In this document: in pieces, positions 1 to 18,667 of the stretch
How the letters are laid out: the number at the start of each line of letters is the position of its first letter
Position numbering within the stretch: position 1 is the stretch's first letter
IMG/VR virus record: IMGVR_UViG_2563366869_000001
Length of the DNA stretch: 18,667 nucleotides
Reading direction: 5' to 3' (one strand)
Source: a virus
Lineage: Duplodnaviria; Heunggongvirae; Uroviricota; Caudoviricetes
Notes under the pieces: generated by a model
The model's database searches: none
Told to the model about the DNA's origin: nothing
The model's input: only the letters and a program-made list of their open reading frames with translations
Program-made: the position numbers and the translations under genes

Positions 1-1164
1 TTACGCCTTCTTTATATCCTCCATAATTCCACAGTGGGACATATTTGGGACATTATCACCAAAAATGTCGTCTATTTTCCTTGCATGCTCTGTCAAATGA
101 TTAGGCGCAAGGTGAGCATACCTACGAACCATTTCTATGGACTCCCATCCGCCCATTTCCTGAAGCACAGATAATGGGACGCCTGACTGGATCAGCCAGC
201 TTGCCCAGGTGTGTCTGAGGTCATGGAAACGGAAATCTTCAATTCCTGCACGACGACAAGCTGATAGCCATGATGTCTTGCTGTCGATGCGCATCTTCCT
301 GACCGCAGGCGTTGATGTTCCATCTGCTCGCTTAGCCGCCTTGGTATGTACAAACACCCATTTGTGATGCTTGCCTATTTGATCACGCAACACTTTACAG
401 GCGGTATCGTTCAGCGCCACACCAATGGCGCGGTTTGATTTGCTCTCTTCTGGATTCACCCAGGCAACTCGTCGCTGCATGTCGATTTGTTGCCATTCCA
501 GATTTATGATGTTCGACTTTCTCAGACCAGTTGCCAGCGCAAACTTGACGACAGATTTCAGTGGTTCGGGGCACTCATCAATAAGGCGTTTTGCTTCCTC
601 CTTTTCCAGCCATCTGACTCGCTTGTTTCTGACCGCTGGTATCTTGATGACAGGCGCTTTTTCCAGCCACTTCCAGTCGCGTTCTGCAGCACGGAGAATG
701 GCCTTTATCATGGCAAGATGCTTTGCCTTTGTCTGAGTTGATACTGGCTTTGGTTCATAAACAGGCGGTTCTTTACCTTTCCTGATGGCGGCCTGAACTT
801 TCTGTTTCCATATTTCTTTCGTCTTTCTGTTATGCATTCTGCTTACAGCAGAGTAAATCTTTGCCTCCGAGATATCTTTAAGCCTTATACCCTCAAAATG
901 TTCAAGCCAGAACTCAATCCGGCTTTTATCTGAATCGAGAGATTTTTTATCAGCTTTTTCCTCAAGCCATCTTAGGCAGGCCTCTTCAAAAGTGACATCA
1001 GGTAAATCCCCTAGCTTTTCTACTCGCCAGAGTTCTGCTTTTCGCTTGTCGTGCAACTCCTGAGCTTGCCGCTTGTCCTTTGTGCCAAGAGATTCCTTAA
1101 TTCGTTTCCCGCCCGGGAGCGAATACGAGGCATACCATATTTCATTTCTGCGGAAGAGTGACAT
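1..1164 (-). CDS. int: Tyrosine recombinase, phage integrase (resembles DLP12 IntD from memory)
   Basis: 387-aa ORF; C-terminal catalytic region with HDLRHT...R...Y signature ([19 protein letters not shown]); SD GAGGAAAG upstream of ATG at 1164..1162; stop codon is the first three bases of the window. Confidence 0.93.
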
Positions 1165-1391
1165 TTTCTTTCCTCTGTTATGCCATCACCCGCGCTCACC
1201 TGGACAGTATGCAGCGGAGACTGAAGCGCCGCAATGCAAGCTTGCCGTGTTGTGAGGTAAGGAGATTTTGGCTTGGTTGGATCTTTACGTGTTGCCTGTA
1301 GGCGGCCTGTTCGTATCCAGTTGGTGGCGGTTGGTCTGGATATCTTAAGAAACTGACAGGCCTCATCGAGTGTGAGGCTGTATGGCTCCAT
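1020..1391 (-). CDS. xis: Excisionase-like HTH protein (Xis/AlpA-type), overlapping the int start by about 48 codons
   Basis: Start chosen at [29 protein letters not shown] (HTH-like) with TAATG overlap to the upstream gene; 3' end overlaps int in another frame. True C-terminus uncertain; could be shorter or a pseudogene. Confidence 0.6.
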
Positions 1392-1696
1392 TATTTCACC
1401 TCTTGCTGTGTCATTGTTGAAAAATGGATACCAGCTCGTTGCTGCCAGACGATCCAACCGAGAGTCATATCCCATGCCATGTATTCGTTATCGCCGTTTT
1501 TTGCTCTCCGACGATCTACTAAGTCACCGAAACGCTTTTCCATGAATAATTCATAGGCTTCGCGTTCAACTGGCTCTACTTCCAGAGATACGAGTGCGAT
1601 TTCATAAGCACGGCGCTCAATATCGTCTCGAACCTCTAGGCTGCTGATTCGTTCTTTGATTTCTTTAATCAGTTCTTTATTGGTAAATGTGGTCAT
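1391..1696 (-). CDS. Hypothetical phage protein (101 aa)
   Basis: ORF translationally coupled on both sides by stop/start overlaps within the leftward operon; no recognisable motif. Confidence 0.6.
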   Translation of the reverse strand: MTTFTNKELIKEIKERISSLEVRDDIERRAYEIALVSLEVEPVEREAYELFMEKRFGDLVDRRRAKNGDNEYMAWDMTLGWIVWQQRAGIHFSTMTQQEVK

Positions 1697-2058
1697 TATG
1701 CTCCAGCCTCCGGTGCTTTTGGCATTACTGCCCAGTGAGTGATATTGACGTTTTCAAGGTCCCCGACCTGAAATGTCCACTGCCATTCTCCGGTTTCTTT
1801 TTGTCCCCAGGTGTACCAGAGAGAACGCCAGCCAATCAGCCAGCCTTCTCCATTAGCATCAAATAACAGAACACTTTCATTTGCTGGTGGCAGTTCAGCT
1901 GACACTGGTATTATTTTGTTTTCCAGTGCCGCACATTTAGCTTCAAGCGCGTCGAATTTACGTACCAGGTACTCAGCATTTGTTTCGTTCACTTTCAGAT
2001 CTCGCGGTACACATTTCCCGCGAAGAAACCCTTCCATTTCGAAAACATTCATGCGCAT
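1696..2058 (-). CDS. Hypothetical phage protein (120 aa), possibly DUF551-like
   Basis: ORF with 10-nt overlap to the upstream gene and 1-nt overlap to the downstream gene; Trp-rich C-terminal half. Family guess is from memory only. Confidence 0.6.
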   Translation of the reverse strand: MRMNVFEMEGFLRGKCVPRDLKVNETNAEYLVRKFDALEAKCAALENKIIPVSAELPPANESVLLFDANGEGWLIGWRSLWYTWGQKETGEWQWTFQVGDLENVNITHWAVMPKAPEAGA

Positions 2059-2585
2059 TTGCGTAACTCCGATAAATCGTTAAAACGTTCCATAAACATC
2101 CCGTAGGCATGACCCGGTGCCAGTGGAATCACGTTGAACATCTCTGTTGCCGGGATGCCTTCCAGTACAGGCCAGAAAGAGCCATCATCAAGCCCGAGAT
2201 CGCGGCGTTCGGTTGCCAGCATGATGAGATCGGCATATTTCACGGGTGTACTCATAACTGGGGGTAACCCGTATTTCTCACGGATTACGGCGTCTATTTT
2301 TTCTTCCATCCGTTTATAGTCAGGAAGAAGGCGTTTCAGTGGTGCGGGAATGTCCTGGCAATACGCTTCTGTTGCATCATGCATTAACGCTTCAAAAGCA
2401 AATTCCTGCGGCACCAGCTGGCTGCAAAGAACCGCATGTTGGGCGACGCTGTAGAAGTGCGAAAGATGACCGGCAAAGCGACAGATATTTGAAAGGGAAA
2501 CCGCGATATCGTTAATATCGATGTCGTCTTTATTTATCTTGTCATAATAAAAATGCTTCCCGGAAAAAGTTTTAATAAATGACAT
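2049..2585 (-). CDS. HD-domain phosphohydrolase (YfdR-like, CPS-53 prophage family)
   Basis: His/Asp motifs (FAGHLSHFYSVAQHAV, EALMHDATEAY) typical of HD hydrolases; start at internal ATG 2585..2583 with SD GGAG, giving MSFIKTFSGKHFYY (178 aa). Confidence 0.8.
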   Translation of the reverse strand: MSFIKTFSGKHFYYDKINKDDIDINDIAVSLSNICRFAGHLSHFYSVAQHAVLCSQLVPQEFAFEALMHDATEAYCQDIPAPLKRLLPDYKRMEEKIDAVIREKYGLPPVMSTPVKYADLIMLATERRDLGLDDGSFWPVLEGIPATEMFNVIPLAPGHAYGMFMERFNDLSELRKCA

Positions 2586-2678
2586 TTTGTTCTCCACGTA
2601 TATGCACTGCACCGCGCTGAATTCTGGTAAAAGGAAGCCCTCACCATCCGGTGATTATTGAGTTAATTACGTTTCCAT

Positions 2679-2700
2679 AAATGCCCCCGCAGGGGCATTT
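2679..2700 (-). other. Intergenic stem-loop (9-bp stem AAATGCCCC/GGGGCATTT, 4-nt loop) between yfdQ-like and yfdR-like genes
   Basis: Perfect inverted repeat seen directly; no strong U-tract on either strand, so more likely an RNA processing or stability element or attenuator than a strong terminator. Confidence 0.3.
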
Positions 2701-2712
2701 GCAGTAATGAAA

Positions 2713-3537
2713 TCAGGCGGTGAAAGTACCAATAAAGGTTTCTACTTTGCTGTCTTTGAATTTCTCAACAAGCAGATCACGAAATTCGTTAGCCATTTCT
2801 TCCTGCACCGCTTCCAGCTGAATAATGCGCAGAACCAGTACAGGACGATCGCCAGTGATAATGCTGAGGCGTAATTTAAACGGACGTTCTTTCAGACCTT
2901 CAAACGGAACGCATTTAAATTCAAATGCCACTGGCATAATGTCTTTGGTCTTCGCTTCGACAGACTCCATCAGGGAGCGTTTGCCGCTGAAGTCATTATC
3001 TTCAAAATCAGCGGTCTGGTTTGCTTCAATCGTGATTTTACGGACTGCCGCAGCCGCTTTTGTTGCTTGAATGGCGTCACCATTAGCATCAAAGCCCACA
3101 AGGTAGTCGGCCCAGTCTTCGATCCATTCTGCCAGTGACTTCTGGGAGTTACGCTCGCCGTTAACAGACAACAGAGCAGAGAACGGTGCTGTCTTTTTCA
3201 GTTTGAGAGTGGCAGTGTTATCTGCGTGACCTGGCTCATCAATAGTACCCAGGTTAAGCACACTGACGGCACGCATATTATCGGCATCGATAAAGCAGCG
3301 GGTGCCTTCATCTGCAAGATCTTTAGAATAACGGGTAAAATCATCGATGCTGGCAGTGGAAAGTGCACCACGGAAACGGAAGCGATTTAAATTAAATTTT
3401 TCCAGATCATGAATGCGGAAATTCTCAGGCAATGCCACAGCATCGGCACCAATCTTACTGATAATTTCATTAACACCCTGAGCAGAAATAAGGGCATGGA
3501 TTTGATTAATTGCGGTTGCGTCTAAGTTCTGAGACAT
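2713..3537 (-). CDS. YfdQ-like protein (DUF2303 family), 274 aa
   Basis: Full-length ORF with SD GAGGA 7 nt upstream; sequence recalled as similar to E. coli CPS-53 prophage YfdQ. Confidence 0.8.
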
Positions 3538-3602
3538 AATAAGTCCTCACTATATAAAGATATTCAGTGATGAGATAAATAATCAGTTTATTACGAACGA
3601 TA

Positions 3603-3965
3603 TTAACGACCTGCTGCGCGGAGTTTTCCGTCAGGTTCACCGGCAAGAGTCAGTAATTGTCCCTGGTCTTCCTGCAGAATAGTCAGGCGACCACCGCGAT
3701 TGACATACATCGGCGTTTCGGTGGTGTCTTCTTCGGAAATTTTCCCGCGGTTAGTCGGGCGAATATATGAGAGTTTGTGTTTGATTTTCACACGGTTCTC
3801 ATCAAATGGTTCGATTTCCAGGTTGAGTGAGACCTTACCTTTGGTTTTCGTGTTCATCACACCGGAAGCGACTTCACTGAGAACTGCGCCGATTTTGGTT
3901 TCAAATACGCCGCCGTCCAGCTCCCCGATAAATGCCTGCACATCAGTACTGCGTTCGCTAGCCAT
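3603..3965 (-). CDS. YfdP-like small protein (120 aa)
   Basis: Start assigned to ATG 3965..3963 (MASERSTDVQ...) preceded by SD GAGGAG at 7-nt spacing; the longer upstream extension in the ORF track has non-protein-like composition. Confidence 0.75.
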   Translation of the reverse strand: MASERSTDVQAFIGELDGGVFETKIGAVLSEVASGVMNTKTKGKVSLNLEIEPFDENRVKIKHKLSYIRPTNRGKISEEDTTETPMYVNRGGRLTILQEDQGQLLTLAGEPDGKLRAAGR

Positions 3966-4013
3966 TTTGCTGCTCCTCATCATATCGACCCTGCAAGGCC
4001 GATTAGTTTCTCC

Positions 4014-4102
4014 ACAAAACAGAGAAGAACACCTGTGGTGGCCGCCGCCCGGATGGATTGGGTTATGAGCCCGTCGTCCGGTGATGCTCTTCTCTGTTTT
4101 GT
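4014..4102. repeat. 15-bp perfect inverted repeat (ACAAAACAGAGAAGA / TCTTCTCTGTTTTGT) enclosing a 59-bp GC-rich segment
   Basis: Arms at 4014..4028 and 4088..4102 are exact reverse complements; lies in a non-coding leader upstream of the leftward operon. Confidence 0.7.
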
Positions 4103-4110
4103 AAAAAGGA

Positions 4111-4147
4111 CGGTACCAGCCGGAAGCAAGGGTACAAGCTGGTACCG
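4111..4147. repeat. 10-bp inverted repeat (CGGTACCAGC / GCTGGTACCG) with 17-nt loop
   Basis: Seen directly at 4111..4120 and 4138..4147; adjacent to three GGTGCC direct repeats (4175..4197) and a GCCTGG/CCAGGC stem (4195..4219). Confidence 0.6.
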
Positions 4148-4373
4148 CCAGGACTACACACAGCATAAAGTTGTGGTGCCGGGTGCCTCCCGGTGCCTGG
4201 CGAAGGTTGCACACCAGGCGGGTGGGTATCCACAGAAGGTCGACTGTCAGCCTCAACCTTAACCCGCGTGCGCTGAGCCGCATTCACCACAACGCTAAGG
4301 ATTCTCTCTGGTTGAAAATACTTAGCTGTTATGTGCCTGCTTTTAGCCACATCAGGCGAGGTGGACCTGGTTA

Positions 4374-4421
4374 TTCCCCAACAACAAGGATTCGGTTAAT
4401 CTGGATATCCCCAACAACAAT
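4374..4421 (+). repeat. Two direct copies of TCCCCAACAACAA spaced 34 bp apart, immediately upstream of the orf164 start
   Basis: Exact 13-mer at 4374..4386 and 4408..4420; the second copy ends about 14 nt before the candidate GTG start. Confidence 0.6.
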
Positions 4422-4434
4422 AAGAGTATTCAAT

Positions 4435-4950
4435 GTGATCGCTGAATTAACGGCAGCAATGACGGCTATTCGTGAAACAGCCCAGATTGCAAAACTAATG
4501 AACGAGGCAAAAACTCAAGCTGAAGTAAATGCGGCTATTGGTGAGCTGAACTCAAAGCTTGCGTCTATTCAGCGCGAATGCGTGTCTCTCGTTGAACTGG
4601 TGGGCTCTTATCAAGAAATAAATGCTTCTCTCAAAGCTAAAATTGCAGAATTCGAAAACTTTGAGGCTCAGACGGAAGGCTATATCCTTAACCAACTTGA
4701 GTCGGGTACTTTTGTATACTCGAAGGAGGTAATCGTGAACGGTGGCAGCATAACCATGCATCTTTGCCCAAAATGTTTTGGACAAAAGATAGTATCGATA
4801 CTTCAACCATTCCCGGTTAGCGAAGATGAGCTTTTTCATAAAAGCAGGTGCCTCCACTGTGAAAATAAGTTTCTGATGAATAAAAATCCGGATTACGTAT
4901 CGCCTCCATCCATTGAGGAGTTGTCCAGAAAACTTAACGGCAATCTGTAG
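4435..4950 (+). CDS. Hypothetical protein: N-terminal coiled-coil-like region plus C-terminal C4 zinc-ribbon (CPKC-x24-CLHC); convergent to cI
   Basis: Protein-like composition begins near GTG 4435 (AAGAG SD at 8-nt spacing) or ATG 4459; the upstream part of the track ORF (from 4171) is Arg/His/Trp-rich and GC-rich, so likely non-coding. Start is uncertain. Confidence 0.6.
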   Translation: MIAELTAAMTAIRETAQIAKLMNEAKTQAEVNAAIGELNSKLASIQRECVSLVELVGSYQEINASLKAKIAEFENFEAQTEGYILNQLESGTFVYSKEVIVNGGSITMHLCPKCFGQKIVSILQPFPVSEDELFHKSRCLHCENKFLMNKNPDYVSPPSIEELSRKLNGNL

Positions 4951-4987
4951 ATTACTACTGTTGTGGATATCCAGATTGTTAAAGAGC

Positions 4988-5012
4988 TAAGCGTCCTGTA
5001 GGGCGCTTTTTT
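4988..5012 (+). terminator. Rho-independent terminator downstream of orf164
   Basis: Stem AGCGTCC/GGGCGCT with 4-nt loop followed by TTTTTT, 38 nt after the TAG stop at 4948..4950; oriented for plus-strand transcripts only. Confidence 0.65.
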
Positions 5013-5094
5013 GTTGCTAACGAATCATCCTGGACTTCATATGCCCCAGGCGGCTACTTCGTGGGCGTCCTGCCTGTTCGTTATCTTTGATATA

Positions 5095-5124
5095 AAATCT
5101 AACTTAACTTAGTTATCATGACAA
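5095..5124 (-). promoter_or_regulatory. Candidate pL-like leftward promoter with overlapping operator motif AACTTAGTT
   Basis: On the minus strand: -35 TTGTCA (5124..5119), 18-bp spacer, -10 TAGATT (5100..5095); the 9-mer AACTTAGTT (5106..5114) in the spacer recurs at the pR side (5883..5891). By-eye prediction. Confidence 0.35.
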
Positions 5125-5177
5125 GAGAAAACACCAAACTTTTCTTGGTTCGGTGCCTTAGTTAGAGAAGAGAGGTC

Positions 5178-5804
5178 TTAGAGTTCGTATTGAACTCCTT
5201 TGACTACACCAATGATAAGGCAATTACCATTGATAGGGATGTTGGGATACCGAGGATTTAATGGCACTAAAAACTTTTGAGGGCCATCGATGACTAATTT
5301 TTTTACTGTAGCTTCGTTTGTTCCATCAAGTCGAGCGATGACTATTTTTCCATGACGAGGTTCTGCATCTGGATCTACAATCACTGTTGCGCCTTCTGGT
5401 ATTGTTGGGAGGCCATTAGGGTTAGTCATGGAGTCACCTTTAACCTCTAATGCAAATGAGTTATCACCAACCTTTAATGATGTATCTACCCACTTGTCCA
5501 CTTCACTAAACACTTCTGCTGCCCTGCACTCAGTAAACTGCCCAGCCTGAACCCACGATATTACAGGAACTCTGCGCATGTTTGTGACGAGTTTGCCTTC
5601 AAACTCAGCACCGTAAAGAATGTAATCTATTGACGTATTGAAGAACTTCGCTAATTTCGAAAGTGCCTCCCCGCCAGGGGTATTGATGTCTTTCTCCCAG
5701 TACCCCACAGCAACGTCGCTTACTCCACAAAATTTACCCAATTCTTTCTGGGACGTTCTGGTAACTCTTCTCAGAGCTTTTATACGCTGACCAACCGTTT
5801 CCAT
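5178..5804 (-). CDS. CI-like prophage repressor (N-terminal HTH plus C-terminal LexA/S24-type autopeptidase domain)
   Basis: 208-aa ORF; HTH near QKELGKFCGVSDVAVGYWE; C-terminal region with Ser (GDSM) and Lys (TVKKL) spaced as in the S24 catalytic dyad; divergent from a cro-like gene. Confidence 0.9.
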   Translation of the reverse strand: METVGQRIKALRRVTRTSQKELGKFCGVSDVAVGYWEKDINTPGGEALSKLAKFFNTSIDYILYGAEFEGKLVTNMRRVPVISWVQAGQFTECRAAEVFSEVDKWVDTSLKVGDNSFALEVKGDSMTNPNGLPTIPEGATVIVDPDAEPRHGKIVIARLDGTNEATVKKLVIDGPQKFLVPLNPRYPNIPINGNCLIIGVVKGVQYEL

Positions 5805-5826
5805 AGGAGCACCATTTCTTTAATCG

Positions 5827-5891
5827 CTAAGTAATCTTAGTTTTTATTGACCAAAGATAGATTTGTAATTAGCATCTAACAAAACTTAGTT
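5827..5891 (+). promoter_or_regulatory. Immunity-region operator/promoter (pR-like; pRM probably overlaps on the opposite strand)
   Basis: Palindrome CTAAGTAATCTTAG (5827..5840); -35 TTGACC (5847..5852), 17-bp spacer, -10 TAGCAT (5870..5875); AACTTAGTT at 5883..5891; cro SD GGAGGG follows. Confidence 0.5.
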
Positions 5892-5901
5892 TGGAGGGCG
5901 T

Positions 5902-6102
5902 ATGACAACTGACGATATCGAAAGCTACTTCGGCAGTATTGAGAAAGTTGCTGCTTTTTTCGGCATAACAACTGAAGCCGTTTATCAGTGGCGAAACCGT
6001 CCGGGCCAGTTAATTCCAAAAGGACGTGCAGCAGAAGCTGCATATAGAACTTGCGGACGGTTGCCATTTAAACCTGAGCTTTATGAAAAATCTAATGGAT
6101 AA
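5902..6102 (+). CDS. Cro-like small HTH regulator (YdaS-like)
   Basis: 66-aa ORF divergent from cI; HTH-like VAAFFGITTEAVYQWRN; strong SD GGAGGG. Confidence 0.85.
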   Translation: MTTDDIESYFGSIEKVAAFFGITTEAVYQWRNRPGQLIPKGRAAEAAYRTCGRLPFKPELYEKSNG

Positions 6103-6691
6103 ATCGATTAACAGAAACCACAGAACGATGAGGCTAACCGTGGGTAAGCATCACTGGAAAGTAGAAAAACAGCCTGAGTGGTACGTGAAAGCTGTCAGAA
6201 AAACTATCGCAAAGTTGCCGGGTGGTTACGCTGAAGCAGCTGACTGGCTGGATGTAACAGAGAACGCATTATTTAACCGCCTTCGTGCCGATGGCGATCA
6301 GATTTTCCCGCTGGGATGGGCAATGATTTTGCAACGTGCTGGTGGAACTCACTTCATTGCTGACGCAGTGGCGCAGTCTGCAAATGGCGTCTTTGTGTCT
6401 CTTCCTGACGTCGAGGATGTGGACAACGCCGATATTAACCAGCGCCTGCTGGAAGTCATTGAACAGATCGGCAGTTATTCAAAACAGATTCGTTCAGCAA
6501 TTGAAGACGGTGTAGTGGAACCGCATGAGAAGACAGCAATTAACGACGAGCTGTACCTCTCAATTTCGAAGCTGCAGGAGCATGCAGCACTGGTCTACAA
6601 AATTTTTTGCATTTCAGAAAGTAATGACGCCCGCGAGTGTGCAGCTCCGGGCGCCGTGGCGTGTCGTGACTGTGGAGAAACTAACGCATGA
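6083..6691 (+). CDS. YdaT-like protein (CII-analog regulator family, from memory)
   Basis: ORF immediately after cro, overlapping its end; start ambiguous between ATG 6083, ATG 6095 and a later Met; followed by an ATGA-coupled downstream gene. Confidence 0.7.
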
Positions 6692-7026
6692 ACAGTTTAA
6701 CAACACACTACCGTCGCTCGCAACTGATTGCGCTTCCTGTACCGGGTGGAAAAGCGAAGGTGGAATATTGCTATGCAGTGAATGTACCAGGTGACAGGGA
6801 AATTGTAACCCACAGCTTTGCAGAGTGGGCTGTGGGTGATTTCAACCGGCAGAAGGAGACAGTCCTTTGCGACAAGTTAACCGCTGGTTCAAAGATCACT
6901 ACGGAGTACCCGTCAGAGTCATTCGTTGGGAGCCGGAAACACAACGGGTTATCTACCTCCGCGAAGGCTATGAGCATGAGTGCTTCAGCCCGCTCGAACA
7001 GTTTCGTCGTAAATTCAGGGAAATAG
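6688..7026 (+). CDS. Hypothetical protein (112 aa)
   Basis: ATG overlaps the ydaT-like stop (ATGA coupling); ends 9 nt before the SD of the O-like gene; no recognisable motif; overlapping alternative-frame ORFs exist. Confidence 0.45.
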
Positions 7027-7035
7027 AGGTCGGTC

Positions 7036-7992
7036 ATGAGCACTAAATTAACCGGCTATGTATGGGATGGTTGCGCTGCGTCAGGCATGAAGTTATCCAG
7101 CGTGGCAATTATGGCCCGCCTGGCTGATTTCAGTAATGACGAAGGTGTGTGCTGGCCATCAATTGAAACCATTGCACGCCAGATTGGCGCGGGGATGAGT
7201 ACCGTCAGAACGGCTATCGCACGGCTGGAAGCAGAAGGCTGGTTAACGCGTAAGGCGCGTCGCCAGGGTAACCGCAATGCGTCGAATGTTTATCAGCTTA
7301 ACGTTGCGAAGCTTCAGGCAGCGGCATTTTCTCAACTGTCAGATTCTGACCCGTCAAAATCTGACCCGTCAAAATCTGTCCCGTCAAAATCTGTCCCGTC
7401 AAAATTTGATGCGTCGAAATCTGGTAAAAAAGCGGGTTTTCACCCGTCAGAATCTGGCGGGGATCCGTCAGTAAAATCAAAACATGATCCGTCAGATAAA
7501 AAAACTTCTCGTCCGGACGCTTCGCAACCGGACACGCAGACGGATGAACAGGATTTTTTAACTCGCCATCCTGATGCGGTTGTATTCAGCCCTAAAAAGC
7601 GCCAGTGGGGGACGCAGGATGATTTGACCTGCGCACAGTGGCTCTGGAAAAAAATCATCGCCCTGTACGAGCAGGCTGCCGAATGTGACGGCGAGGTGGT
7701 TCGTCCCAAAGAACCGAACTGGACAGCCTGGGCAAACGAAATTCGCCTGATGTGTGTGCAGGATGGTCGTACTCACAAACAAATCTGCGAGATGTACAGC
7801 CGCGTCAGCCGCGATCCGTTCTGGTGCCGTAACGTGCTCAGCCCGTCGAAGCTGCGGGAAAAATGGGATGAGCTTTCCCTGCGCTTATCGCCGTCCGTCA
7901 GCACGTACACAGAAAAACGCGAAGACCCGTACTTCAAAGCCAGTTACGACAATGTGGACTACAGCCAGATCCCGGCAGGATTCAGGGGGTGA
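7036..7992 (+). CDS. Replication initiator, lambda O-like (N-terminal HTH; origin iterons inside the gene)
   Basis: 318-aa ORF with SD GAGG; N-terminal HTH-like segment (PSIETIARQIGAGMSTVRTAIARLEAEGWL); the DPSKS/VPSKS peptide repeats are encoded by DNA iterons, as the lambda ori is within O. Confidence 0.8.
   Translation: MSTKLTGYVWDGCAASGMKLSSVAIMARLADFSNDEGVCWPSIETIARQIGAGMSTVRTAIARLEAEGWLTRKARRQGNRNASNVYQLNVAKLQAAAFSQLSDSDPSKSDPSKSVPSKSVPSKFDASKSGKKAGFHPSESGGDPSVKSKHDPSDKKTSRPDASQPDTQTDEQDFLTRHPDAVVFSPKKRQWGTQDDLTCAQWLWKKIIALYEQAAECDGEVVRPKEPNWTAWANEIRLMCVQDGRTHKQICEMYSRVSRDPFWCRNVLSPSKLREKWDELSLRLSPSVSTYTEKREDPYFKASYDNVDYSQIPAGFRG
7345..7419. repeat. Origin-type iterons: four tandem 15-bp repeats TCTG(A/T)CCCGTCAAAA plus a degenerate fifth; further CCGTCAG copies to about 7500, then an A-rich tract
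   Basis: Exact tandem copies at 7345, 7360, 7375, 7390; degenerate copy at 7405; embedded in the O-like gene. Confidence 0.8.
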
Positions 7993-7994
7993 GC

Positions 7995-8483
7995 ATGAGT
8001 CTTTTGAATGACGTTCAGAAATTCATTGAAGCCCATCCGGGCTGTACTTCCGGAGACATTGCGGATGCTTTTGCAGGTTACTCACGGCAGCGCGTTCTGC
8101 AGTCAGCAAGCAAGTTACGTCAGAGTGGGCGTGTGGCTCACCGTTGTGAAGGAGATACACGCAGACATTTCCCGCGCCTGACTGAGAGAGCGCAGGATCC
8201 GGAACCACAACCAGTTCGTGAAACCAGACCTGTGCGCAATTTCTATGTCGGCACTAACGACCCGCGGGTGATTTTGTGCCTGACCCGCCAGGCGGAAGAA
8301 CTGGAGTCCAGGGGCTTATACCGTCGTGCTGCAACGGTGTGGATGGCGGCATTCCGTGAAAGCCACTCCCAGCAAGAGCGAAACAATTTTCTTGCGCGTC
8401 GTGAGCGGTGTTTACGGAAAAGCAGCAAGCGCGCTGTATCGGGTGAAGAGTGGTATCTGTCAGGGAATTACGTGGGGGCTTAA
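7995..8483 (+). CDS. Hypothetical protein (162 aa) in the position of lambda P; possible N-terminal winged-helix
   Basis: ATG 7995 with SD GGGGGTGA, overlapping the O-like stop; Arg-rich C-terminus; no helicase-loader motifs recognised. Confidence 0.65.
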   Translation: MSLLNDVQKFIEAHPGCTSGDIADAFAGYSRQRVLQSASKLRQSGRVAHRCEGDTRRHFPRLTERAQDPEPQPVRETRPVRNFYVGTNDPRVILCLTRQAEELESRGLYRRAATVWMAAFRESHSQQERNNFLARRERCLRKSSKRAVSGEEWYLSGNYVGA

Positions 8484-8809
8484 TGACGACGTTAACTCAA
8501 TGCCAGCAGCAGGTGCTGGATATGCTGATTTCTTACCAGAAAGAACGTGGCTTCCCGCCAACCAATCAGGAGGTGGCTACCATGCTGGGATACCGTTCAG
8601 TGAATGCAGCGGTGGAGCATCTTCGCGCACTGGAGAAAAAAGGCGTCATCACGATAAAGCGTGGCGTGGCCCGGGGCATCACGCTTCATACCGCGGTGAA
8701 GGACGACGACAGCGAGGTGGCCGGGATTATCCGCGCACTGCTTGCTGGTGAGGAAAACGCCAGGCTGCGTGCAGCCCACTGGTTACATGAGAGGGGGCTG
8801 AAAGTATGA
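8483..8809 (+). CDS. LexA-like N-terminal DNA-binding-domain-only protein (108 aa), no S24 peptidase domain
   Basis: MTTLTQCQQQVLDMLISYQKERGFPPTNQEVATMLGYRSVNAAVEHLRALEKKGVITIKRGVARGITL aligns nearly residue-for-residue with the E. coli LexA N-terminal domain ([65 protein letters not shown]), from memory; TAATG coupling upstream, ATGA coupling to rusA. Confidence 0.8.
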   Translation: MTTLTQCQQQVLDMLISYQKERGFPPTNQEVATMLGYRSVNAAVEHLRALEKKGVITIKRGVARGITLHTAVKDDDSEVAGIIRALLAGEENARLRAAHWLHERGLKV

Positions 8810-9195
8810 AGCTGATTCTGCCTTTTCCACCCAGCGTGAACACCTACTGGCGACACCCCAACAAAGGGGCATTTGCTGGTAAGAGCCTGATAAGCGAGGC
8901 GGGGCGAAAATTCCAGAGTGCGGCGTGCACAGCAATAGTTGAGCAGTTACGTCGTCTGCCGAAACCAACGTCGGCACCTGCTTCAGTGGAGATCGTGTTG
9001 TTTCCCCCGGATAACCGGATCCGCGATCTGGACAACTATAACAAGGCGCTGTTTGACGCCCTGACCCACGCGGGTGTGTGGGAAGACGACAGCCAGGTGA
9101 AAAGAATGCTGGTGGAGTGGGGACCGGTTATCCCGGAAGGGAAGGTCGAGATCACTATCAGTAAGTACGAGAAAACGGCGGGTGCAGCCGCCTGA
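8806..9195 (+). CDS. rusA: RusA-family Holliday-junction resolvase
   Basis: 129-aa ORF; RusA-like motifs (LPFPPSVNTYWRH, DLDNYNKALFDALT) recalled from E. coli RusA. Confidence 0.85.
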   Translation: MKLILPFPPSVNTYWRHPNKGAFAGKSLISEAGRKFQSAACTAIVEQLRRLPKPTSAPASVEIVLFPPDNRIRDLDNYNKALFDALTHAGVWEDDSQVKRMLVEWGPVIPEGKVEITISKYEKTAGAAA

Positions 9196-9214
9196 TCAAG
9201 AGGAGAAACGAAGT

Positions 9215-10012
9215 ATGAATAATCTGATGGTCATTGATGGTATTGAAGTTCGTCGTGATGCTTATGGGCGTTACAGCCTGAACGATCTGCACAGGGCTGC
9301 CGGTTCTCTGGATAAGCATAAGCCTGCATTCTGGCTCCGCAATGAGCAAACTGAACGTTTAATAAGCGAGTTGCAGATTTGCAACTCGGTCAATATAGAG
9401 CCAGTTAACGTTATTCGTGGCGGAAATAACCAGGGGACGTATGTCTGCAAAGAACTGGTGTATGCCTATGCAATGTGGATCAGCCCGTCATTCCATCTGA
9501 AGGTGATCCGTACTTTCGATATGGTAACCAGCGCATCGGAAAAATTATCCGGGCAGGCTGCTGACAAGATGCAGGCTGGCGTGATTCTGCTGGACTTTAT
9601 GCGCCGGGAGTTAAACCTGTCTAACTCTTCAGTGCTTGGTGCCTGTCAGAAACTCCAGGAGGCTGTTGGCTTACCGAATCTGGCACCGCGCTATGCCATT
9701 GATGCTCCTGCTGACGCGCCTGATGGCTCAAGCCGTCCCACGCTGTCACTGAGTGCACTGCTGAAGCAGTATGGTATCCGCCTGACAGCTAATCAGGCAT
9801 ATCACCAGATGGTGAAGCTGGGGATCGTCGAGCAGCGCGAACGATACAGCCGTACCGCGATTAACAACATCAAAAAATTCTGGTCGCTGACAGCGAAAGG
9901 CTGCATGTTCGGCAAGAACATCACCAGTCCCGCAAATCCGCGCGAGACGCAGCCGCATTTCTTCGAATCCCGATTCCCTGAGCTGTTAAAGCTGCTCGAT
10001 ACCGTTCATTGA
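9215..10012 (+). CDS. KilA-N domain protein (antirepressor-like)
   Basis: Start at ATG 9215 with SD AGGAGA; N-terminal KilA-N-like segment (IDGIEVRRDAYGRYSLNDLHRAAG...FWLRNEQTERLISEL). Confidence 0.75.
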   Translation: MNNLMVIDGIEVRRDAYGRYSLNDLHRAAGSLDKHKPAFWLRNEQTERLISELQICNSVNIEPVNVIRGGNNQGTYVCKELVYAYAMWISPSFHLKVIRTFDMVTSASEKLSGQAADKMQAGVILLDFMRRELNLSNSSVLGACQKLQEAVGLPNLAPRYAIDAPADAPDGSSRPTLSLSALLKQYGIRLTANQAYHQMVKLGIVEQRERYSRTAINNIKKFWSLTAKGCMFGKNITSPANPRETQPHFFESRFPELLKLLDTVH

Positions 10013-10013
10013 G

Positions 10014-11009
10014 GTGACCGTGAGAGCACTACTGACCCCTGAAATTGCCCCGCGTATGGGGATCGTATTGTTCAGGCCCGGTTCAGAGCTGATGCCCCTG
10101 TTTATGCAGGGGCGTGTACTGCTGGAGCCTGAGCCGGAGCATTATTCATCTTTCGCCAGTGGTGCCGTTCCCGCGGCATCACAACCGCTGGCGGATGATC
10201 CTGCCGTTCGGGCCGTGTTCCGTAATGAGGCAGTGATCCGTCGTGCTGGTGGGGTGGAATGTCTTGAAAGCTGGTTACTTCGTGAAAAAGGCTGCCAGTG
10301 GCCTCATTCCGACTGGCACAGCGAGAACATGACCACAATGCGACACGCGCCGGGCGCAATCCGTCTGTGCTGGCACTGCGATAATCAGTTACGTGATCAG
10401 TTCACGGAGCGGCTGGAATCAATGGCAACGGATAACTGTGCCCGTTGGGTGTTGTCTGTAGTCCGTCGGGATCTCGATTTTAATGATAACCATGCCGTGA
10501 CAATGCCGGAACTGTGCTGGTGGCTGGTTCGTAATGACCTGGCGGATGCCTTACCGGAAAGCGCAGCCCGTAAGGCACTGAGATTACCGAAGTCTGTTTT
10601 GCCGTCTGTCACCCGGGAAAGTGACCTTGTGCCTTCGGTTCCTGCCACCAGCATTATCCAGGATAAAGCGAAAAAGGTGCTGGCGCTGAAAGTGGATCCG
10701 GAGTCGCCGGAGTCTTTTATGTTACGCCCCAAACGTCGTCGCTGGGTTAATGAACAGTACACGCGCTGGGTTAAGACGCAGCCGTGTGCATGTTGTGGAA
10801 AGCCAGCTGATGATCCGCATCATCTGATAGGCCATGGTCAGGGTGGAATGGGTACAAAAGCGCATGACCTTTTTGGGCTGCCTTTGTGCAGAAAACACCA
10901 CGACGAACTGCATGCGGATACCGTGGCATTTGAAGAGAAGTATGGCTCCCAGCTGGAGCTGATATTTCGTTTTATCGATCGCGCACTGGCGATTGGTGTG
11001 CTGGCCTGA
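10014..11009 (+). CDS. DUF968-family protein (YdfU-like) with C-terminal Cys/His-rich HNH-like motif
   Basis: C-terminal [43 protein letters not shown]; sits immediately upstream of Q as ydfU does next to quuQ in Qin (from memory). Start uncertain (GTG 10014, GTG 10020 or a later ATG). Confidence 0.7.
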
Positions 11010-11026
11010 TTTTGTGGAGAAAGTTA

Positions 11027-11410
11027 ATGCGTGATATTCAGATGGTTCTTGAACGTTGGGGAGCGTGGGCGGCTAATAATCATGAAGATGTGACCTGGTC
11101 GTCCATTGCCGCCGGTTTTAAGGGATTAATTCCTTCAAAAGTAAAATCTCGCCCGCAATGTTGTGACGATGACGCGATGATCATTTGCGGGTGCATGGCC
11201 CGTCTGAAAAAGAACAACAGCGATTTGCACGATTTATTAGTAGATTATTATGTAGTCGGTATGACATTCATGTCACTGGCAGGTAAGCATTGCTGCTCTG
11301 ATGGTTATATCGGGAAAAGGTTACAGAAGGCTGAGGGCATAATTGAAGGGATGTTAATGGCATTAGATATCCGGTTAGAGATGGATATCGTTGTTAATAA
11401 CTCTAATTAA
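11027..11410 (+). CDS. Late-gene antiterminator Q (phage 82 / QuuD-type), 127 aa
   Basis: Start at ATG 11027 with SD GGAGA; Cys-rich region ([27 protein letters not shown]) characteristic of this Q family, from memory. Confidence 0.85.
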
Positions 11411-11425
11411 TATGCCAATTGTTTA

Positions 11426-11461
11426 CTAAAAATTATTAAAAATGGGGCGTTGAGACGCCCC
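11426..11461 (-). terminator. Rho-independent terminator for the porin transcript
   Basis: Stem GGGGCGT/ACGCCCC (11444..11461) followed on the minus strand by AUUUUUAAUAAUUUUU; the plus-strand side is A-rich, so it is unidirectional. Confidence 0.6.
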
Positions 11462-11600
11462 CAAAAATAAAGGGTAATATATAACAGAAGGTTTATATAG
11501 TTAGAAGCAAGGTTGTGCTTCTAAAGGAAGTGGCTTGAGGGAGCCACTTATATGTTGGGGAGGCAACGCCTCCCGCAACATATCTTTTTCGTAATCAGAT
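11462..11600 (-). ncRNA. Candidate sRNA or structured 3' UTR downstream of the porin gene (IpeX-like position)
   Basis: Three consecutive hairpins (11503..11522, 11528..11549, 11558..11574) between the porin stop and its terminator; in DLP12 the sRNA IpeX maps between quuD and nmpC (recalled, not verified). Confidence 0.3.
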
Positions 11601-12697
11601 TAGAACTGGTAAACCAGACCTACAGCAACGATGTCATCAGTGCTTACACCGAGTGCTTTAGTGAAGTCATTTTTGTCAAGCAGGTTGATTTTGTAATCAA
11701 CGAAAGTAGACATATTTTTGTTGAAGTAATAGGTTGCACCTACATCAACATATTTGACTAAGTCCTGATCGCCCCATACTCCAAGATCCTTACCTTTAGA
11801 TTGCAGGTAAGCAACGGACGGACGCAGACCGAAATCGAACTGATATTGTGCAACAGCTTCGAAGTTTTGGGCTTTATTAGCAACGAAGTGATCAGCAAAT
11901 ACAGTCATATTCTGGGTTTCAGAATAGGTAGTGGCCAGGTAAATGTTGTTAGCGTCATATTTCAGACCTGCGGCCCAAACTTCTGCATTTTTACCGGAAG
12001 CAAATACTTCAGGAAGAACTTTCCCTGCATTAACTTGAGTGTCGGTACGATCAGATTTCGCATAAGTTGCACCGATACCGAATCCTTCGTATTCATAGGT
12101 AGCAGAGAAACCGAAGCCATCACCGTTACCTTCAGTGTAGTTATCGAAATCGCTACGATCGTTTTTGCCTTGGTACTGAGCAGCAAAGTTCAGACCATCA
12201 ACCAGACCAAAGAAGTCGTTGTTACGATAGGTTGCAACACCAGTGGTGCGACCAGTCATGAACACATCTGTTTGGGTCCAGGTATCGCCACCGAATTCTG
12301 GCAGAACGTCAGTCCACGCACCGATGTCGTATGCTACACCGTAGTTACGGCCGTAATCGATTGAGCCGTAGTCACCGAATTTCAGGCCTGCAAATGCAAG
12401 ACGGGTTTTGTCTTTGGAGGAACCTTGAGATTCAGCGCGGTTGCCTTTGAATTCATATTCCCACTGACCGAAACCAGTCAGTTGATCGTTGATTTGGGTT
12501 TCACCTTTGAAGCCAAGACGGGCATAAGTAGTATCACCATCATCTGCATCATTAGAGGAGAAGTAGTGCTTAGCATTAACTTTCCCGTACAGATCCAGCT
12601 TGTTACTGTCTTTATTATAAATTTCAGCTGCCTGAGCAGACATCGCCATCAGTACTGATGCAGCTACAGCAGAAATTGCCACTGTTAATTTTTTCAT
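11600..12697 (-). CDS. Phage-encoded OmpC-family general porin (Lc/NmpC-type), with signal peptide
   Basis: Start at ATG 12697 ([30 protein letters not shown]); C-terminal aromatic residue (…VGLVYQF); porin sequence characteristic throughout; encoded opposite to Q and the lysis genes. Confidence 0.92.
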
Positions 12698-13124
12698 CGT
12701 GAGCCCTTTTTTTGAACTATTATTAAAAAATGATGTCACTGCGCGATAAATATTCATCTAATCAATGTGATTATTTCAAGATGTAAGTTTTGGTTTCTCG
12801 TTTGATTTGTGAAGTAGATCTCTATTTTTATCTGAACTTTTTTCTATCGAATCCTATTCATAGCTCTTTGCTGAATAAAAATAAATCTATTAGCCAATTT
12901 ATATTAACGGCTGTTATTTATAAGCGCTCTATAATTTGAGGGTTCAATTTAAATAAGCTAAAAATAACACTGGAAATAATTTGTTGGTTATTTGTTGAGA
13001 TTTGCTTATGTATTTGTAGTGGTGTTTTCAATACTCGGTAGCATTCTCGCAAATATCATTTAGTGGTTTACGTACGTAAAAAATTGGTTATGCTGTTAAG
13101 AGTGGTTACTTCGTCACACAGCTT

Positions 13125-13158
13125 AAACCCGCCGTCGAGCGGGTTTTTCCATTTTTTG
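13125..13158 (+). terminator. Strong rho-independent terminator 115 bp upstream of the holin; probable tR' target of Q
   Basis: Stem AAACCCGC/GCGGGTTT with 6-nt loop followed by TTCCATTTTTT; no ORF between it and the upstream AT-rich region, as for the lambda pR'-tR' short transcript. Confidence 0.7.
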
Positions 13159-13269
13159 AGTCTCGATATTAGCTGATAACCCAATACCTGAGTTATTCAC
13201 TGACTCCGAGTCTGTTACGTTTCGTAGTATTCCCTCAATTTACACCCGCTTTGTCTGCGAGGTGGGGTT

Positions 13270-13485
13270 ATGAAATCCATGGATAAGTTAACAACGGGTG
13301 TCGCCTATGGCACCTCAGCAGGTAGTGCCGGGTACTGGTTTTTACAGCTGCTAGATAAAGTCACGCCCTCACAGTGGGCGGCAATTGGAGTGCTGGGTAG
13401 CCTGGTATTTGGCCTGCTGACGTACCTGACAAACCTTTATTTCAAGATTAAAGAAGATAAGCGCAAGGCTGCGAGAGGTGAATAA
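13270..13485 (+). CDS. Class II holin (phage 21 S-type pinholin) with dual-start motif
   Basis: [26 protein letters not shown]... with two in-frame ATGs (13270 and 13279), two TMDs and a charged C-terminus; from memory near-identical to S21. Confidence 0.9.
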
Positions 13486-13982
13486 TGTCGCCATCATTAC
13501 GCAAGGCTGTAGCAGCTGCTATTGGTGGTGGGGCTGTTGCCATAGCGTCTGTGCTCATCACTGGTCCGAGTGGTGACGATGGTCTGGAAGGTGTCAGCTA
13601 CATACCATATAAAGATATTGTTGGTGTATGGACTGTATGTCACGGGCATACAGGAAAAGACATCATGCTCGGTAAAACGTATACCAAAGCAGAATGCAAA
13701 GCACTCTTGAATAAAGACCTTGCCACTGTCGCCAGACAAATTAACCCGTACATCAAAGTCGATATACCGGAAACAACGCGCGGCGCTCTTTACTCATTCG
13801 TTTACAACGTGGGTGCTGGCAATTTCAGAACATCGACGCTTCTTCGCAAAATAAACCAGGGCGATATCAAAGGCGCATGTGATCAGCTACGTCGCTGGAC
13901 ATATGCTGGCGGTAAGCAATGGAAAGGTCTCATGACTCGTCGTGAGATTGAGCGTGAAATCTGTTTGTGGGGTCAGCAATGA
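13485..13982 (+). CDS. SAR endolysin (lysozyme, GH24-type) with N-terminal signal-anchor-release segment
   Basis: Gly/Ala-rich weakly hydrophobic N-terminus ([20 protein letters not shown]) followed by lysozyme-like core; TAATG coupling to the holin. Confidence 0.9.
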
Positions 13983-14440
13983 ACAGAGTAACAGCGATTA
14001 TCTCCGCTCTGGTTATCTGCATCATCGTCGGCCTGTCATGGGCTGTTAATCATTACCGTGATAACGCCATTACCTACAAAGCCCAGCGCGACAAAAATGC
14101 CAGAGAACTGAAGCTGGCGAACGCGGCAATTACTGACATGCAGATGCGTCAGCGTGATGTTGCTGCGCTCGATGCAAAATACACGAAGGAGTTAGCTGAT
14201 GCGAAAGCTGAAAATGATGCTCTGCGTGATGATGTTGCCGCTGGTCGTCGTCGGTTGCACATCAAAGCAGTCTGTCAGTCAGTGCGTGAAGCCACCACCG
14301 CCTCCGGCGTGGATAATGCAGCCTCCCCCCGACTGGCAGACACCGCTGAACGGGATTATTTCACCCTCAGAGAGAGGCTGATCACTATGCAAAAACAACT
14401 GGAAGGAACCCAGAAGTATATTAATGAGCAGTGCAGATAG
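13979..14440 (+). CDS. Rz inner-membrane spanin (i-spanin)
   Basis: ATG overlapping the endolysin stop (ATGA); N-terminal TMD then coiled-coil-like periplasmic domain. Confidence 0.88.
14199..14381 (+). CDS. Rz1 outer-membrane lipoprotein spanin (o-spanin), embedded in Rz in the +1 frame
   Basis: Lipobox LVVVGC, Pro-rich mature region ([16 protein letters not shown]); SD GGAG 8 nt upstream; fully nested within Rz. Confidence 0.88.
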
Positions 14441-14471
14441 AGCTGCCCATATCGATGGGCAACTCATGCAA

Positions 14472-14765
14472 TTATTGTGAGCAATACACACGCGCTTCCA
14501 GCGGAGTATAAATGCCTAAAGTAATAAAACCGAGCAATCCATTTACGAATGTTTGCTGGGTTTCTGTTTTAACAACATTTTCTGCGCCGCCACAAATTTT
14601 GGCTGCATCAACAGTTTTCTCCTGTCCAATTCCCGAAACGAAGAAGTGATGGGTGATGGTTTCCTTTGGTGTTACTGCTGTCGGTTTGTTTCCAACAGTA
14701 AACGTCTGTTGAGCACATCCTGTAATAAGCATTGCCAGAGCGGCAGAAAACAACATTTTTTTCAT
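14472..14765 (-). CDS. bor: Bor lipoprotein (serum-resistance moron)
   Basis: Start at internal ATG 14765 (MKKMLFSAALAMLITGC, lipobox); sequence near-identical to lambda Bor from memory. Confidence 0.9.
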   Translation of the reverse strand: MKKMLFSAALAMLITGCAQQTFTVGNKPTAVTPKETITHHFFVSGIGQEKTVDAAKICGGAENVVKTETQQTFVNGLLGFITLGIYTPLEARVYCSQ

Positions 14766-15124
14766 CTTATTATCCTGCATTGTTAAAAACGGCAGAATCC
14801 TATGTGACAACAATTAAACGATAGTTAAATGGATTGATGAAAATTAAAACTATATAGGTGGATGCTCAGCCTATTGGAGGAGGGGGGCACTCAGAATCCT
14901 GTGGAATGAAATAAACCGCTCTTTCTGTCCATTACCCTTTTAGCTGCGCTGTATCGTCGCCGTATTCCCGCATTAACCATGACCGTAGCCCGACGGGGAA
15001 TTCCTTCTGCGTGAGTGTGCGGGAATAATCAAAAACGATGCACACCGGGTTTTACTGTGCTGACAGACGCAGGGTTACCCTCATAGTCGCTTTTCCGGTG
15101 CGATGGTGGAAGAAACCGGGATGT

Positions 15125-15319
15125 TTATTCATCATCACTTTGGATTGATGTATATGCTCTCTTTTCTGACGTTAGTCTCCGGCGGCAGGCTTCAATGACC
15201 CAGGCTGAGAAATTCCCGGACCCTTTTTGCTCAAGAGCGATGTTAATTTGTTCAATCATTTGGTTAGGAAAGCGGATGTTGCGGGTTGTTGTTCTGCGGG
15301 TTCTGTTCTTCGTTGACAT
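15125..15319 (-). CDS. Small ribbon-helix-helix (CopG/Arc-like) DNA-binding protein, 64 aa
   Basis: Basic N-terminal strand then two helices (TRNIRFPNQMIEQINIALEQ...NFSAWVIEACRRRL); SD GGGG upstream; last gene before the cos site. Confidence 0.6.
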   Translation of the reverse strand: MSTKNRTRRTTTRNIRFPNQMIEQINIALEQKGSGNFSAWVIEACRRRLTSEKRAYTSIQSDDE

Positions 15320-15479
15320 GAGGTTGCCCCGTATTCAGTGTCGCTGATTTGTATTGTCTGAAGTTTTTTTTACGTTAAGTTGATGCAGATCAATTAATAC
15401 GATACCTGCGTCATAATTGATTATTTGACGTGGTTTGATGGCGTAGATGCACGTTGTGACATGTAGATGATAATTATTA

Positions 15480-15700
15480 TCATTTTGCGGGTCCTTTCCG
15501 GCGATCCGACAGGTTACGGGGCGGCGACCTCGCGGGTTTTCGCTATTTATGAAAATTTTCCGGTTTAAGGCGTTTCCGTTCTTCTTCGTCATAACTTAAT
15601 GTTTTTATTTAAAATACCCTCTGAAAAGAAAGGAAACGACAGGTGCTGAAAGCGAGCTTTTTGGCCTCTGTCGTTTCCTTTCTCTGTTTTTGTCCGTGGA
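15480..15700 (+). other. cos packaging site (cosQ-cosN-cosB), lambda-type; cosN 12-nt cohesive-end sequence GGGCGGCGACCT at 15519..15530
   Basis: From memory, sequence across ...GGGTCCTTTCCGGCGATCCGACAGGTTACG|GGGCGGCGACCTCGCGGGTTTTCGCTATTTATGAAAATTTTCCGG... matches the joined right and left ends of lambda; immediately upstream of Nu1. Confidence 0.85.
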
Positions 15701-15707
15701 ATGAACA

Positions 15708-16253
15708 ATGGAAGTCAACAAAAAGCAGCTGGCTGATATTTTCGGTGCGAGTATCCGTACCATTCAGAACTGGCAGGAGCAGGGAATGCCCGTTCTGCGA
15801 GGCGGTGGCAAGGGTAATGAGGTGCTTTATGATTCTGCCGCCGTCATAAAATGGTATGCCGAAAGGGATGCTGAAATTGAGAACGAAAAGCTGCGCCGGG
15901 AAGTTGAAGAACTGCGGCAGGCCAGCGAGACAGATCTCCAGCCAGGGACTATTGAGTACGAACGCCATCGACTTACGCGTGCGCAGGCCGACGCACAGGA
16001 GCTGAAAAATGCCAGAGACTCCGCTGAAGTGGTGGAAACCGCATTCTGTACTTTCGTGCTGTCGCGGATCGCAGGTGAAATTGCCAGTATTCTCGACGGG
16101 ATCCCCCTGTCGGTGCAGCGGCGTTTTCCGGAACTGGAAAACCGACATGTTGATTTCCTGAAACGGGATATCATCAAAGCCATGAACAAAGCAGCCGCGC
16201 TGGATGAACTGATACCGGGGTTGCTGAGTGAATATATCGAACAGTCAGGTTAA
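15708..16253 (+). CDS. nu1: Terminase small subunit Nu1 (near-identical to lambda Nu1; NohA-type)
   Basis: 181-aa ORF MEVNKKQLADIFGASIRTIQNWQEQGMPVLRGGGKGNEVLYDSAAVIKWYAER... matches lambda Nu1 from memory with a few substitutions. Confidence 0.93.
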   Translation: MEVNKKQLADIFGASIRTIQNWQEQGMPVLRGGGKGNEVLYDSAAVIKWYAERDAEIENEKLRREVEELRQASETDLQPGTIEYERHRLTRAQADAQELKNARDSAEVVETAFCTFVLSRIAGEIASILDGIPLSVQRRFPELENRHVDFLKRDIIKAMNKAAALDELIPGLLSEYIEQSG

Positions 16254-16539
16254 CAGGCTACGGCATTTTGTCCGCGCCGGGCTTCGCTCACTGTTCAGGC
16301 CGGAGCCACAGACCGCCGTTGAATGGGCGGATGCTAATTACTATCTCCCGAAAGAATCCGCATACCAGGAAGGGCGCTGGGAAACACTGCCCTTTCAGCG
16401 GGCCATCATGAATGCGATGGGCAGCGACTACATCCGCGAGGTGAATGTGGTGAAGTCTGCCCGTGTCGGTTACTGGTGCTTTATGGCAGCGCACATCGAC
16501 AGGGTTTACAAATTTTGCCTGGGTCAATACATCTGGTGA
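16228..16539 (+). pseudogene. Terminase large subunit A, N-terminal fragment only (about 82 lambda-like codons, then unrelated read-through to a stop)
   Basis: [82 protein letters not shown] matches lambda gpA; homology ends at about 16472, after which the frame runs into tail-fibre sequence. Confidence 0.85.
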
Positions 16540-17404
16540 TACTTACGATATTTACGTTGCAATCGGAAATTATGCGACTGGTGTAAATATTCAATGGGAT
16601 TATACCAGTAATGCCAGCGTGACGATTCATACGTCACCAGCATATTCTGCTAATAAGCCGGAAGGGTTAACGGACGGTACAGTTTATTCACTCTATACGC
16701 CATCAGAGCAGTTTTATCCGCCTGGCGCACCAATCCCGTGGCCATCAGATACCGTTCCGTCTGGCTATGCCCTGATGCAGGGGCAGACTTTTGACAAATC
16801 TGCATACCCGAAACTTGCAGCCGCTTATCCGTCAGGCGTGATCCCTGATATGCGTGGCTGGACGATTAAGGGCAAACCTGCCAGTGGTCGGGCCGTATTG
16901 TCTCAGGAACAGGACGGCATTAAATCGCATACCCACAGCGCCAGCGCATCCAGTACGGATTTGGGGACGAAAACCACATCGTCGTTTGATTACGGCACTA
17001 AATCCACGAATAACACTGGTGCGCATACCCATAGTTTAAGTGGCAGCACGAATGCAGCTGGTAATCACAGCCATAGAGATGGCCGTCGATTTAACCCCAG
17101 TGTTTTTAAAGATACTTATCAATATGGTTATACAAGCTCAGGTCAAAATACCTGGGGTGTACAAGGCTCAGTAGGTATGTCTACGGGGTGGTTAGCGAAT
17201 ACCAGTACAGATGGTAATCATAGCCATTCACTGTCCGGCACAGCAGCATCTGCAGGTGCACACGCGCATACTGTCGGTATTGGTGCTCATACGCACTCCG
17301 TTGCGATTGGTTCACATGGACACACCATCACCGTTAACGCTGCTGGTAACGCGGAAAACACCGTCAAAAACATCGCATTTAACTATATTGTGAGGCTTGC
17401 ATAA
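16473..17404 (+). pseudogene. Side tail fibre (Stf) C-terminal fragment, about 310 codons, with no native start
   Basis: Ends ...[19 protein letters not shown] as lambda Stf does; His-rich HxH repeats typical of the Stf C-terminus; begins abruptly at the junction with the terminase fragment, in a different frame. Confidence 0.8.
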
Positions 17405-17979
17405 TGGCATTCAGAATGAGTGAACAACCACGGACCATAAAAATTTATAATCTGCTGGCCGGAACTAATGAATTTATTGGTGAAGGTGACGCATATATTC
17501 CGCCTCATACAGGTCTGCCAGCAAACAGTACCGATATTGCACCACCAGATATTCCTGCTGGCTTTGTGGCTGTTTTCAACAGTGATAAGGCATCGTGGCA
17601 TCTCGTTGAAGACCATCGGGGTAAAACGGTTTATGACGTAGCGTCAGGGGACGCGTTATTTATTTCTGAACTCGGTCCGTTACCGGAAAATGTTACCTGG
17701 TTATCGCCGGAAGGGGAGTTTCAGAAGTGGAACGGCACAGCCTGGGTGAAAGATGCAGAAGCAGAAAAACTGTTCCGGATCCGAGAGGCGGAAGAAACAA
17801 AAAACAGCCTGATGCAGGTAGCCAGTGAGCATATTGCGCCACTTCAGGATGCTGTAGATCTGGAAATCGCAACGGAGGAAGAAACCTCATTGCTGGAAGC
17901 CTGGAAAAAGTATCGGGTGTTGCTGAACCGTGTTGATACGTCAACTGCACAGGATATTGAATGGCCAGCACTGCCGTAG
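17404..17979 (+). CDS. tfa: Tail fibre assembly protein Tfa
   Basis: 191-aa [57 protein letters not shown]... matches lambda/Rac Tfa from memory; ATG overlaps the stf stop. Confidence 0.88.
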
Positions 17980-18076
17980 GGTAAAACATATAAATTCTAT
18001 AATTAGATGTATCTTTCCATTTACGGCAAGGAAGGGGGCTTGGAAGACGTAAAGCATCTCACACCGAGATTATTTT

Positions 18077-18667
18077 TTATATGTCAGGTGTCTGAAGTTT
18101 TGCTTTGGCTCTTAAAATGGTTTGCCGCGAGGTTTTGAATTCCCGGGCAATGGCACTTATACTTACACCTGACTTAATTCGTTCGAATACCACCTGTTTC
18201 TGTTCTTCATTTAACACAGGTGGTCGACCAAAACGTTTCCCTGCGCCGCGGGCTCTTACTATCCCGGAATGAGTGCGTTCAAGTAAAAGGTCTCGTTCAA
18301 ATTCAGCGACTGCTGAAATTACGTGCATCATCATTTTTCCTGTTGGACTGGTCAGGTCAATGCCCCCCAATGCTAAGCAATGCACTCTGATACCTGTTTC
18401 GGTCAGTTGTTCCACTGTTTTCCTGATATCCATTGCATTACAACCAAGGCGATCCAGTTTTGTCACAATCAATTGATCACCACATTTCAGGCGAGCAAGC
18501 AACCGGTTAAAACCAGGACGCTCACTGGTTGCTGCTGAGCCGCTAATGTGTTCTTCGATTATTTGCTGAGGTTTGATTTTAAAACCTGCACTTTCGATTT
18601 CCCGGCGTTGATTTTCGATGGTCTGATCCAGCGTTGATATCCGACAGTAAGCAAAAATTCGAGACAT
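18077..18667 (-). CDS. pin: Pin-family serine DNA invertase (PinR/PinQ-like)
   Basis: 196-aa ORF with resolvase/invertase N-terminal catalytic motif (YCRISTLDQ, Ser10) and C-terminal HTH; start codon is the last three bases of the window. Confidence 0.9.

Follow-up and report, generated by a model that had tools for sequence, protein, structure and literature searches.

Between the immunity region and the integration genes, lambda carries its red-type recombination genes in the early-left operon. The stretch of DNA analysed here, 18,667 nucleotides of a Caudoviricetes virus (hereafter the window), has five small genes in the same place, which the first-pass annotation had described as an HD-domain hydrolase, YfdP- and YfdQ-like proteins and two further unknowns occupying the slot instead of recombination genes, perhaps for host takeover or anti-defence. 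The locus therefore raises the question of what these five genes are and what, in the absence of recombination genes, they would do for the phage.

The early-left slot carries the yfdPQRST cassette

The minus-strand block at positions 1391-3965 contains five intact genes, yfdP, yfdQ (DUF2303), yfdR (HD hydrolase), yfdS (DUF551) and yfdT, and it lies between the gene for a cI-like repressor and xis/int, which corresponds to the lambda red slot (Table 1). RefSeq gives the same gene calls, yfdP/Q/R/(S)/T, in E. coli E14, a 100%-identical strain, and these calls and the open reading frame positions agree with the placement of the five genes in the first-pass annotation. Each gene is preceded by a Shine-Dalgarno-like motif, and the 40 coding nucleotide differences from the K-12 copy lead to only nine amino-acid changes, a bias toward synonymous substitution; we, therefore, take the five reading frames to be real genes and not chance ORFs. 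The element that hosts the cassette is a defective lambdoid prophage integrated at the argU/DLP12 site. It carries a frameshift in its O-like replication gene and has lost most of its structural genes, so the operon cannot now serve phage growth in this strain. The probable xis that follows yfdT matches the phrog_2907 excisionase family across the whole profile (1.3e-45) and has an HTH_17/excisionase domain. The SfV annotation has xis at the same place, where RefSeq calls only a 66-nt pseudogene fragment in E14.

Table 1. Features of the early-left region and its surroundings (window positions)
Feature	Position	Strand	Description
intD integrase	1-1164	-	ends the leftward transcription unit; adjoins tRNA-Arg (argU)
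probable xis	1020-1391	-	123 aa from internal ATG at 1391; start overlaps yfdT stop codon, 3' end overlaps int
yfdT	1391-1696	-	101 aa; start overlaps yfdS stop codon (ATAATG); RefSeq name 'protein YfdT'
yfdS-like	1696-2058	-	120 aa; N-terminal segment and C-terminal DUF551 domain; start overlaps yfdR by 10 nt
yfdR	2049-2585	-	178 aa; HD-domain protein, probable 5'-deoxynucleotidase and DnaA-binding protein
hairpin	2679-2700	-	AAAUGCCCC-UGCG-GGGGCAUUU; 12 nt past yfdQ stop codon
yfdQ	2713-3537	-	274 aa; DUF2303/YfdQ family
yfdP	3603-3965	-	120 aa; probable member of YfdP family PF27127; first gene of the conserved yfdP-yfdQ pair
yfdP leader	3966-4330	-	frameshifted hypothetical ORF and 18-nt inverted repeat (4014-4031 / 4085-4102)
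opposite-strand ORF	4435-4950	+	171 aa; 26-nt inverted repeats on both flanks
candidate pL/oL	5096-5124	-	TTGTCA-17-TAGATT promoter-like site overlapping operator-like palindrome CTAAC-N4-CTTAG
cI-like repressor	5178-5804	-	HTH and S24 peptidase; Pfam Peptidase_S24 1.8e-27, HTH_3; phrog_4
cro	5902-6102	+	
phage ori iterons	7339-7409		

Comparison with known elements established the identity of the genes: the cassette is the already known SfV/CPS-53-type early-left (pL) accessory operon, yfdPQRST. The block is colinear with yfdPQRST of the K-12 prophage CPS-53 (KpLE1), with 98.1% nucleotide identity over 2575 ungapped columns and zero to three amino-acid changes per protein, and the two copies have the same gene order, gene lengths, junction overlaps and intergenic hairpin. 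Identity to the block is 97.5% over the whole cassette in SfV (orf28-32) and 99.8% in phage PhiR29_1; together with the Stx2c phages, these are viable phages that carry the cassette at 97-100% identity. Of 5426 complete E. coli genomes, 1936, about a third, have the cassette at a length coverage of at least 80%. The label of unknowns, accordingly, did not hold, as all five are named K-12 genes and the subject of a dedicated paper (PMC4776307).

The surroundings of the cassette differ among these elements. CPS-53 is integrated at argW with intS, as opposed to argU and intD in the window, and homology between the two breaks off some 20 nt 5' of the yfdP start codon. In K-12, cI and cro have been lost and the cassette is joined to a remnant of yfdO (an O gene) with its iterons, whereas the window retains an SfV-like leader, the cI-like repressor and cro. 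SfV has the same upstream leader and the same order (cI ... yfdP-like ... xis-int), and it is viable without red-type genes in its early-left slot. The interval from cI to the leader is taken up in SfV by orf33, which lies on the same strand and has putative terminators on its flanks, and in the window by the opposite-strand ORF. The early-left region of lambda (N ... cIII kil gam bet exo ... ea22 ea8.5 xis int) occupies the same immunity-to-xis/int position in the same leftward orientation, and both regions are mosaics of small accessory genes with an embedded opposite-strand gene (sieB in lambda). The content differs, however: no Exo, Bet, Gam, Kil or N homologue was detected, and the genes present are of the yfdPQ, HD and DUF551 types. 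The cassette is itself a mosaic of three modules, namely yfdP-yfdQ, yfdR, and yfdS with yfdT.

Recombination genes are absent from the slot

That exo/bet/gam-type genes are missing from the slot, as the first-pass annotation had stated, was borne out. Searches of Pfam, PHROG and NCBIfam gave no recombinase, exonuclease or Gam family for any of the five proteins. Moreover, tblastn searches with lambda Exo, Bet and Gam, with RecT, Exo, Gam and SSB of P13374 and with Erf of CP2 gave no match in 80 related contigs, none of which has an Exo, Bet, Gam, RecT or Erf homologue within 9 kb. A scan of IMG/VR with a YfdQ alignment matched identical or near-identical contigs only, and thus serves for module frequencies and not for distant context. 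The further implication that the cassette stands instead of recombination genes has to be qualified, since in other phages yfdP-yfdQ does not replace such genes but occurs next to them (RecT, Erf, exonuclease or SSB).

YfdP and YfdQ form an obligate pair

YfdQ matches Pfam DUF2303 (PF10065) at 309.7 bits (cut-off 26.6) over profile positions 2-269 of 269. No family was returned for YfdP from the Pfam copy that we searched, and cluster representatives 98-100% identical to YfdP carry a precomputed assignment to PF27127 ('YfdP'). With a profile built from YfdP homologues, yfdP was found immediately 5' of yfdQ in all 14 phage lineages sampled, which come from six bacterial groups; this indicates that yfdP-yfdQ is an obligate two-gene phage pair. 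The pair occurs in phages of the lambdoid type and in those of Xanthomonas, Pseudomonas, Vibrio, Halomonas and Psychrobacter. Salmonella ST64B has the same P-Q-R order, as do prophages of Klebsiella and Yersinia; in Pseudomonas LPPA56, yfdR lies one gene further on from the pair. The kept order fits the genetic requirement for both yfdQ and yfdR that is described below. Since YfdP is dispensable for the replication phenotype and yet is always linked to YfdQ, the pair is likely to have a separate primary function.

Four arginines, His104 and Glu140-Asp141 are among the near-invariant residues of YfdQ. YfdQ homologues form a large homo-oligomer; for one of them, a structure of 36 chains has been solved (PDB 9o7m). 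A literature search on the entry and on YfdQ cryo-EM found no relevant publication. We considered whether the entry contains a YfdP-like or CP2-ORF36-like chain, and neither is among its chains; an origin from a CP2-like virion data set was also considered, and there is no close capsid entry.

YfdR has an intact HD-domain active site

YfdR differs from its K-12 counterpart by one amino acid, matches phrog_318 ('deoxyribonucleoside 5' monophosphate phosphatase', 5e-110) and is named '5'-deoxynucleotidase' by RefSeq in E14. Residues H49, H68-D69, E72 and D118 align with those of the solved HD protein Atu1052 (2gz4, E 4e-14). Judged from this alignment, the HD catalytic residues are intact and follow the H ... 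HD ... D arrangement of a metal-dependent phosphohydrolase. YfdR scores below the family cut-offs of the YfbR-like Pfam model PF12917 (24.3 versus 25.9 bits) and of HD_3 (17 versus 22.5), and far below that of the NCBIfam YfbR equivalog NF003009 (19.9 versus 122), and for this reason we assign it to a related but separate HD subfamily. With the YfbR-type 5'-deoxynucleotidases it shares the H...HD...E...D metal-site residues and placement in dNMP phosphatase PHROG families. T5 Dmp is presumably linked to YfbR and YfdR as another HD-domain 5'-deoxynucleotidase. YfdR-like HD proteins are present in many unrelated phages, including virulent and jumbo phages. K-12 YfdR has been described as a weak 5'-deoxynucleotidase that hydrolyses 5'-dNMPs (Zimmerman 2008, as cited in PMC4776307), and the citing paper gives its affinity for dNMPs as low, much below that of YfbR. 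Unlike the YfbR-type enzymes, the K-12 protein has an additional DnaA-binding activity (PMC4776307).

A working model in which the cassette blocks initiation at oriC

A host-takeover function in this slot, as the first-pass annotation had suggested, gains support from work on the near-identical K-12 proteins, which inhibit initiation at oriC and of which YfdR binds DnaA domain I. The genetic and biochemical results for the K-12 genes have been shown by experiment. Multicopy yfdQRT or yfdQRS suppressed the overinitiation of hda-185 cells and inhibited initiation in wild-type cells; yfdQ and yfdR were each needed for the phenotype and yfdP was dispensable (PMC4776307). Purified YfdR bound DnaA domain I in a Phe46-dependent manner and competed moderately with DiaA and DnaB, and extracts containing YfdQRST inhibited oriC replication in vitro. 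No co-purification of YfdQ, YfdS or YfdT with either DnaA or YfdR was seen. The phenotype appeared only when the genes were overexpressed, and initiation was unchanged when yfdQRST was deleted; the authors, who propose a role in phage growth analogous to that of lambda P, state that an artefact cannot be excluded (PMC4776307).

As the most likely working model, we propose that the cassette is a host-takeover operon that blocks oriC initiation through DnaA, and we put the chances that this is correct at about even. According to this model, inactivation of the cI-like repressor would allow leftward transcription to express the cassette proteins, and YfdR, helped by YfdQ together with YfdS or YfdT, would occupy the Phe46 surface of DnaA, which DiaA and DnaB also use. 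New rounds of initiation at oriC would be blocked, and helicase, replisome and precursors could be diverted to the O-type origin of the phage. The nucleotidase activity of YfdR may additionally trim the dNMP pool. The natural role in phage growth, and the part of YfdP and YfdQ in takeover, are inferred.

Other proteins also act on the initiator DnaA. Phe46 of DnaA domain I, through which YfdR binds, is used by DiaA and DnaB as well, and its counterpart is used by SirA of B. subtilis; with YfdR, initiation is inhibited. YfdR has no sequence or fold relationship to lambda P, SirA, Dps or DiaA, however, and lambda P binds domain III of DnaA, whereas YfdR binds domain I. The YfdR effect, unlike those of lambda P, SirA, Dps and DiaA, requires co-expressed YfdQ and YfdS or YfdT, and is known from overexpression only. 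If the shut-off of oriC by YfdQ and YfdR is a real phage strategy, it would represent a second, lambda-P-independent route by which temperate phages divert the host replication machinery. The finding itself adds little, given that these are named genes in K-12, in roughly one-third of complete E. coli genomes and in phage SfV, and that a paper has been dedicated to their connection with DnaA.

One could envision other scenarios. The yfdP-yfdQ pair might be a cryptic accessory of DNA metabolism or recombination, working on the ends of phage DNA, on ssDNA or on replication intermediates. It could do so by partnering SSB or by forming an oligomeric scaffold or protector, and the slot would then not lack recombination or replication functions; we regard this as an outside but real possibility. 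It would account for the obligate linkage of the two genes in lineages from six bacterial groups and for the company that the pair keeps, as it abuts Erf, an exonuclease and SSB in Xanthomonas CP2, Gam-RecT-Exo-SSB in Stx2a phages, and a DnaQ-like exonuclease and SSB in Vibrio 24E35.2; RecT/YqaJ are close to it in Burkholderia JC1, and a Rad52-like gene lies 2.6 kb away in Vibrio 1.232.O. The deposition of a YfdQ homologue as a 36-chain assembly points in the same direction, the near-invariant YfdQ residues would suit phosphate or nucleic-acid binding, and deletion of yfdQ raises sensitivity to MMS, according to a report cited in PMC4776307. On the other hand, co-occurrence with full SSAP/exonuclease/SSB sets argues that YfdQ is neither an annealing protein nor a Gam equivalent, and we set aside YfdQ as a substitute SSAP or Gam on the grounds that complete RecT/Erf/Gam/SSB sets accompany it in other phages. 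Models of YfdQ and YfdP gave no Rad52, RecT or OB-fold match, YfdQ is acidic (pI about 5.0), and at least six of the lineages sampled (SfV, ST64B, PG1, Halomonas, Psychrobacter and Klebsiella/Yersinia) have no recombination gene in the vicinity. It is unlikely, in our estimate, that yfdP-yfdQ represents a new class of early DNA-metabolism or host-takeover module that, in SfV-like phages, stands in the Red-type position and whose large YfdQ oligomer targets intermediates of replication or recombination or else replication proteins of the host.

Alternatively, the genes might have been domesticated for the benefit of the lysogen and be kept in defective prophages for survival of oxidative or DNA-damage stress rather than for phage growth. 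In a prophage whose replication and structural genes have been lost, the cassette is indeed still intact and subject to purifying selection, and its frequency among complete E. coli genomes fits such a role. In K-12, a yfdS deletion lowers survival of H2O2 (PMC3105296), multicopy yfdQRST increases hydroxyurea resistance (PMC4776307), yfdPQ mRNA is detectable in growing cells, and the yfdO/yfdP spacer is the strongest genomic target of the host regulator SrsR (PMC9181523). Nevertheless, the near-identical cassettes of SfV, PhiR29_1 and the Stx2c phages mean that conservation needs no selection at the level of the host, and the intact cI-like repressor of the window should silence the operon. 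The K-12 SrsR boxes, moreover, are absent upstream of yfdP in the window. They correspond to the phage ori iterons, and the SrsR regulation is therefore an accident of the K-12 deletion. We consider a lysogen benefit decidedly unlikely as the main explanation. Still less probable, and in our view very doubtful, is that YfdR hydrolyses immune signals (cyclic oligonucleotides, cADPR-type molecules or (p)ppGpp) or counters nucleotide depletion, with its neighbours as further counter-defence factors. Lambdoid early-left accessory regions do contain such genes, for example ral and gam of lambda; the HD active site is intact; the spread of YfdR-like proteins among unrelated phages implies a general benefit; and the low affinity for dNMPs given in PMC4776307 suggests that the best substrate may be another. 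The suggestion of the first-pass annotation that the HD protein could be an anti-defence or second-messenger hydrolase nonetheless found no backing. The literature found on yfdR, yfdQ, yfdP/S/T and DUF2303 makes no link to defence systems, the only activity reported for YfdR is 5'-dNMP hydrolysis, and the phage annotation of its family is dNMP phosphatase (nucleotide metabolism). A nucleotidase lowers nucleotide pools and is, therefore, no obvious counter to dNTP-depletion defences. PADLOC-DB, which covers defence and not anti-defence, returned no family for the five proteins or the plus-strand ORF, and none of the Pfam and PHROG matches listed for the five proteins is annotated as anti-defence. 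DnaA, by contrast, is an independent target that already has experimental support, and it is on DnaA that our working model is built.

Gene junctions and regulation of the operon

The description of the five genes as tightly coupled applies to the distal part of the operon, where yfdR and yfdS overlap by 10 nt, yfdS and yfdT are joined at ATAATG and yfdT overlaps xis, but not to the proximal part, where gaps of 65 nt and 127 nt separate yfdP from yfdQ and yfdQ from yfdR, respectively. The larger gap contains a stable, G+C-rich hairpin of 9 bp, the same in sequence in K-12, with a centroid structure of -15.8 kcal/mol (z = -3.5 versus shuffles). The hairpin is without a long U-tract and was not called by a terminator scan; we regard it as a candidate attenuator or partial terminator dividing yfdPQ from yfdRST. 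In K-12, 'yfdPQ' is listed as a separate operon (PMC9181523).

A promoter scan placed a promoter-like site on the minus strand, a short way past the cI stop codon, and repeat-family analysis found two further copies of its CTAAC-N4-CTTAG palindrome between cI and cro. We infer, by consensus matching only, that this site is a putative pL/oL, and the cI-like repressor would hold the early-left operon off in a lysogen. The sequence that precedes orf32 in SfV is nearly the same as the yfdP leader.

At the distal end, yfdS and yfdT are small mosaic proteins of the 'ea-region' type, translationally chained to xis. YfdT differs from K-12 YfdT by three amino acids and matches phrog_660 (4e-31). YfdS has the same sequence as its K-12 counterpart, a protein given as DUF551 in the literature, and residues 50-117 of YfdS match that family (PF04448) marginally, at 22.2 bits against a cut-off of 22. 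The protein matches phrog_583 (1e-82), and because its N-terminal 49 amino acids are common to other PHROGs, YfdS is a mosaic in its own right.

The five genes and their arrangement

The first-pass annotation had described five tightly coupled genes at 1391-3965, and each of the five minus-strand ORFs lies exactly where it had been placed. All five are preceded by a Shine-Dalgarno-like motif, and the 40 coding differences from the yfdPQRST genes of the cryptic prophage CPS-53 of E. coli K-12 change merely 9 amino acids; these are genuine genes. Profile searches concur with the first-pass labels, YfdQ matching DUF2303, YfdS DUF551 and YfdR phrog_318; the YfbR-like and HD_3 matches of YfdR in Pfam are both sub-threshold. 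As had been claimed, the cassette occupies the position of lambda red, between the immunity region and xis/int, and holds no recombination gene. Tight coupling holds only for part of the block: yfdR and yfdS overlap by 10 nt, and ATAATG overlaps join yfdS to yfdT and yfdT to the probable xis start at 1391, whereas spacers of 65 nt and 127 nt, the latter containing a hairpin, separate yfdP from yfdQ and yfdQ from yfdR, respectively. In K-12, yfdPQ is given as a separate operon (PMC9181523).

The 123-aa ORF that starts at the ATG at 1391, in overlap with the stop codon of yfdT, matches the whole profile of excisionase phrog_2907 (1.3e-45). The viable Shigella phage SfV has an annotated xis at the same position. 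Judged by these sequence features, xis may therefore be intact.

Features of the cassette, the immunity region and the replication gene (window positions)
Feature	Position	Strand	Details
xis region	1020-1391	minus	in RefSeq, just a 66-nt HTH pseudogene fragment
yfdT	1391-1696	minus	PHROG match, function unknown
yfdS-like	1696-2058	minus	DUF551, 22.2 bits (cut-off 22)
yfdR	2049-2585	minus	phrog_318 'deoxyribonucleoside 5' monophosphate phosphatase', 5e-110
Hairpin	2679-2700		9 bp; -15.8 kcal/mol, z = -3.5
yfdQ	2713-3537	minus	DUF2303, 309.7 bits
yfdP	3603-3965	minus	PHROG match, function unknown; homologues carry the newer Pfam PF27127 'YfdP'
Inverted repeats	4398-4423, 4952-4977		26 nt, 85% complementary
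ORF	4435-4950	plus	171 aa, phrog_1244 (function unknown), C-terminal CxxC...CxxC
Terminator	4989-5008		strong
Operator-like palindrome	5099-5112		CTAAS-N4-CTTAG; just downstream of cI stop codon, overlaps promoter-like site
Promoter-like site	5124-5096	minus	overlaps third palindrome copy
cI-like repressor	5178-5804		immunity region
Operator-like palindromes	5827-5840, 5876-5889		CTAAS-N4-CTTAG; two copies in cI/cro spacer
cro	5902-6102		immunity region
O-like replication gene	7036-7992		frameshifted
11-nt repeats	7339-7409		five copies, within O-like gene

A common cassette of modular build

The observation of the cassette was correct, but the cassette is already known and very common. The K-12 block aligns to it without gaps at 98.1% identity, the proteins differing at no residue in YfdS, one in YfdR, two in YfdQ and three each in YfdP and YfdT. 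Identity is 97.5% for SfV orf28-32, 99.8% for phage PhiR29_1 and about 97% for several Stx2c phages, and 1936 of the 5426 complete E. coli genomes carry at least 80% of the cassette (3037 carry some part). All 80 IMG/VR prophage contigs sampled for having the same YfdQ encode YfdP and 77 encode YfdR; as some contigs break off too soon, the counts of at least 54 for YfdS and at least 37 for YfdT are minimum values. Homologues of lambda Exo/Bet/Gam, Stx-phage RecT/Exo/Gam/SSB and CP2 Erf were found in none of the 80 contigs (≤9 kb), which indicates that the absence of such genes is a stable trait of the lineage.

A YfdP-profile match lay directly upstream of the YfdQ match, on the same strand, in 14 of 14 lineages sampled: SfV, ST64B, Stx phages phi191 and P13374, Klebsiella and Yersinia prophages, Xanthomonas CP2, Pseudomonas PG1 and LPPA56, Vibrio 24E35.2, 1.232.O and D93, Halomonas H4907 and Psychrobacter Psymv2. 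CP2 ORF38 is 39% identical to YfdP. A YfdR homologue directly follows the yfdP-yfdQ pair in SfV, ST64B and the Klebsiella and Yersinia prophages, and lies one gene further downstream in LPPA56; among these lineages, homologues of YfdS and YfdT occur only in the SfV-type locus. The N-terminal segments of both proteins are shared with other PHROGs, a mosaic build like that of the Ea22/DUF551 proteins (PMC10834534). Given these differing distributions, we regard the cassette as [P-Q] + [R] + [S] + [T] and not as a single co-evolved five-gene unit. In ST64B (locus L087) and the Klebsiella and Yersinia ruckeri prophages (L093-L101), the early-left operon ends, directly before xis/int, with a gene for an Rv2179c-like 3'-5' exoribonuclease, which is absent from the window and SfV.

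In the sampled lineages, the pair is found with recombination and SSB genes and without such company at roughly equal frequency. In CP2 (L004, 2639-5468 region) an uncharacterised 511-aa ORF comes next, ahead of Erf, exonuclease, endonuclease and SSB genes; the order in Stx2a phages is Gam-RecT-Exo-SSB-YfdP-YfdQ; a DnaQ-like exonuclease and SSB flank the pair in Vibrio 24E35.2, and in 1.232.O a Rad52-like gene is located at a distance of 2.6 kb. In Burkholderia JC1, gp5/6 are RecT/YqaJ and gp10 is the DUF2303 protein (PMC9144972). No recombination gene was found near the pair in SfV, ST64B, PG1, Halomonas, Psychrobacter or the Klebsiella and Yersinia prophages. Such company speaks against the idea that YfdQ substitutes for an annealing protein or Gam. 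The JC1 gp10 protein was reported to be virion-associated by mass spectrometry (PMC9144972), which is unexpected because the DUF2303 gene lies in early, non-structural regions of all phages examined.

Structural evidence does not assign a function to the pair. The PDB entry 9o7m ('YfdQ Protein'), a solved structure with 36 chains, is of a homologue about 38% identical to the window YfdQ; the homologue derives from a CP2-like Xanthomonas phage and is 98.8% identical to a protein of Xanthomonas phage MET23-P3. The entry has no YfdP-like or ORF36-like chain, and a literature search found no publication describing it. The predicted structure of YfdP (pLDDT 68) consists of a helix, a three-strand meander and a highly conserved tail modelled with low confidence; it had no match in a fold search. 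Clustered at 50% identity, the DUF2303 family falls into about 1786 groups, and the best 150 listed are uniform in length with no obvious fusions; R56, T61, Y70, H104, E140, D141, R166, R223 and R237 of YfdQ are near-invariant.

Possible functions of the cassette

The proposal that the early-left slot carries host-takeover functions finds published support through DnaA. Noguchi and Katayama (PMC4776307) recovered yfdQRST for its ability, when in multicopy, to suppress hda-185 overinitiation; suppression required yfdQ, yfdR and either yfdS or yfdT, yfdP being dispensable. Extra copies inhibited initiation at oriC in wild-type, dnaAcos, seqA, DARS and diaA backgrounds, purified YfdR bound DnaA in a Phe46-dependent manner and competed moderately with DiaA and DnaB, and extracts containing YfdQRST inhibited oriC replication in vitro. 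Deletion of the genes had no effect, and the overexpression effect is possibly artefactual according to the authors, who proposed a lambda P-like role in an ancestral viable phage and cited SfV orf29-31 (PMC4776307). Because none of the proteins differs from its K-12 counterpart at more than three residues, these results transfer directly to the window proteins. Takeover of host replication is the best explanation of the cassette, and we put the chances of its being right at about even.

The frequent proximity of yfdPQ to recombination and SSB genes makes an accessory role in DNA metabolism possible, albeit unlikely. Survival in H2O2 falls upon yfdS deletion (Wang et al., PMC3105296); that these are domesticated genes conferring a stress benefit seems to us rather improbable. 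The suggestion that the HD protein serves anti-defence or hydrolyses second messengers gained no support and is very improbable: the reported activity of YfdR is dNMP hydrolysis, YfdR-like HD proteins of many phages are annotated as nucleotide-metabolism enzymes, the papers retrieved on these genes showed no link to defence systems, and PADLOC gave no matches. YfdR is reported to be structurally homologous to the 5'-deoxynucleotidase YfbR and to bind nucleotides with much lower affinity (Zimmerman et al. 2008, as cited in PMC4776307).

Regulatory elements and putative origin

The promoter-like site and the palindrome overlapping it constitute a candidate pL/oL. A transcript from it would run antisense across the plus-strand ORF and through an SfV-like leader into yfdP; within this presumed early-left transcript, the antisense position of the ORF is comparable to that of sieB in lambda. 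The leader is nearly identical to that of SfV, whereas homology to K-12 begins no earlier than about 20 nt ahead of the yfdP ATG. The ORF, which is bracketed by inverted repeats and followed by a terminator, occurs in 9 of the 80 related contigs, and SfV orf33 in 13.

The five repeats within the O-like gene, TCAGATTCTGA, TCAGATTTTGA, ACAGATTTTGA (two copies) and TCAAATTTTGA, have an exact 15-nt spacing and are probably phage ori iterons. Their motif equals the published 'SrsR box' of K-12, TCAGATTTTGC, where SrsR binds the yfdO/yfdP spacer (PMC9181523); K-12 SrsR boxes were absent upstream of yfdP in the window. The spacer site, the strongest for SrsR in the K-12 genome, would accordingly be what is left of a phage origin.

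Prophage setting

The first 6.2 kb of the window are 100% identical to E. coli strain E14 (NZ_CP121149), where tRNA-Arg (argU) directly adjoins the stretch. RefSeq annotates intD, yfdT, 'phage protein', yfdR, yfdQ and yfdP; a frameshifted and an opposite-strand hypothetical gene; a LexA-family (cI-like) repressor, cro, ymfL and the O-like gene; yfdN, RusA, KilA-N, DUF968 and quuD; porin, lysis genes, iss and nohD; and a truncated terminase, tail-fibre remnants and a recombinase. By its site and gene content, the window is thus a defective lambdoid prophage that occupies the DLP12 site; its regulatory and early region resembles that of SfV. In window 6200-18667 (19200-31667 in locus L001), the prophage is defective but moron-rich: a frameshift interrupts the O-like gene, the large terminase is truncated and the tail-fibre genes are reduced to remnants; the nmpC-like porin, iss (bor homologue), quuD, the lysis genes and the Pin-type recombinase are intact.

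Follow-up and report, generated by a model that had tools for sequence, protein, structure and literature searches.

The put RNAs of HK022 mediate factor-independent read-through of terminators in cis, which depends on the beta-prime zinc-binding domain. They are about 70 nt long, fold into two stem-loops and come as a pair, putL immediately following PL and putR lying at about 270 nt from the start of PR (PMC9378689). Some prophage RNAs are discrete small RNAs. PasD1/2 were found as such by Northern blot and RIL-seq and are Hfq-bound (PMC8550237), as is EcOnc27/sRNA103, which overlaps STnc100 downstream of stx2B (PMC12711010). PasD and STnc100 have been linked in a preprint (10.64898/2026.05.13.724894). 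The DicF RNA of E. coli K-12 has 190-nt and 53-nt forms; the 5' end of the longer one is made by RNase III, and the shorter one needs RNase E (10.1101/2023.04.14.536235).

The window, by which we mean the whole stretch of 18,667 nucleotides analysed here (Caudoviricetes; IMG/VR record IMGVR_UViG_2563366869_000001), carries a structured island upstream of its early-left genes. The island is a non-coding RNA cassette of the minus strand; it belongs to the early-left leader, and the lambdoid prophage that carries it is N-less. The minus strand is the informative one, and it has the same direction as the early-left operon. The layout is modular: a small hairpin, a pseudoknotted domain, a single-stranded stretch, a terminator and a long hairpin. 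The domain is a divergent, unannotated RNA of the STnc100/PasD type. A first-pass annotation had offered four options for the island, namely a put-type antitermination RNA, an RNase III processing site, a small RNA gene and a degraded inserted element. Of these, the small RNA gene fits best, given the STnc100/PasD-type core, the seed-like stretch and the intrinsic terminator.

The pseudoknotted domain and the STnc100/PasD superfamily

The repeats described earlier for the island are present: an 18-nt inverted repeat, 94% complementary (4014-4031/4085-4102), whose perfect 15-bp core (4014-4028/4088-4102) encloses 59 nt; a perfect 10-bp inverted repeat with a 17-nt loop (4111-4120/4138-4147); three copies of GGTGCC (4175, 4182 and 4192); and a 6-bp stem, GCCTGG/CCAGGC (4195-4200/4214-4219). 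The island is also highly structured, as had been proposed, its fold lying well beyond that of shuffled sequences. For the minus strand of 4000-4330 the folding energy is -139.5 kcal/mol, versus -108.3 +/- 5.7 for 100 shuffles, none of which was as good (z -5.47). A sharp contrast in composition with AT-rich flanks had been described too. The island is indeed richer in G+C (0.54-0.59) than the left flank (0.46-0.50) and the right (0.43-0.45), but the contrast is moderate and the flanks are not strongly AT-rich. The structured unit reaches to about 4326, past the end originally given to the island (4010-4300).

The domain proper comprises five helices and a pseudoknot in 124 nt (4293-4170, minus strand), as identified by Rfam STnc100, our own covariance model R1, pair statistics and partner permutation, and it belongs to the STnc100/PasD superfamily, 'GCGGC' subtype. 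All of its elements are read on the minus strand. The closing helix, P1, has 9 bp (4293-4285/4178-4170) and is followed by a junction AAU (4284-4282), by P2 with the pentaloop UCAGC and a bulged A (4281-4266), and by P3 (4265-4262/4223-4220). In the pseudoknot AAGGUUG (4260-4254) pairs with CAACCUU (4209-4203). P4 (4219-4214/4200-4195) and P5, CCGGG-AGGCA-CCCGG (4193-4179), make up the remainder. Immediately 5' of the closing helix, folding and repeat search place a further hairpin, P0 (4294-4326, minus strand); ST64B, phiES15, phage P1 and others also have a hairpin in this position, with unrelated sequences.

The Rfam model of STnc100 (RF02076) matches the minus strand at 4323-4100 over the full model length (42.4 bits, E 7.3e-8), and the domain falls short of the gathering cut-off of 47 bits. 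The copies of the subtype in ST64B, phage P1 and phiES15 score 33-41 bits, also below 47. Since every tested copy lies below the family cut-off, Rfam-based annotation would miss the subtype. With R1, built from 52 non-redundant relatives, the window domain scores 88.6 bits. It has in common with STnc100/PasD the closing helix GGUG/CACC, the junction AAU, a P2 with a UNNGC pentaloop and a bulged A, a P5 (CCGGG-AGGCA-CCCGG) that abuts the 3' strand of the closing helix, the position of the pseudoknot, an intrinsic terminator downstream and a prophage-borne location in Enterobacterales. It differs in that the stem sequence of P2 is swapped throughout and the interior is not the same. Moreover, the window copy lies in a repressor-controlled early operon, not in a late region downstream of stx/Q, and its linker motif UGCUGUGU is found in 0 of 69 canonical contexts. 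Beyond Enterobacterales, a pattern search also matched Pseudomonas, Burkholderia, Luteimonas and others; none of these had a model match, and they are due to chance with a GC-rich pattern. On the window ARAGORN reported no tRNA or tmRNA, and the other Rfam families matched at E<=10 were at chance level (ftsZ-DE, hairpin ribozyme), no riboswitch being among them. A search of the window with R1 for a second copy gave as its next match 19.3 bits in the yfdQ-yfdR spacer (2598-2713), which is unconvincing, being mainly one GC hairpin.

Folding and covariance analysis with Rfam and homologous prophages found the helices to be kept by compensatory changes in 86 relatives. Among these, 97.4% of the paired cells can pair versus 77.8% in shuffles, and 16 of the 24 pairs have a compensatory change on both sides. 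The covariation score is 0.521 versus 0.156 when shuffled; none of 500 shuffles reached it, and slid controls gave at most 0.148. P2 is compensated throughout between subtypes (CCCCC/GGGGG versus GCGGC/GCCGC), and the RNAalifold consensus of an independent MAFFT alignment recovers the same helices. Because the pseudoknot strands are out of register between subtypes in the model alignment, the pseudoknot was tested by partner permutation and not by column counts. True partners had a mean of 7.04, compared to 5.68 +/- 0.17 for permuted ones. The pairs are AAGGUUG/CAACCUU in the window, AAGGCUG/CAGCCUU in phiES15, UGGUUAU/AUAACCA in phage P1, CAGUUAA/UUAACUG in Qin and CCAGUC/GACUGG in canonical copies. 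The pseudoknot covaries across subtypes and is without counterpart in the Rfam STnc100 consensus structure.

The same data bear on whether the island could be a decayed protein-coding sequence or a degraded inserted repeat element, which we regard as extremely improbable. PGAP calls a pseudogene at 3980-4290 ('frameshifted hypothetical protein'), phage annotators have placed hypothetical ORFs at the island, and the yfdP frame is open upstream as far as 4283; these points speak for a former gene. The earlier statement that the island has no protein-like frame needs qualifying, as mechanical ORFs do cross it (3603-4283 and 4063-4350 on the minus strand, 4035-4262 on the plus strand), but none has a family match or a conserved frame. 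Searches of these ORFs against Pfam and NCBIfam gave zero matches. No frame is open in all homologues; the one minus-strand frame that is stop-free is so in the short 174-nt stretch of Qin. The core lengths of 114, 113, 108 and 110 nt differ by numbers that are not multiples of three. The substitutions in the helices are compensatory, which contradicts decay of a coding sequence, and covariation across the 86 relatives likewise contradicts a degraded inserted element.

The linker, the terminator and the long hairpin

The domain is followed on the minus strand by a single-stranded linker (4150-4169) with a conserved stretch, UGCUGUGUGUAGUC (4165-4152), which may be a seed or a site for RNase E. 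The motif precedes the terminator in 18 of the 22 distinct contexts of the subtype versus none of the 69 canonical ones. Within the window no significant target of the stretch was found. Its duplex with the ftsZ start region had an energy no better than shuffled sequences, in a crude test in which DicF itself is not significant. Next comes an intrinsic terminator (4103-4149, minus strand) with a 13-bp stem (4149-4137/4121-4109), a 15-nt loop and a U5 tract (4107-4103). By script, the T-run in the window lies 67 nt past the end of the 3' motif GGCACC. Across the family, an intrinsic terminator is present at most 200 nt downstream in 85 of 101 distinct contexts, mostly at 45-60 nt.

The linker stretch UGCUGUGUGUAGUC and the terminator together take the slot that DicF holds in the dicBF operon of Qin. 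Both systems have a repressor, an early promoter, a long leader, a terminated small RNA in mid-operon and genes reached by read-through, and in both a pseudoknotted domain neighbours the terminated small-RNA module in a repressor-controlled early operon. UGGCGGUAYCAG is common to the window terminator region and DicF. In S. flexneri (L136) the two are found as a chimera: a window-type stretch, UGCUGUGUG, is fused to a DicF-type terminator, and the domain follows the terminator. The order of modules is different, however, with the domain preceding the small-RNA module in the window and DicF preceding the domain in Qin. The single-stranded stretch of the window is also unlike that of DicF, and its pairing with ftsZ is not beyond chance in the crude test above. 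The DicF model (RF00039) at 4162-4108 gives 15.9 bits (E 0.99) and does not reach its cut-off of 48 bits. The 137-nt 5' extension of the 190-nt DicF form (GGUUGUGG..., ...CACCGGG...) was considered as a homologue of the domain; the likeness is suggestive by eye, with no model match at E<=1.

The last module, in the 5' UTR of yfdP, is a long hairpin of 89 nt with a stem of about 20 bp (4014-4102, minus strand). Alone it has an MFE of -40.8 kcal/mol (z -5.72), and it shows compensatory changes relative to ST64B. At its apex, the stem-loop CGGGCUCAUAACCC (4073-4060) has exactly the sequence of the E. coli initiator tRNA anticodon stem-loop, and the motif also occurs in the P0 hairpin of the phage P1 and L023 copies. 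Mimicry of initiator tRNA is weakened as an idea by an E. coli variant with the loop UUAAUAA. The hairpin is a candidate RNase III or stability element, and it is the only part of the island for which an RNase III site, one of the four options first raised, is plausible, with its stem of about 20 bp. We take it to resemble the RNase III site of the lambda N leader, where nutL and an RNase III hairpin precede N. In both leaders a long hairpin lies just upstream of the RBS of the first early-left gene, here yfdP. The differences are that the window is without an N gene, that no boxA/boxB was identified in it, and that its RNase III site is a prediction only.

The whole cassette might also be a processing and insulation module, its hairpins serving as entry sites for RNase III and RNase E and as a Rho-blocking structure. 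By way of P0, the long hairpin and the extended closing helix, the leader would be cut up into stable fragments, with no further function left to the domain. [quoted passage not shown] So is the length of the leader: the candidate pL and yfdP are about 1.1 kb apart, and with its sole coding stretch on the opposite strand the leader would otherwise be exposed to Rho. However, the closing helix of the window has 9 bp only, and an invariant pentaloop, a bulged A and a covarying pseudoknot are more than a processing site requires. We consider this explanation very unlikely.

The early-left leader and its relatives

The island lies, as the first-pass annotation had it, in the leader of a leftward early operon without an N-type gene. 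The genes from cI to int are yfdP, yfdQ, yfdR, an EaE-like gene and yfdT. The first protein gene of the operon, yfdP (3603-3965, minus strand), has the RBS GAGGAG (3978-3973). A promoter scan places a candidate pL at 5096-5124 on the minus strand (-35 TTGTCA, 17-nt spacer, -10 TAGATT), overlapped by a putative repressor operator, CTAACTTAACTTAG (5098-5112). The operator-like repeat CTAA-N6-TTAG recurs between cI and cro (5826-5840 and 5875-5888). The pL-proximal leader segment (5020-5085, minus strand; CGAACAGGCAGGACGCCCACGAAGTAGCCGCC...) is common to ST64B, where it lies just downstream of the operators. As a structured element the pL-proximal leader (5092-4985) was rejected, its fold not being significant (z -1.27). 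The leader is interrupted by an inserted plus-strand gene cassette (4398-4977) with 26-nt inverted repeats (4398-4423/4952-4977). Its gene (4435-4950, plus strand) encodes a 171-aa coiled-coil/CxxC protein, with a terminator at 4989-5008; in ST64B this gene is missing between cI and the RNA element. About 800 nt, with the opposite-strand gene in between, separate the candidate pL from the element, and a minus-strand scan of 4330-4440 found no promoter near the element. The block 4365-4330 is conserved with phiES15, where by eye it resembles a divergent promoter for an opposite-strand gene; the -10 of that promoter is not kept in the window.

This arrangement raises the possibility of processive antitermination in cis, of the type known from HK022 put. 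Once bound by the nascent domain, RNA polymerase would resist the terminator at 4109-4149 as well as those further on, and the RNA would stand in for the missing N. As in HK022, a structured RNA lies in the early leader of a lambdoid phage without N, with terminators downstream. A Q antiterminator gene is present (11012-11410) and an N gene is absent. Within the pL leader the domain precedes a strong terminator that bars the way to yfdP-int, with no promoter found between, and it has the same position in several phage lineages without an annotated N gene; its invariant loops suggest recognition by a macromolecule. Membership in the put family, as first suggested, is not supported, since R1 has no match in the HK022 genome at E<=10, and blastn against HK022 put gave chance matches only (11-28 nt). 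Neither sequence nor model similarity to put thus exists. The element, 124 nt long, has five helices and a pseudoknot instead of two stem-loops, lies about 800 nt from the candidate pL, and is a single copy in the window, with none downstream of pR. The domain follows the terminator, instead of preceding it, in both Qin and S. flexneri L136. Finally, canonical members of the family belong to late operons under Q control or to arrays whose units are self-contained and terminated, where antitermination would be senseless. We consider a put-like role quite unlikely.

The same subtype is found downstream of the repressor gene in ST64B, phiES15, mEp460 and an O157:H7 Stx2a phage, downstream of repressor-looking ORFs in three further loci (L009, L023 and L046), and in the ban operon of phage P1. 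An unannotated copy of the domain (69.9 bits) lies between dicF and dicB in Qin of E. coli K-12. The order in Qin, K-12 included, is the dicF terminator, the domain directly after it, then dicB. Some viral contigs have arrays of 3-5 units, each of domain, AU-rich linker and terminator, with promoter-like spacers between them. Matches to 3950-4450 occur in 3,088 of 5,426 complete E. coli genomes, and at least 80% of the stretch is covered in 1,324; these counts are not of the RNA domain alone, because the stretch takes in the start of yfdP. The public records examined carry no RNA annotation at loci of the subtype, which are blank or labelled hypothetical protein or pseudogene. The fold is likewise not described at the dicF-dicB spacer or the ban operon in the records and literature examined.

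In the phage P1, Qin, Klebsiella and Raoultella copies there is no seed or terminator after the domain, and a start codon directly follows. Copies without the small-RNA 3' module directly before start codons indicate that the role of the domain is independent of that module. They also bring in a cis-regulatory leader of the aptamer type, riboswitch-like or protein-binding, which would control the expression platform that follows: the terminator in the window, the ribosome-binding site in phage P1 and Qin. A conserved pseudoknotted core with interchangeable downstream modules, terminators in most copies, would suit such a device, as would the several genomes that carry the domain without the small-RNA 3' module. 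By eye, a hairpin in phage P1 (AACCUUAU/AUGAGGUU) sequesters the Shine-Dalgarno sequence before tciA, and in Qin a lengthened closing helix of about 23 bp comes within 2 nt of the Shine-Dalgarno sequence of dicB. However, no alternative antiterminator pairing between domain and terminator was evident in the units examined, arrays of autonomous units without a downstream gene do not fit a leader, and there is no known ligand or protein candidate. We consider an aptamer-type leader unlikely.

Proposed role and significance

Judging from the sequence, we think it probable that the island is a modular non-coding minus-strand leader whose STnc100/PasD-type core, linker and terminator would yield a discrete small RNA from pL. 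Most likely the RNA would be made on induction, along with transcripts that read on into yfdP-int. Inactivation of the repressor would let transcription run from pL (about 5090) across the cassette. Some transcripts would stop at the U-tract 4107-4103, giving a discrete RNA of about 190-230 nt, depending on its 5' end, which, by analogy with its relatives PasD and EcOnc27, would probably be Hfq-associated. If RNase E cut within the AU-rich linker, a 3' fragment the size of DicF, about 60 nt, could result, and this fragment may act in trans via the conserved stretch UGCUGUGUGUAGUC. Transcripts that read through would pass the long hairpin (4102-4014), a likely processing or stability element, into yfdP-yfdQ-yfdR...int.

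A simple base-pairing small RNA would not usually have an invariant hairpin loop and a pseudoknot; these features suggest a binding partner, be it a protein, RNA polymerase or a ligand. It is conceivable, if rather improbable, that the domain is an autonomous and hitherto unrecognised functional RNA fold, bound by one of these and acting in cis on the early operons of enterobacterial temperate phages. If so, control of terminator read-through independent of N, or control of genes of the dicB/tciA type, would be possible, and the K-12 copy between dicF and dicB would be a regulator of dicB.

Two classic systems have the same fold, E. coli K-12 in its dicF-dicB spacer and phage P1 in its ban operon, and the covarying pseudoknot of the fold offers precise compensatory mutants for studying the function of STnc100/PasD. 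How early antitermination is achieved in the N-less lambdoid group is an acknowledged open question (PMC12315714). In these widespread phages the domain is placed where an early antitermination or regulatory device is expected, and an N-less leader of the same layout is seen in some O157:H7 Stx2 phages. Should the domain prove to be an autonomous cis-acting fold, N-less lambdoid phages of the yfdP type, some Stx2 phages included, would use it for early control.

Setting of the island in the early-left operon

The window represents a lambdoid prophage inserted next to a tRNA-Arg gene beside fimZ. Its tested stretch matches Escherichia phage PhiR29_1 and numerous E. coli chromosomes at 100% identity, and its close relatives are SfV, SfIV, and SfII. 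The minus strand carries int (1-1164), yfdT, an EaE-like gene and yfdR, yfdQ (2713-3537), yfdP (3603-3965), and a LexA-type repressor gene (cI, ~5165-5839), next to which is a plus-strand cro-like gene. Operator-like repeats CTAA-N6-TTAG (5826-5840 and 5875-5888) lie between cI and cro. A third (5098-5112) overlaps a leftward promoter-like site (5124-5096, minus strand; -35 TTGTCA, -10 TAGATT) that, judged by its sequence, is a candidate pL. No N-type gene is present between cI and int, in agreement with the first-pass annotation, which had placed a GC-rich island (4010-4300) in the leader of an N-less leftward operon. The Q antiterminator gene is at 11012-11410. Just downstream of it, on the opposite strand, a porin gene (11600-12757, minus strand; Pfam Porin_1, E 1e-156) looks like a lysogenic-conversion gene put into the late region. 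A full-length Rfam IS009 RNA (RF02111) is found at 17747-17945 (plus strand; 226.7 bits, far over the cut-off of 117).

A plus-strand gene (4435-4950) with its own terminator (4989-5008) separates the candidate pL from the island. Its 171-aa product has a coiled coil and two CxxC motifs and matches no family above threshold. Inverted repeats of 26 nt (4398-4423 and 4952-4977; 85% complementary) bracket the gene. Since ST64B lacks the gene yet shares the pL-proximal leader sequence, the gene appears to be an insertion in the leader. The whole of 4398-4977 resembles an inserted cassette, which pL transcripts must therefore cross in antisense to the gene.

All the repeats listed in the first-pass annotation are found in the window, and the minus strand of 4000-4330 is indeed highly structured, with a fold far better than those of shuffles (z -5.47). 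The difference in GC content between island and flanks, described as sharp, is present but moderate. The island was also said to hold no protein-like frame. Mechanical ORFs do run across it, and PGAP annotates a 'frameshifted hypothetical protein' at 3980-4290, but no ORF over the island has a protein-family match, no reading frame is kept open in all homologues, and the core lengths of homologues differ by non-multiples of three. We therefore dropped the protein gene or pseudogene reading. Nor is the island a decayed gene or degraded element, readings that the compensatory pairs described below contradict.

A divergent STnc100-type domain with a pseudoknot

In a permissive Rfam scan the single meaningful match was to STnc100 (RF02076; minus strand 4323-4100, 42.4 bits, E 7e-8), just under the gathering score of 47. 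Viral contigs scanned with the conserved 3' motif ACCGGGARGCACCCGGCACC gave at least 120 loci with 84 distinct cores, every one starting with GGUGAAU. The cores split into two groups, canonical STnc100 and the window's subtype. P2 is CCCCC-UGUGC-GG(A)GGG in the former and GCGGC-UCAGC-GC(A)CGC in the latter; stem length, the UNNGC pentaloop and the bulged A are common to both, whereas the stem sequence is swapped, with all pairs compensated. Helices P1 to P5 were recovered by RNAalifold from a MAFFT alignment of 52 non-redundant sequences, and the covariance model built from it (R1) scores the window at 88.6 bits. Among 86 model-aligned relatives, pairing holds in 97.4% of pair cells (77.8% in shuffles), both sides have changed in 16 of 24 pairs, and the covariation score is 0.521 versus 0.156 in shuffles (reached by 0 of 500) and at most 0.148 in slid controls; aligning the relatives to the model biases these figures toward the structure, but the independent MAFFT result agrees. 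The Rfam and covariance analyses, both proposed at first pass, thus favor the small-RNA gene among the options then listed. It is well supported that the island is a modular cassette of non-coding RNA, read on the minus strand, with a divergent STnc100/PasD-type domain as its core (4293-4170).

A pseudoknot forms between the strand directly after P2/P3 and the P4 hairpin loop. In the window AAGGUUG (4260-4254) pairs with CAACCUU (4209-4203); the corresponding strands are AAGGCUG and CAGCCUU in phiES15, UGGUUAU and AUAACCA in P1, CAGUUAA and UUAACUG in Qin of K-12, and GACUGACAAA and UUUGUCAGUC in contig L017. Canonical copies have CCAGUC with GACUGG, UCAGC with GCUGA, or CUGGUGU with ACACCGG. 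The mean pseudoknot helix score is 7.04 for true partners versus 5.68 +/- 0.17 (maximum 6.25) when partners are permuted among sequences. The Rfam STnc100 consensus structure has nested pairs only and does not include the pseudoknot.

Flanking modules and the placement of relatives

Directly 5' of the domain, on the minus strand like all modules here, is the P0 hairpin (4326-4294), kept among copies as a hairpin but not in sequence. Directly 3' are a single-stranded linker with UGCUGUGUGUAGUC (4165-4152) and an intrinsic terminator with a 13-bp stem (4149-4109) and a U5 tract (4107-4103). Of the 22 distinct contexts of the window's subtype, 18 have the UGCUGUGU motif ahead of the terminator, versus 0 of 69 canonical contexts. 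Terminators of the E. coli, Salmonella, and Cronobacter copies are not homologous to one another. An 89-nt hairpin follows (4102-4014; -40.8 kcal/mol, z -5.72), with compensatory changes relative to ST64B, and ends 48 nt upstream of the yfdP start codon. Its apical stem-loop CGGGCUCAUAACCC (4060-4073; three G-C pairs and loop CUCAUAA) has a 14-nt identity to the anticodon stem-loop of E. coli initiator tRNA (metY). Relatives of this motif cap P0 in the P1 copy (CGGGUUCAUAUCCC) and in contig L023, and the motif was seen only beside this subtype of domain. CAU is not invariant, the loop being UUAAUAA in one E. coli variant, and any role in mimicking the anticodon arm or as a decoy is purely speculative. 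In the yfdQ-yfdR spacer (2598-2713, minus strand), a weak domain-model match (19.3 bits) recurs at homologous K-12 and mEp460 positions. It consists mostly of the GC hairpin GCCCCUGCGGGGGC and is probably a stem-loop or terminator instead of a true copy.

A species-level genome scan with the model confined the window's subtype to Enterobacterales (Escherichia, Shigella, Klebsiella, Raoultella, Enterobacter, Pantoea, Mixta). This subtype is found between the repressor gene, on its upstream side, and the first early-left gene, on its downstream side, in ST64B (where the yfdP homologue follows), in phiES15 (where kil follows) and in three contigs of uncultivated phages; in these contigs the ORFs upstream resemble different repressors (N-termini judged by eye). 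ST64B also has an isrK Hfq-binding RNA (RF01394; 64.3 bits, over cut-off) in its early-right region near sb41 (positions 21-97 of locus L003, minus strand). In mEp460 (L129 2350-2494) a third, more divergent subtype (P5 CCGG-AGAUCAGCA-CCGG; 23 bits) occupies the same place, followed by a terminator and long hairpin as in the window. The O157:H7 phage Stx2a_1447 has the mEp460 terminator and the same layout, with ~780 nt of non-coding sequence from repressor to yfdP.

In K-12 MG1655, a full-length copy (NC_000913.3 1649449-1649586, L172 2950-3087; 69.9 bits, E 6e-19) lies between dicF and dicB of Qin, without any annotation. Its P5, CCUGG-AGGCA-CCAGG, is a compensatory variant with the loop unchanged, and with flanks its closing helix extends to ~23 bp, stopping 2 nt short of the dicB Shine-Dalgarno sequence. 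The dicBF transcript gives rise to two forms of DicF, one of 190 nt with a 5' end made by RNase III cleavage and one of 53 nt that needs RNase E; nothing was reported for the dicF-dicB spacer in that study (10.1101/2023.04.14.536235). In S. flexneri the UGCUGUGUG stretch and a DicF-type terminator are fused, and a Qin-type domain directly follows them; the window's linker and terminator therefore occupy the DicF slot. A weak DicF-model match (4162-4108) agrees.

Proposed role

Just downstream of stx2B, STnc100 overlaps with EcOnc27/sRNA103, an RNA that binds Hfq (PMC12711010, PMC12370729). The EPEC prophage small RNAs PasD1 and PasD2 are abundant, Hfq-dependent, and Northern-validated (PMC8550237), and PasD has been related to STnc100 (2026 preprint, 10.64898/2026.05.13.724894). 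We infer, with moderate confidence in the scheme as a joint whole, that pL, active on induction, would yield a discrete small RNA terminated at 4103-4107 and possibly trimmed by RNase E. Transcripts passing the terminator (4149-4109) would continue into yfdP-int, and the 4102-4014 hairpin would act in the processing or stability of the read-through RNA.

A cis-regulatory or polymerase-modifying role of the domain remains in contention, because the domain also occurs without the small-RNA 3' module, directly before genes (dicB, tciA), and because the invariant loop and the pseudoknot suggest that a partner recognizes it specifically. In P1 it lies between upl and tciA of the C1-controlled ban operon (L004 2506-2620; NC_005856 ~70082-70196), and a hairpin directly after it (AACCUUAU/AUGAGGUU) is predicted to sequester the tciA ribosome-binding site. 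This operon also has a 'dicF-like region' and three tRNA genes. Such rivals, taken together, seem to us possible but less likely than the small-RNA scheme. A put-like mechanism has been suggested for LLS, an N-less phage with an early-left operon of the same yfdP/yfdQ/yfdR type (PMC12315714). The island does not belong to the put family, an option that the first-pass annotation had considered, and a put-like function without family membership, though conceivable, fits poorly with copies located after terminators and in self-terminated arrays. In these arrays, found in some viral contigs (L025 367-994; L073 4374-5465; L015 2320-3356), three to five STnc100-type units ~250 nt apart, each a domain, a short AU-rich linker and a terminator, are separated by promoter-like spacers and differ in interior and pseudoknot sequence.

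The first-pass interpretation is partly supported: of its options the small-RNA gene in an N-less leader holds, and the put homologue and the degraded element do not. The RNA is widespread yet unannotated, its pseudoknot is new, and the copies in K-12 Qin and in P1 add to its interest. Its location is one at which N-less lambdoid phages have to control the expression of early-left genes.

What the first reader, a model, noticed from the sequence alone, without database searches (positions are those of the whole stretch)
4300..5012. Self-contained, convergently oriented small gene (coiled-coil plus C4 zinc ribbon) embedded antisense in the predicted pL transcript
Immediately left of cI, where lambda carries rexAB, sits a plus-strand ORF of about 164-171 aa with its own rho-independent terminator (4988..5012) pointing toward cI. 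If the pL-like promoter at about 5095..5124 is real, leftward early transcription must run antisense through this gene. That predicts expression in the lysogen and silencing on induction, the logic of superinfection-exclusion and defence morons. The protein has a heptad-rich N-terminal half and a C-terminal CPKC-x24-CLHC ribbon; I do not recognise it as any named family. It may be a DksA/TraR-like RNAP-binding factor, a nucleic-acid-binding exclusion protein, or something new.
Basis: partly seen in the sequence, partly recalled or inferred. Interest (0 to 1): 0.72.

Follow-up and report, generated by a model that had tools for sequence, protein, structure and literature searches.

The report
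Rip1-family anti-phage gene in prophage
The small gene next to the prophage repressor is real and self-contained, and it belongs to the Rip1 family of prophage defence proteins described in 2026, which form membrane pores when they meet ring-shaped packaging proteins of an invading phage; it is a new, still unannotated member of a known kind.

Summary
Window 4435 (GTG)..4950 (+) encodes a 171-aa protein with its own terminator (4989-5008 plus T-run), convergent with cI. A repressor-controlled leftward promoter (5124..5096, operator 5099-5112) would transcribe it antisense.

The protein is not unknown. A family profile matches PDB 9OOX, "phage HK446 Rip1 with T6 small terminase", at E 3e-17. 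The AlphaFold model finds only 9OOX chains in the PDB. This protein, HK446 Rip1, Pseudomonas JBD30 gp30 and HK620 HkaP all fall in PHROG 1244. Rip1 (Patel et al., Nature 2026; read only through a review) is a single-protein pore-forming defence triggered by phage portal or small-terminase rings. The DksA/TraR idea is not supported.

The antisense placement recurs. HK446 rip1 and hkaP also sit backwards inside the pL operon, and JBD30 gp30 sits backwards between its two neighbouring genes.

One feature is new here. The gene sits in a conserved frame, a 105-nt leader and a terminator with complementary inner ends. This frame is better conserved than the protein and carries at least three unrelated cargo genes in E. 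coli. Full copies occur in 685 of 5,426 complete genomes.

Verdict: new member of a known kind, moderate interest.

The parts
4327..4434 (+). Conserved ~105-nt leader of the cassette. It holds two copies of TCCCCAACAACAA (4375, 4408), an invariant TAATCT (4397-4402), and a Shine-Dalgarno AAGAG at 4422-4426.
   Evidence: Conservation starts abruptly at about 4327 in 14 loci from different genera. Mean column identity is 80%. No stable conserved RNA fold was found. The same leader precedes unrelated cargo genes in L003, L031 and L029.
4398..4423 (+). 5' arm of the inverted repeat that brackets the ORF
   Evidence: pair I1: 26 nt, 85% complementary to 4952-4977. The pairing potential is kept in related loci and with other cargos. 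A 5'-3' panhandle appears in the predicted MFE and centroid folds.
4435..4950 (+). Rip1-family gene, 171 aa, GTG start, stop included
   Evidence: for the gene. for family assignment.
4438..4671 (+). N-terminal helical half (residues 2-79: helices 2-24 and 28-79). In Rip1 this is the amphipathic, pore-forming part.
   Evidence: AlphaFold2 model, mean pLDDT 87.8. Maximum hydrophobic moment of residues 1-24 is 0.44, similar to HK446 Rip1 at 0.42. The role is taken from the review PMC13434031.
4684..4884 (+). C-terminal beta-rich domain (residues 84-150) with the invariant CPKC (4765-4776) and CLHC (4849-4860). In Rip1 this half contacts the phage protein ring.
   Evidence: It aligns with HK446 Rip1 residues about 95-159, including both CxxC motifs. 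Most substitutions against the O157 allele fall here, between the two CxxC motifs.
4952..4977 (+). 3' arm of the inverted repeat, starting 2 nt after the stop codon
4989..5014 (+). Rho-independent terminator of the gene (stem 4989-5008, then a T-run), pointing towards cI
   Evidence: Conserved in related loci. On the - strand the stem is followed only by AGCTCTTTAAC, so it should be at most a weak terminator for leftward transcripts (read directly).
5096..5124 (-). pL-like early leftward promoter, TTGTCA-17-TAGATT
   Evidence: It lies inside the immunity-specific block: similarity to PhiR29_1, which carries a different repressor, ends at 5082.
5099..5112 (.). Operator-like palindrome CTAACTTAACTTAG overlapping pL (oL)
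   Evidence: (family D1). The pattern matches at only three places in the window, against 1.2 matches (both strands counted) expected by chance.
5178..5804 (-). cI-type repressor (208 aa), convergent with the Rip1-family gene
   Evidence: Annotated as repressor cI or LexA family protein in near-identical records.
5827..5889 (.). Two further operator copies (5827-5840, 5876-5889) between cI and cro (oR)
4100..4323 (-). STnc100/PasD-like structured RNA lying in the leftward transcript between the cassette and yfdP. It is a neighbour of the cassette, not part of it.
   Evidence: Rfam RF02076: 42.4 bits (gathering score 47), E 1.6e-7, full-length match. Absent from most other loci that carry the cassette.
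3603..3965 (-). yfdP, the first leftward protein-coding gene after pL, about 1.1 kb downstream of the promoter

Best explanation
Window 4435-4950 encodes a Rip1-family ('ring interacting pore') single-protein anti-phage defence carried by a lambdoid, apparently defective, prophage of the SfV/CPS-53 type.

Shown here: homology in sequence and in predicted fold to HK446 Rip1, the same size and two-part architecture, and the same backward orientation inside a phage operon.

Inferred from the published Rip1 mechanism, as summarised in a review. The protein is made at a low level from the prophage and is harmless alone. When a superinfecting phage reaches late gene expression, its oligomeric ring proteins (small terminase in coliphages, portal in Pseudomonas phages) are bound by the C-terminal zinc-ribbon domain. 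This templates a roughly 12-mer Rip1 ring, and the N-terminal amphipathic helices form a membrane pore. The cell is permeabilised before progeny mature, which is abortive infection.

Inferred from the anatomy. In the lysogen cI holds the pL-like promoter off, so the gene is expressed from its own conserved leader and ends at its own terminator. On induction, leftward transcription from 5124..5096 runs antisense across the whole gene. That would lower its expression and might help the prophage avoid triggering its own Rip1.
For: Sequence. phmmer of the protein against PDB sequences gives one significant hit, 9oox_L 'ring interacting pore 1 (Rip1)', E 2.7e-7, over residues 14-150 of 171. A profile of 22 homologues raises this to E 3.2e-17 over positions 6-153, matching residues 16-161 of 164 and both CxxC motifs. 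hhalign of the same profile gives E 3e-18 against Pseudomonas phage JBD30 gp30 and E 7e-22 against HK620 HkaP. All four proteins hit PHROG 1244 with E between 9e-60 and 8e-51.

Fold. The AlphaFold2 model has pLDDT 87.8. Foldseek against the PDB returns only 9oox_L and 9oox_M ('Escherichia phage HK446 Rip1 in complex with phage T6 small terminase') below E 0.1. Those hits have E 2e-7 and 8e-7, and TM-scores of 0.54 by query and 0.70 by target for chain M.

Conserved features. Eleven residues besides the initiator Met are invariant across the four lineages, including C111, C114, C139 and C142. The gene is under purifying selection, dN/dS 0.14.

Context. HK446 rip1 (gp37) and HK620/HK630 hkaP lie on the opposite strand inside the pL operon between N and cIII. 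JBD30 gp30 lies backwards between its two flanking genes. A Citrobacter prophage homologue lies between xis and a cI-like repressor, exactly as here.

Function of Rip1. Review PMC13434031, a conference report and PMC13601566.

Promoter and operator..
Against: Identity to the characterised Rip1 proteins is only 24-28%, so trigger specificity and even activity could differ. No experiment was done. The primary paper (Patel et al. 2026, Nature 651:1060) is not in the library, so the mechanism is taken from a review, a meeting report and the PDB entry title.

No consensus sigma-70 promoter was found for the gene, so expression in the lysogen is unproven. The amphipathicity of the N-terminal helix is modest: 6% of shuffles reach the observed moment. 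The TM-score normalised by query is only 0.39-0.54, because the long helices of the monomer model are placed differently from the assembled state.

The host prophage looks defective. Nu1 is followed directly by tail-fibre genes, so the 'silencing on induction' logic may no longer operate in this copy.
Confidence: 0.75

Rival explanations
1. The protein is a true Rip1-family homologue, but in lambdoid phages it works differently from the published pore model. It could be a SieB-like exclusion factor acting on another step, or a factor serving the phage's own packaging, because it binds terminase or portal rings.
For: It occupies the slot in the pL operon where the related gene hkaP was annotated, on position alone, as a 'putative superinfection exclusion protein' in HK620. 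Identity to HK446 Rip1 is only 24-28%. The segment between the two CxxC motifs varies in length and sequence across the family. The family is large and little explored, with 2,350 clusters.
Against: HK446 Rip1, the structurally characterised protein, is itself from a lambdoid coliphage and sits in the same operon position. Architecture, size and invariant residues are shared. No SieB Pfam family appears among matches up to E=1. The gene is oriented against the lytic operon, which argues against a role in the phage's own lytic cycle.
Confidence: 0.12
2. It is a DksA/TraR-like RNA-polymerase-binding regulator (coiled coil plus C4 zinc finger).
For: Superficial resemblance only: a long helical N-terminal half followed by four cysteines.
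Against: Pfam gives no zf-dskA_traR hit at E<=1. The Cys spacing is CxxC-x24-CxxC, embedded in a six-strand beta domain, whereas the DksA/TraR finger as I recall it has a shorter spacing of about 17 residues. The two model helices are 23 and 52 residues long, not an even antiparallel hairpin. Foldseek lists no DksA or TraR structure in the top 50, and only Rip1 is significant.
Confidence: 0.02
3. It is a decaying or functionless passenger of a defective prophage.
For: The prophage in the window lacks large terminase, portal, head and tail genes between Nu1 and the tail-fibre genes. Homologues in Symbiopectobacterium purcellii (L014) and Serratia symbiotica (L026) carry premature stops after 13 and 42 codons.
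Against: The ORF is intact with every family-invariant residue. dN/dS is 0.14. The cassette is present at 80% or more of its length in 685 of 5,426 complete E. coli genomes. Its regulatory flanks are strongly conserved.
Confidence: 0.05

Closest known systems
Rip1 (ring interacting pore 1) of Escherichia phage HK446, gp37 (PDB 9OOX); Patel et al. 2026, Nature 651:1060
   Same: Same PHROG (1244). Profile E 3e-17, and the only significant fold match. Similar size (164 against 171 aa). N-terminal helices followed by a C-terminal beta domain with CxxC...CxxC. Encoded by a lambdoid coliphage on the strand opposite to the pL operon.
   Different: Only 24-28% identity. HK446 rip1 lies between N and the ral/cIII genes and overlaps the end of N, whereas here the gene is the first thing downstream of pL, directly convergent with cI, and no N-like gene was seen. 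The conserved leader / inverted repeat / terminator frame of the window was not detected by blastn in the HK446 or HK620 loci, and no comparable flanking repeat was found there. Trigger specificity is unknown.
Rip1-like gp30 of Pseudomonas casadabanviruses (JBD30, DMS3, MP38)
   Same: Same family (hhalign E 3e-18, 28-30% identity). Single small gene on the opposite strand to its two neighbours.
   Different: Per the review, the Pseudomonas rip1 lies between the small and large terminase genes, and its escapers map to portal. The JBD30 record itself annotates the neighbours only as hypothetical proteins. Different host, phage type and genomic slot.
HK620/HK630 HkaP ('putative superinfection exclusion protein')
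   Same: Same family (hhalign E 7e-22). Opposite strand inside the pL operon, with an annotated terminator nearby.
   Different: 28% identity. Located between hkaQ/N and cIII. Its annotation rests on position only.
Lambda/P22 SieB
   Same: Works like it in layout: an exclusion gene inside the early leftward operon, transcribed against it and expressed in the lysogen (my own knowledge of lambda and P22 biology).
   Different: No sequence relationship: no SieB Pfam family among matches up to E=1. As I recall, SieB is a membrane protein with its own Esc self-immunity product. None of that is seen here.
Lambda RexAB
   Same: A prophage-expressed abortive-infection system next to cI that ends in membrane permeabilisation (my own knowledge).
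   Different: RexAB has two components, lies between cI and pL, and is co-transcribed with cI. This gene is a single component, lies beyond pL and is convergent with cI. No RexA or RexB Pfam family among matches up to E=1.
DksA/TraR zinc-finger regulators
   Same: Helical region plus four cysteines.
   Different: No Pfam match, different Cys spacing, different fold.

Membership tests
Rip1 (ring interacting pore) family / PHROG 1244 | Significant sequence homology to an experimentally characterised Rip1 | tested here: met
   phmmer E 2.7e-7 and family-profile E 3.2e-17 against 9oox_L, near full length. Same PHROG as HK446 Rip1, JBD30 gp30 and HkaP.
Rip1 (ring interacting pore) family / PHROG 1244 | Predicted fold matches the solved Rip1 structure | tested here: met
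   Foldseek against the PDB: 9oox_L and 9oox_M are the only hits below E 0.1 (E 2e-7 and 8e-7). TM-score 0.70 by target and 0.54 by query for chain M. Model pLDDT 87.8.
Rip1 (ring interacting pore) family / PHROG 1244 | Two-part architecture in about 150-180 aa: N-terminal amphipathic helical half and C-terminal ring-binding half with four conserved Cys | tested here: met
   Helices 2-24 and 28-79, then six strands with CPKC and CLHC. The four Cys are invariant across four lineages. Relatives are 145-180 aa. Amphipathicity is only moderate.
Rip1 (ring interacting pore) family / PHROG 1244 | Prophage-encoded single gene with no partner gene, oriented so that it can be expressed from the prophage | tested here: met
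   Lambdoid prophage context, own terminator, convergent with cI, antisense to pL. Same layout in HK446, HK620, HK630, JBD30 and a Citrobacter prophage.
Rip1 (ring interacting pore) family / PHROG 1244 | Assembles as a roughly 12-mer ring around oligomeric small terminase or portal and forms a membrane pore | not testable with these tools
   Needs biochemistry, cryo-EM or multimer modelling. The property is taken from review PMC13434031.
Rip1 (ring interacting pore) family / PHROG 1244 | Confers phage resistance, is non-toxic without the trigger, and escapers map to portal or small terminase | not testable with these tools
   Requires plaque assays and escaper sequencing.
DksA/TraR family | zf-dskA_traR C4 finger recognisable by Pfam, following an antiparallel coiled-coil hairpin | tested here: not met
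   No such Pfam hit at E<=1. Spacing is x24. Helices of 23 and 52 residues. No DksA or TraR structure in the top 50 Foldseek hits.
SieB superinfection-exclusion family | Sequence membership in the SieB family | tested here: not met
   No SieB family among Pfam matches up to E=1. The PHROG assignment is 1244, of unknown function.
RexA/RexB | Two-gene system co-transcribed with cI, with RexA/RexB homology | tested here: not met
   Single gene on the strand opposite to cI. No Rex families among Pfam matches and no PADLOC model matched.

The most novel reading that the evidence does not exclude
The Rip1-like gene is one cargo of a portable, cargo-swapping expression frame. The frame is a ~105-nt conserved leader and a terminator whose inner ends are complementary (AATCTGGATATCCCCAAC / GTTGTGGATATCCAGATT). 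It is better conserved across genera than the protein. It occurs at least in part in 1,437 of 5,426 complete E. coli genomes and carries at least three unrelated cargo genes. The complementary ends would form an mRNA panhandle, possibly an RNase III substrate, or act as exchange sites. Together with antisense transcription from pL, this would give lysogen-only expression and spare the inducing prophage from its own defence protein.
Probability: 0.2. Interest if true: 0.6.

Novelty: new member of a known kind. Interest (0 to 1): 0.35.

Why it matters
It gives a probable function to a gene still labelled 'hypothetical protein' in RefSeq, with no Pfam, NCBIfam or PADLOC match and a PHROG of unknown function. 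Near-full copies of its cassette occur in about one in eight complete E. coli genomes, including O157:H7. It is a distinct Rip1 subfamily, only 24-28% identical to the studied proteins, so it is a natural test of how far the 'oligomeric ring triggers a pore' mechanism and its trigger range extend. The conserved leader / inverted repeat / terminator frame with interchangeable cargo marks a defined slot in lambdoid prophages. The other two cargo proteins (the ECs1072 family and a 167-aa helical protein) are candidate defence genes. The recurrent backward orientation inside lytic operons suggests a testable answer to how a prophage avoids being killed by its own Rip1 on induction.

Tried and rejected
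Family scans. Pfam gave only sub-threshold coiled-coil noise. PADLOC gave nothing and also misses HK446 Rip1 itself, so its silence is uninformative. NCBIfam gave nothing above cut-off.

Literature. The primary Rip1 paper could not be read by DOI or PMID, and no preprint was found. Searches for HK446, hkaP and phrog_1244 returned nothing relevant.

Leader as structured RNA. RNAalifold gives only -4.9 kcal/mol and no meaningful covariation, so a riboswitch- or thermosensor-like fold is rejected. Rfam at gathering thresholds finds nothing in the region.

Promoter. The consensus scan finds no + strand promoter between 4150 and 4434. By eye only a weak TTCCCC-17-TAATCT (4374-4402) is seen. I do not claim a start site.

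STnc100-like RNA as part of the unit. Rejected, because most loci with the cassette lack it.

Mobile-element reading of the inverted repeat. A 3-bp GTT lies outside both arms, but no empty site was found and all copies share the same flanks, so this counts as a single observation and is left open.

Alternative cargos. They were scanned against Pfam and PADLOC without result.
Full report
**1. The observation**

The mechanical ORF list shows a + strand frame open from 4171 to 4950. Three lines of evidence fix the real start at GTG 4435, giving 171 aa:
- An AAGAG Shine-Dalgarno lies 8 nt upstream.
- All full-length homologues begin M/V-IAEL at the aligned codon, and the GTG is conserved in 11 of 14 loci.
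- NCBI's PGAP annotates the identical 516-nt CDS in E. coli 2013C-4187 as WP_000559922.1, 'hypothetical protein'.

The gene ends 38 nt before an 8-bp, G+C-rich hairpin (4989-5008) followed by TTTTTTGTTG. Comparison with the 93.6%-identical O157:H7 allele gives dN/dS 0.14, so it is a protein-coding gene under purifying selection.

**2. The surroundings**

The window is a lambdoid prophage of the SfV / CPS-53 / mEp460 type. Its layout is as follows:
- Integrase at the left end.
- yfdR, yfdQ (2713-3537) and yfdP (3603-3965) on the - strand.
- The gene in question.
- A cI-type repressor (5178-5804, - strand), cro (5902-6102) and replication genes.
- Q antiterminator, a porin gene, lysis genes and Nu1.

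Directly after Nu1 come tail-fibre, tail-fibre-assembly and invertase genes, so the prophage appears defective.

A sigma-70-like promoter, TTGTCA-17-TAGATT, lies on the - strand at 5124..5096. The 14-bp palindrome CTAAC-TTAA-CTTAG (5099-5112) sits across its spacer and -10 element. The same motif occurs twice between cI and cro (5827-5840, 5876-5889) and nowhere else in 18.7 kb. Similarity to phage PhiR29_1, which has the same gene but a different repressor, stops at 5082. That places 5083-5177 in the immunity-specific module.

A leftward early transcript would cross the whole gene in antisense before reaching yfdP about 1.1 kb later. The gene therefore lies downstream of pL, like lambda sieB or HK620 hkaP. 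It is not between cI and pL, where rexAB lies.

**3. What the protein is**

Pfam, NCBIfam and PADLOC give nothing. PHROGs assigns it to phrog_1244, of unknown function (E 9e-60).

Sequence evidence:
- A sequence search of all PDB chains gives a single significant hit: 9oox_L, 'ring interacting pore 1 (Rip1)', E 2.7e-7.
- A profile built from 22 homologues (A1) raises this to E 3.2e-17 over nearly the full length, and aligns both CxxC motifs.
- The profile also matches Pseudomonas phage JBD30 gp30 (hhalign E 3e-18) and HK620 HkaP (E 7e-22).
- HK446 gp37, JBD30 gp30 and HkaP all fall in phrog_1244.
- Across these lineages L38, L66, Y83, V94, Y95, C111, C114, I122, L123, C139 and C142 are invariant.

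Fold evidence:
- The AlphaFold2 model (pLDDT 87.8) has helices at 2-24 and 28-79, followed by a six-strand domain.
- Foldseek against the PDB returns only 9oox_L and 9oox_M, 'Escherichia phage HK446 Rip1 in complex with the Enterobacteria phage T6 small terminase', below E 0.1. TM-score is 0.70 by target.

An exhaustive HMM search finds 2,350 clusters at 50% identity (662 at E<=1e-10). Most of the 150 best-scoring ones are 145-180 aa and match end to end. This is a large family of uniform small proteins.

**4. How it most likely works**

According to the review PMC13434031, a meeting report and PMC13601566, Rip1 has these properties:
- It is a prophage-encoded single protein that is harmless alone.
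- Escape mutations map to portal in Pseudomonas phages and to small terminase in E. coli phages.
- Cryo-EM shows 12 Rip1 monomers around an 11-mer small-terminase ring.
- The N-terminal half forms an amphipathic helix. The C-terminal half contacts the ring.
- The assembly forms a pore that permeabilises liposomes and cells, so the infected cell lyses prematurely.

I could not read the primary paper (Patel et al. 2026, Nature 651:1060).

The window protein shares the architecture, size, invariant residues and predicted fold. The best explanation is therefore that it works the same way (confidence 0.75). Family membership is shown. Pore formation, the trigger and the phenotype are inferred. The N-terminal helix is moderately amphipathic (moment 0.44, against 0.42 in HK446 Rip1). 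Substitutions between alleles cluster between the two CxxC motifs, and that segment has indels across the family. This is consistent with a variable recognition surface, but that is inference.

**5. The antisense layout is a family habit**

- HK446 rip1 (gp37) lies on the + strand between N and the ral/cIII genes of the leftward operon. Its last codons overlap the end of N.
- hkaP in HK620 and HK630 lies between hkaQ/N and cIII. In HK620 it was annotated 'putative superinfection exclusion protein'.
- JBD30 gp30 lies backwards between the two genes that flank it. The review says the Pseudomonas rip1 lies between the small and large terminase genes.
- A Citrobacter prophage homologue lies between xis and a cI-like repressor.

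It fits the whole family, and it offers a way for a prophage to limit self-triggering by its own ring proteins. It remains untested.

**6. A conserved frame around the gene**

This is a new observation, only partly followed up. Sixteen loci from one-per-species genomes were compared, including Citrobacter, Scandinavium, Trabulsiella, Symbiopectobacterium, Edwardsiella, Buttiauxella, Enterobacter, Kosakonia, Erwinia and Serratia.

Conservation of the flanks:
- The proteins are 44-62% identical, but the flanks are much better conserved.
- Upstream similarity begins abruptly about 105 nt before the start codon, at window 4327. Mean column identity there is 80%.
- Downstream, the sequence GGATATCCAGATTGTTAAAGAGC plus the terminator recurs.

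Complementary inner ends:
- The inner ends of the two flanks are complementary. Positions 4398-4423 pair with 4952-4977 (26 nt, 85%), bracketing the ORF to within 11 nt and 2 nt.

Other cargo in the same frame:
- ECs1072-family protein (phrog_5286), with a 68-aa antisense ORF, in phage vB_EcoS-569R4 and an ST131 chromosome.
- A 167-aa helical protein in strain S1-SRB-02-B.
- The complementarity is kept with both. In the latter, both arms have changed together at two positions: AATCTG to AATCTT, and CAACA to TAACA.

Other properties:
- A 5'-3' panhandle appears in the predicted MFE and centroid folds of the transcript.
- The leader itself has no stable conserved fold.
- In three loci a divergent gene starts about 25 nt upstream of the leader, so the promoter should be inside the leader. 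Only a weak TTCCCC-17-TAATCT is visible, although TAATCT is invariant.
- Among 5,426 complete E. coli genomes, 685 hold at least 80% of the 686-nt cassette and 1,437 hold at least part of the frame.

Whether the complementary ends act in RNA (stability, RNase III) or in DNA (exchange sites) is open.

**7. Rivals**

- A Rip1 homologue with a different activity (0.12).
- A DksA/TraR-like regulator (0.02). There is no Pfam match, the Cys spacing differs, and the fold differs.
- A decaying passenger (0.05). This is contradicted by the intact ORF, the purifying selection and the gene's prevalence.

**8. Verdict**

The finding is real and the defence-moron reading was a good call. The protein belongs to a family described in 2026, and the structurally characterised member comes from a lambdoid coliphage in the same kind of position. 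It is a new, divergent and still unannotated member of a known kind, with interest 0.35. The cargo-swapping frame with complementary ends is the part that goes beyond what I could find described.

Noticed in passing
window 4398-4423 and 4952-4977: A 26-nt inverted repeat (85% complementary) brackets the ORF almost exactly. It is conserved in related loci and with unrelated cargo genes, and in L029 both arms changed together at two positions. A 3-bp GTT lies just outside both arms. A panhandle is predicted in the mRNA fold.
   Followed up: partly
window 4327-4434: The ~105-nt leader is more conserved across genera (80% column identity) than the protein it precedes. It contains two TCCCCAACAACAA repeats (AAC/AAG triplets), two GGA motifs and an invariant TAATCT. 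No stable conserved RNA fold and no consensus promoter were found.
   Followed up: partly
L003 2952-3564; L031 1308-1920; L029 1309-1812; L002 4067-4363: The slot between yfdP and the repressor holds different genes in related phages. Inside the same leader/terminator frame these are an ECs1072-family protein (phrog_5286) with a 68-aa antisense ORF, or a 167-aa helical protein. In SfV the frame is absent and orf33 (phrog_3195) sits there on the other strand. None matches Pfam or PADLOC.
   Followed up: partly
window 4100-4323 (- strand): Full-length but sub-threshold match to Rfam STnc100 (42.4 bits against 47; E 1.6e-7), a prophage Hfq-type sRNA family reported as related to PasD. It ends in a GGTACCAGC...GCTGGTACC hairpin followed by CTTTTT at about 4146-4100, which leftward transcripts must pass before yfdP.
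   Followed up: partly
window 4014-4031 and 4085-4102: An 18-bp, 94% complementary stem with a 53-nt loop lies just upstream of yfdP. It is conserved in a Citrobacter prophage (L004 5689-5777) that lacks yfdP.
   Followed up: no
window 5128-5157 (- strand): A possible terminator for the cI transcript (CACCGAAC-CAAGAAAA-GTTTGGTG followed by TTTTCTCTT) lies immediately before the -35 of the pL-like promoter. It was seen by eye and not reported by the scan.
   Followed up: no
window 15708-18667: The prophage looks defective. The Nu1 small-terminase gene (15708-16250) is followed directly by tail-fibre (16463-17401), tail-fibre-assembly (17404-17976) and invertase (18080-18667, - strand) genes, with no large terminase, portal, head or tail genes in between. 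The retained Nu1 is a potential Rip1-type trigger.
   Followed up: partly
window 11603-12757 (- strand): A Gram-negative porin gene (Pfam Porin_1, E 1e-156) sits just downstream of the Q antiterminator gene (11012-11407), on the opposite strand. This is a classic lambdoid moron position.
   Followed up: no
window 17747-17945 (+ strand): Strong Rfam IS009 match (226.7 bits), lying inside the tail-fibre-assembly coding sequence.
   Followed up: no
L013 about 4586-5000: In Trabulsiella odontotermitis the conserved leader is followed by a short, apparently truncated paralogue. Then comes a second, degenerate copy of the leader's 3' part, and then the full gene. This suggests recombination within the leader.
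   Followed up: no
L014 5001-5042; L026 5001-5129: The homologues in Symbiopectobacterium purcellii and Serratia symbiotica, both insect symbionts, have premature stops after 13 and 42 codons, although the flanks are retained.
   Followed up: no
L002 6453-6641; L015 9504-9690: Adjacent isrK and C4 antisense RNA Rfam matches lie downstream of the immunity region in SfV and in a Symbiopectobacterium prophage. The window has no such matches.
   Followed up: no

Follow-up and report, generated by a model that had tools for sequence, protein, structure and literature searches.

What does a prophage do with the DNA-binding half of LexA when the half that lets LexA be switched off is missing? The SOS response governs mutagenesis, persistence and the induction of toxin prophages, and efforts are under way to target the cleavage of LexA with drugs (PMC6182141; PMC11442139), so a phage-encoded protein built on the LexA domain raises the question of whether it reads the same DNA and whether it escapes the same control. 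The window, i.e., the whole stretch of 18,667 nucleotides that we analyzed (IMG/VR record IMGVR_UViG_2563366869_000001), is a defective lambdoid prophage, and one gene in its nin-like region encodes such a protein (Table 1).

A LexA-specific DNA-binding domain

Residues 1-65 of the protein match the Pfam LexA_DNA_bind profile from end to end (PF01726, profile positions 1-65 of 65; E 2.9e-19; 69 bits vs. a cutoff of 23.7), and the next Pfam families (Crp-like HTH and Rrf2) fall under their cutoffs. By BLASTP, residues 1-68 align with E. coli LexA without a gap (35/68 identities, 51%; E 2e-21); all significant matches in a sequence search of the PDB are LexA (best 1lea and 3jso, E 1e-15); and an hhalign profile-profile comparison with a LexA alignment gives a probability of 99.9 over residues 1-75 and nothing past residue 75. 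Two AlphaFold models, made from alignments of 15 and 37 sequences (mean pLDDT 77 and 82.5), both have the LexA topology of three helices and a two-strand wing. The first of them superposes on the LexA-DNA complex 3jso with an rmsd of 1.4 A over 68 residues, and the structural matches to MarR, BlaI-like proteins and MntR are weaker by orders of magnitude.

The initial annotation of this DNA, which was made from the letters alone, had aligned the protein along the entire N-terminal winged helix of LexA and had set NAAVEHLRALEKKGVI beside its LexA counterpart in the recognition-helix region. Both the extent of that alignment and the quotation are correct, and the alignment and structure prediction that it proposed as a check do return the LexA fold. 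It had also allowed that the similarity might be limited to a generic winged helix; because the Pfam, BLASTP, PDB, structural (Foldseek) and profile comparisons all point specifically to LexA, this reservation can be dropped and the similarity is LexA-specific.

Residues that read the DNA

In the LexA-DNA crystal structure, S39, N41, A42 and E45 are responsible for the direct readout of CTGT (PMC11442139). Contacts to bases have been described for N41 and E45, and one to the backbone for R28 (bioRxiv 10.1101/2020.07.14.201889), R52-K53-G54 is a DNA-binding motif of LexA (PMC8607333), and an older model also counted position 44 among the contacts (PMC13416735). All four base-reading residues are identical in the window protein, as are K53 and G54 and the wing residues R64-G65-I66, the latter being invariant across the alignments. 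Three of the positions named above are substituted relative to LexA: R28 by N, E44 by V and R52 by K.

Across the family, S39 and N41 are invariant (37-sequence alignment), position 28 is variable and position 44 is never Glu (V, A, F, T, N, L or Y instead). Since several of the SOS-linked “type 2” relatives described below have lost E45 (NAVLLH in Klebsiella, NTVFIH in locus L178), the LexA readout is not uniformly retained across the family.

A helical tail in place of the cleavage domain

Pfam finds no S24 peptidase domain (PF00717) in the protein, the catalytic residues are absent, LexA homology ends at residue 75, and the score against the LexA equivalog model (NCBIfam TIGR00498) is 67.4 bits, below the cutoff of 110.95. 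The claims that the protein lacks both cleavage site and S24 domain and is unable to cleave itself therefore hold: having neither that domain nor the residues needed for catalysis, a protein of this sequence would not be capable of RecA-stimulated self-cleavage. The protein is nevertheless not a “DNA-binding-domain-only” paralog, as it had been labeled: a conserved helical hairpin (aa 74-103) follows the domain. Both hairpin helices are modeled with a pLDDT of ~85, and the hairpin is kept in relatives of 35-40% identity, across genera; within it, A97 never varies and A93 and L101 almost never do, and hydrophobic positions recur at helical spacing.

As far as the sequence comparisons go, the hairpin is not derived from the LexA hinge or C-terminal domain. 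One candidate reading, in which the tail is a relic of the LexA hinge and cleavage loop, arose when MAFFT and TIGR00498 aligned its LLAGEE with VAAGEP of LexA; it was ruled out, as hhalign stops at residue 75, the Ala-Gly dipeptide (A88-G89) is unconserved in relatives and the region is predicted to be helical. Because the LexA domain needs dimerization for tight operator binding, we infer that the hairpin is probably a dimerization module, forming, for example, a four-helix bundle in the dimer.

Position in the prophage

The LexA-like gene is identical (100% at the DNA level, same start) to the RefSeq gene for WP_000210176.1, “LexA family transcriptional regulator.” Its ATG has A8483 in common with the TAA stop (8481-8483) of the upstream reading frame (TAATG), a run of G residues at 8474-8478 is a possible Shine-Dalgarno site, and its TGA stop (8807-8809) overlaps the ATG of rusA (8806-8808) as ATGA. 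The two overlaps bear out the suggestion that the gene is translationally coupled to both neighbors, and its place directly upstream of rusA, DUF968 and Q agrees with the nin-like location that had been assigned to it. The upstream gene had been called unknown; it instead encodes a PerC-family (YfdN-like) protein (Pfam PF06069, PHROG 1324).

In the block of genes that travels together, the spacing between genes is just 2-20 bp. The presumed pR is the sole sigma-70-like match on the + strand upstream of the LexA-like gene, and no promoter-like site and no convincing terminator were found on that strand between the pR region and Q; for these reasons we place the gene within the early rightward operon.

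Table 1. Features of the window around the LexA-like gene and, in the last five rows, SOS boxes in related loci (positions there are those of the locus named).
Feature	Position	Strand	Remarks
Integrase; yfdP/Q/R-like genes	before cI		
S24-type cI	5178-5804	-	followed by a cII-like gene
Sigma-70-like promoter match, presumed pR	5847..5875	+	cI/cro-cII intergenic region; consensus match only
O-like replication gene			15-bp x 5.3 repeats; followed in order by PerC-like, LexA-like, rusA, KilA-N, DUF968 and Q
PerC-family (YfdN-like) gene	7989..8483	+	PF06069 E 9e-10; PHROG 1324; stop overlaps LexA-like start
LexA-like gene	8483..8809	+	108 aa plus stop; ATG at 8483
LexA-type winged helix-turn-helix, residues 1-68	8483..8686	+	helices 6-22, 28-35, 40-52; strands 56-58, 66-68
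Recognition helix SVNAAVEHLRALEK, residues 39-52	8597..8638	+	S39, N41, A42, E45 retained; E44 replaced by V
Flexible linker, residues 69-74	8687..8704	+	pLDDT <50 for 71-74; length varies across family
Family-specific helical hairpin, residues 75-108	8705..8806	+	helices 74-87, 93-103
rusA Holliday-junction resolvase gene	8806..9195	+	start overlaps LexA-like stop
KilA-N domain gene (antirepressor-like regulator family)	9215..10012	+	in co-travelling block
DUF968 / HNH-like gene	10014..11009	+	in co-travelling block
Q-like antiterminator gene	11012..11410	+	closes early rightward operon containing LexA-like gene
Porin gene, holin, lysozyme, Rz, bor	after Q		
Tail-fibre fragment, tail-fibre assembly gene, invertase	after bor		
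SOS box, Klebsiella L174-176			TACTGTTTATTTATACAGTA, 27.6 bits; overlaps a TTGAAC-17-TATACT promoter; then dinI
SOS box, L178	5561		26.7 bits; then orfX
SOS box, Enterobacter L181/182	5560		21.7 bits; then small ORF, orfX
SOS box, L183	2893		25.6 bits; then full recA homologue (TIGR02012, 512 bits)
Two SOS boxes, L184	4907 and 4923		26.9 and 17.4 bits; then recA fragment

A widespread gene under purifying selection

Genes of this kind, i.e., phage-encoded truncated LexA homologues, are known, and this one is already annotated in thousands of genomes, which makes it less novel than the initial annotation implied. The short prophage LexA-like family corresponds to PHROG 362 and to the NCBI “LexA family transcriptional regulator” proteins of about 104-135 aa. 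The window protein belongs to it by a full-length profile match (residues 1-108 against PHROG 362 positions 1-106 of 106, E 7e-58), by the tail hairpin after a linker of variable length and by its nin-like position. Depositors have named such proteins “LexA DNA binding domain protein,” “LexA-like protein” or “transcriptional repressor,” and a search of the full-text literature that covered few subscription journals turned up no experiments with this protein or with orf42 of phage SfV.

The gene is present at ≥90% identity in 2233 of 5426 complete E. coli genomes (41%), in up to four copies per genome, and is also carried by phages SfII, SfV (as orf42), mEp460 and Kati and by Stx2a, Stx2c and Stx2k converting phages. 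It is under strong purifying selection: in a set of 47 distinct full-length alleles taken from related loci, none with an internal stop, overall pN/pS is 0.044; for the domain alone it is 0.012 and for the tail 0.083.

Constant and exchanged modules in related loci

Among 89 related loci, the LexA-like protein is 95-100% identical in nearly all. The rusA gene lies beside it in 89 of 89, usually overlapping, and the KilA-N and DUF968 genes are usually present. The modules that are exchanged among these loci include cI (98-100% identical, 41% identical or missing), the O-type replication gene (96%, 67% or 30%), Q (45-100%) and the lysis genes. Since rusA and DUF968 accompany the gene through exchanges of the immunity, replication and Q modules, a fixed, dedicated operator in the phage regulatory regions seems unlikely from these comparisons; a target that stayed constant would lie in the host chromosome or in coding DNA.

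When 1.8 billion representative proteins were searched with a profile, and homologues were sought in a second search, relatives with both domain and tail came up in Klebsiella, Raoultella, Enterobacter, Cronobacter, Atlantibacter, Leclercia, Citrobacter, Salmonella and Hafnia; a scan of one genome per species gave only four loci. Two types can be told apart. Type 1 proteins, which include the window protein, have 104-112 aa, and their genes lie downstream of genes for replication, Dam or PerC, with an overlap into rusA; no SOS box was found near type 1 genes in any of seven lineages checked. Type 2 proteins have 118-135 aa and an N-terminal extension, and their genes are preceded by a conserved gene for 75-85 aa (“orfX”) that is absent from the window and has no match in Pfam, NCBIfam or PADLOC. 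The PADLOC defense models gave nothing meaningful.

Five divergent lineages, whose proteins are 38-42% identical to the window protein, have a canonical SOS box (21.7-27.6 bits) on the same strand, 0.4-1.5 kb upstream of the LexA-like gene, and dinI (Klebsiella) or recA (L183 and L184) lies in the same transcription unit. In about 57 kb of type 2 loci there are six boxes of at least 20 bits, five of them in this upstream position. Members of the family are thus found within SOS circuitry again and again, although an upstream box speaks for regulation by LexA and for association with SOS modulators, not for what the product itself binds.

SOS boxes in the window and in close relatives

Regulation of phage genes through LexA-like sites had been suggested as a role for the protein, together with a scan of the prophage for SOS-box-like sequences. 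The window has no exact CTGT-N8-ACAG. With one mismatch allowed there are 12 sites against 6.6 expected, a number reached by 8 of 200 shuffles. A 20-bp matrix derived from 24 LexA sites of E. coli (training scores 12.7-27.6 bits) finds its best match in the window, 14.6 bits, at 10740, inside DUF968; the 95th percentile of the shuffles is 14.9 bits, and the site is not conserved (CAG has become AAG in the related locus L024). When half-sites at other spacings were counted (CTGT-N0-14-ACAG and the inverse), no clear enrichment appeared in the window: the top counts, 3 at N13 and 2 at N5, come from 30 combinations with ~0.25 expected per spacing. Since the window has no SOS box, its phage genes offer no candidate LexA-type site, and the suggestion finds no support here.

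Three boxes that occur in relatives are absent from the window. In close relatives, a perfect SOS box falls within the region of a 230-aa cI gene that codes for the linker, and the Citrobacter version retains it despite differing surrounding codons; a further box overlaps the beginning of a DNA methyltransferase reading frame that lies downstream of Q; and in loci L006 and L056, a box lies in the 160-bp spacer between rusA and a KilA-N variant. A functional tie between the LexA-like gene and the box-bearing 230-aa cI was considered, as 34 of the 37 loci with enough flank carry the gene, and was dismissed. Because these loci share the same O module, the association reflects lineage linkage and is not independent evidence; the gene is also found with other cI types.

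Discussion

The observation with which this analysis began is confirmed and its interpretation is partly supported: of the proposal that the protein is LexA-derived and SOS-insensitive, the LexA-specific domain, the four readout residues and the missing S24 domain stand, and the “domain-only” description and the “unknown” upstream gene do not. Its further idea, that the protein could occupy SOS boxes as a competitor that cannot be cleaved, is a conjecture to which the SOS wiring of the relatives (SOS-box promoters, dinI, recA) lends indirect support. The reading that we prefer, and hold tentatively, is that the protein may act as a RecA-insensitive surrogate of LexA that binds CTGT-type sites. 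Such a protein would consist of a proteobacterial LexA DNA-binding domain in which the self-cleaving dimerization domain has been swapped for a flexible linker and a helical hairpin, with the tail presumably taking over the dimerization that the C-terminal domain provides in LexA. It would be expressed from the early rightward (pR) operon, coupled to the PerC-like gene and to rusA, and, as a member of that operon, should appear after the repressor is lost or upon infection. Because the four base-reading residues of LexA are retained, we infer that CTGT half-sites, i.e., SOS boxes, are its most likely target. Lacking the Ser/Lys peptidase, it could not be inactivated through self-cleavage by activated RecA and could therefore hold LexA-controlled promoters shut while the host LexA is being destroyed; the promoters in question would be those of host SOS genes and of SOS-box genes of its own or other mobile elements. 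The timing would be set by the firing of the early operon in type 1 and by that of the SOS response in type 2. Because the protein and rusA stay constant while the cI, O, Q and lysis modules swap, a constant target such as the host is favored.

Several points weigh against a surrogate of this kind: the window has no SOS box, R28 has become N and R52 has become K, position 44 is never the Glu of LexA in the family, and some relatives lack E45. There is also a precedent, by analogy, in gp6 of GIL01, a tectivirus of Bacillus thuringiensis: a truncated LexA homologue, 44% identical to the LexA domain of its host, that nevertheless binds a different site, GaCACAnnTGTGaC, and activates transcription from the late promoter P3 (PMC6182141). 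The window protein could in the same way be a regulator with a diverged specificity of its own, an activator or repressor whose non-SOS site lies in the phage, in the coding sequence of the conserved block or somewhere in the host; this is the chief rival reading, although we consider it somewhat unlikely. The systematically non-acidic position 44, the variable R28, the loss of E45 in some lineages and the gp6 case itself would fit such a regulator, and the tail may set another half-site spacing or touch RNA polymerase. Set against this, all four base-reading residues are intact in the lineage of the window, CTGT-Nx-ACAG at other spacings is not clearly enriched there, the co-travelling block with its gaps of 2-20 bp has no conserved palindrome or intergenic region where such a site might lie, and the protein is constant where the immunity, Q and late-promoter modules vary.

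The unbroken linkage to rusA (89/89 loci, usually overlapping), the linked DUF968 and the neighboring recA of L183 and L184 would also suit a protein that is not a transcription factor at all and instead serves RusA/DUF968 as a DNA-binding accessory, e.g., by targeting or modulating junction processing. We regard this as improbable: the Klebsiella loci have no RusA and yet retain the LexA-like gene, and the conservation of the recognition helix is what base-specific reading would lead one to expect. We know of no precedent for a LexA-type winged helix in junction processing. Finally, the look of a truncated LexA, together with copies that are frameshifted or fused (a PerC fusion in L006; P0030 and P0079), might suggest the decaying, functionless remnant of a captured lexA, but the low pN/pS without internal stops effectively refutes that idea, and a tail conserved to 35-40% identity across genera and the conserved synteny and translational coupling leave it hardly any room.

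What a LexA surrogate might do for the phage can be taken one step further, although we think the extension rather doubtful: a phage-made, RecA-proof surrogate that, in the E. coli lambdoid type, would re-silence the SOS regulon once the lytic program has started and, in the Klebsiella/Enterobacter type, would end the SOS response by feedback. Candidates for silencing in the former are LexA-controlled toxins (e.g., TisB), mutagenic polymerases, colicins and the LexA-controlled antirepressors of rival prophages; in the latter, the protein would be SOS-induced along with DinI or RecA and so form a delayed negative-feedback loop. TisB is reported to block prophage induction by depleting ATP (PMC12626290), and a phage would benefit from re-silencing genes such as this one. 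If the extended reading is right, the behavior of the SOS regulon would be altered in lysogens and during induction, with carriers that include about two in five E. coli strains and Stx2 phages, and the protein would, widely and unnoticed, modify SOS-dependent mutagenesis, antibiotic tolerance and the induction of toxin phages. If it has a target of its own instead, it would still be an uncharacterized regulator in a large share of E. coli prophages.

Comparison with known systems

E. coli LexA (3JSO, 1LEA; TIGR00498) shares with the window protein the readout residues, the K53-G54 and R64-G65-I66 wing motifs and a layout of domain, flexible linker and second domain. It differs in having an Ala-Gly cleavage loop, an S24 Ser/Lys peptidase and a C-terminal dimerization domain, in place of which the window protein has a hairpin of 30 residues; and, unlike lexA, the window gene lies in a phage early operon and has no SOS-box autoregulation in its lineage. 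Cleavage of LexA exposes a C-terminal degradation signal at residue 84, and the N-terminal fragment is reportedly still able to bind operator weakly. LexA(1-84) is thus also an isolated LexA-type DNA-binding domain, but what the phage encodes is a stable protein that carries a conserved tail and lacks the residue-84 signal. Self-cleavage is known to lower the DNA affinity of LexA and to expose residues that target it to ClpXP and Lon, with fast degradation of the products (PMC3159453; bioRxiv 10.1101/2020.07.07.191791), and a staphylococcal phage CI repressor is reported to depend on ClpX for its full inactivation (PMC10584840).

GIL01 gp6, the closest analogue that has been characterized, resembles the window protein as a phage-encoded PF01726 domain without a cleavage domain, and each comes from an early operon in a temperate phage that couples its life cycle to the SOS response. 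It has 66 aa and no tail, its recognition is changed (K38, with the site given above) where the window protein retains the LexA readout residues, and its function has been demonstrated, whereas the window protein is known from sequence and predicted structure. Activators of the gp6 type bind over the -35 element of a late promoter; the window shows no candidate for such a site, and the late regions differ from carrier to carrier. As BLASTP gives no alignment between the two at E <= 100, the truncations are independent, one of a Firmicute-type and the other of a proteobacterial-type LexA.

Repressors of the BlaI/MecI/CopY type are of similar size and have a comparable two-part architecture, a winged helix followed by a C-terminal helical dimerization domain. 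After LexA, the next Foldseek match over most of the length (104 columns) is the BlaI-like protein Rv1846c (2g9w; rmsd 7.8 A, TM 0.49). This likeness is weak and structural, and the DNA-binding domain of the window protein is of the LexA type, not Penicillinase_R.

SOS boxes and associated genes in related loci

Among distant relatives of the LexA-like gene, the gene closes a unit in which a canonical SOS-box promoter is followed by dinI or recA (or by neither) and then by a small gene, orfX. The orfX product (75-85 aa) is conserved across these loci, with the motif TGYAxxRCxD...SFP...YRxG..SFxPL..EIxG; it had no matches in Pfam, NCBIfam, or PADLOC, and orfX is missing from the window.

SOS boxes were also found at other genes. 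In many relatives, a DNA methyltransferase gene located 3' of Q carries one (TACTGTAAAAATAAACAGTG) over its codons 3-9, and this box is kept between distant loci. In SfII-like relatives, the linker-coding part of the gene for a 230-aa S24-type cI repressor contains a perfect SOS box (TACTGTATATAAAAACAGTA, 27.2 bits); the Citrobacter version of cI retains the box core, with adjacent codons changed. The cI box might be the sign of a LexA-controlled promoter, either internal or antisense.

Two closer relatives, L006 and L056, carry a KilA-N variant (67% identity to the window KilA-N) kept apart from rusA by a 160-bp spacer that contains an SOS box; the corresponding spacer in the window is just 20 bp, without an SOS box. 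Because of this SOS-box spacer, the variant looks like a LexA-controlled, antirepressor-type gene.

Coordinates of features in the window and related loci
Feature	Locus	Coordinates	Strand	Remark
SOS box-orfX-LexA-like unit	L174	6385-7393
SOS box-orfX-LexA-like unit	L178	5561-6357
SOS box-orfX-LexA-like unit	L182	5560-6408
SOS box-orfX-LexA-like unit	L183	2893-4784
SOS box-orfX-LexA-like unit	L184	4907-6070
SOS box, methyltransferase gene	L024	14075-14094
SOS box, methyltransferase gene	L178	8739-8758
SOS box in cI	L002	7103-7122		cI 6639-7331, - strand
SOS box in cI	L004	1865-1884
SOS box, rusA/KilA-N spacer	L006	10765-10784		also in L056
15-bp repeats	window	7345-7423		within O-like gene; 5.3 copies
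PerC-like gene	window	7989-8483
PerC/LexA-like fusion	L006	9512-10327
Porin gene	window	11600-12757	-	Porin_1, E 1e-156
bor	window	14472-14813	-
Tail-fibre to invertase region	window	16463-18667
ATPase + DUF4435 genes	L174	574-2542

The PerC-like gene and the O-gene repeats

The gene upstream of the LexA-like gene, unknown in the initial annotation, proved to be of the PerC family (YfdN-like), with the PerC domain at residues 100-152. Residues 7-70 gave a weak MarR-like PHROG match and possibly form an N-terminal winged helix. Other lineages have a Dam methylase gene between the PerC-like and LexA-like genes. In L006 a frameshift joins the PerC-like and LexA-like ORFs into a single 271-aa ORF; database entries P0001, P0121, and P0294 are similarly fused or extended. 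Within the O-like replication gene, the tandem 15-bp unit TCTGACCCGTCAAAA, which encodes a recurring SDPSK/SVPSK peptide and differs in copy number in L006, probably represents origin iterons.

A defective prophage, and a possible cargo pair in L174

The window prophage is defective: it has no head or terminase genes, and immediately after the lysis cassette come a tail-fibre fragment, a gene for tail-fibre assembly, and an invertase of the Pin-like kind. Q is separated from the lysis genes by a porin gene, and bor comes after the lysis genes. Upstream of the Klebsiella LexA-like locus (L174), an AAA_15/AAA_21 ATPase gene is accompanied by a DUF4435 gene; together the two look like defence-system cargo.

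Follow-up and report, generated by a model that had tools for sequence, protein, structure and literature searches.

Lysis genes of phage 21, lambda and DLP12

The lysis pathway of phage 21, in which pinholes collapse the proton-motive force (PMF), the SAR endolysin is released and the spanins act last, is established (PMC9636201). The genes concerned (OL657228, 39866-41036) encode proteins of 71, 165, 153 and 60 amino acids, and the records of both phage 21 and phage 434B annotate two starts for the holin gene, giving S71 antiholin and S68 holin. Phage lambda uses the same four-gene logic in S105/S107-R-Rz/Rz1: its holin has a dual start, its two-component spanin is embedded, bor follows downstream, and late transcription depends on Q. 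Lambda S, however, is a class I holin with three TMDs that makes micron-scale holes, lambda R is a cytoplasmic transglycosylase without a SAR domain, and S21 cannot replace lambda S (PMC9636201). A further homologue, essD-rrrD(ybcS)-rzpD/rzoD, is found in the DLP12 prophage of E. coli K-12, and this copy has already been studied with regard to its control by Q, RpoE and Hha and its effects on biofilm and vesicles. In the clear-plaque phage 434B, Q, the late promoter and the lysis region have been replaced by a syntenic DLP12 segment (Feiss et al., PMC9119081), and the K-12 DLP12 and 434B cassettes show 0 differences over 1171 nt.

The DNA analyzed here (the window) is a stretch of 18,667 nucleotides from a virus (IMGVR_UViG_2563366869_000001), in which ORF listing and translation give four uninterrupted reading frames, S, R, Rz and Rz1, at positions 13270-14440 on the plus strand. 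Gene order, all four protein lengths, the overlaps, the MKSM motif of the holin and the embedded Rz1 are those of phage 21, and a gap-free alignment of the two cassettes (1171 nt) shows 93.7% identity. Upstream sequences are unrelated, with homology beginning 1 nt before the S ATG, and the interval between Q and S contains tRNA genes in phage 21 but an antisense porin gene in the window element. The K-12 DLP12 cassette is 95.7% identical to that of the window (50 nt differences); the S proteins are identical, whereas R, Rz and Rz1 differ at four, six and one residues, respectively, and K-12 Rz starts with GTG.

Integration site and late gene order are also those of the DLP12 family. The window begins with intD, which is 99.4% identical to K-12 intD, and in E. 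coli E15, which is 99.9% identical across the window, the element lies at the tRNA-Arg gene argU between fimZ and ompT/envY, the same site as that of K-12 DLP12. The late segment, comprising quuD, the porin gene (nmpC), essD, rrrD, rzpD/rzoD, bor, ylcI, nohD and a terminase stub, is collinear with K-12 at 96.1-98.7% identity. BLAST comparison of the early region (1260-10991) with K-12 DLP12, however, gave no match, and the decay events of K-12 (IS3, IS5 and the aaaD'-tfaD junction) are absent from the window, which has no IS and a different junction. K-12 DLP12 is much more decayed; its porin gene, intact in the window, is disrupted by IS5 (the homologue in E. coli B is broken by IS1). We therefore regard the window as a DLP12-family argU prophage and not as the K-12 relic itself, and, judged from sequence, positions 13270-14440 are the canonical phage-21-type lysis cassette of such a lambdoid prophage.

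Over 91% of window positions 1-12700, the element is 98.3% identical to PhiR29_1 and PhiR29_2, which were deposited as 46-kb phage genomes. PhiR30_1 (99.7% identical) was considered as functional proof and set aside, because a 1-nt gap truncates Rz and Rz1 and the porin gene is split, perhaps through sequencing errors. The O-like replication gene of the early region contains 5.3 tandem copies of the 15-bp unit TCTGACCCGTCAAAA (window 7345-7423), which are probably origin iterons. The length of this gene, 957 bp in the window against 942 bp in E15 and 927 bp in strain A15, suggests that iteron copy number varies.

Predicted products of the four lysis genes

The first gene, S (essD; 13270..13485, +), encodes a predicted phage-21-type class II holin of 71 residues, which matches PF04971 with 121 bits (cut-off 26; E=2e-35) over 63 of 64 profile positions. 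Its N-terminus reads MKSMDK, with M1-K2-S3-M4 the same as in S21, so that initiation at Met1 would give the S71 antiholin, bearing one N-terminal positive charge more, and initiation at Met4 (13279) the S68 pinholin. Two uncharged stretches follow. Residues 7-28 are SAR-like (mean Kyte-Doolittle (KD) hydropathy 0.70; 55% G/A/S/T), and residues 31-58 are more hydrophobic (mean KD 1.15) and keep G40, S44 and G48, the positions of the G40xxxS44xxxG48 zipper of TMD2 in S21. K-12 EssD and phage 434B S have the same amino acid sequence as the S protein of the window, which shares 61 of its 71 residues (86%) with S21 and departs from it by 10 mostly conservative substitutions, including W27L and Q30K; synonymous sites in this comparison are saturated. 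By homology to S21 (PMC9636201), S would be expected to form heptameric pinholes of ~2 nm that depolarize the membrane and do not release cytoplasmic endolysin. PGAP calls essD of the full-length prophages in strains A15 and 00-3076 from the second Met (207 bp) although the upstream ATG is present, and EssD of these prophages differs from window S at one residue.

R (rrrD; 13485..13982, +; 165 aa) is predicted to be a SAR endolysin of the GH24, T4-lysozyme-like muramidase type (PF00959, E=1.3e-45). It is identical at 161 of 165 positions (97.6%) to RrrD (PDB 4zpu), and likewise to R21 (3hde), and has the catalytic triad E35, D44 and T50 in the E-x8-D-x5-T arrangement of lysozymes. Preceded by R6 and K7, the uncharged N-terminal segment 8-30 consists to 65% of G/A/S/T, as expected of a SAR domain, and departs from R21 at I18V alone. 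Substitutions relative to both R21 and RrrD (P2S, I18V and N31D) are conservative and lie in or beside this segment, and all three are also present in the identical R protein of the full-length prophage of E. coli ARS-C301. Sec export, membrane tethering and PMF-sensitive release are taken over from R21 and would apply to R by this near-identity.

The i-spanin gene Rz (rzpD; 13979..14440, +) encodes 153 aa from its ATG (PF03245, E=2.6e-54); an in-frame GTG at 13967 gives a longer ORF, and the ATG is the start used in annotated homologues. The protein has an N-terminal TMD at residues 4-24 as well as Cys99 and Cys152, and is identical to phage 21 Rz at 149 of 153 positions, with G18 in the TMD where phage 21 has C. 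Rz1 (rzoD; 14199..14381, +; 60 aa; PF06085, E=2.9e-20), the predicted o-spanin lipoprotein, lies wholly within Rz in the +1 frame, the offset of the two starts (14199-13979) being 1 modulo 3. It has a VVGC lipobox in which Cys20 is followed by Thr-Ser, with no inner-membrane retention signal (no Asp at +2), together with Cys29 and 10 Pro among its 41 mature residues, and is identical to phage 21 Rz1 at 60 of 60 positions. Residue 34 of Rz1 is Arg in K-12 RzoD and 434B Rz1 (KPPRPP) and Pro in the window and phage 21 (KPPPPP), a change that is synonymous in the overlapping Rz frame.

All four proteins score well above the Pfam gathering cut-offs, and PHROGs families for holin, endolysin and Rz-like spanin are also matched; on these profile scores, the match to a four-gene lysis module far exceeds chance. 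The identities proposed in an earlier note on this DNA (a pinholin with a dual start, a SAR endolysin, and Rz with a nested Rz1) are thus borne out by open reading frames and by agreement between Pfam and PHROGs. The same is true of its claim that the starts are coupled. At the S/R overlap GAATAATGTCG, the last A of the S stop codon TAA is the first base of the R ATG (TAATG), and at the R/Rz overlap CAATGAAC the R stop codon TGA overlaps the Rz ATG (ATGA). As a pinholin/SAR-endolysin/spanin system, the cassette is textbook and already known. Rfam and tRNA scans gave no match in or beside the cassette and no tRNA genes between Q and S. Of the 28 Arg codons in S, R and Rz (window 13270-14440), 8 are the rare codons AGA or AGG, which are decoded by the tRNA from argU, the same gene that serves as attachment site for the prophage; Garcia-Contreras and colleagues are said to have proposed, in 2008, a tie between rare tRNAs and the DLP12 lysis genes.

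Q, the neighboring genes and the predicted course of lysis

Upstream of the cassette, an intact gene for the late-gene antiterminator Q (quuD; 11027..11410, +; PF06530, E=9.8e-54) is 98.7% identical in nucleotide sequence to K-12 quuD, and shows 30% identity to Q of phage 21. A candidate tR'-like terminator, consisting of a hairpin (11550..11591, +; -21.3 kcal/mol, z = -5.7) followed by CUUUUU, sits ~140 nt past the Q stop codon, and the terminator scan detects a second, putative intrinsic terminator (13125..13160, +; -12.2 kcal/mol, z = -1.95) ~110 nt upstream of S. The presence of two terminator-like hairpins on the sense strand between Q and S fits antitermination control. The same interval contains an intact cargo gene for an NmpC/OmpC-type porin in antisense orientation (11600..12697, -). 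Because the order Q-porin-S is also found in isolated phages, read-through of an antisense porin gene is normal for this phage group. Directly downstream of the cassette lies a second cargo gene, encoding a bor/iss serum-resistance lipoprotein (14472..14765, -; PF06291, E=6.4e-31), which is annotated as iss in E15.

A scan for the sigma-70 consensus from the Q stop codon (11410) to S revealed no late promoter site. Inspection by eye picks out TTGAGA (11450-11455) and TAATAT (11475-11480), which, with a spacer of 19 nt, are unconvincing as a promoter, and the 434B record has no promoter annotated for its DLP12-derived segment. We therefore infer the wiring of Q to the cassette from synteny with K-12 and 434B. 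Given the intact QuuD and the two upstream sense-strand terminators, control of the cassette by Q is plausible. The idea itself is not new, having already been published for the K-12 homologue (Rueggeberg 2013, as relayed in PMC7918800).

The missing promoter consensus, together with the three changes that R carries in or beside its SAR segment and the G18 for C exchange in the TMD of Rz, could be read to mean that the cassette looks intact but is dead, as a result of subtle substitutions or lost expression signals. We consider this scarcely credible. S is the allele that works in 434B, Rz1 is that of phage 21, the R and Rz proteins are the same as those of the full-length ARS-C301 prophage, and nothing has been lost from the catalytic triad, the lipobox or the cysteines.

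The pathway of phage 21, applied to the window allele by near-identity, leads to the following predicted course of events for a working cassette. Q would render late transcription resistant to termination, allowing it to pass the sense-strand terminators and the antisense porin gene and to reach S-R-Rz/Rz1. The two starts of S would then yield S71 antiholin and S68 pinholin, and pinholin would build up in the inner membrane until its weakly hydrophobic TMD1 exits the bilayer and TMD2 assembles the small heptameric pinholes that collapse the PMF. The SAR endolysin, by then already exported by Sec and tethered in inactive form through its Gly/Ala-rich N-terminus, would be freed by this collapse, refold and cut the murein, after which the Rz-Rz1 complex bridging the periplasm would disrupt the outer membrane. 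Since the deletion derivative has the same repressor, cro, Q and cassette as the full-length prophage, induction of the element should still cause lysis, although without the production of particles.

The late-region deletion and retention of the cassette

The description of the element as otherwise defective, made in the earlier note, is correct. Past nohD (Nu1), all that remains of the terminase large-subunit gene is a 245-nt stub (16228..16472, +), ending at the deletion junction (16470-16472, a 3-nt overlap). The stub runs to codon ~82 of terminase-A and is fused to the last ~935 nt, or 3' third, of a tail-fibre gene, which is followed by tfa and a gene for a Pin-like recombinase, and no portal, capsid or tail genes are present in the window. 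The tail-fibre remnant forms a 313-codon fragment with GTG at the junction (16463-17404, +), which would still be transcribed as part of the late operon; tfa is intact (17404-17979, +), and the recombinase gene occupies 18077-18667 (-). A match to Rfam IS009 (226.7 bits; gathering score 117) lies inside the tail-fibre-assembly gene at 17747-17945 (+). Just upstream of the intact nohD, window 15462-15518 matches the right-hand terminus of the phage 21 genome in its linear form (cosQ/cos). The remnant therefore keeps a packaging site and the small terminase subunit, and a helper phage could in principle package it.

The same prophage is present in E. coli ARS-C301 (NZ_CP132983) in a form that is full-length by gene content and free of pseudogene flags, with genes for terminase, portal, protease, decoration, capsid, tail, tape measure, J, lom, tail fibre and tfa. 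ARS-C301, PhiR29_1 and PhiR29_2 all retain the 20.6 kb missing from the window, with its terminase, portal, capsid, tail and tail-fibre genes, and the right-hand neighbors in ARS-C301 (Pin-like recombinase, ydfK, ynfT, methyltransferase and ompT) are as in the window. The window matches ARS-C301 in two blocks, 12641-16472 (3832 nt) with a single mismatch and 16470-18667 (2198 nt) with three; in ARS-C301 they lie 20,592 bp apart, and they overlap by 3 nt at the junction. The cassette is 100% identical to the copies in ARS-C301 and E15, and its flanks show at least 99.86% identity to those in ARS-C301. Full-length versions are also located at argU in strains A15 and 00-3076. When a 200-nt probe across the junction was compared with 5,426 complete E. 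coli genomes, only six contained it (E14, E15, E16, E32, FDN-11 and GPEC1240), all of them chicken isolates. The only gross defect of the element is hence one 20,592-bp deletion downstream of the lysis genes, and the loss of virion genes is a single recent, clone-specific event.

We conclude that a canonical lysis cassette has very probably stayed intact in this element because the virion genes were lost in a single recent microhomology-mediated deletion of 20.6 kb. The element became defective very recently, which left no time for decay of the cassette or for detectable selection. The earlier note had offered two explanations for the retention of lethal genes, recent decay and selection for lysis-dependent release. 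The first is supported directly by the pairing of the window with ARS-C301 and by the occurrence of the junction in 6 of 5,426 genomes, whereas the second is unsupported and, in this case, unneeded. Release of toxins, which the note gave as an example, fails for want of a toxin gene linked to the cassette, the only nearby cargo being porin and bor/iss.

The published work on K-12 nevertheless raises the question of domestication, in which host selection would keep the cassette for a low-level, regulated benefit such as peptidoglycan turnover, curli or biofilm formation, control of outer-membrane vesicles (OMVs), or altruistic lysis that releases DNA or goods. Deletion of the K-12 DLP12 cassette raises OMV production about 4-fold, and the K-12 operon responds to osmolarity, pH and temperature, with control by Q, RpoE and Hha reported (PMC7918800; PMC2408971). 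DLP12 is reported to be present at the locus in 74% of 638 strains (PMC6379469). Low dN/dS values point in the same direction (S has 0 non-synonymous and 4 synonymous differences from K-12, and R has a dN/dS of 0.05), although what is measured against K-12 and phage 21 is selection in phages that circulate, and not in the relic. Full-length prophages and viable phages in circulation carry the compared alleles as well, and low dN/dS therefore reflects phage selection for lysis rather than host benefit. Within the defective state, dN/dS is impossible to compute here, since window and full-length prophage do not differ at any position of the cassette. With flanks that are less than 0.1% diverged, selection has had practically no time to act, and a 1.2-kb target is in any case expected to last long under neutral decay. 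For the window, we therefore hold domestication to be very unlikely; the published K-12 points keep it alive for old relics, where it is already known and is not shown by this element.

A further point that would favor domestication is the survival of S, R, Rz and Rz1 after five independent late-region deletions (the window clone, K-12, E. coli B, LR-45 and E94), a pattern that long-term selection would also predict. In three of these deletions (the window clone, LR-45 and E94), the break in terminase-A falls within the same few nucleotides, ...GTCGGTTA(T/C)(T/C) (window 16465-16472), but the partner joined to it differs each time (two tail-fibre positions and lom). Each right-hand partner carries a short look-alike of the terminase-A sequence followed by GGTGC, and microhomology thus explains the breakpoint pattern. 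The terminase-A site may be a microhomology hot spot, although the shared breakpoint is perhaps partly an artefact, because BLAST matches were ranked by extension past the junction. Deletion by the Pin invertase at the recurrent breakpoint was considered and rejected, since no inverted repeats resembling crossover sites flank the junction. The K-12 junction is different and independent, breaking 62 nt further into terminase-A, and is found in 366 of the 5,426 genomes; in E. coli B, Nu1 is fused to J'. These observations allow a broader proposal to be framed, in which virion-less, lysis-competent argU prophages recur by microhomology deletion from the terminase-A site GTCGGTTATT (three independent events there and two nearby), and the surviving Q, S-R-Rz/Rz1, bor, cos and Nu1 are kept by selection, either as a host-controlled device for envelope remodeling or altruistic lysis or as a helper-packaged cos element. 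We regard this proposal as quite unlikely.

Exchange with incoming lambdoid phages, which would overwrite decayed copies of the cassette, must also be weighed, since the cassette is clearly a mosaic of alleles. Its S gene is of the DLP12 type, differing from K-12 at 4 nt and from phage 21 at 49; Rz, Rz1 and the 3' portion of R are nearer to phage 21 (9 differences past cassette position 341); and codons 2-31 of R represent a third allele. Moreover, 434B gained its DLP12 segment by recombination (PMC9119081), and a genome has cassettes related to this one at a median of 3 places. Such refreshment is not needed, however, to account for the intact genes, and seems highly improbable as the reason for their retention, because the whole 18.7-kb window, beyond the cassette, is collinear with one full-length prophage at 99.9% identity or more. 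The mosaic is therefore older than the deletion.

Beyond correct annotation, the cassette itself is of little significance. The negative result is useful in that a single, very recent deletion explains retention of the lysis genes, and the window offers no evidence for domestication. Moreover, the full-length prophage and its one-deletion derivative form a clean natural pair with the same regulatory and lysis genes, with which one could determine how much fitness a host loses by carrying an inducible prophage whose activation is lethal but yields no particles.

Follow-up and report, generated by a model that had tools for sequence, protein, structure and literature searches.

In lambda dgal phages and cosmids, a cos site in cis is enough for packaging while a helper supplies the proteins, and short replicons are packaged as multimers; the DNA accepted by lambda ranges from about 78 to 105% of the lambda length, with the minimum at about 78%, as known from work of the Feiss laboratory and from cosmid practice. 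The subsites of cos were defined by Murialdo and Feiss, with R3 and the spacing between cosN and R3 being critical (PMC9026076), and cosQ is the subsite at which packaging is terminated (PMC4669245). cos-type PICIs exist in E. coli, and those of the EcCICFT073 group, which hijack their helper by Rpp-TerS, are packaged by the terminase of a lambda-like phage (PMC9026076). Passive prophages located between chromosomal cos sites are packaged by a helper terminase (PMC4669245), and in E. coli O157 Sakai the prophage Sp4 is packaged although it encodes no intact terminase; the enzyme apparently comes from Sp14, whose cos is identical (PMC2669165). The DLP12 prophage of E. coli K-12 (qsr'; nohD, aaaD, tfaD) carries a pseudogene of the large terminase subunit A, annotated as aaaD in MG1655. 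Its genes nu1, R and Rz function once they are recombined into lambda, and the crossovers cluster at cos (De Paepe et al., PMC3945230). Therefore, a reservoir role of such remnants is already documented.

The window, i.e. the whole stretch of 18,667 nucleotides analysed here, is a DLP12-family lambdoid prophage at argU and a young member of this family (nohD, aaaD family), as judged from its gene content and its locus. In the RefSeq genome of strain E15 the element adjoins tRNA-Arg (argU) and differs from the window by one mismatch and one 15-bp gap. It is flanked there by a 47-bp direct att repeat and measures 24,070 bp from att to att; since the window begins at the stop codon of int, the att sites lie outside of it. 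The E15 annotation comprises intD, CPS-53-like early-left genes, the LexA-family repressor and the Cro-like gene in the left part, followed by genes encoding the HTH replication protein, rusA, quuD, a porin, essD, rrrD, rzpD, iss and ylcI in the middle. On the right follow nohD, a truncated pseudogene of the large terminase subunit, a truncated phage tail protein and the tail-fibre assembly gene, and on the far right a Pin-type recombinase, ydfK, ynfT, a methyltransferase, a hydrolase and ompT. Comparison of the E15 and K-12 annotations revealed the same order of the late region, Q, porin, holin/lysozyme/Rz, bor, ylcI, cos and nohD. The features of the window are summarised in Table 1.

Table 1 Features of the window. 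Positions count from the first nucleotide of the window; A', truncated large terminase subunit; stf', C-terminal fragment of the side-tail-fibre gene.
Feature	Position	Strand	Basis or remark
IntD, tyrosine integrase, 387 aa	1–1164	(-)	Pfam Phage_integrase; E15 annotation; next to argU
Immunity switch	5178–6102	both	Pfam
S24-peptidase LexA-family cI-like repressor	5178–5804	(-)	Pfam Peptidase_S24 and HTH_3
Cro-like gene	5902–6102	(+)	Pfam P22_Cro
Replication initiator gene	7036–7992	(+)	Pfam HTH_36; array of 15-bp iterons inside
Iteron array	7323–7456		six to seven copies of 15 bp, within the initiator gene
cosQ, GGGTCCT	15489–15495	(+)	equals lambda bp 48473–48479; distance to cosN as in lambda
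cosN, 12-nt cohesive-end sequence GGGCGGCGACCT	15519–15530		equals lambda bp 1–12; flanking nick sites identical too
cosB	15568–15683	(+)	R3, I1/IHF region, R2 and R1
R3	15568–15583		lambda sequence
R2	15627–15642		lambda sequence; inverted
R1	15668–15683		lambda sequence
Nu1/NohD, small terminase subunit, 181 aa, intact	15708–16253	(+)	Pfam Phage_Nu1, E = 4e-101
A'	16228–16539	(+)	82 lambda-like codons and 21 out-of-frame codons; alignment to lambda and K-12
Deletion junction, TTA microhomology	16470–16472		A nt 246 joined to stf codon 632
stf', ~311 codons	16473–17404	(+)	Pfam Collar and Phage_fiber
tfa, tail-fibre assembly gene, intact	17404–17979	(+)	annotation of the identical E15 locus

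A preliminary description of the window had pointed out an immunity switch, functional-looking int and xis genes, an O-type origin and the absence of every head and tail gene. The immunity switch was indeed found, since both a repressor and a Cro-like gene have Pfam matches. The region around int (1–5082) has 99.8% identity to phage PhiR29_1 and the integrase has the expected domain, whereas the xis-like ORF has only a partial HTH_17 match, although the stretch is the same as in PhiR29_1 except for one SNP. The origin is of another kind than proposed: the replication gene encodes an initiator of the HTH_36 type with 15-bp iterons and not lambda O/P. The virion genes are lost as described, with the exception of stf', which is 99.9% identical to the 3' part of stf of strain ARS-C301, and the intact tfa.

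Across lambda bp -23 to +190, the window deviates from lambda at a single point, a G that is missing between R2 and R1. This G is also absent in PhiR29_1, in the complete prophage of ARS-C301 and in DLP12 and Qin of K-12; since its deletion is common to every natural element compared, we regard it as a natural polymorphism and not as a sign of decay. The spacing from cosN to R3 is unchanged compared to lambda. Judged by its sequence, the site is a lambda-type cos with respect to cosN, cosQ and cosB, and the close match to lambda that had been described before was thus corroborated, with a 1-bp polymorphism as the only deviation. The same applies to Nu1, which has an open reading frame with only two exchanges compared to lambda Nu1, A75T and L132I; they are located outside the recognition helix and the wing and are present in complete prophages also. 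At the matching position, E15 shares one annotated NohD accession (WP_000453587.1) with the complete prophages in ARS-C301 and 00-3076. The gene A uses the same GTG start as lambda, at 16228, and resembles lambda A up to codon 82 (16472/16473), from where a foreign frame leads to a stop at 16539. This is in line with the cut after about 82 codons noted earlier, and A' is annotated as a pseudogene in E15.

At the same argU site, E. coli ARS-C301 carries a complete prophage which is 99.9% identical to the window over positions 1–16472 and measures 44,661 bp from att to att. Between nohD and the Pin-type gene it holds A-W-B-C-D-E-FI-FII-Z-U-V-G-T-H-M-L-K-I-J-lom-stf-tfa, with an stf of 2.8 kb. 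A BLAST comparison of the window with this locus gave exactly two blocks, 1–16472 and 16470–18667, which overlap by the 3 bp TTA and correspond to positions 877–17332 and 37922–40119 of the ARS-C301 prophage; 20,589 bp are lost at the junction. Apart from this, the two sequences are distinguished by 6 SNPs, by an indel of 1 bp immediately upstream of cro and by one 15-bp iteron which the window has in addition, and in the colinear alignment no gene of the window was absent from the complete prophage. A second complete relative, 98.3% identical, was found at argU in 00-3076; its structure is as in ARS-C301, and the NohD and TerL accessions are the same. The phage record of PhiR29_1 (PV340556) covers 91% of window positions 1–15300 at 97.4% and has the same int region and the same type of cos/Nu1. 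Phages with PhiR names serve as a panel of plaque-forming temperate phages (PMC13190303, citing Brenes and Laub 2025), and PhiR29_1 itself may be among those plated.

These comparisons argue strongly that the window is derived from an ordinary lambda-like prophage which very probably lost its head and tail genes recently, in one illegitimate deletion of 20,589 bp mediated by microhomology. We infer the direction of the change, deletion and not repair of an already deleted element, from parsimony. Everything from codon 83 of the terminase gene A to codon 632 of stf would have been removed in this one event, and cos and Nu1 would be intact because they lie just left of the breakpoint, were not hit and had no time to decay. 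The preliminary description had mentioned the undeleted edges of a large deletion as its fallback, and this is what the window looks like: the complete ARS-C301 prophage minus one clean deletion.

The deleted form is rare. When the whole window was searched against 5,426 complete E. coli genomes, five of them matched over the full length at 99.8%, all from chicken isolates, and about 100 others shared a single stretch ending at 16472 that covers at least 87% of the window; two of these were checked and both were complete prophages. With junction queries of 120 nt and 200 nt, the exact junction was found in six of the 5,426 genomes (E14, E15, E16, E32, FDN-11 and GPEC1240), again all from chicken isolates, and a scan of IMG/VR for the junction pattern did not find it. 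The distribution of the junction form is tiny and clonal-looking. A second lambda-type A gene was not found in the six carriers, in which a 200-nt query (A nt 146–245 plus stf) matched one place per genome, so there is no resident matching helper. The divergence between the window and ARS-C301 amounts to 3.2e-4 per site (6 SNPs in 18.65 kb). At this divergence, 0.34 substitutions are expected in the 1,060-bp cos/Nu1 region (P(0) = 0.71) and 0.18 in Nu1 (P = 0.84), and none was observed; since so few are expected, the intactness of cos and Nu1 carries no information about selection. Likewise, the comparison of their conservation with the decay of flanking genes, which had been suggested as a check, has no power at 6 SNPs; the rest of the element has not decayed since the deletion either.

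Retention of cos and Nu1 as such is common in E. coli. A 774-bp cos–Nu1 query matched 8,991 places in 4,604 genomes, compared to 4,854 places in 3,427 genomes for the distal 1.4 kb of A, and ~45% of the cos–Nu1 copies in E. coli are thus without most of A. The junction type of K-12 DLP12 was found in 425 genomes, mostly K-12 derivatives. In other species of the Enterobacteriaceae, Nu1 homologues are nearly all followed by a full A, and most of 80 metagenome contigs with the Nu1 allele of the window carry a full A as well. A scan of species representatives for Nu1 returned mostly complete prophages in other Enterobacteriaceae and contamination by lambda control DNA and is uninformative on selection.

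The left breakpoint of the window, ending in GTGTCGGTTA (A nt 245–247), is found again in at least three further types of junction whose right partners differ; the site is thus recurrent rather than random. In the Qin remnant of strain S3 and in two IMG/VR contigs the right side starts with ACCGCGCTGAC (stf codon 665 of the PhiR29_1-type allele), and the metagenome contig L129 has the S3-type junction minus 45 nt. In strain LR-45 the right partner is TGGTGCTCATACG in the 3' end of stf and in strain E94 it is CCGGTGCGCC in lom. Near-copies of the left site GTCGGTTAT are present at the right sites (GTCGGTAT, GTCGGGTA, GCCGTAT and GGATTA), i.e. imperfect microhomologies of 6–9 nt, and microhomology thus accounts for much of the recurrence, to which selection may contribute. 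A second, stronger cluster is located at Nu1 nt 507 (window position 16214), 14 nt before the start codon of A, with at least nine different right partners which reach from A to beyond pin. These were counted in two closed genomes and in an IMG/VR scan for the 21-mer up to nt 507 with a non-cognate base behind it. The same scan design gave no match at Nu1 nt 497 and nt 517 and only divergent alleles, but no junction, at nt 527. The left-flank haplotypes differ among the junction classes at nt 507. A hairpin or palindrome was not found at the Nu1/A boundary, where the DNA fold z-score was 0.27.

Several candidate mechanisms for the breakpoints were considered and discarded. Gene conversion or recombination with a Qin-type remnant was rejected for the junction of the window, both sides of which are the ARS-C301 allele and not Qin. 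A deletion at quasi-sites of the serine invertase Pin was rejected as well, because there is only weak similarity and the crossover misses the central dinucleotide of an AAACC-NN-GGTTT-like site. Cleavage of a pseudo-cosN by terminase was not supported at the recurrent breakpoints, with a similarity of 6/16 at the Nu1 site and a negligible one at A nt 245, and Chi-like sequences there have the wrong orientation and position. Integration of a helper-embedded PICI into Nu1 was also considered; the targets named in PMC10111431 are other late genes, without mention of nu1.

The following behaviour is predicted for the element from its gene content. The cI-like S24 repressor would keep it quiescent, and SOS induction should lead to excision by IntD at the 47-bp att sites and to iteron-driven replication, together with Q-dependent late transcription that would include the lysis cassette, Nu1 and the A' stump. 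Lacking TerL, proheads and tails, the element alone would be a dead end, with neither cutting of cos nor formation of virions to be expected. Its cos should still be a valid substrate for a terminase of lambda specificity, and an infecting lambda-type phage could recombine with the element or package it, the latter only as a dimer.

How far the intact cos and Nu1 call for more than a recent deletion can be weighed with these data. The preliminary description had put forward a possible cos-type satellite. An evolved satellite would be maintained because it excises, replicates and is packaged preferentially by a lambda-type helper, like PICIs or P4. This was not supported, as the element is a colinear subset of a complete prophage, its junction is present in six of 5,426 genomes and its carriers have no second A gene. 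The element does possess Int, a switch of the SOS type, an origin with iterons, an intact cos and a TerS of its own, and a dimer of the 24.07 kb from att to att, about half of lambda, would fill a lambda-size head; moreover, E. coli does harbour cos-type PICIs, as stated above. Against this, a specificity switch of the Rpp type is not possible without any gene that the complete prophage lacks, the cosB is that of lambda, by which no preferential packaging is gained, and the full lysis cassette and the S24 repressor have been retained as in an ordinary prophage. Genes dedicated to a satellite life (redirection of packaging, remodelling of capsids, helper-responsive regulation) were not found, the extra sequence compared to ARS-C301 being the 15-bp iteron and 1 bp. 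Neither did the six genomes, all from a single host source, and the negative IMG/VR scan reveal a conserved family of reduced architecture across many strains, nor do the six carriers have a co-resident prophage with matching terminase and cos as in O157 Sakai. Since the element also differs from the complete form by only 3e-4 per site, we consider an evolved satellite extremely unlikely. An unadapted element which an infecting phage of lambda specificity packages incidentally, as a dimer or after recombination, is a different matter. Its cosQ, cosN and cosB are intact, its int region and replication module match PhiR29_1 and complete prophages, and the passive prophages and Sp4 mentioned above set precedents. 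A monomer of ~24.07 kb has a computed 49.6% of the lambda length and is far under the packaging minimum, so that dimers derived from concatemers (99.3%) would be required; in addition, the six carrier genomes have no resident helper and the xis-like ORF is recognised only in part. Taken together, we hold such occasional packaging for a tentative reading, with the odds somewhat against it. Helper-dependent packaging is thus mechanistically possible, but it would be incidental, and it is classical for any cos-bearing defective lambdoid prophage.

A recent deletion, as preferred here for the window, leaves the abundance of cos–Nu1 remnants in E. coli to be considered, for which a benefit to the host is conceivable: selection could keep cos–Nu1 as a recombination reservoir or as a TerS/cos decoy against superinfection by lambda-type phages. 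The excess of cos–Nu1 over distal A is what one would expect in this case, and the function of DLP12 nu1 in lambda fits as well. The Nu1 reading frame was open in 15 of 15 orphan copies examined, yet four orphan types lose the TerL-binding C-terminus of Nu1. Many independent deletions end 696–707 bp from cosN, just before the start codon of A; in the sample ascertained solely by cosN, however, Nu1 itself is not clearly poorer in breakpoints (3 in 506 nt) than the stretch just behind it and, therefore, no claim of selection for Nu1 is made. The ratio of non-synonymous to synonymous changes (N/S) in Nu1 was 8/18 in orphans and 23/137 in complete prophages, a crude comparison of non-independent counts (Fisher p = 0.048) which weakly suggests relaxation, if anything, and is not used as evidence. 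The deletion of the window, in any case, is too young for selection to have acted on it, and host-beneficial retention is judged improbable. That the clusters at Nu1 nt 507–518 and A nt 245–247 reflect selection for keeping cos and TerS and shedding TerL and the virion genes, with defective prophages of half a genome length travelling as dimers or interfering with a lambda-type terminase, would be a bolder explanation, and we regard it as highly improbable.

In sum, the element belongs to a known kind: it is a further defective prophage of the DLP12 type, already contained in RefSeq genomes, where its genes are annotated (nohD, truncated terminase). Its value is that of a clean and dated example of the first step in prophage domestication, in which one microhomology deletion strips the whole virion module and leaves lysis, immunity, replication, cos and cargo genes intact. 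If it were indeed packaged now and then by infecting phages, its cargo (porin, iss/bor, ompT region) would move occasionally, and one-step derivatives of this type would be a source of helper-mobilisable islands with iss/bor, porin and ompT. As a by-product, a proper census of the deletion endpoints that recur at the Nu1/A boundary may be worthwhile.

Among the closest known systems is K-12 DLP12, which shares with the window the argU site, the 47-bp att repeat and IntD, the order quuD, porin, essD/rrrD/rzpD, bor, ylcI, cos, nohD, truncated A and tail-fibre remnants, and an intact cos and Nu1. Unlike the window, it goes back to an independent deletion in which A ends at ~nt 308 (codon 102) and is joined to tfaD and not to stf; its immunity and replication region is gone and IS3 and IS5 are present, whereas the element described here keeps the repressor, cro, the initiator and the nin/Q region and is one deletion away from a complete prophage. 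Qin (nohA, stfQ, tfaQ, pinQ), of which a fuller form is present in S3, has the same right-hand arrangement of Nu1, (A'), stf', tfa, pin, ydfK and ynfT, and its A stump in S3 extends to the same nucleotide as that of the window (GTCGGTTA). Qin differs in its chromosomal locus and its stf allele, the breakpoint in stf being at codon 665 of the PhiR29_1-type gene in S3 and at codon 632 of the ARS-C301-type gene in the window, and in K-12 Qin A is almost wholly lost (A nt 9). Sp4 and Sp14 of O157 Sakai (PMC2669165) are the precedent for the proposal of helper-dependent packaging, since there, too, the cos of a defective lambdoid prophage matches that of a competent relative; in Sakai, however, the complementing prophages reside in the same cell, while the six carriers of the window's junction are without a second lambda-type A gene. 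The EcCICFT073-group PICIs are likewise integrated, have a cos and no virion genes. They encode Rpp, have a different cosB sequence by which the helper TerS is redirected, are induced by the helper and form conserved families; the element described here, in contrast, has the cosB of lambda, its own TerS, an SOS-type repressor, a lysis cassette and no gene beyond its complete parent. Lambda dgal phages and cosmids, finally, are laboratory constructs or rare products of aberrant excision, whereas the window is a natural prophage with an internal deletion.

A left deletion endpoint at nt 507 of Nu1, the gene of the small terminase subunit, lies between GATGAACTGATA and CCGGGG and was found recurrently, joined to at least nine different right partners ranging from the 3' end of the terminase large subunit gene A to beyond pin. 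The junctions carry imperfect microhomologies (GATA, GATA(A)CCG and CCG.GTTGCT), and no comparable endpoint was found in control scans 10 nt either side of nt 507. The left breakpoint of the window itself, at A nt 245-247 directly after GTGTCGGTTA, recurs in at least three other junction types, namely the S3-type of the cryptic prophage Qin, LR-45 and E94. Since the right-hand sites of these three carry near-copies of the left site (GTCGGTAT, GTCGGGTA or GCCGTAT), microhomology explains much of this recurrence.

Coordinates and loci of the junctions, polymorphisms and other features described in the text
Feature	Position	Loci
Recurrent endpoint at Nu1 nt 507	window 16214 (region 16200-16230), 14 nt upstream of where terminase A starts	L163, L164, L170-L182
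Shared breakpoint at A nt 245-247	window 16463-16473	L161, L167, L168, L129, L311, L312
In-frame A-stf fusion of 23CRST022	2356-3780	L162
15-bp iteron	window 7365-7379
1-bp indel	window 5895
bp-45 divergence beside cosN (IMG/VR)		L185-L303
tfa 3' end, Rfam match	window 17747-17945
tfa-end direct repeat	window 17823-17943 and L001 28579-28699	L001
Hydrolase gene and ompT, att-bounded element	28964-31588	L001
Hydrolase gene and ompT, PhiR29_1 (PV340556)	41655-44279	L007
Assemblies/contigs with probable lambda contamination		L014-L022, L025, L028, L029, L040, L046, L053, L145

The nohA-stfQ junction of K-12 Qin (L005; A nt 9 joined to ACCGCGCTGAC) and the S3-type junction (L161, Qin of E. coli S3; A nt 245 joined to ACCGCGCTGAC) have the same right endpoint. 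K-12 Qin looks like an S3-type remnant which lost 236 further bases, with the loss ending exactly at the old junction; this old junction forms the palindrome CGGTTAACCG. At the Qin locus of E. coli 23CRST022, about 1,049 nt of A were fused in frame by deletion to the 3' part of the side tail fibre gene stf, and the product is annotated in RefSeq as an intact "terminase large subunit family protein" of 475 aa.

Upstream, the window has one copy more of the iteron CCCGTCAAAATCTGT, located inside the replication-initiator gene, than strains E15 and ARS-C301, so that the putative origin is polymorphic in copy number of this repeat. Further, the window and E15 have an extra A compared to ARS-C301; it sits in the repressor/cro intergenic control region, 7 nt before the start codon of the cro-like gene.

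About one quarter of the IMG/VR contigs that have lambda cosN and the first ~45 bp of lambda are entirely divergent beyond bp 45. This is a mosaic boundary, at which the conserved cosN is followed by alternative cosB/TerS modules whose packaging specificities probably differ. Lambda sequence with 99-100% identity was also present in many non-enteric assemblies (Kitasatospora, Pseudomonas, Shewanella, Oceanobacillus, Chromatiales and others), in some cases as contigs of ~48.4 kb; most likely, this is contamination by control DNA or vector. The metagenome contig L145 terminates in an Illumina adapter (AGATCGGAAGAGC).

At the right end, the 3' end of the tail-fibre assembly gene tfa matches the Rfam family IS009 with 226.7 bits, and its last ~120 nt are directly repeated (88% identity) 2.75 kb downstream, the two copies flanking a cassette of pin, ydfK, ynfT and a methyltransferase gene. 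Two further genes within the att-bounded element are ompT and one for an alpha/beta hydrolase. Since both genes are found in the PhiR29_1 record as well, OmpT appears to be cargo of a DLP12-like phage that has been deposited as a phage genome.
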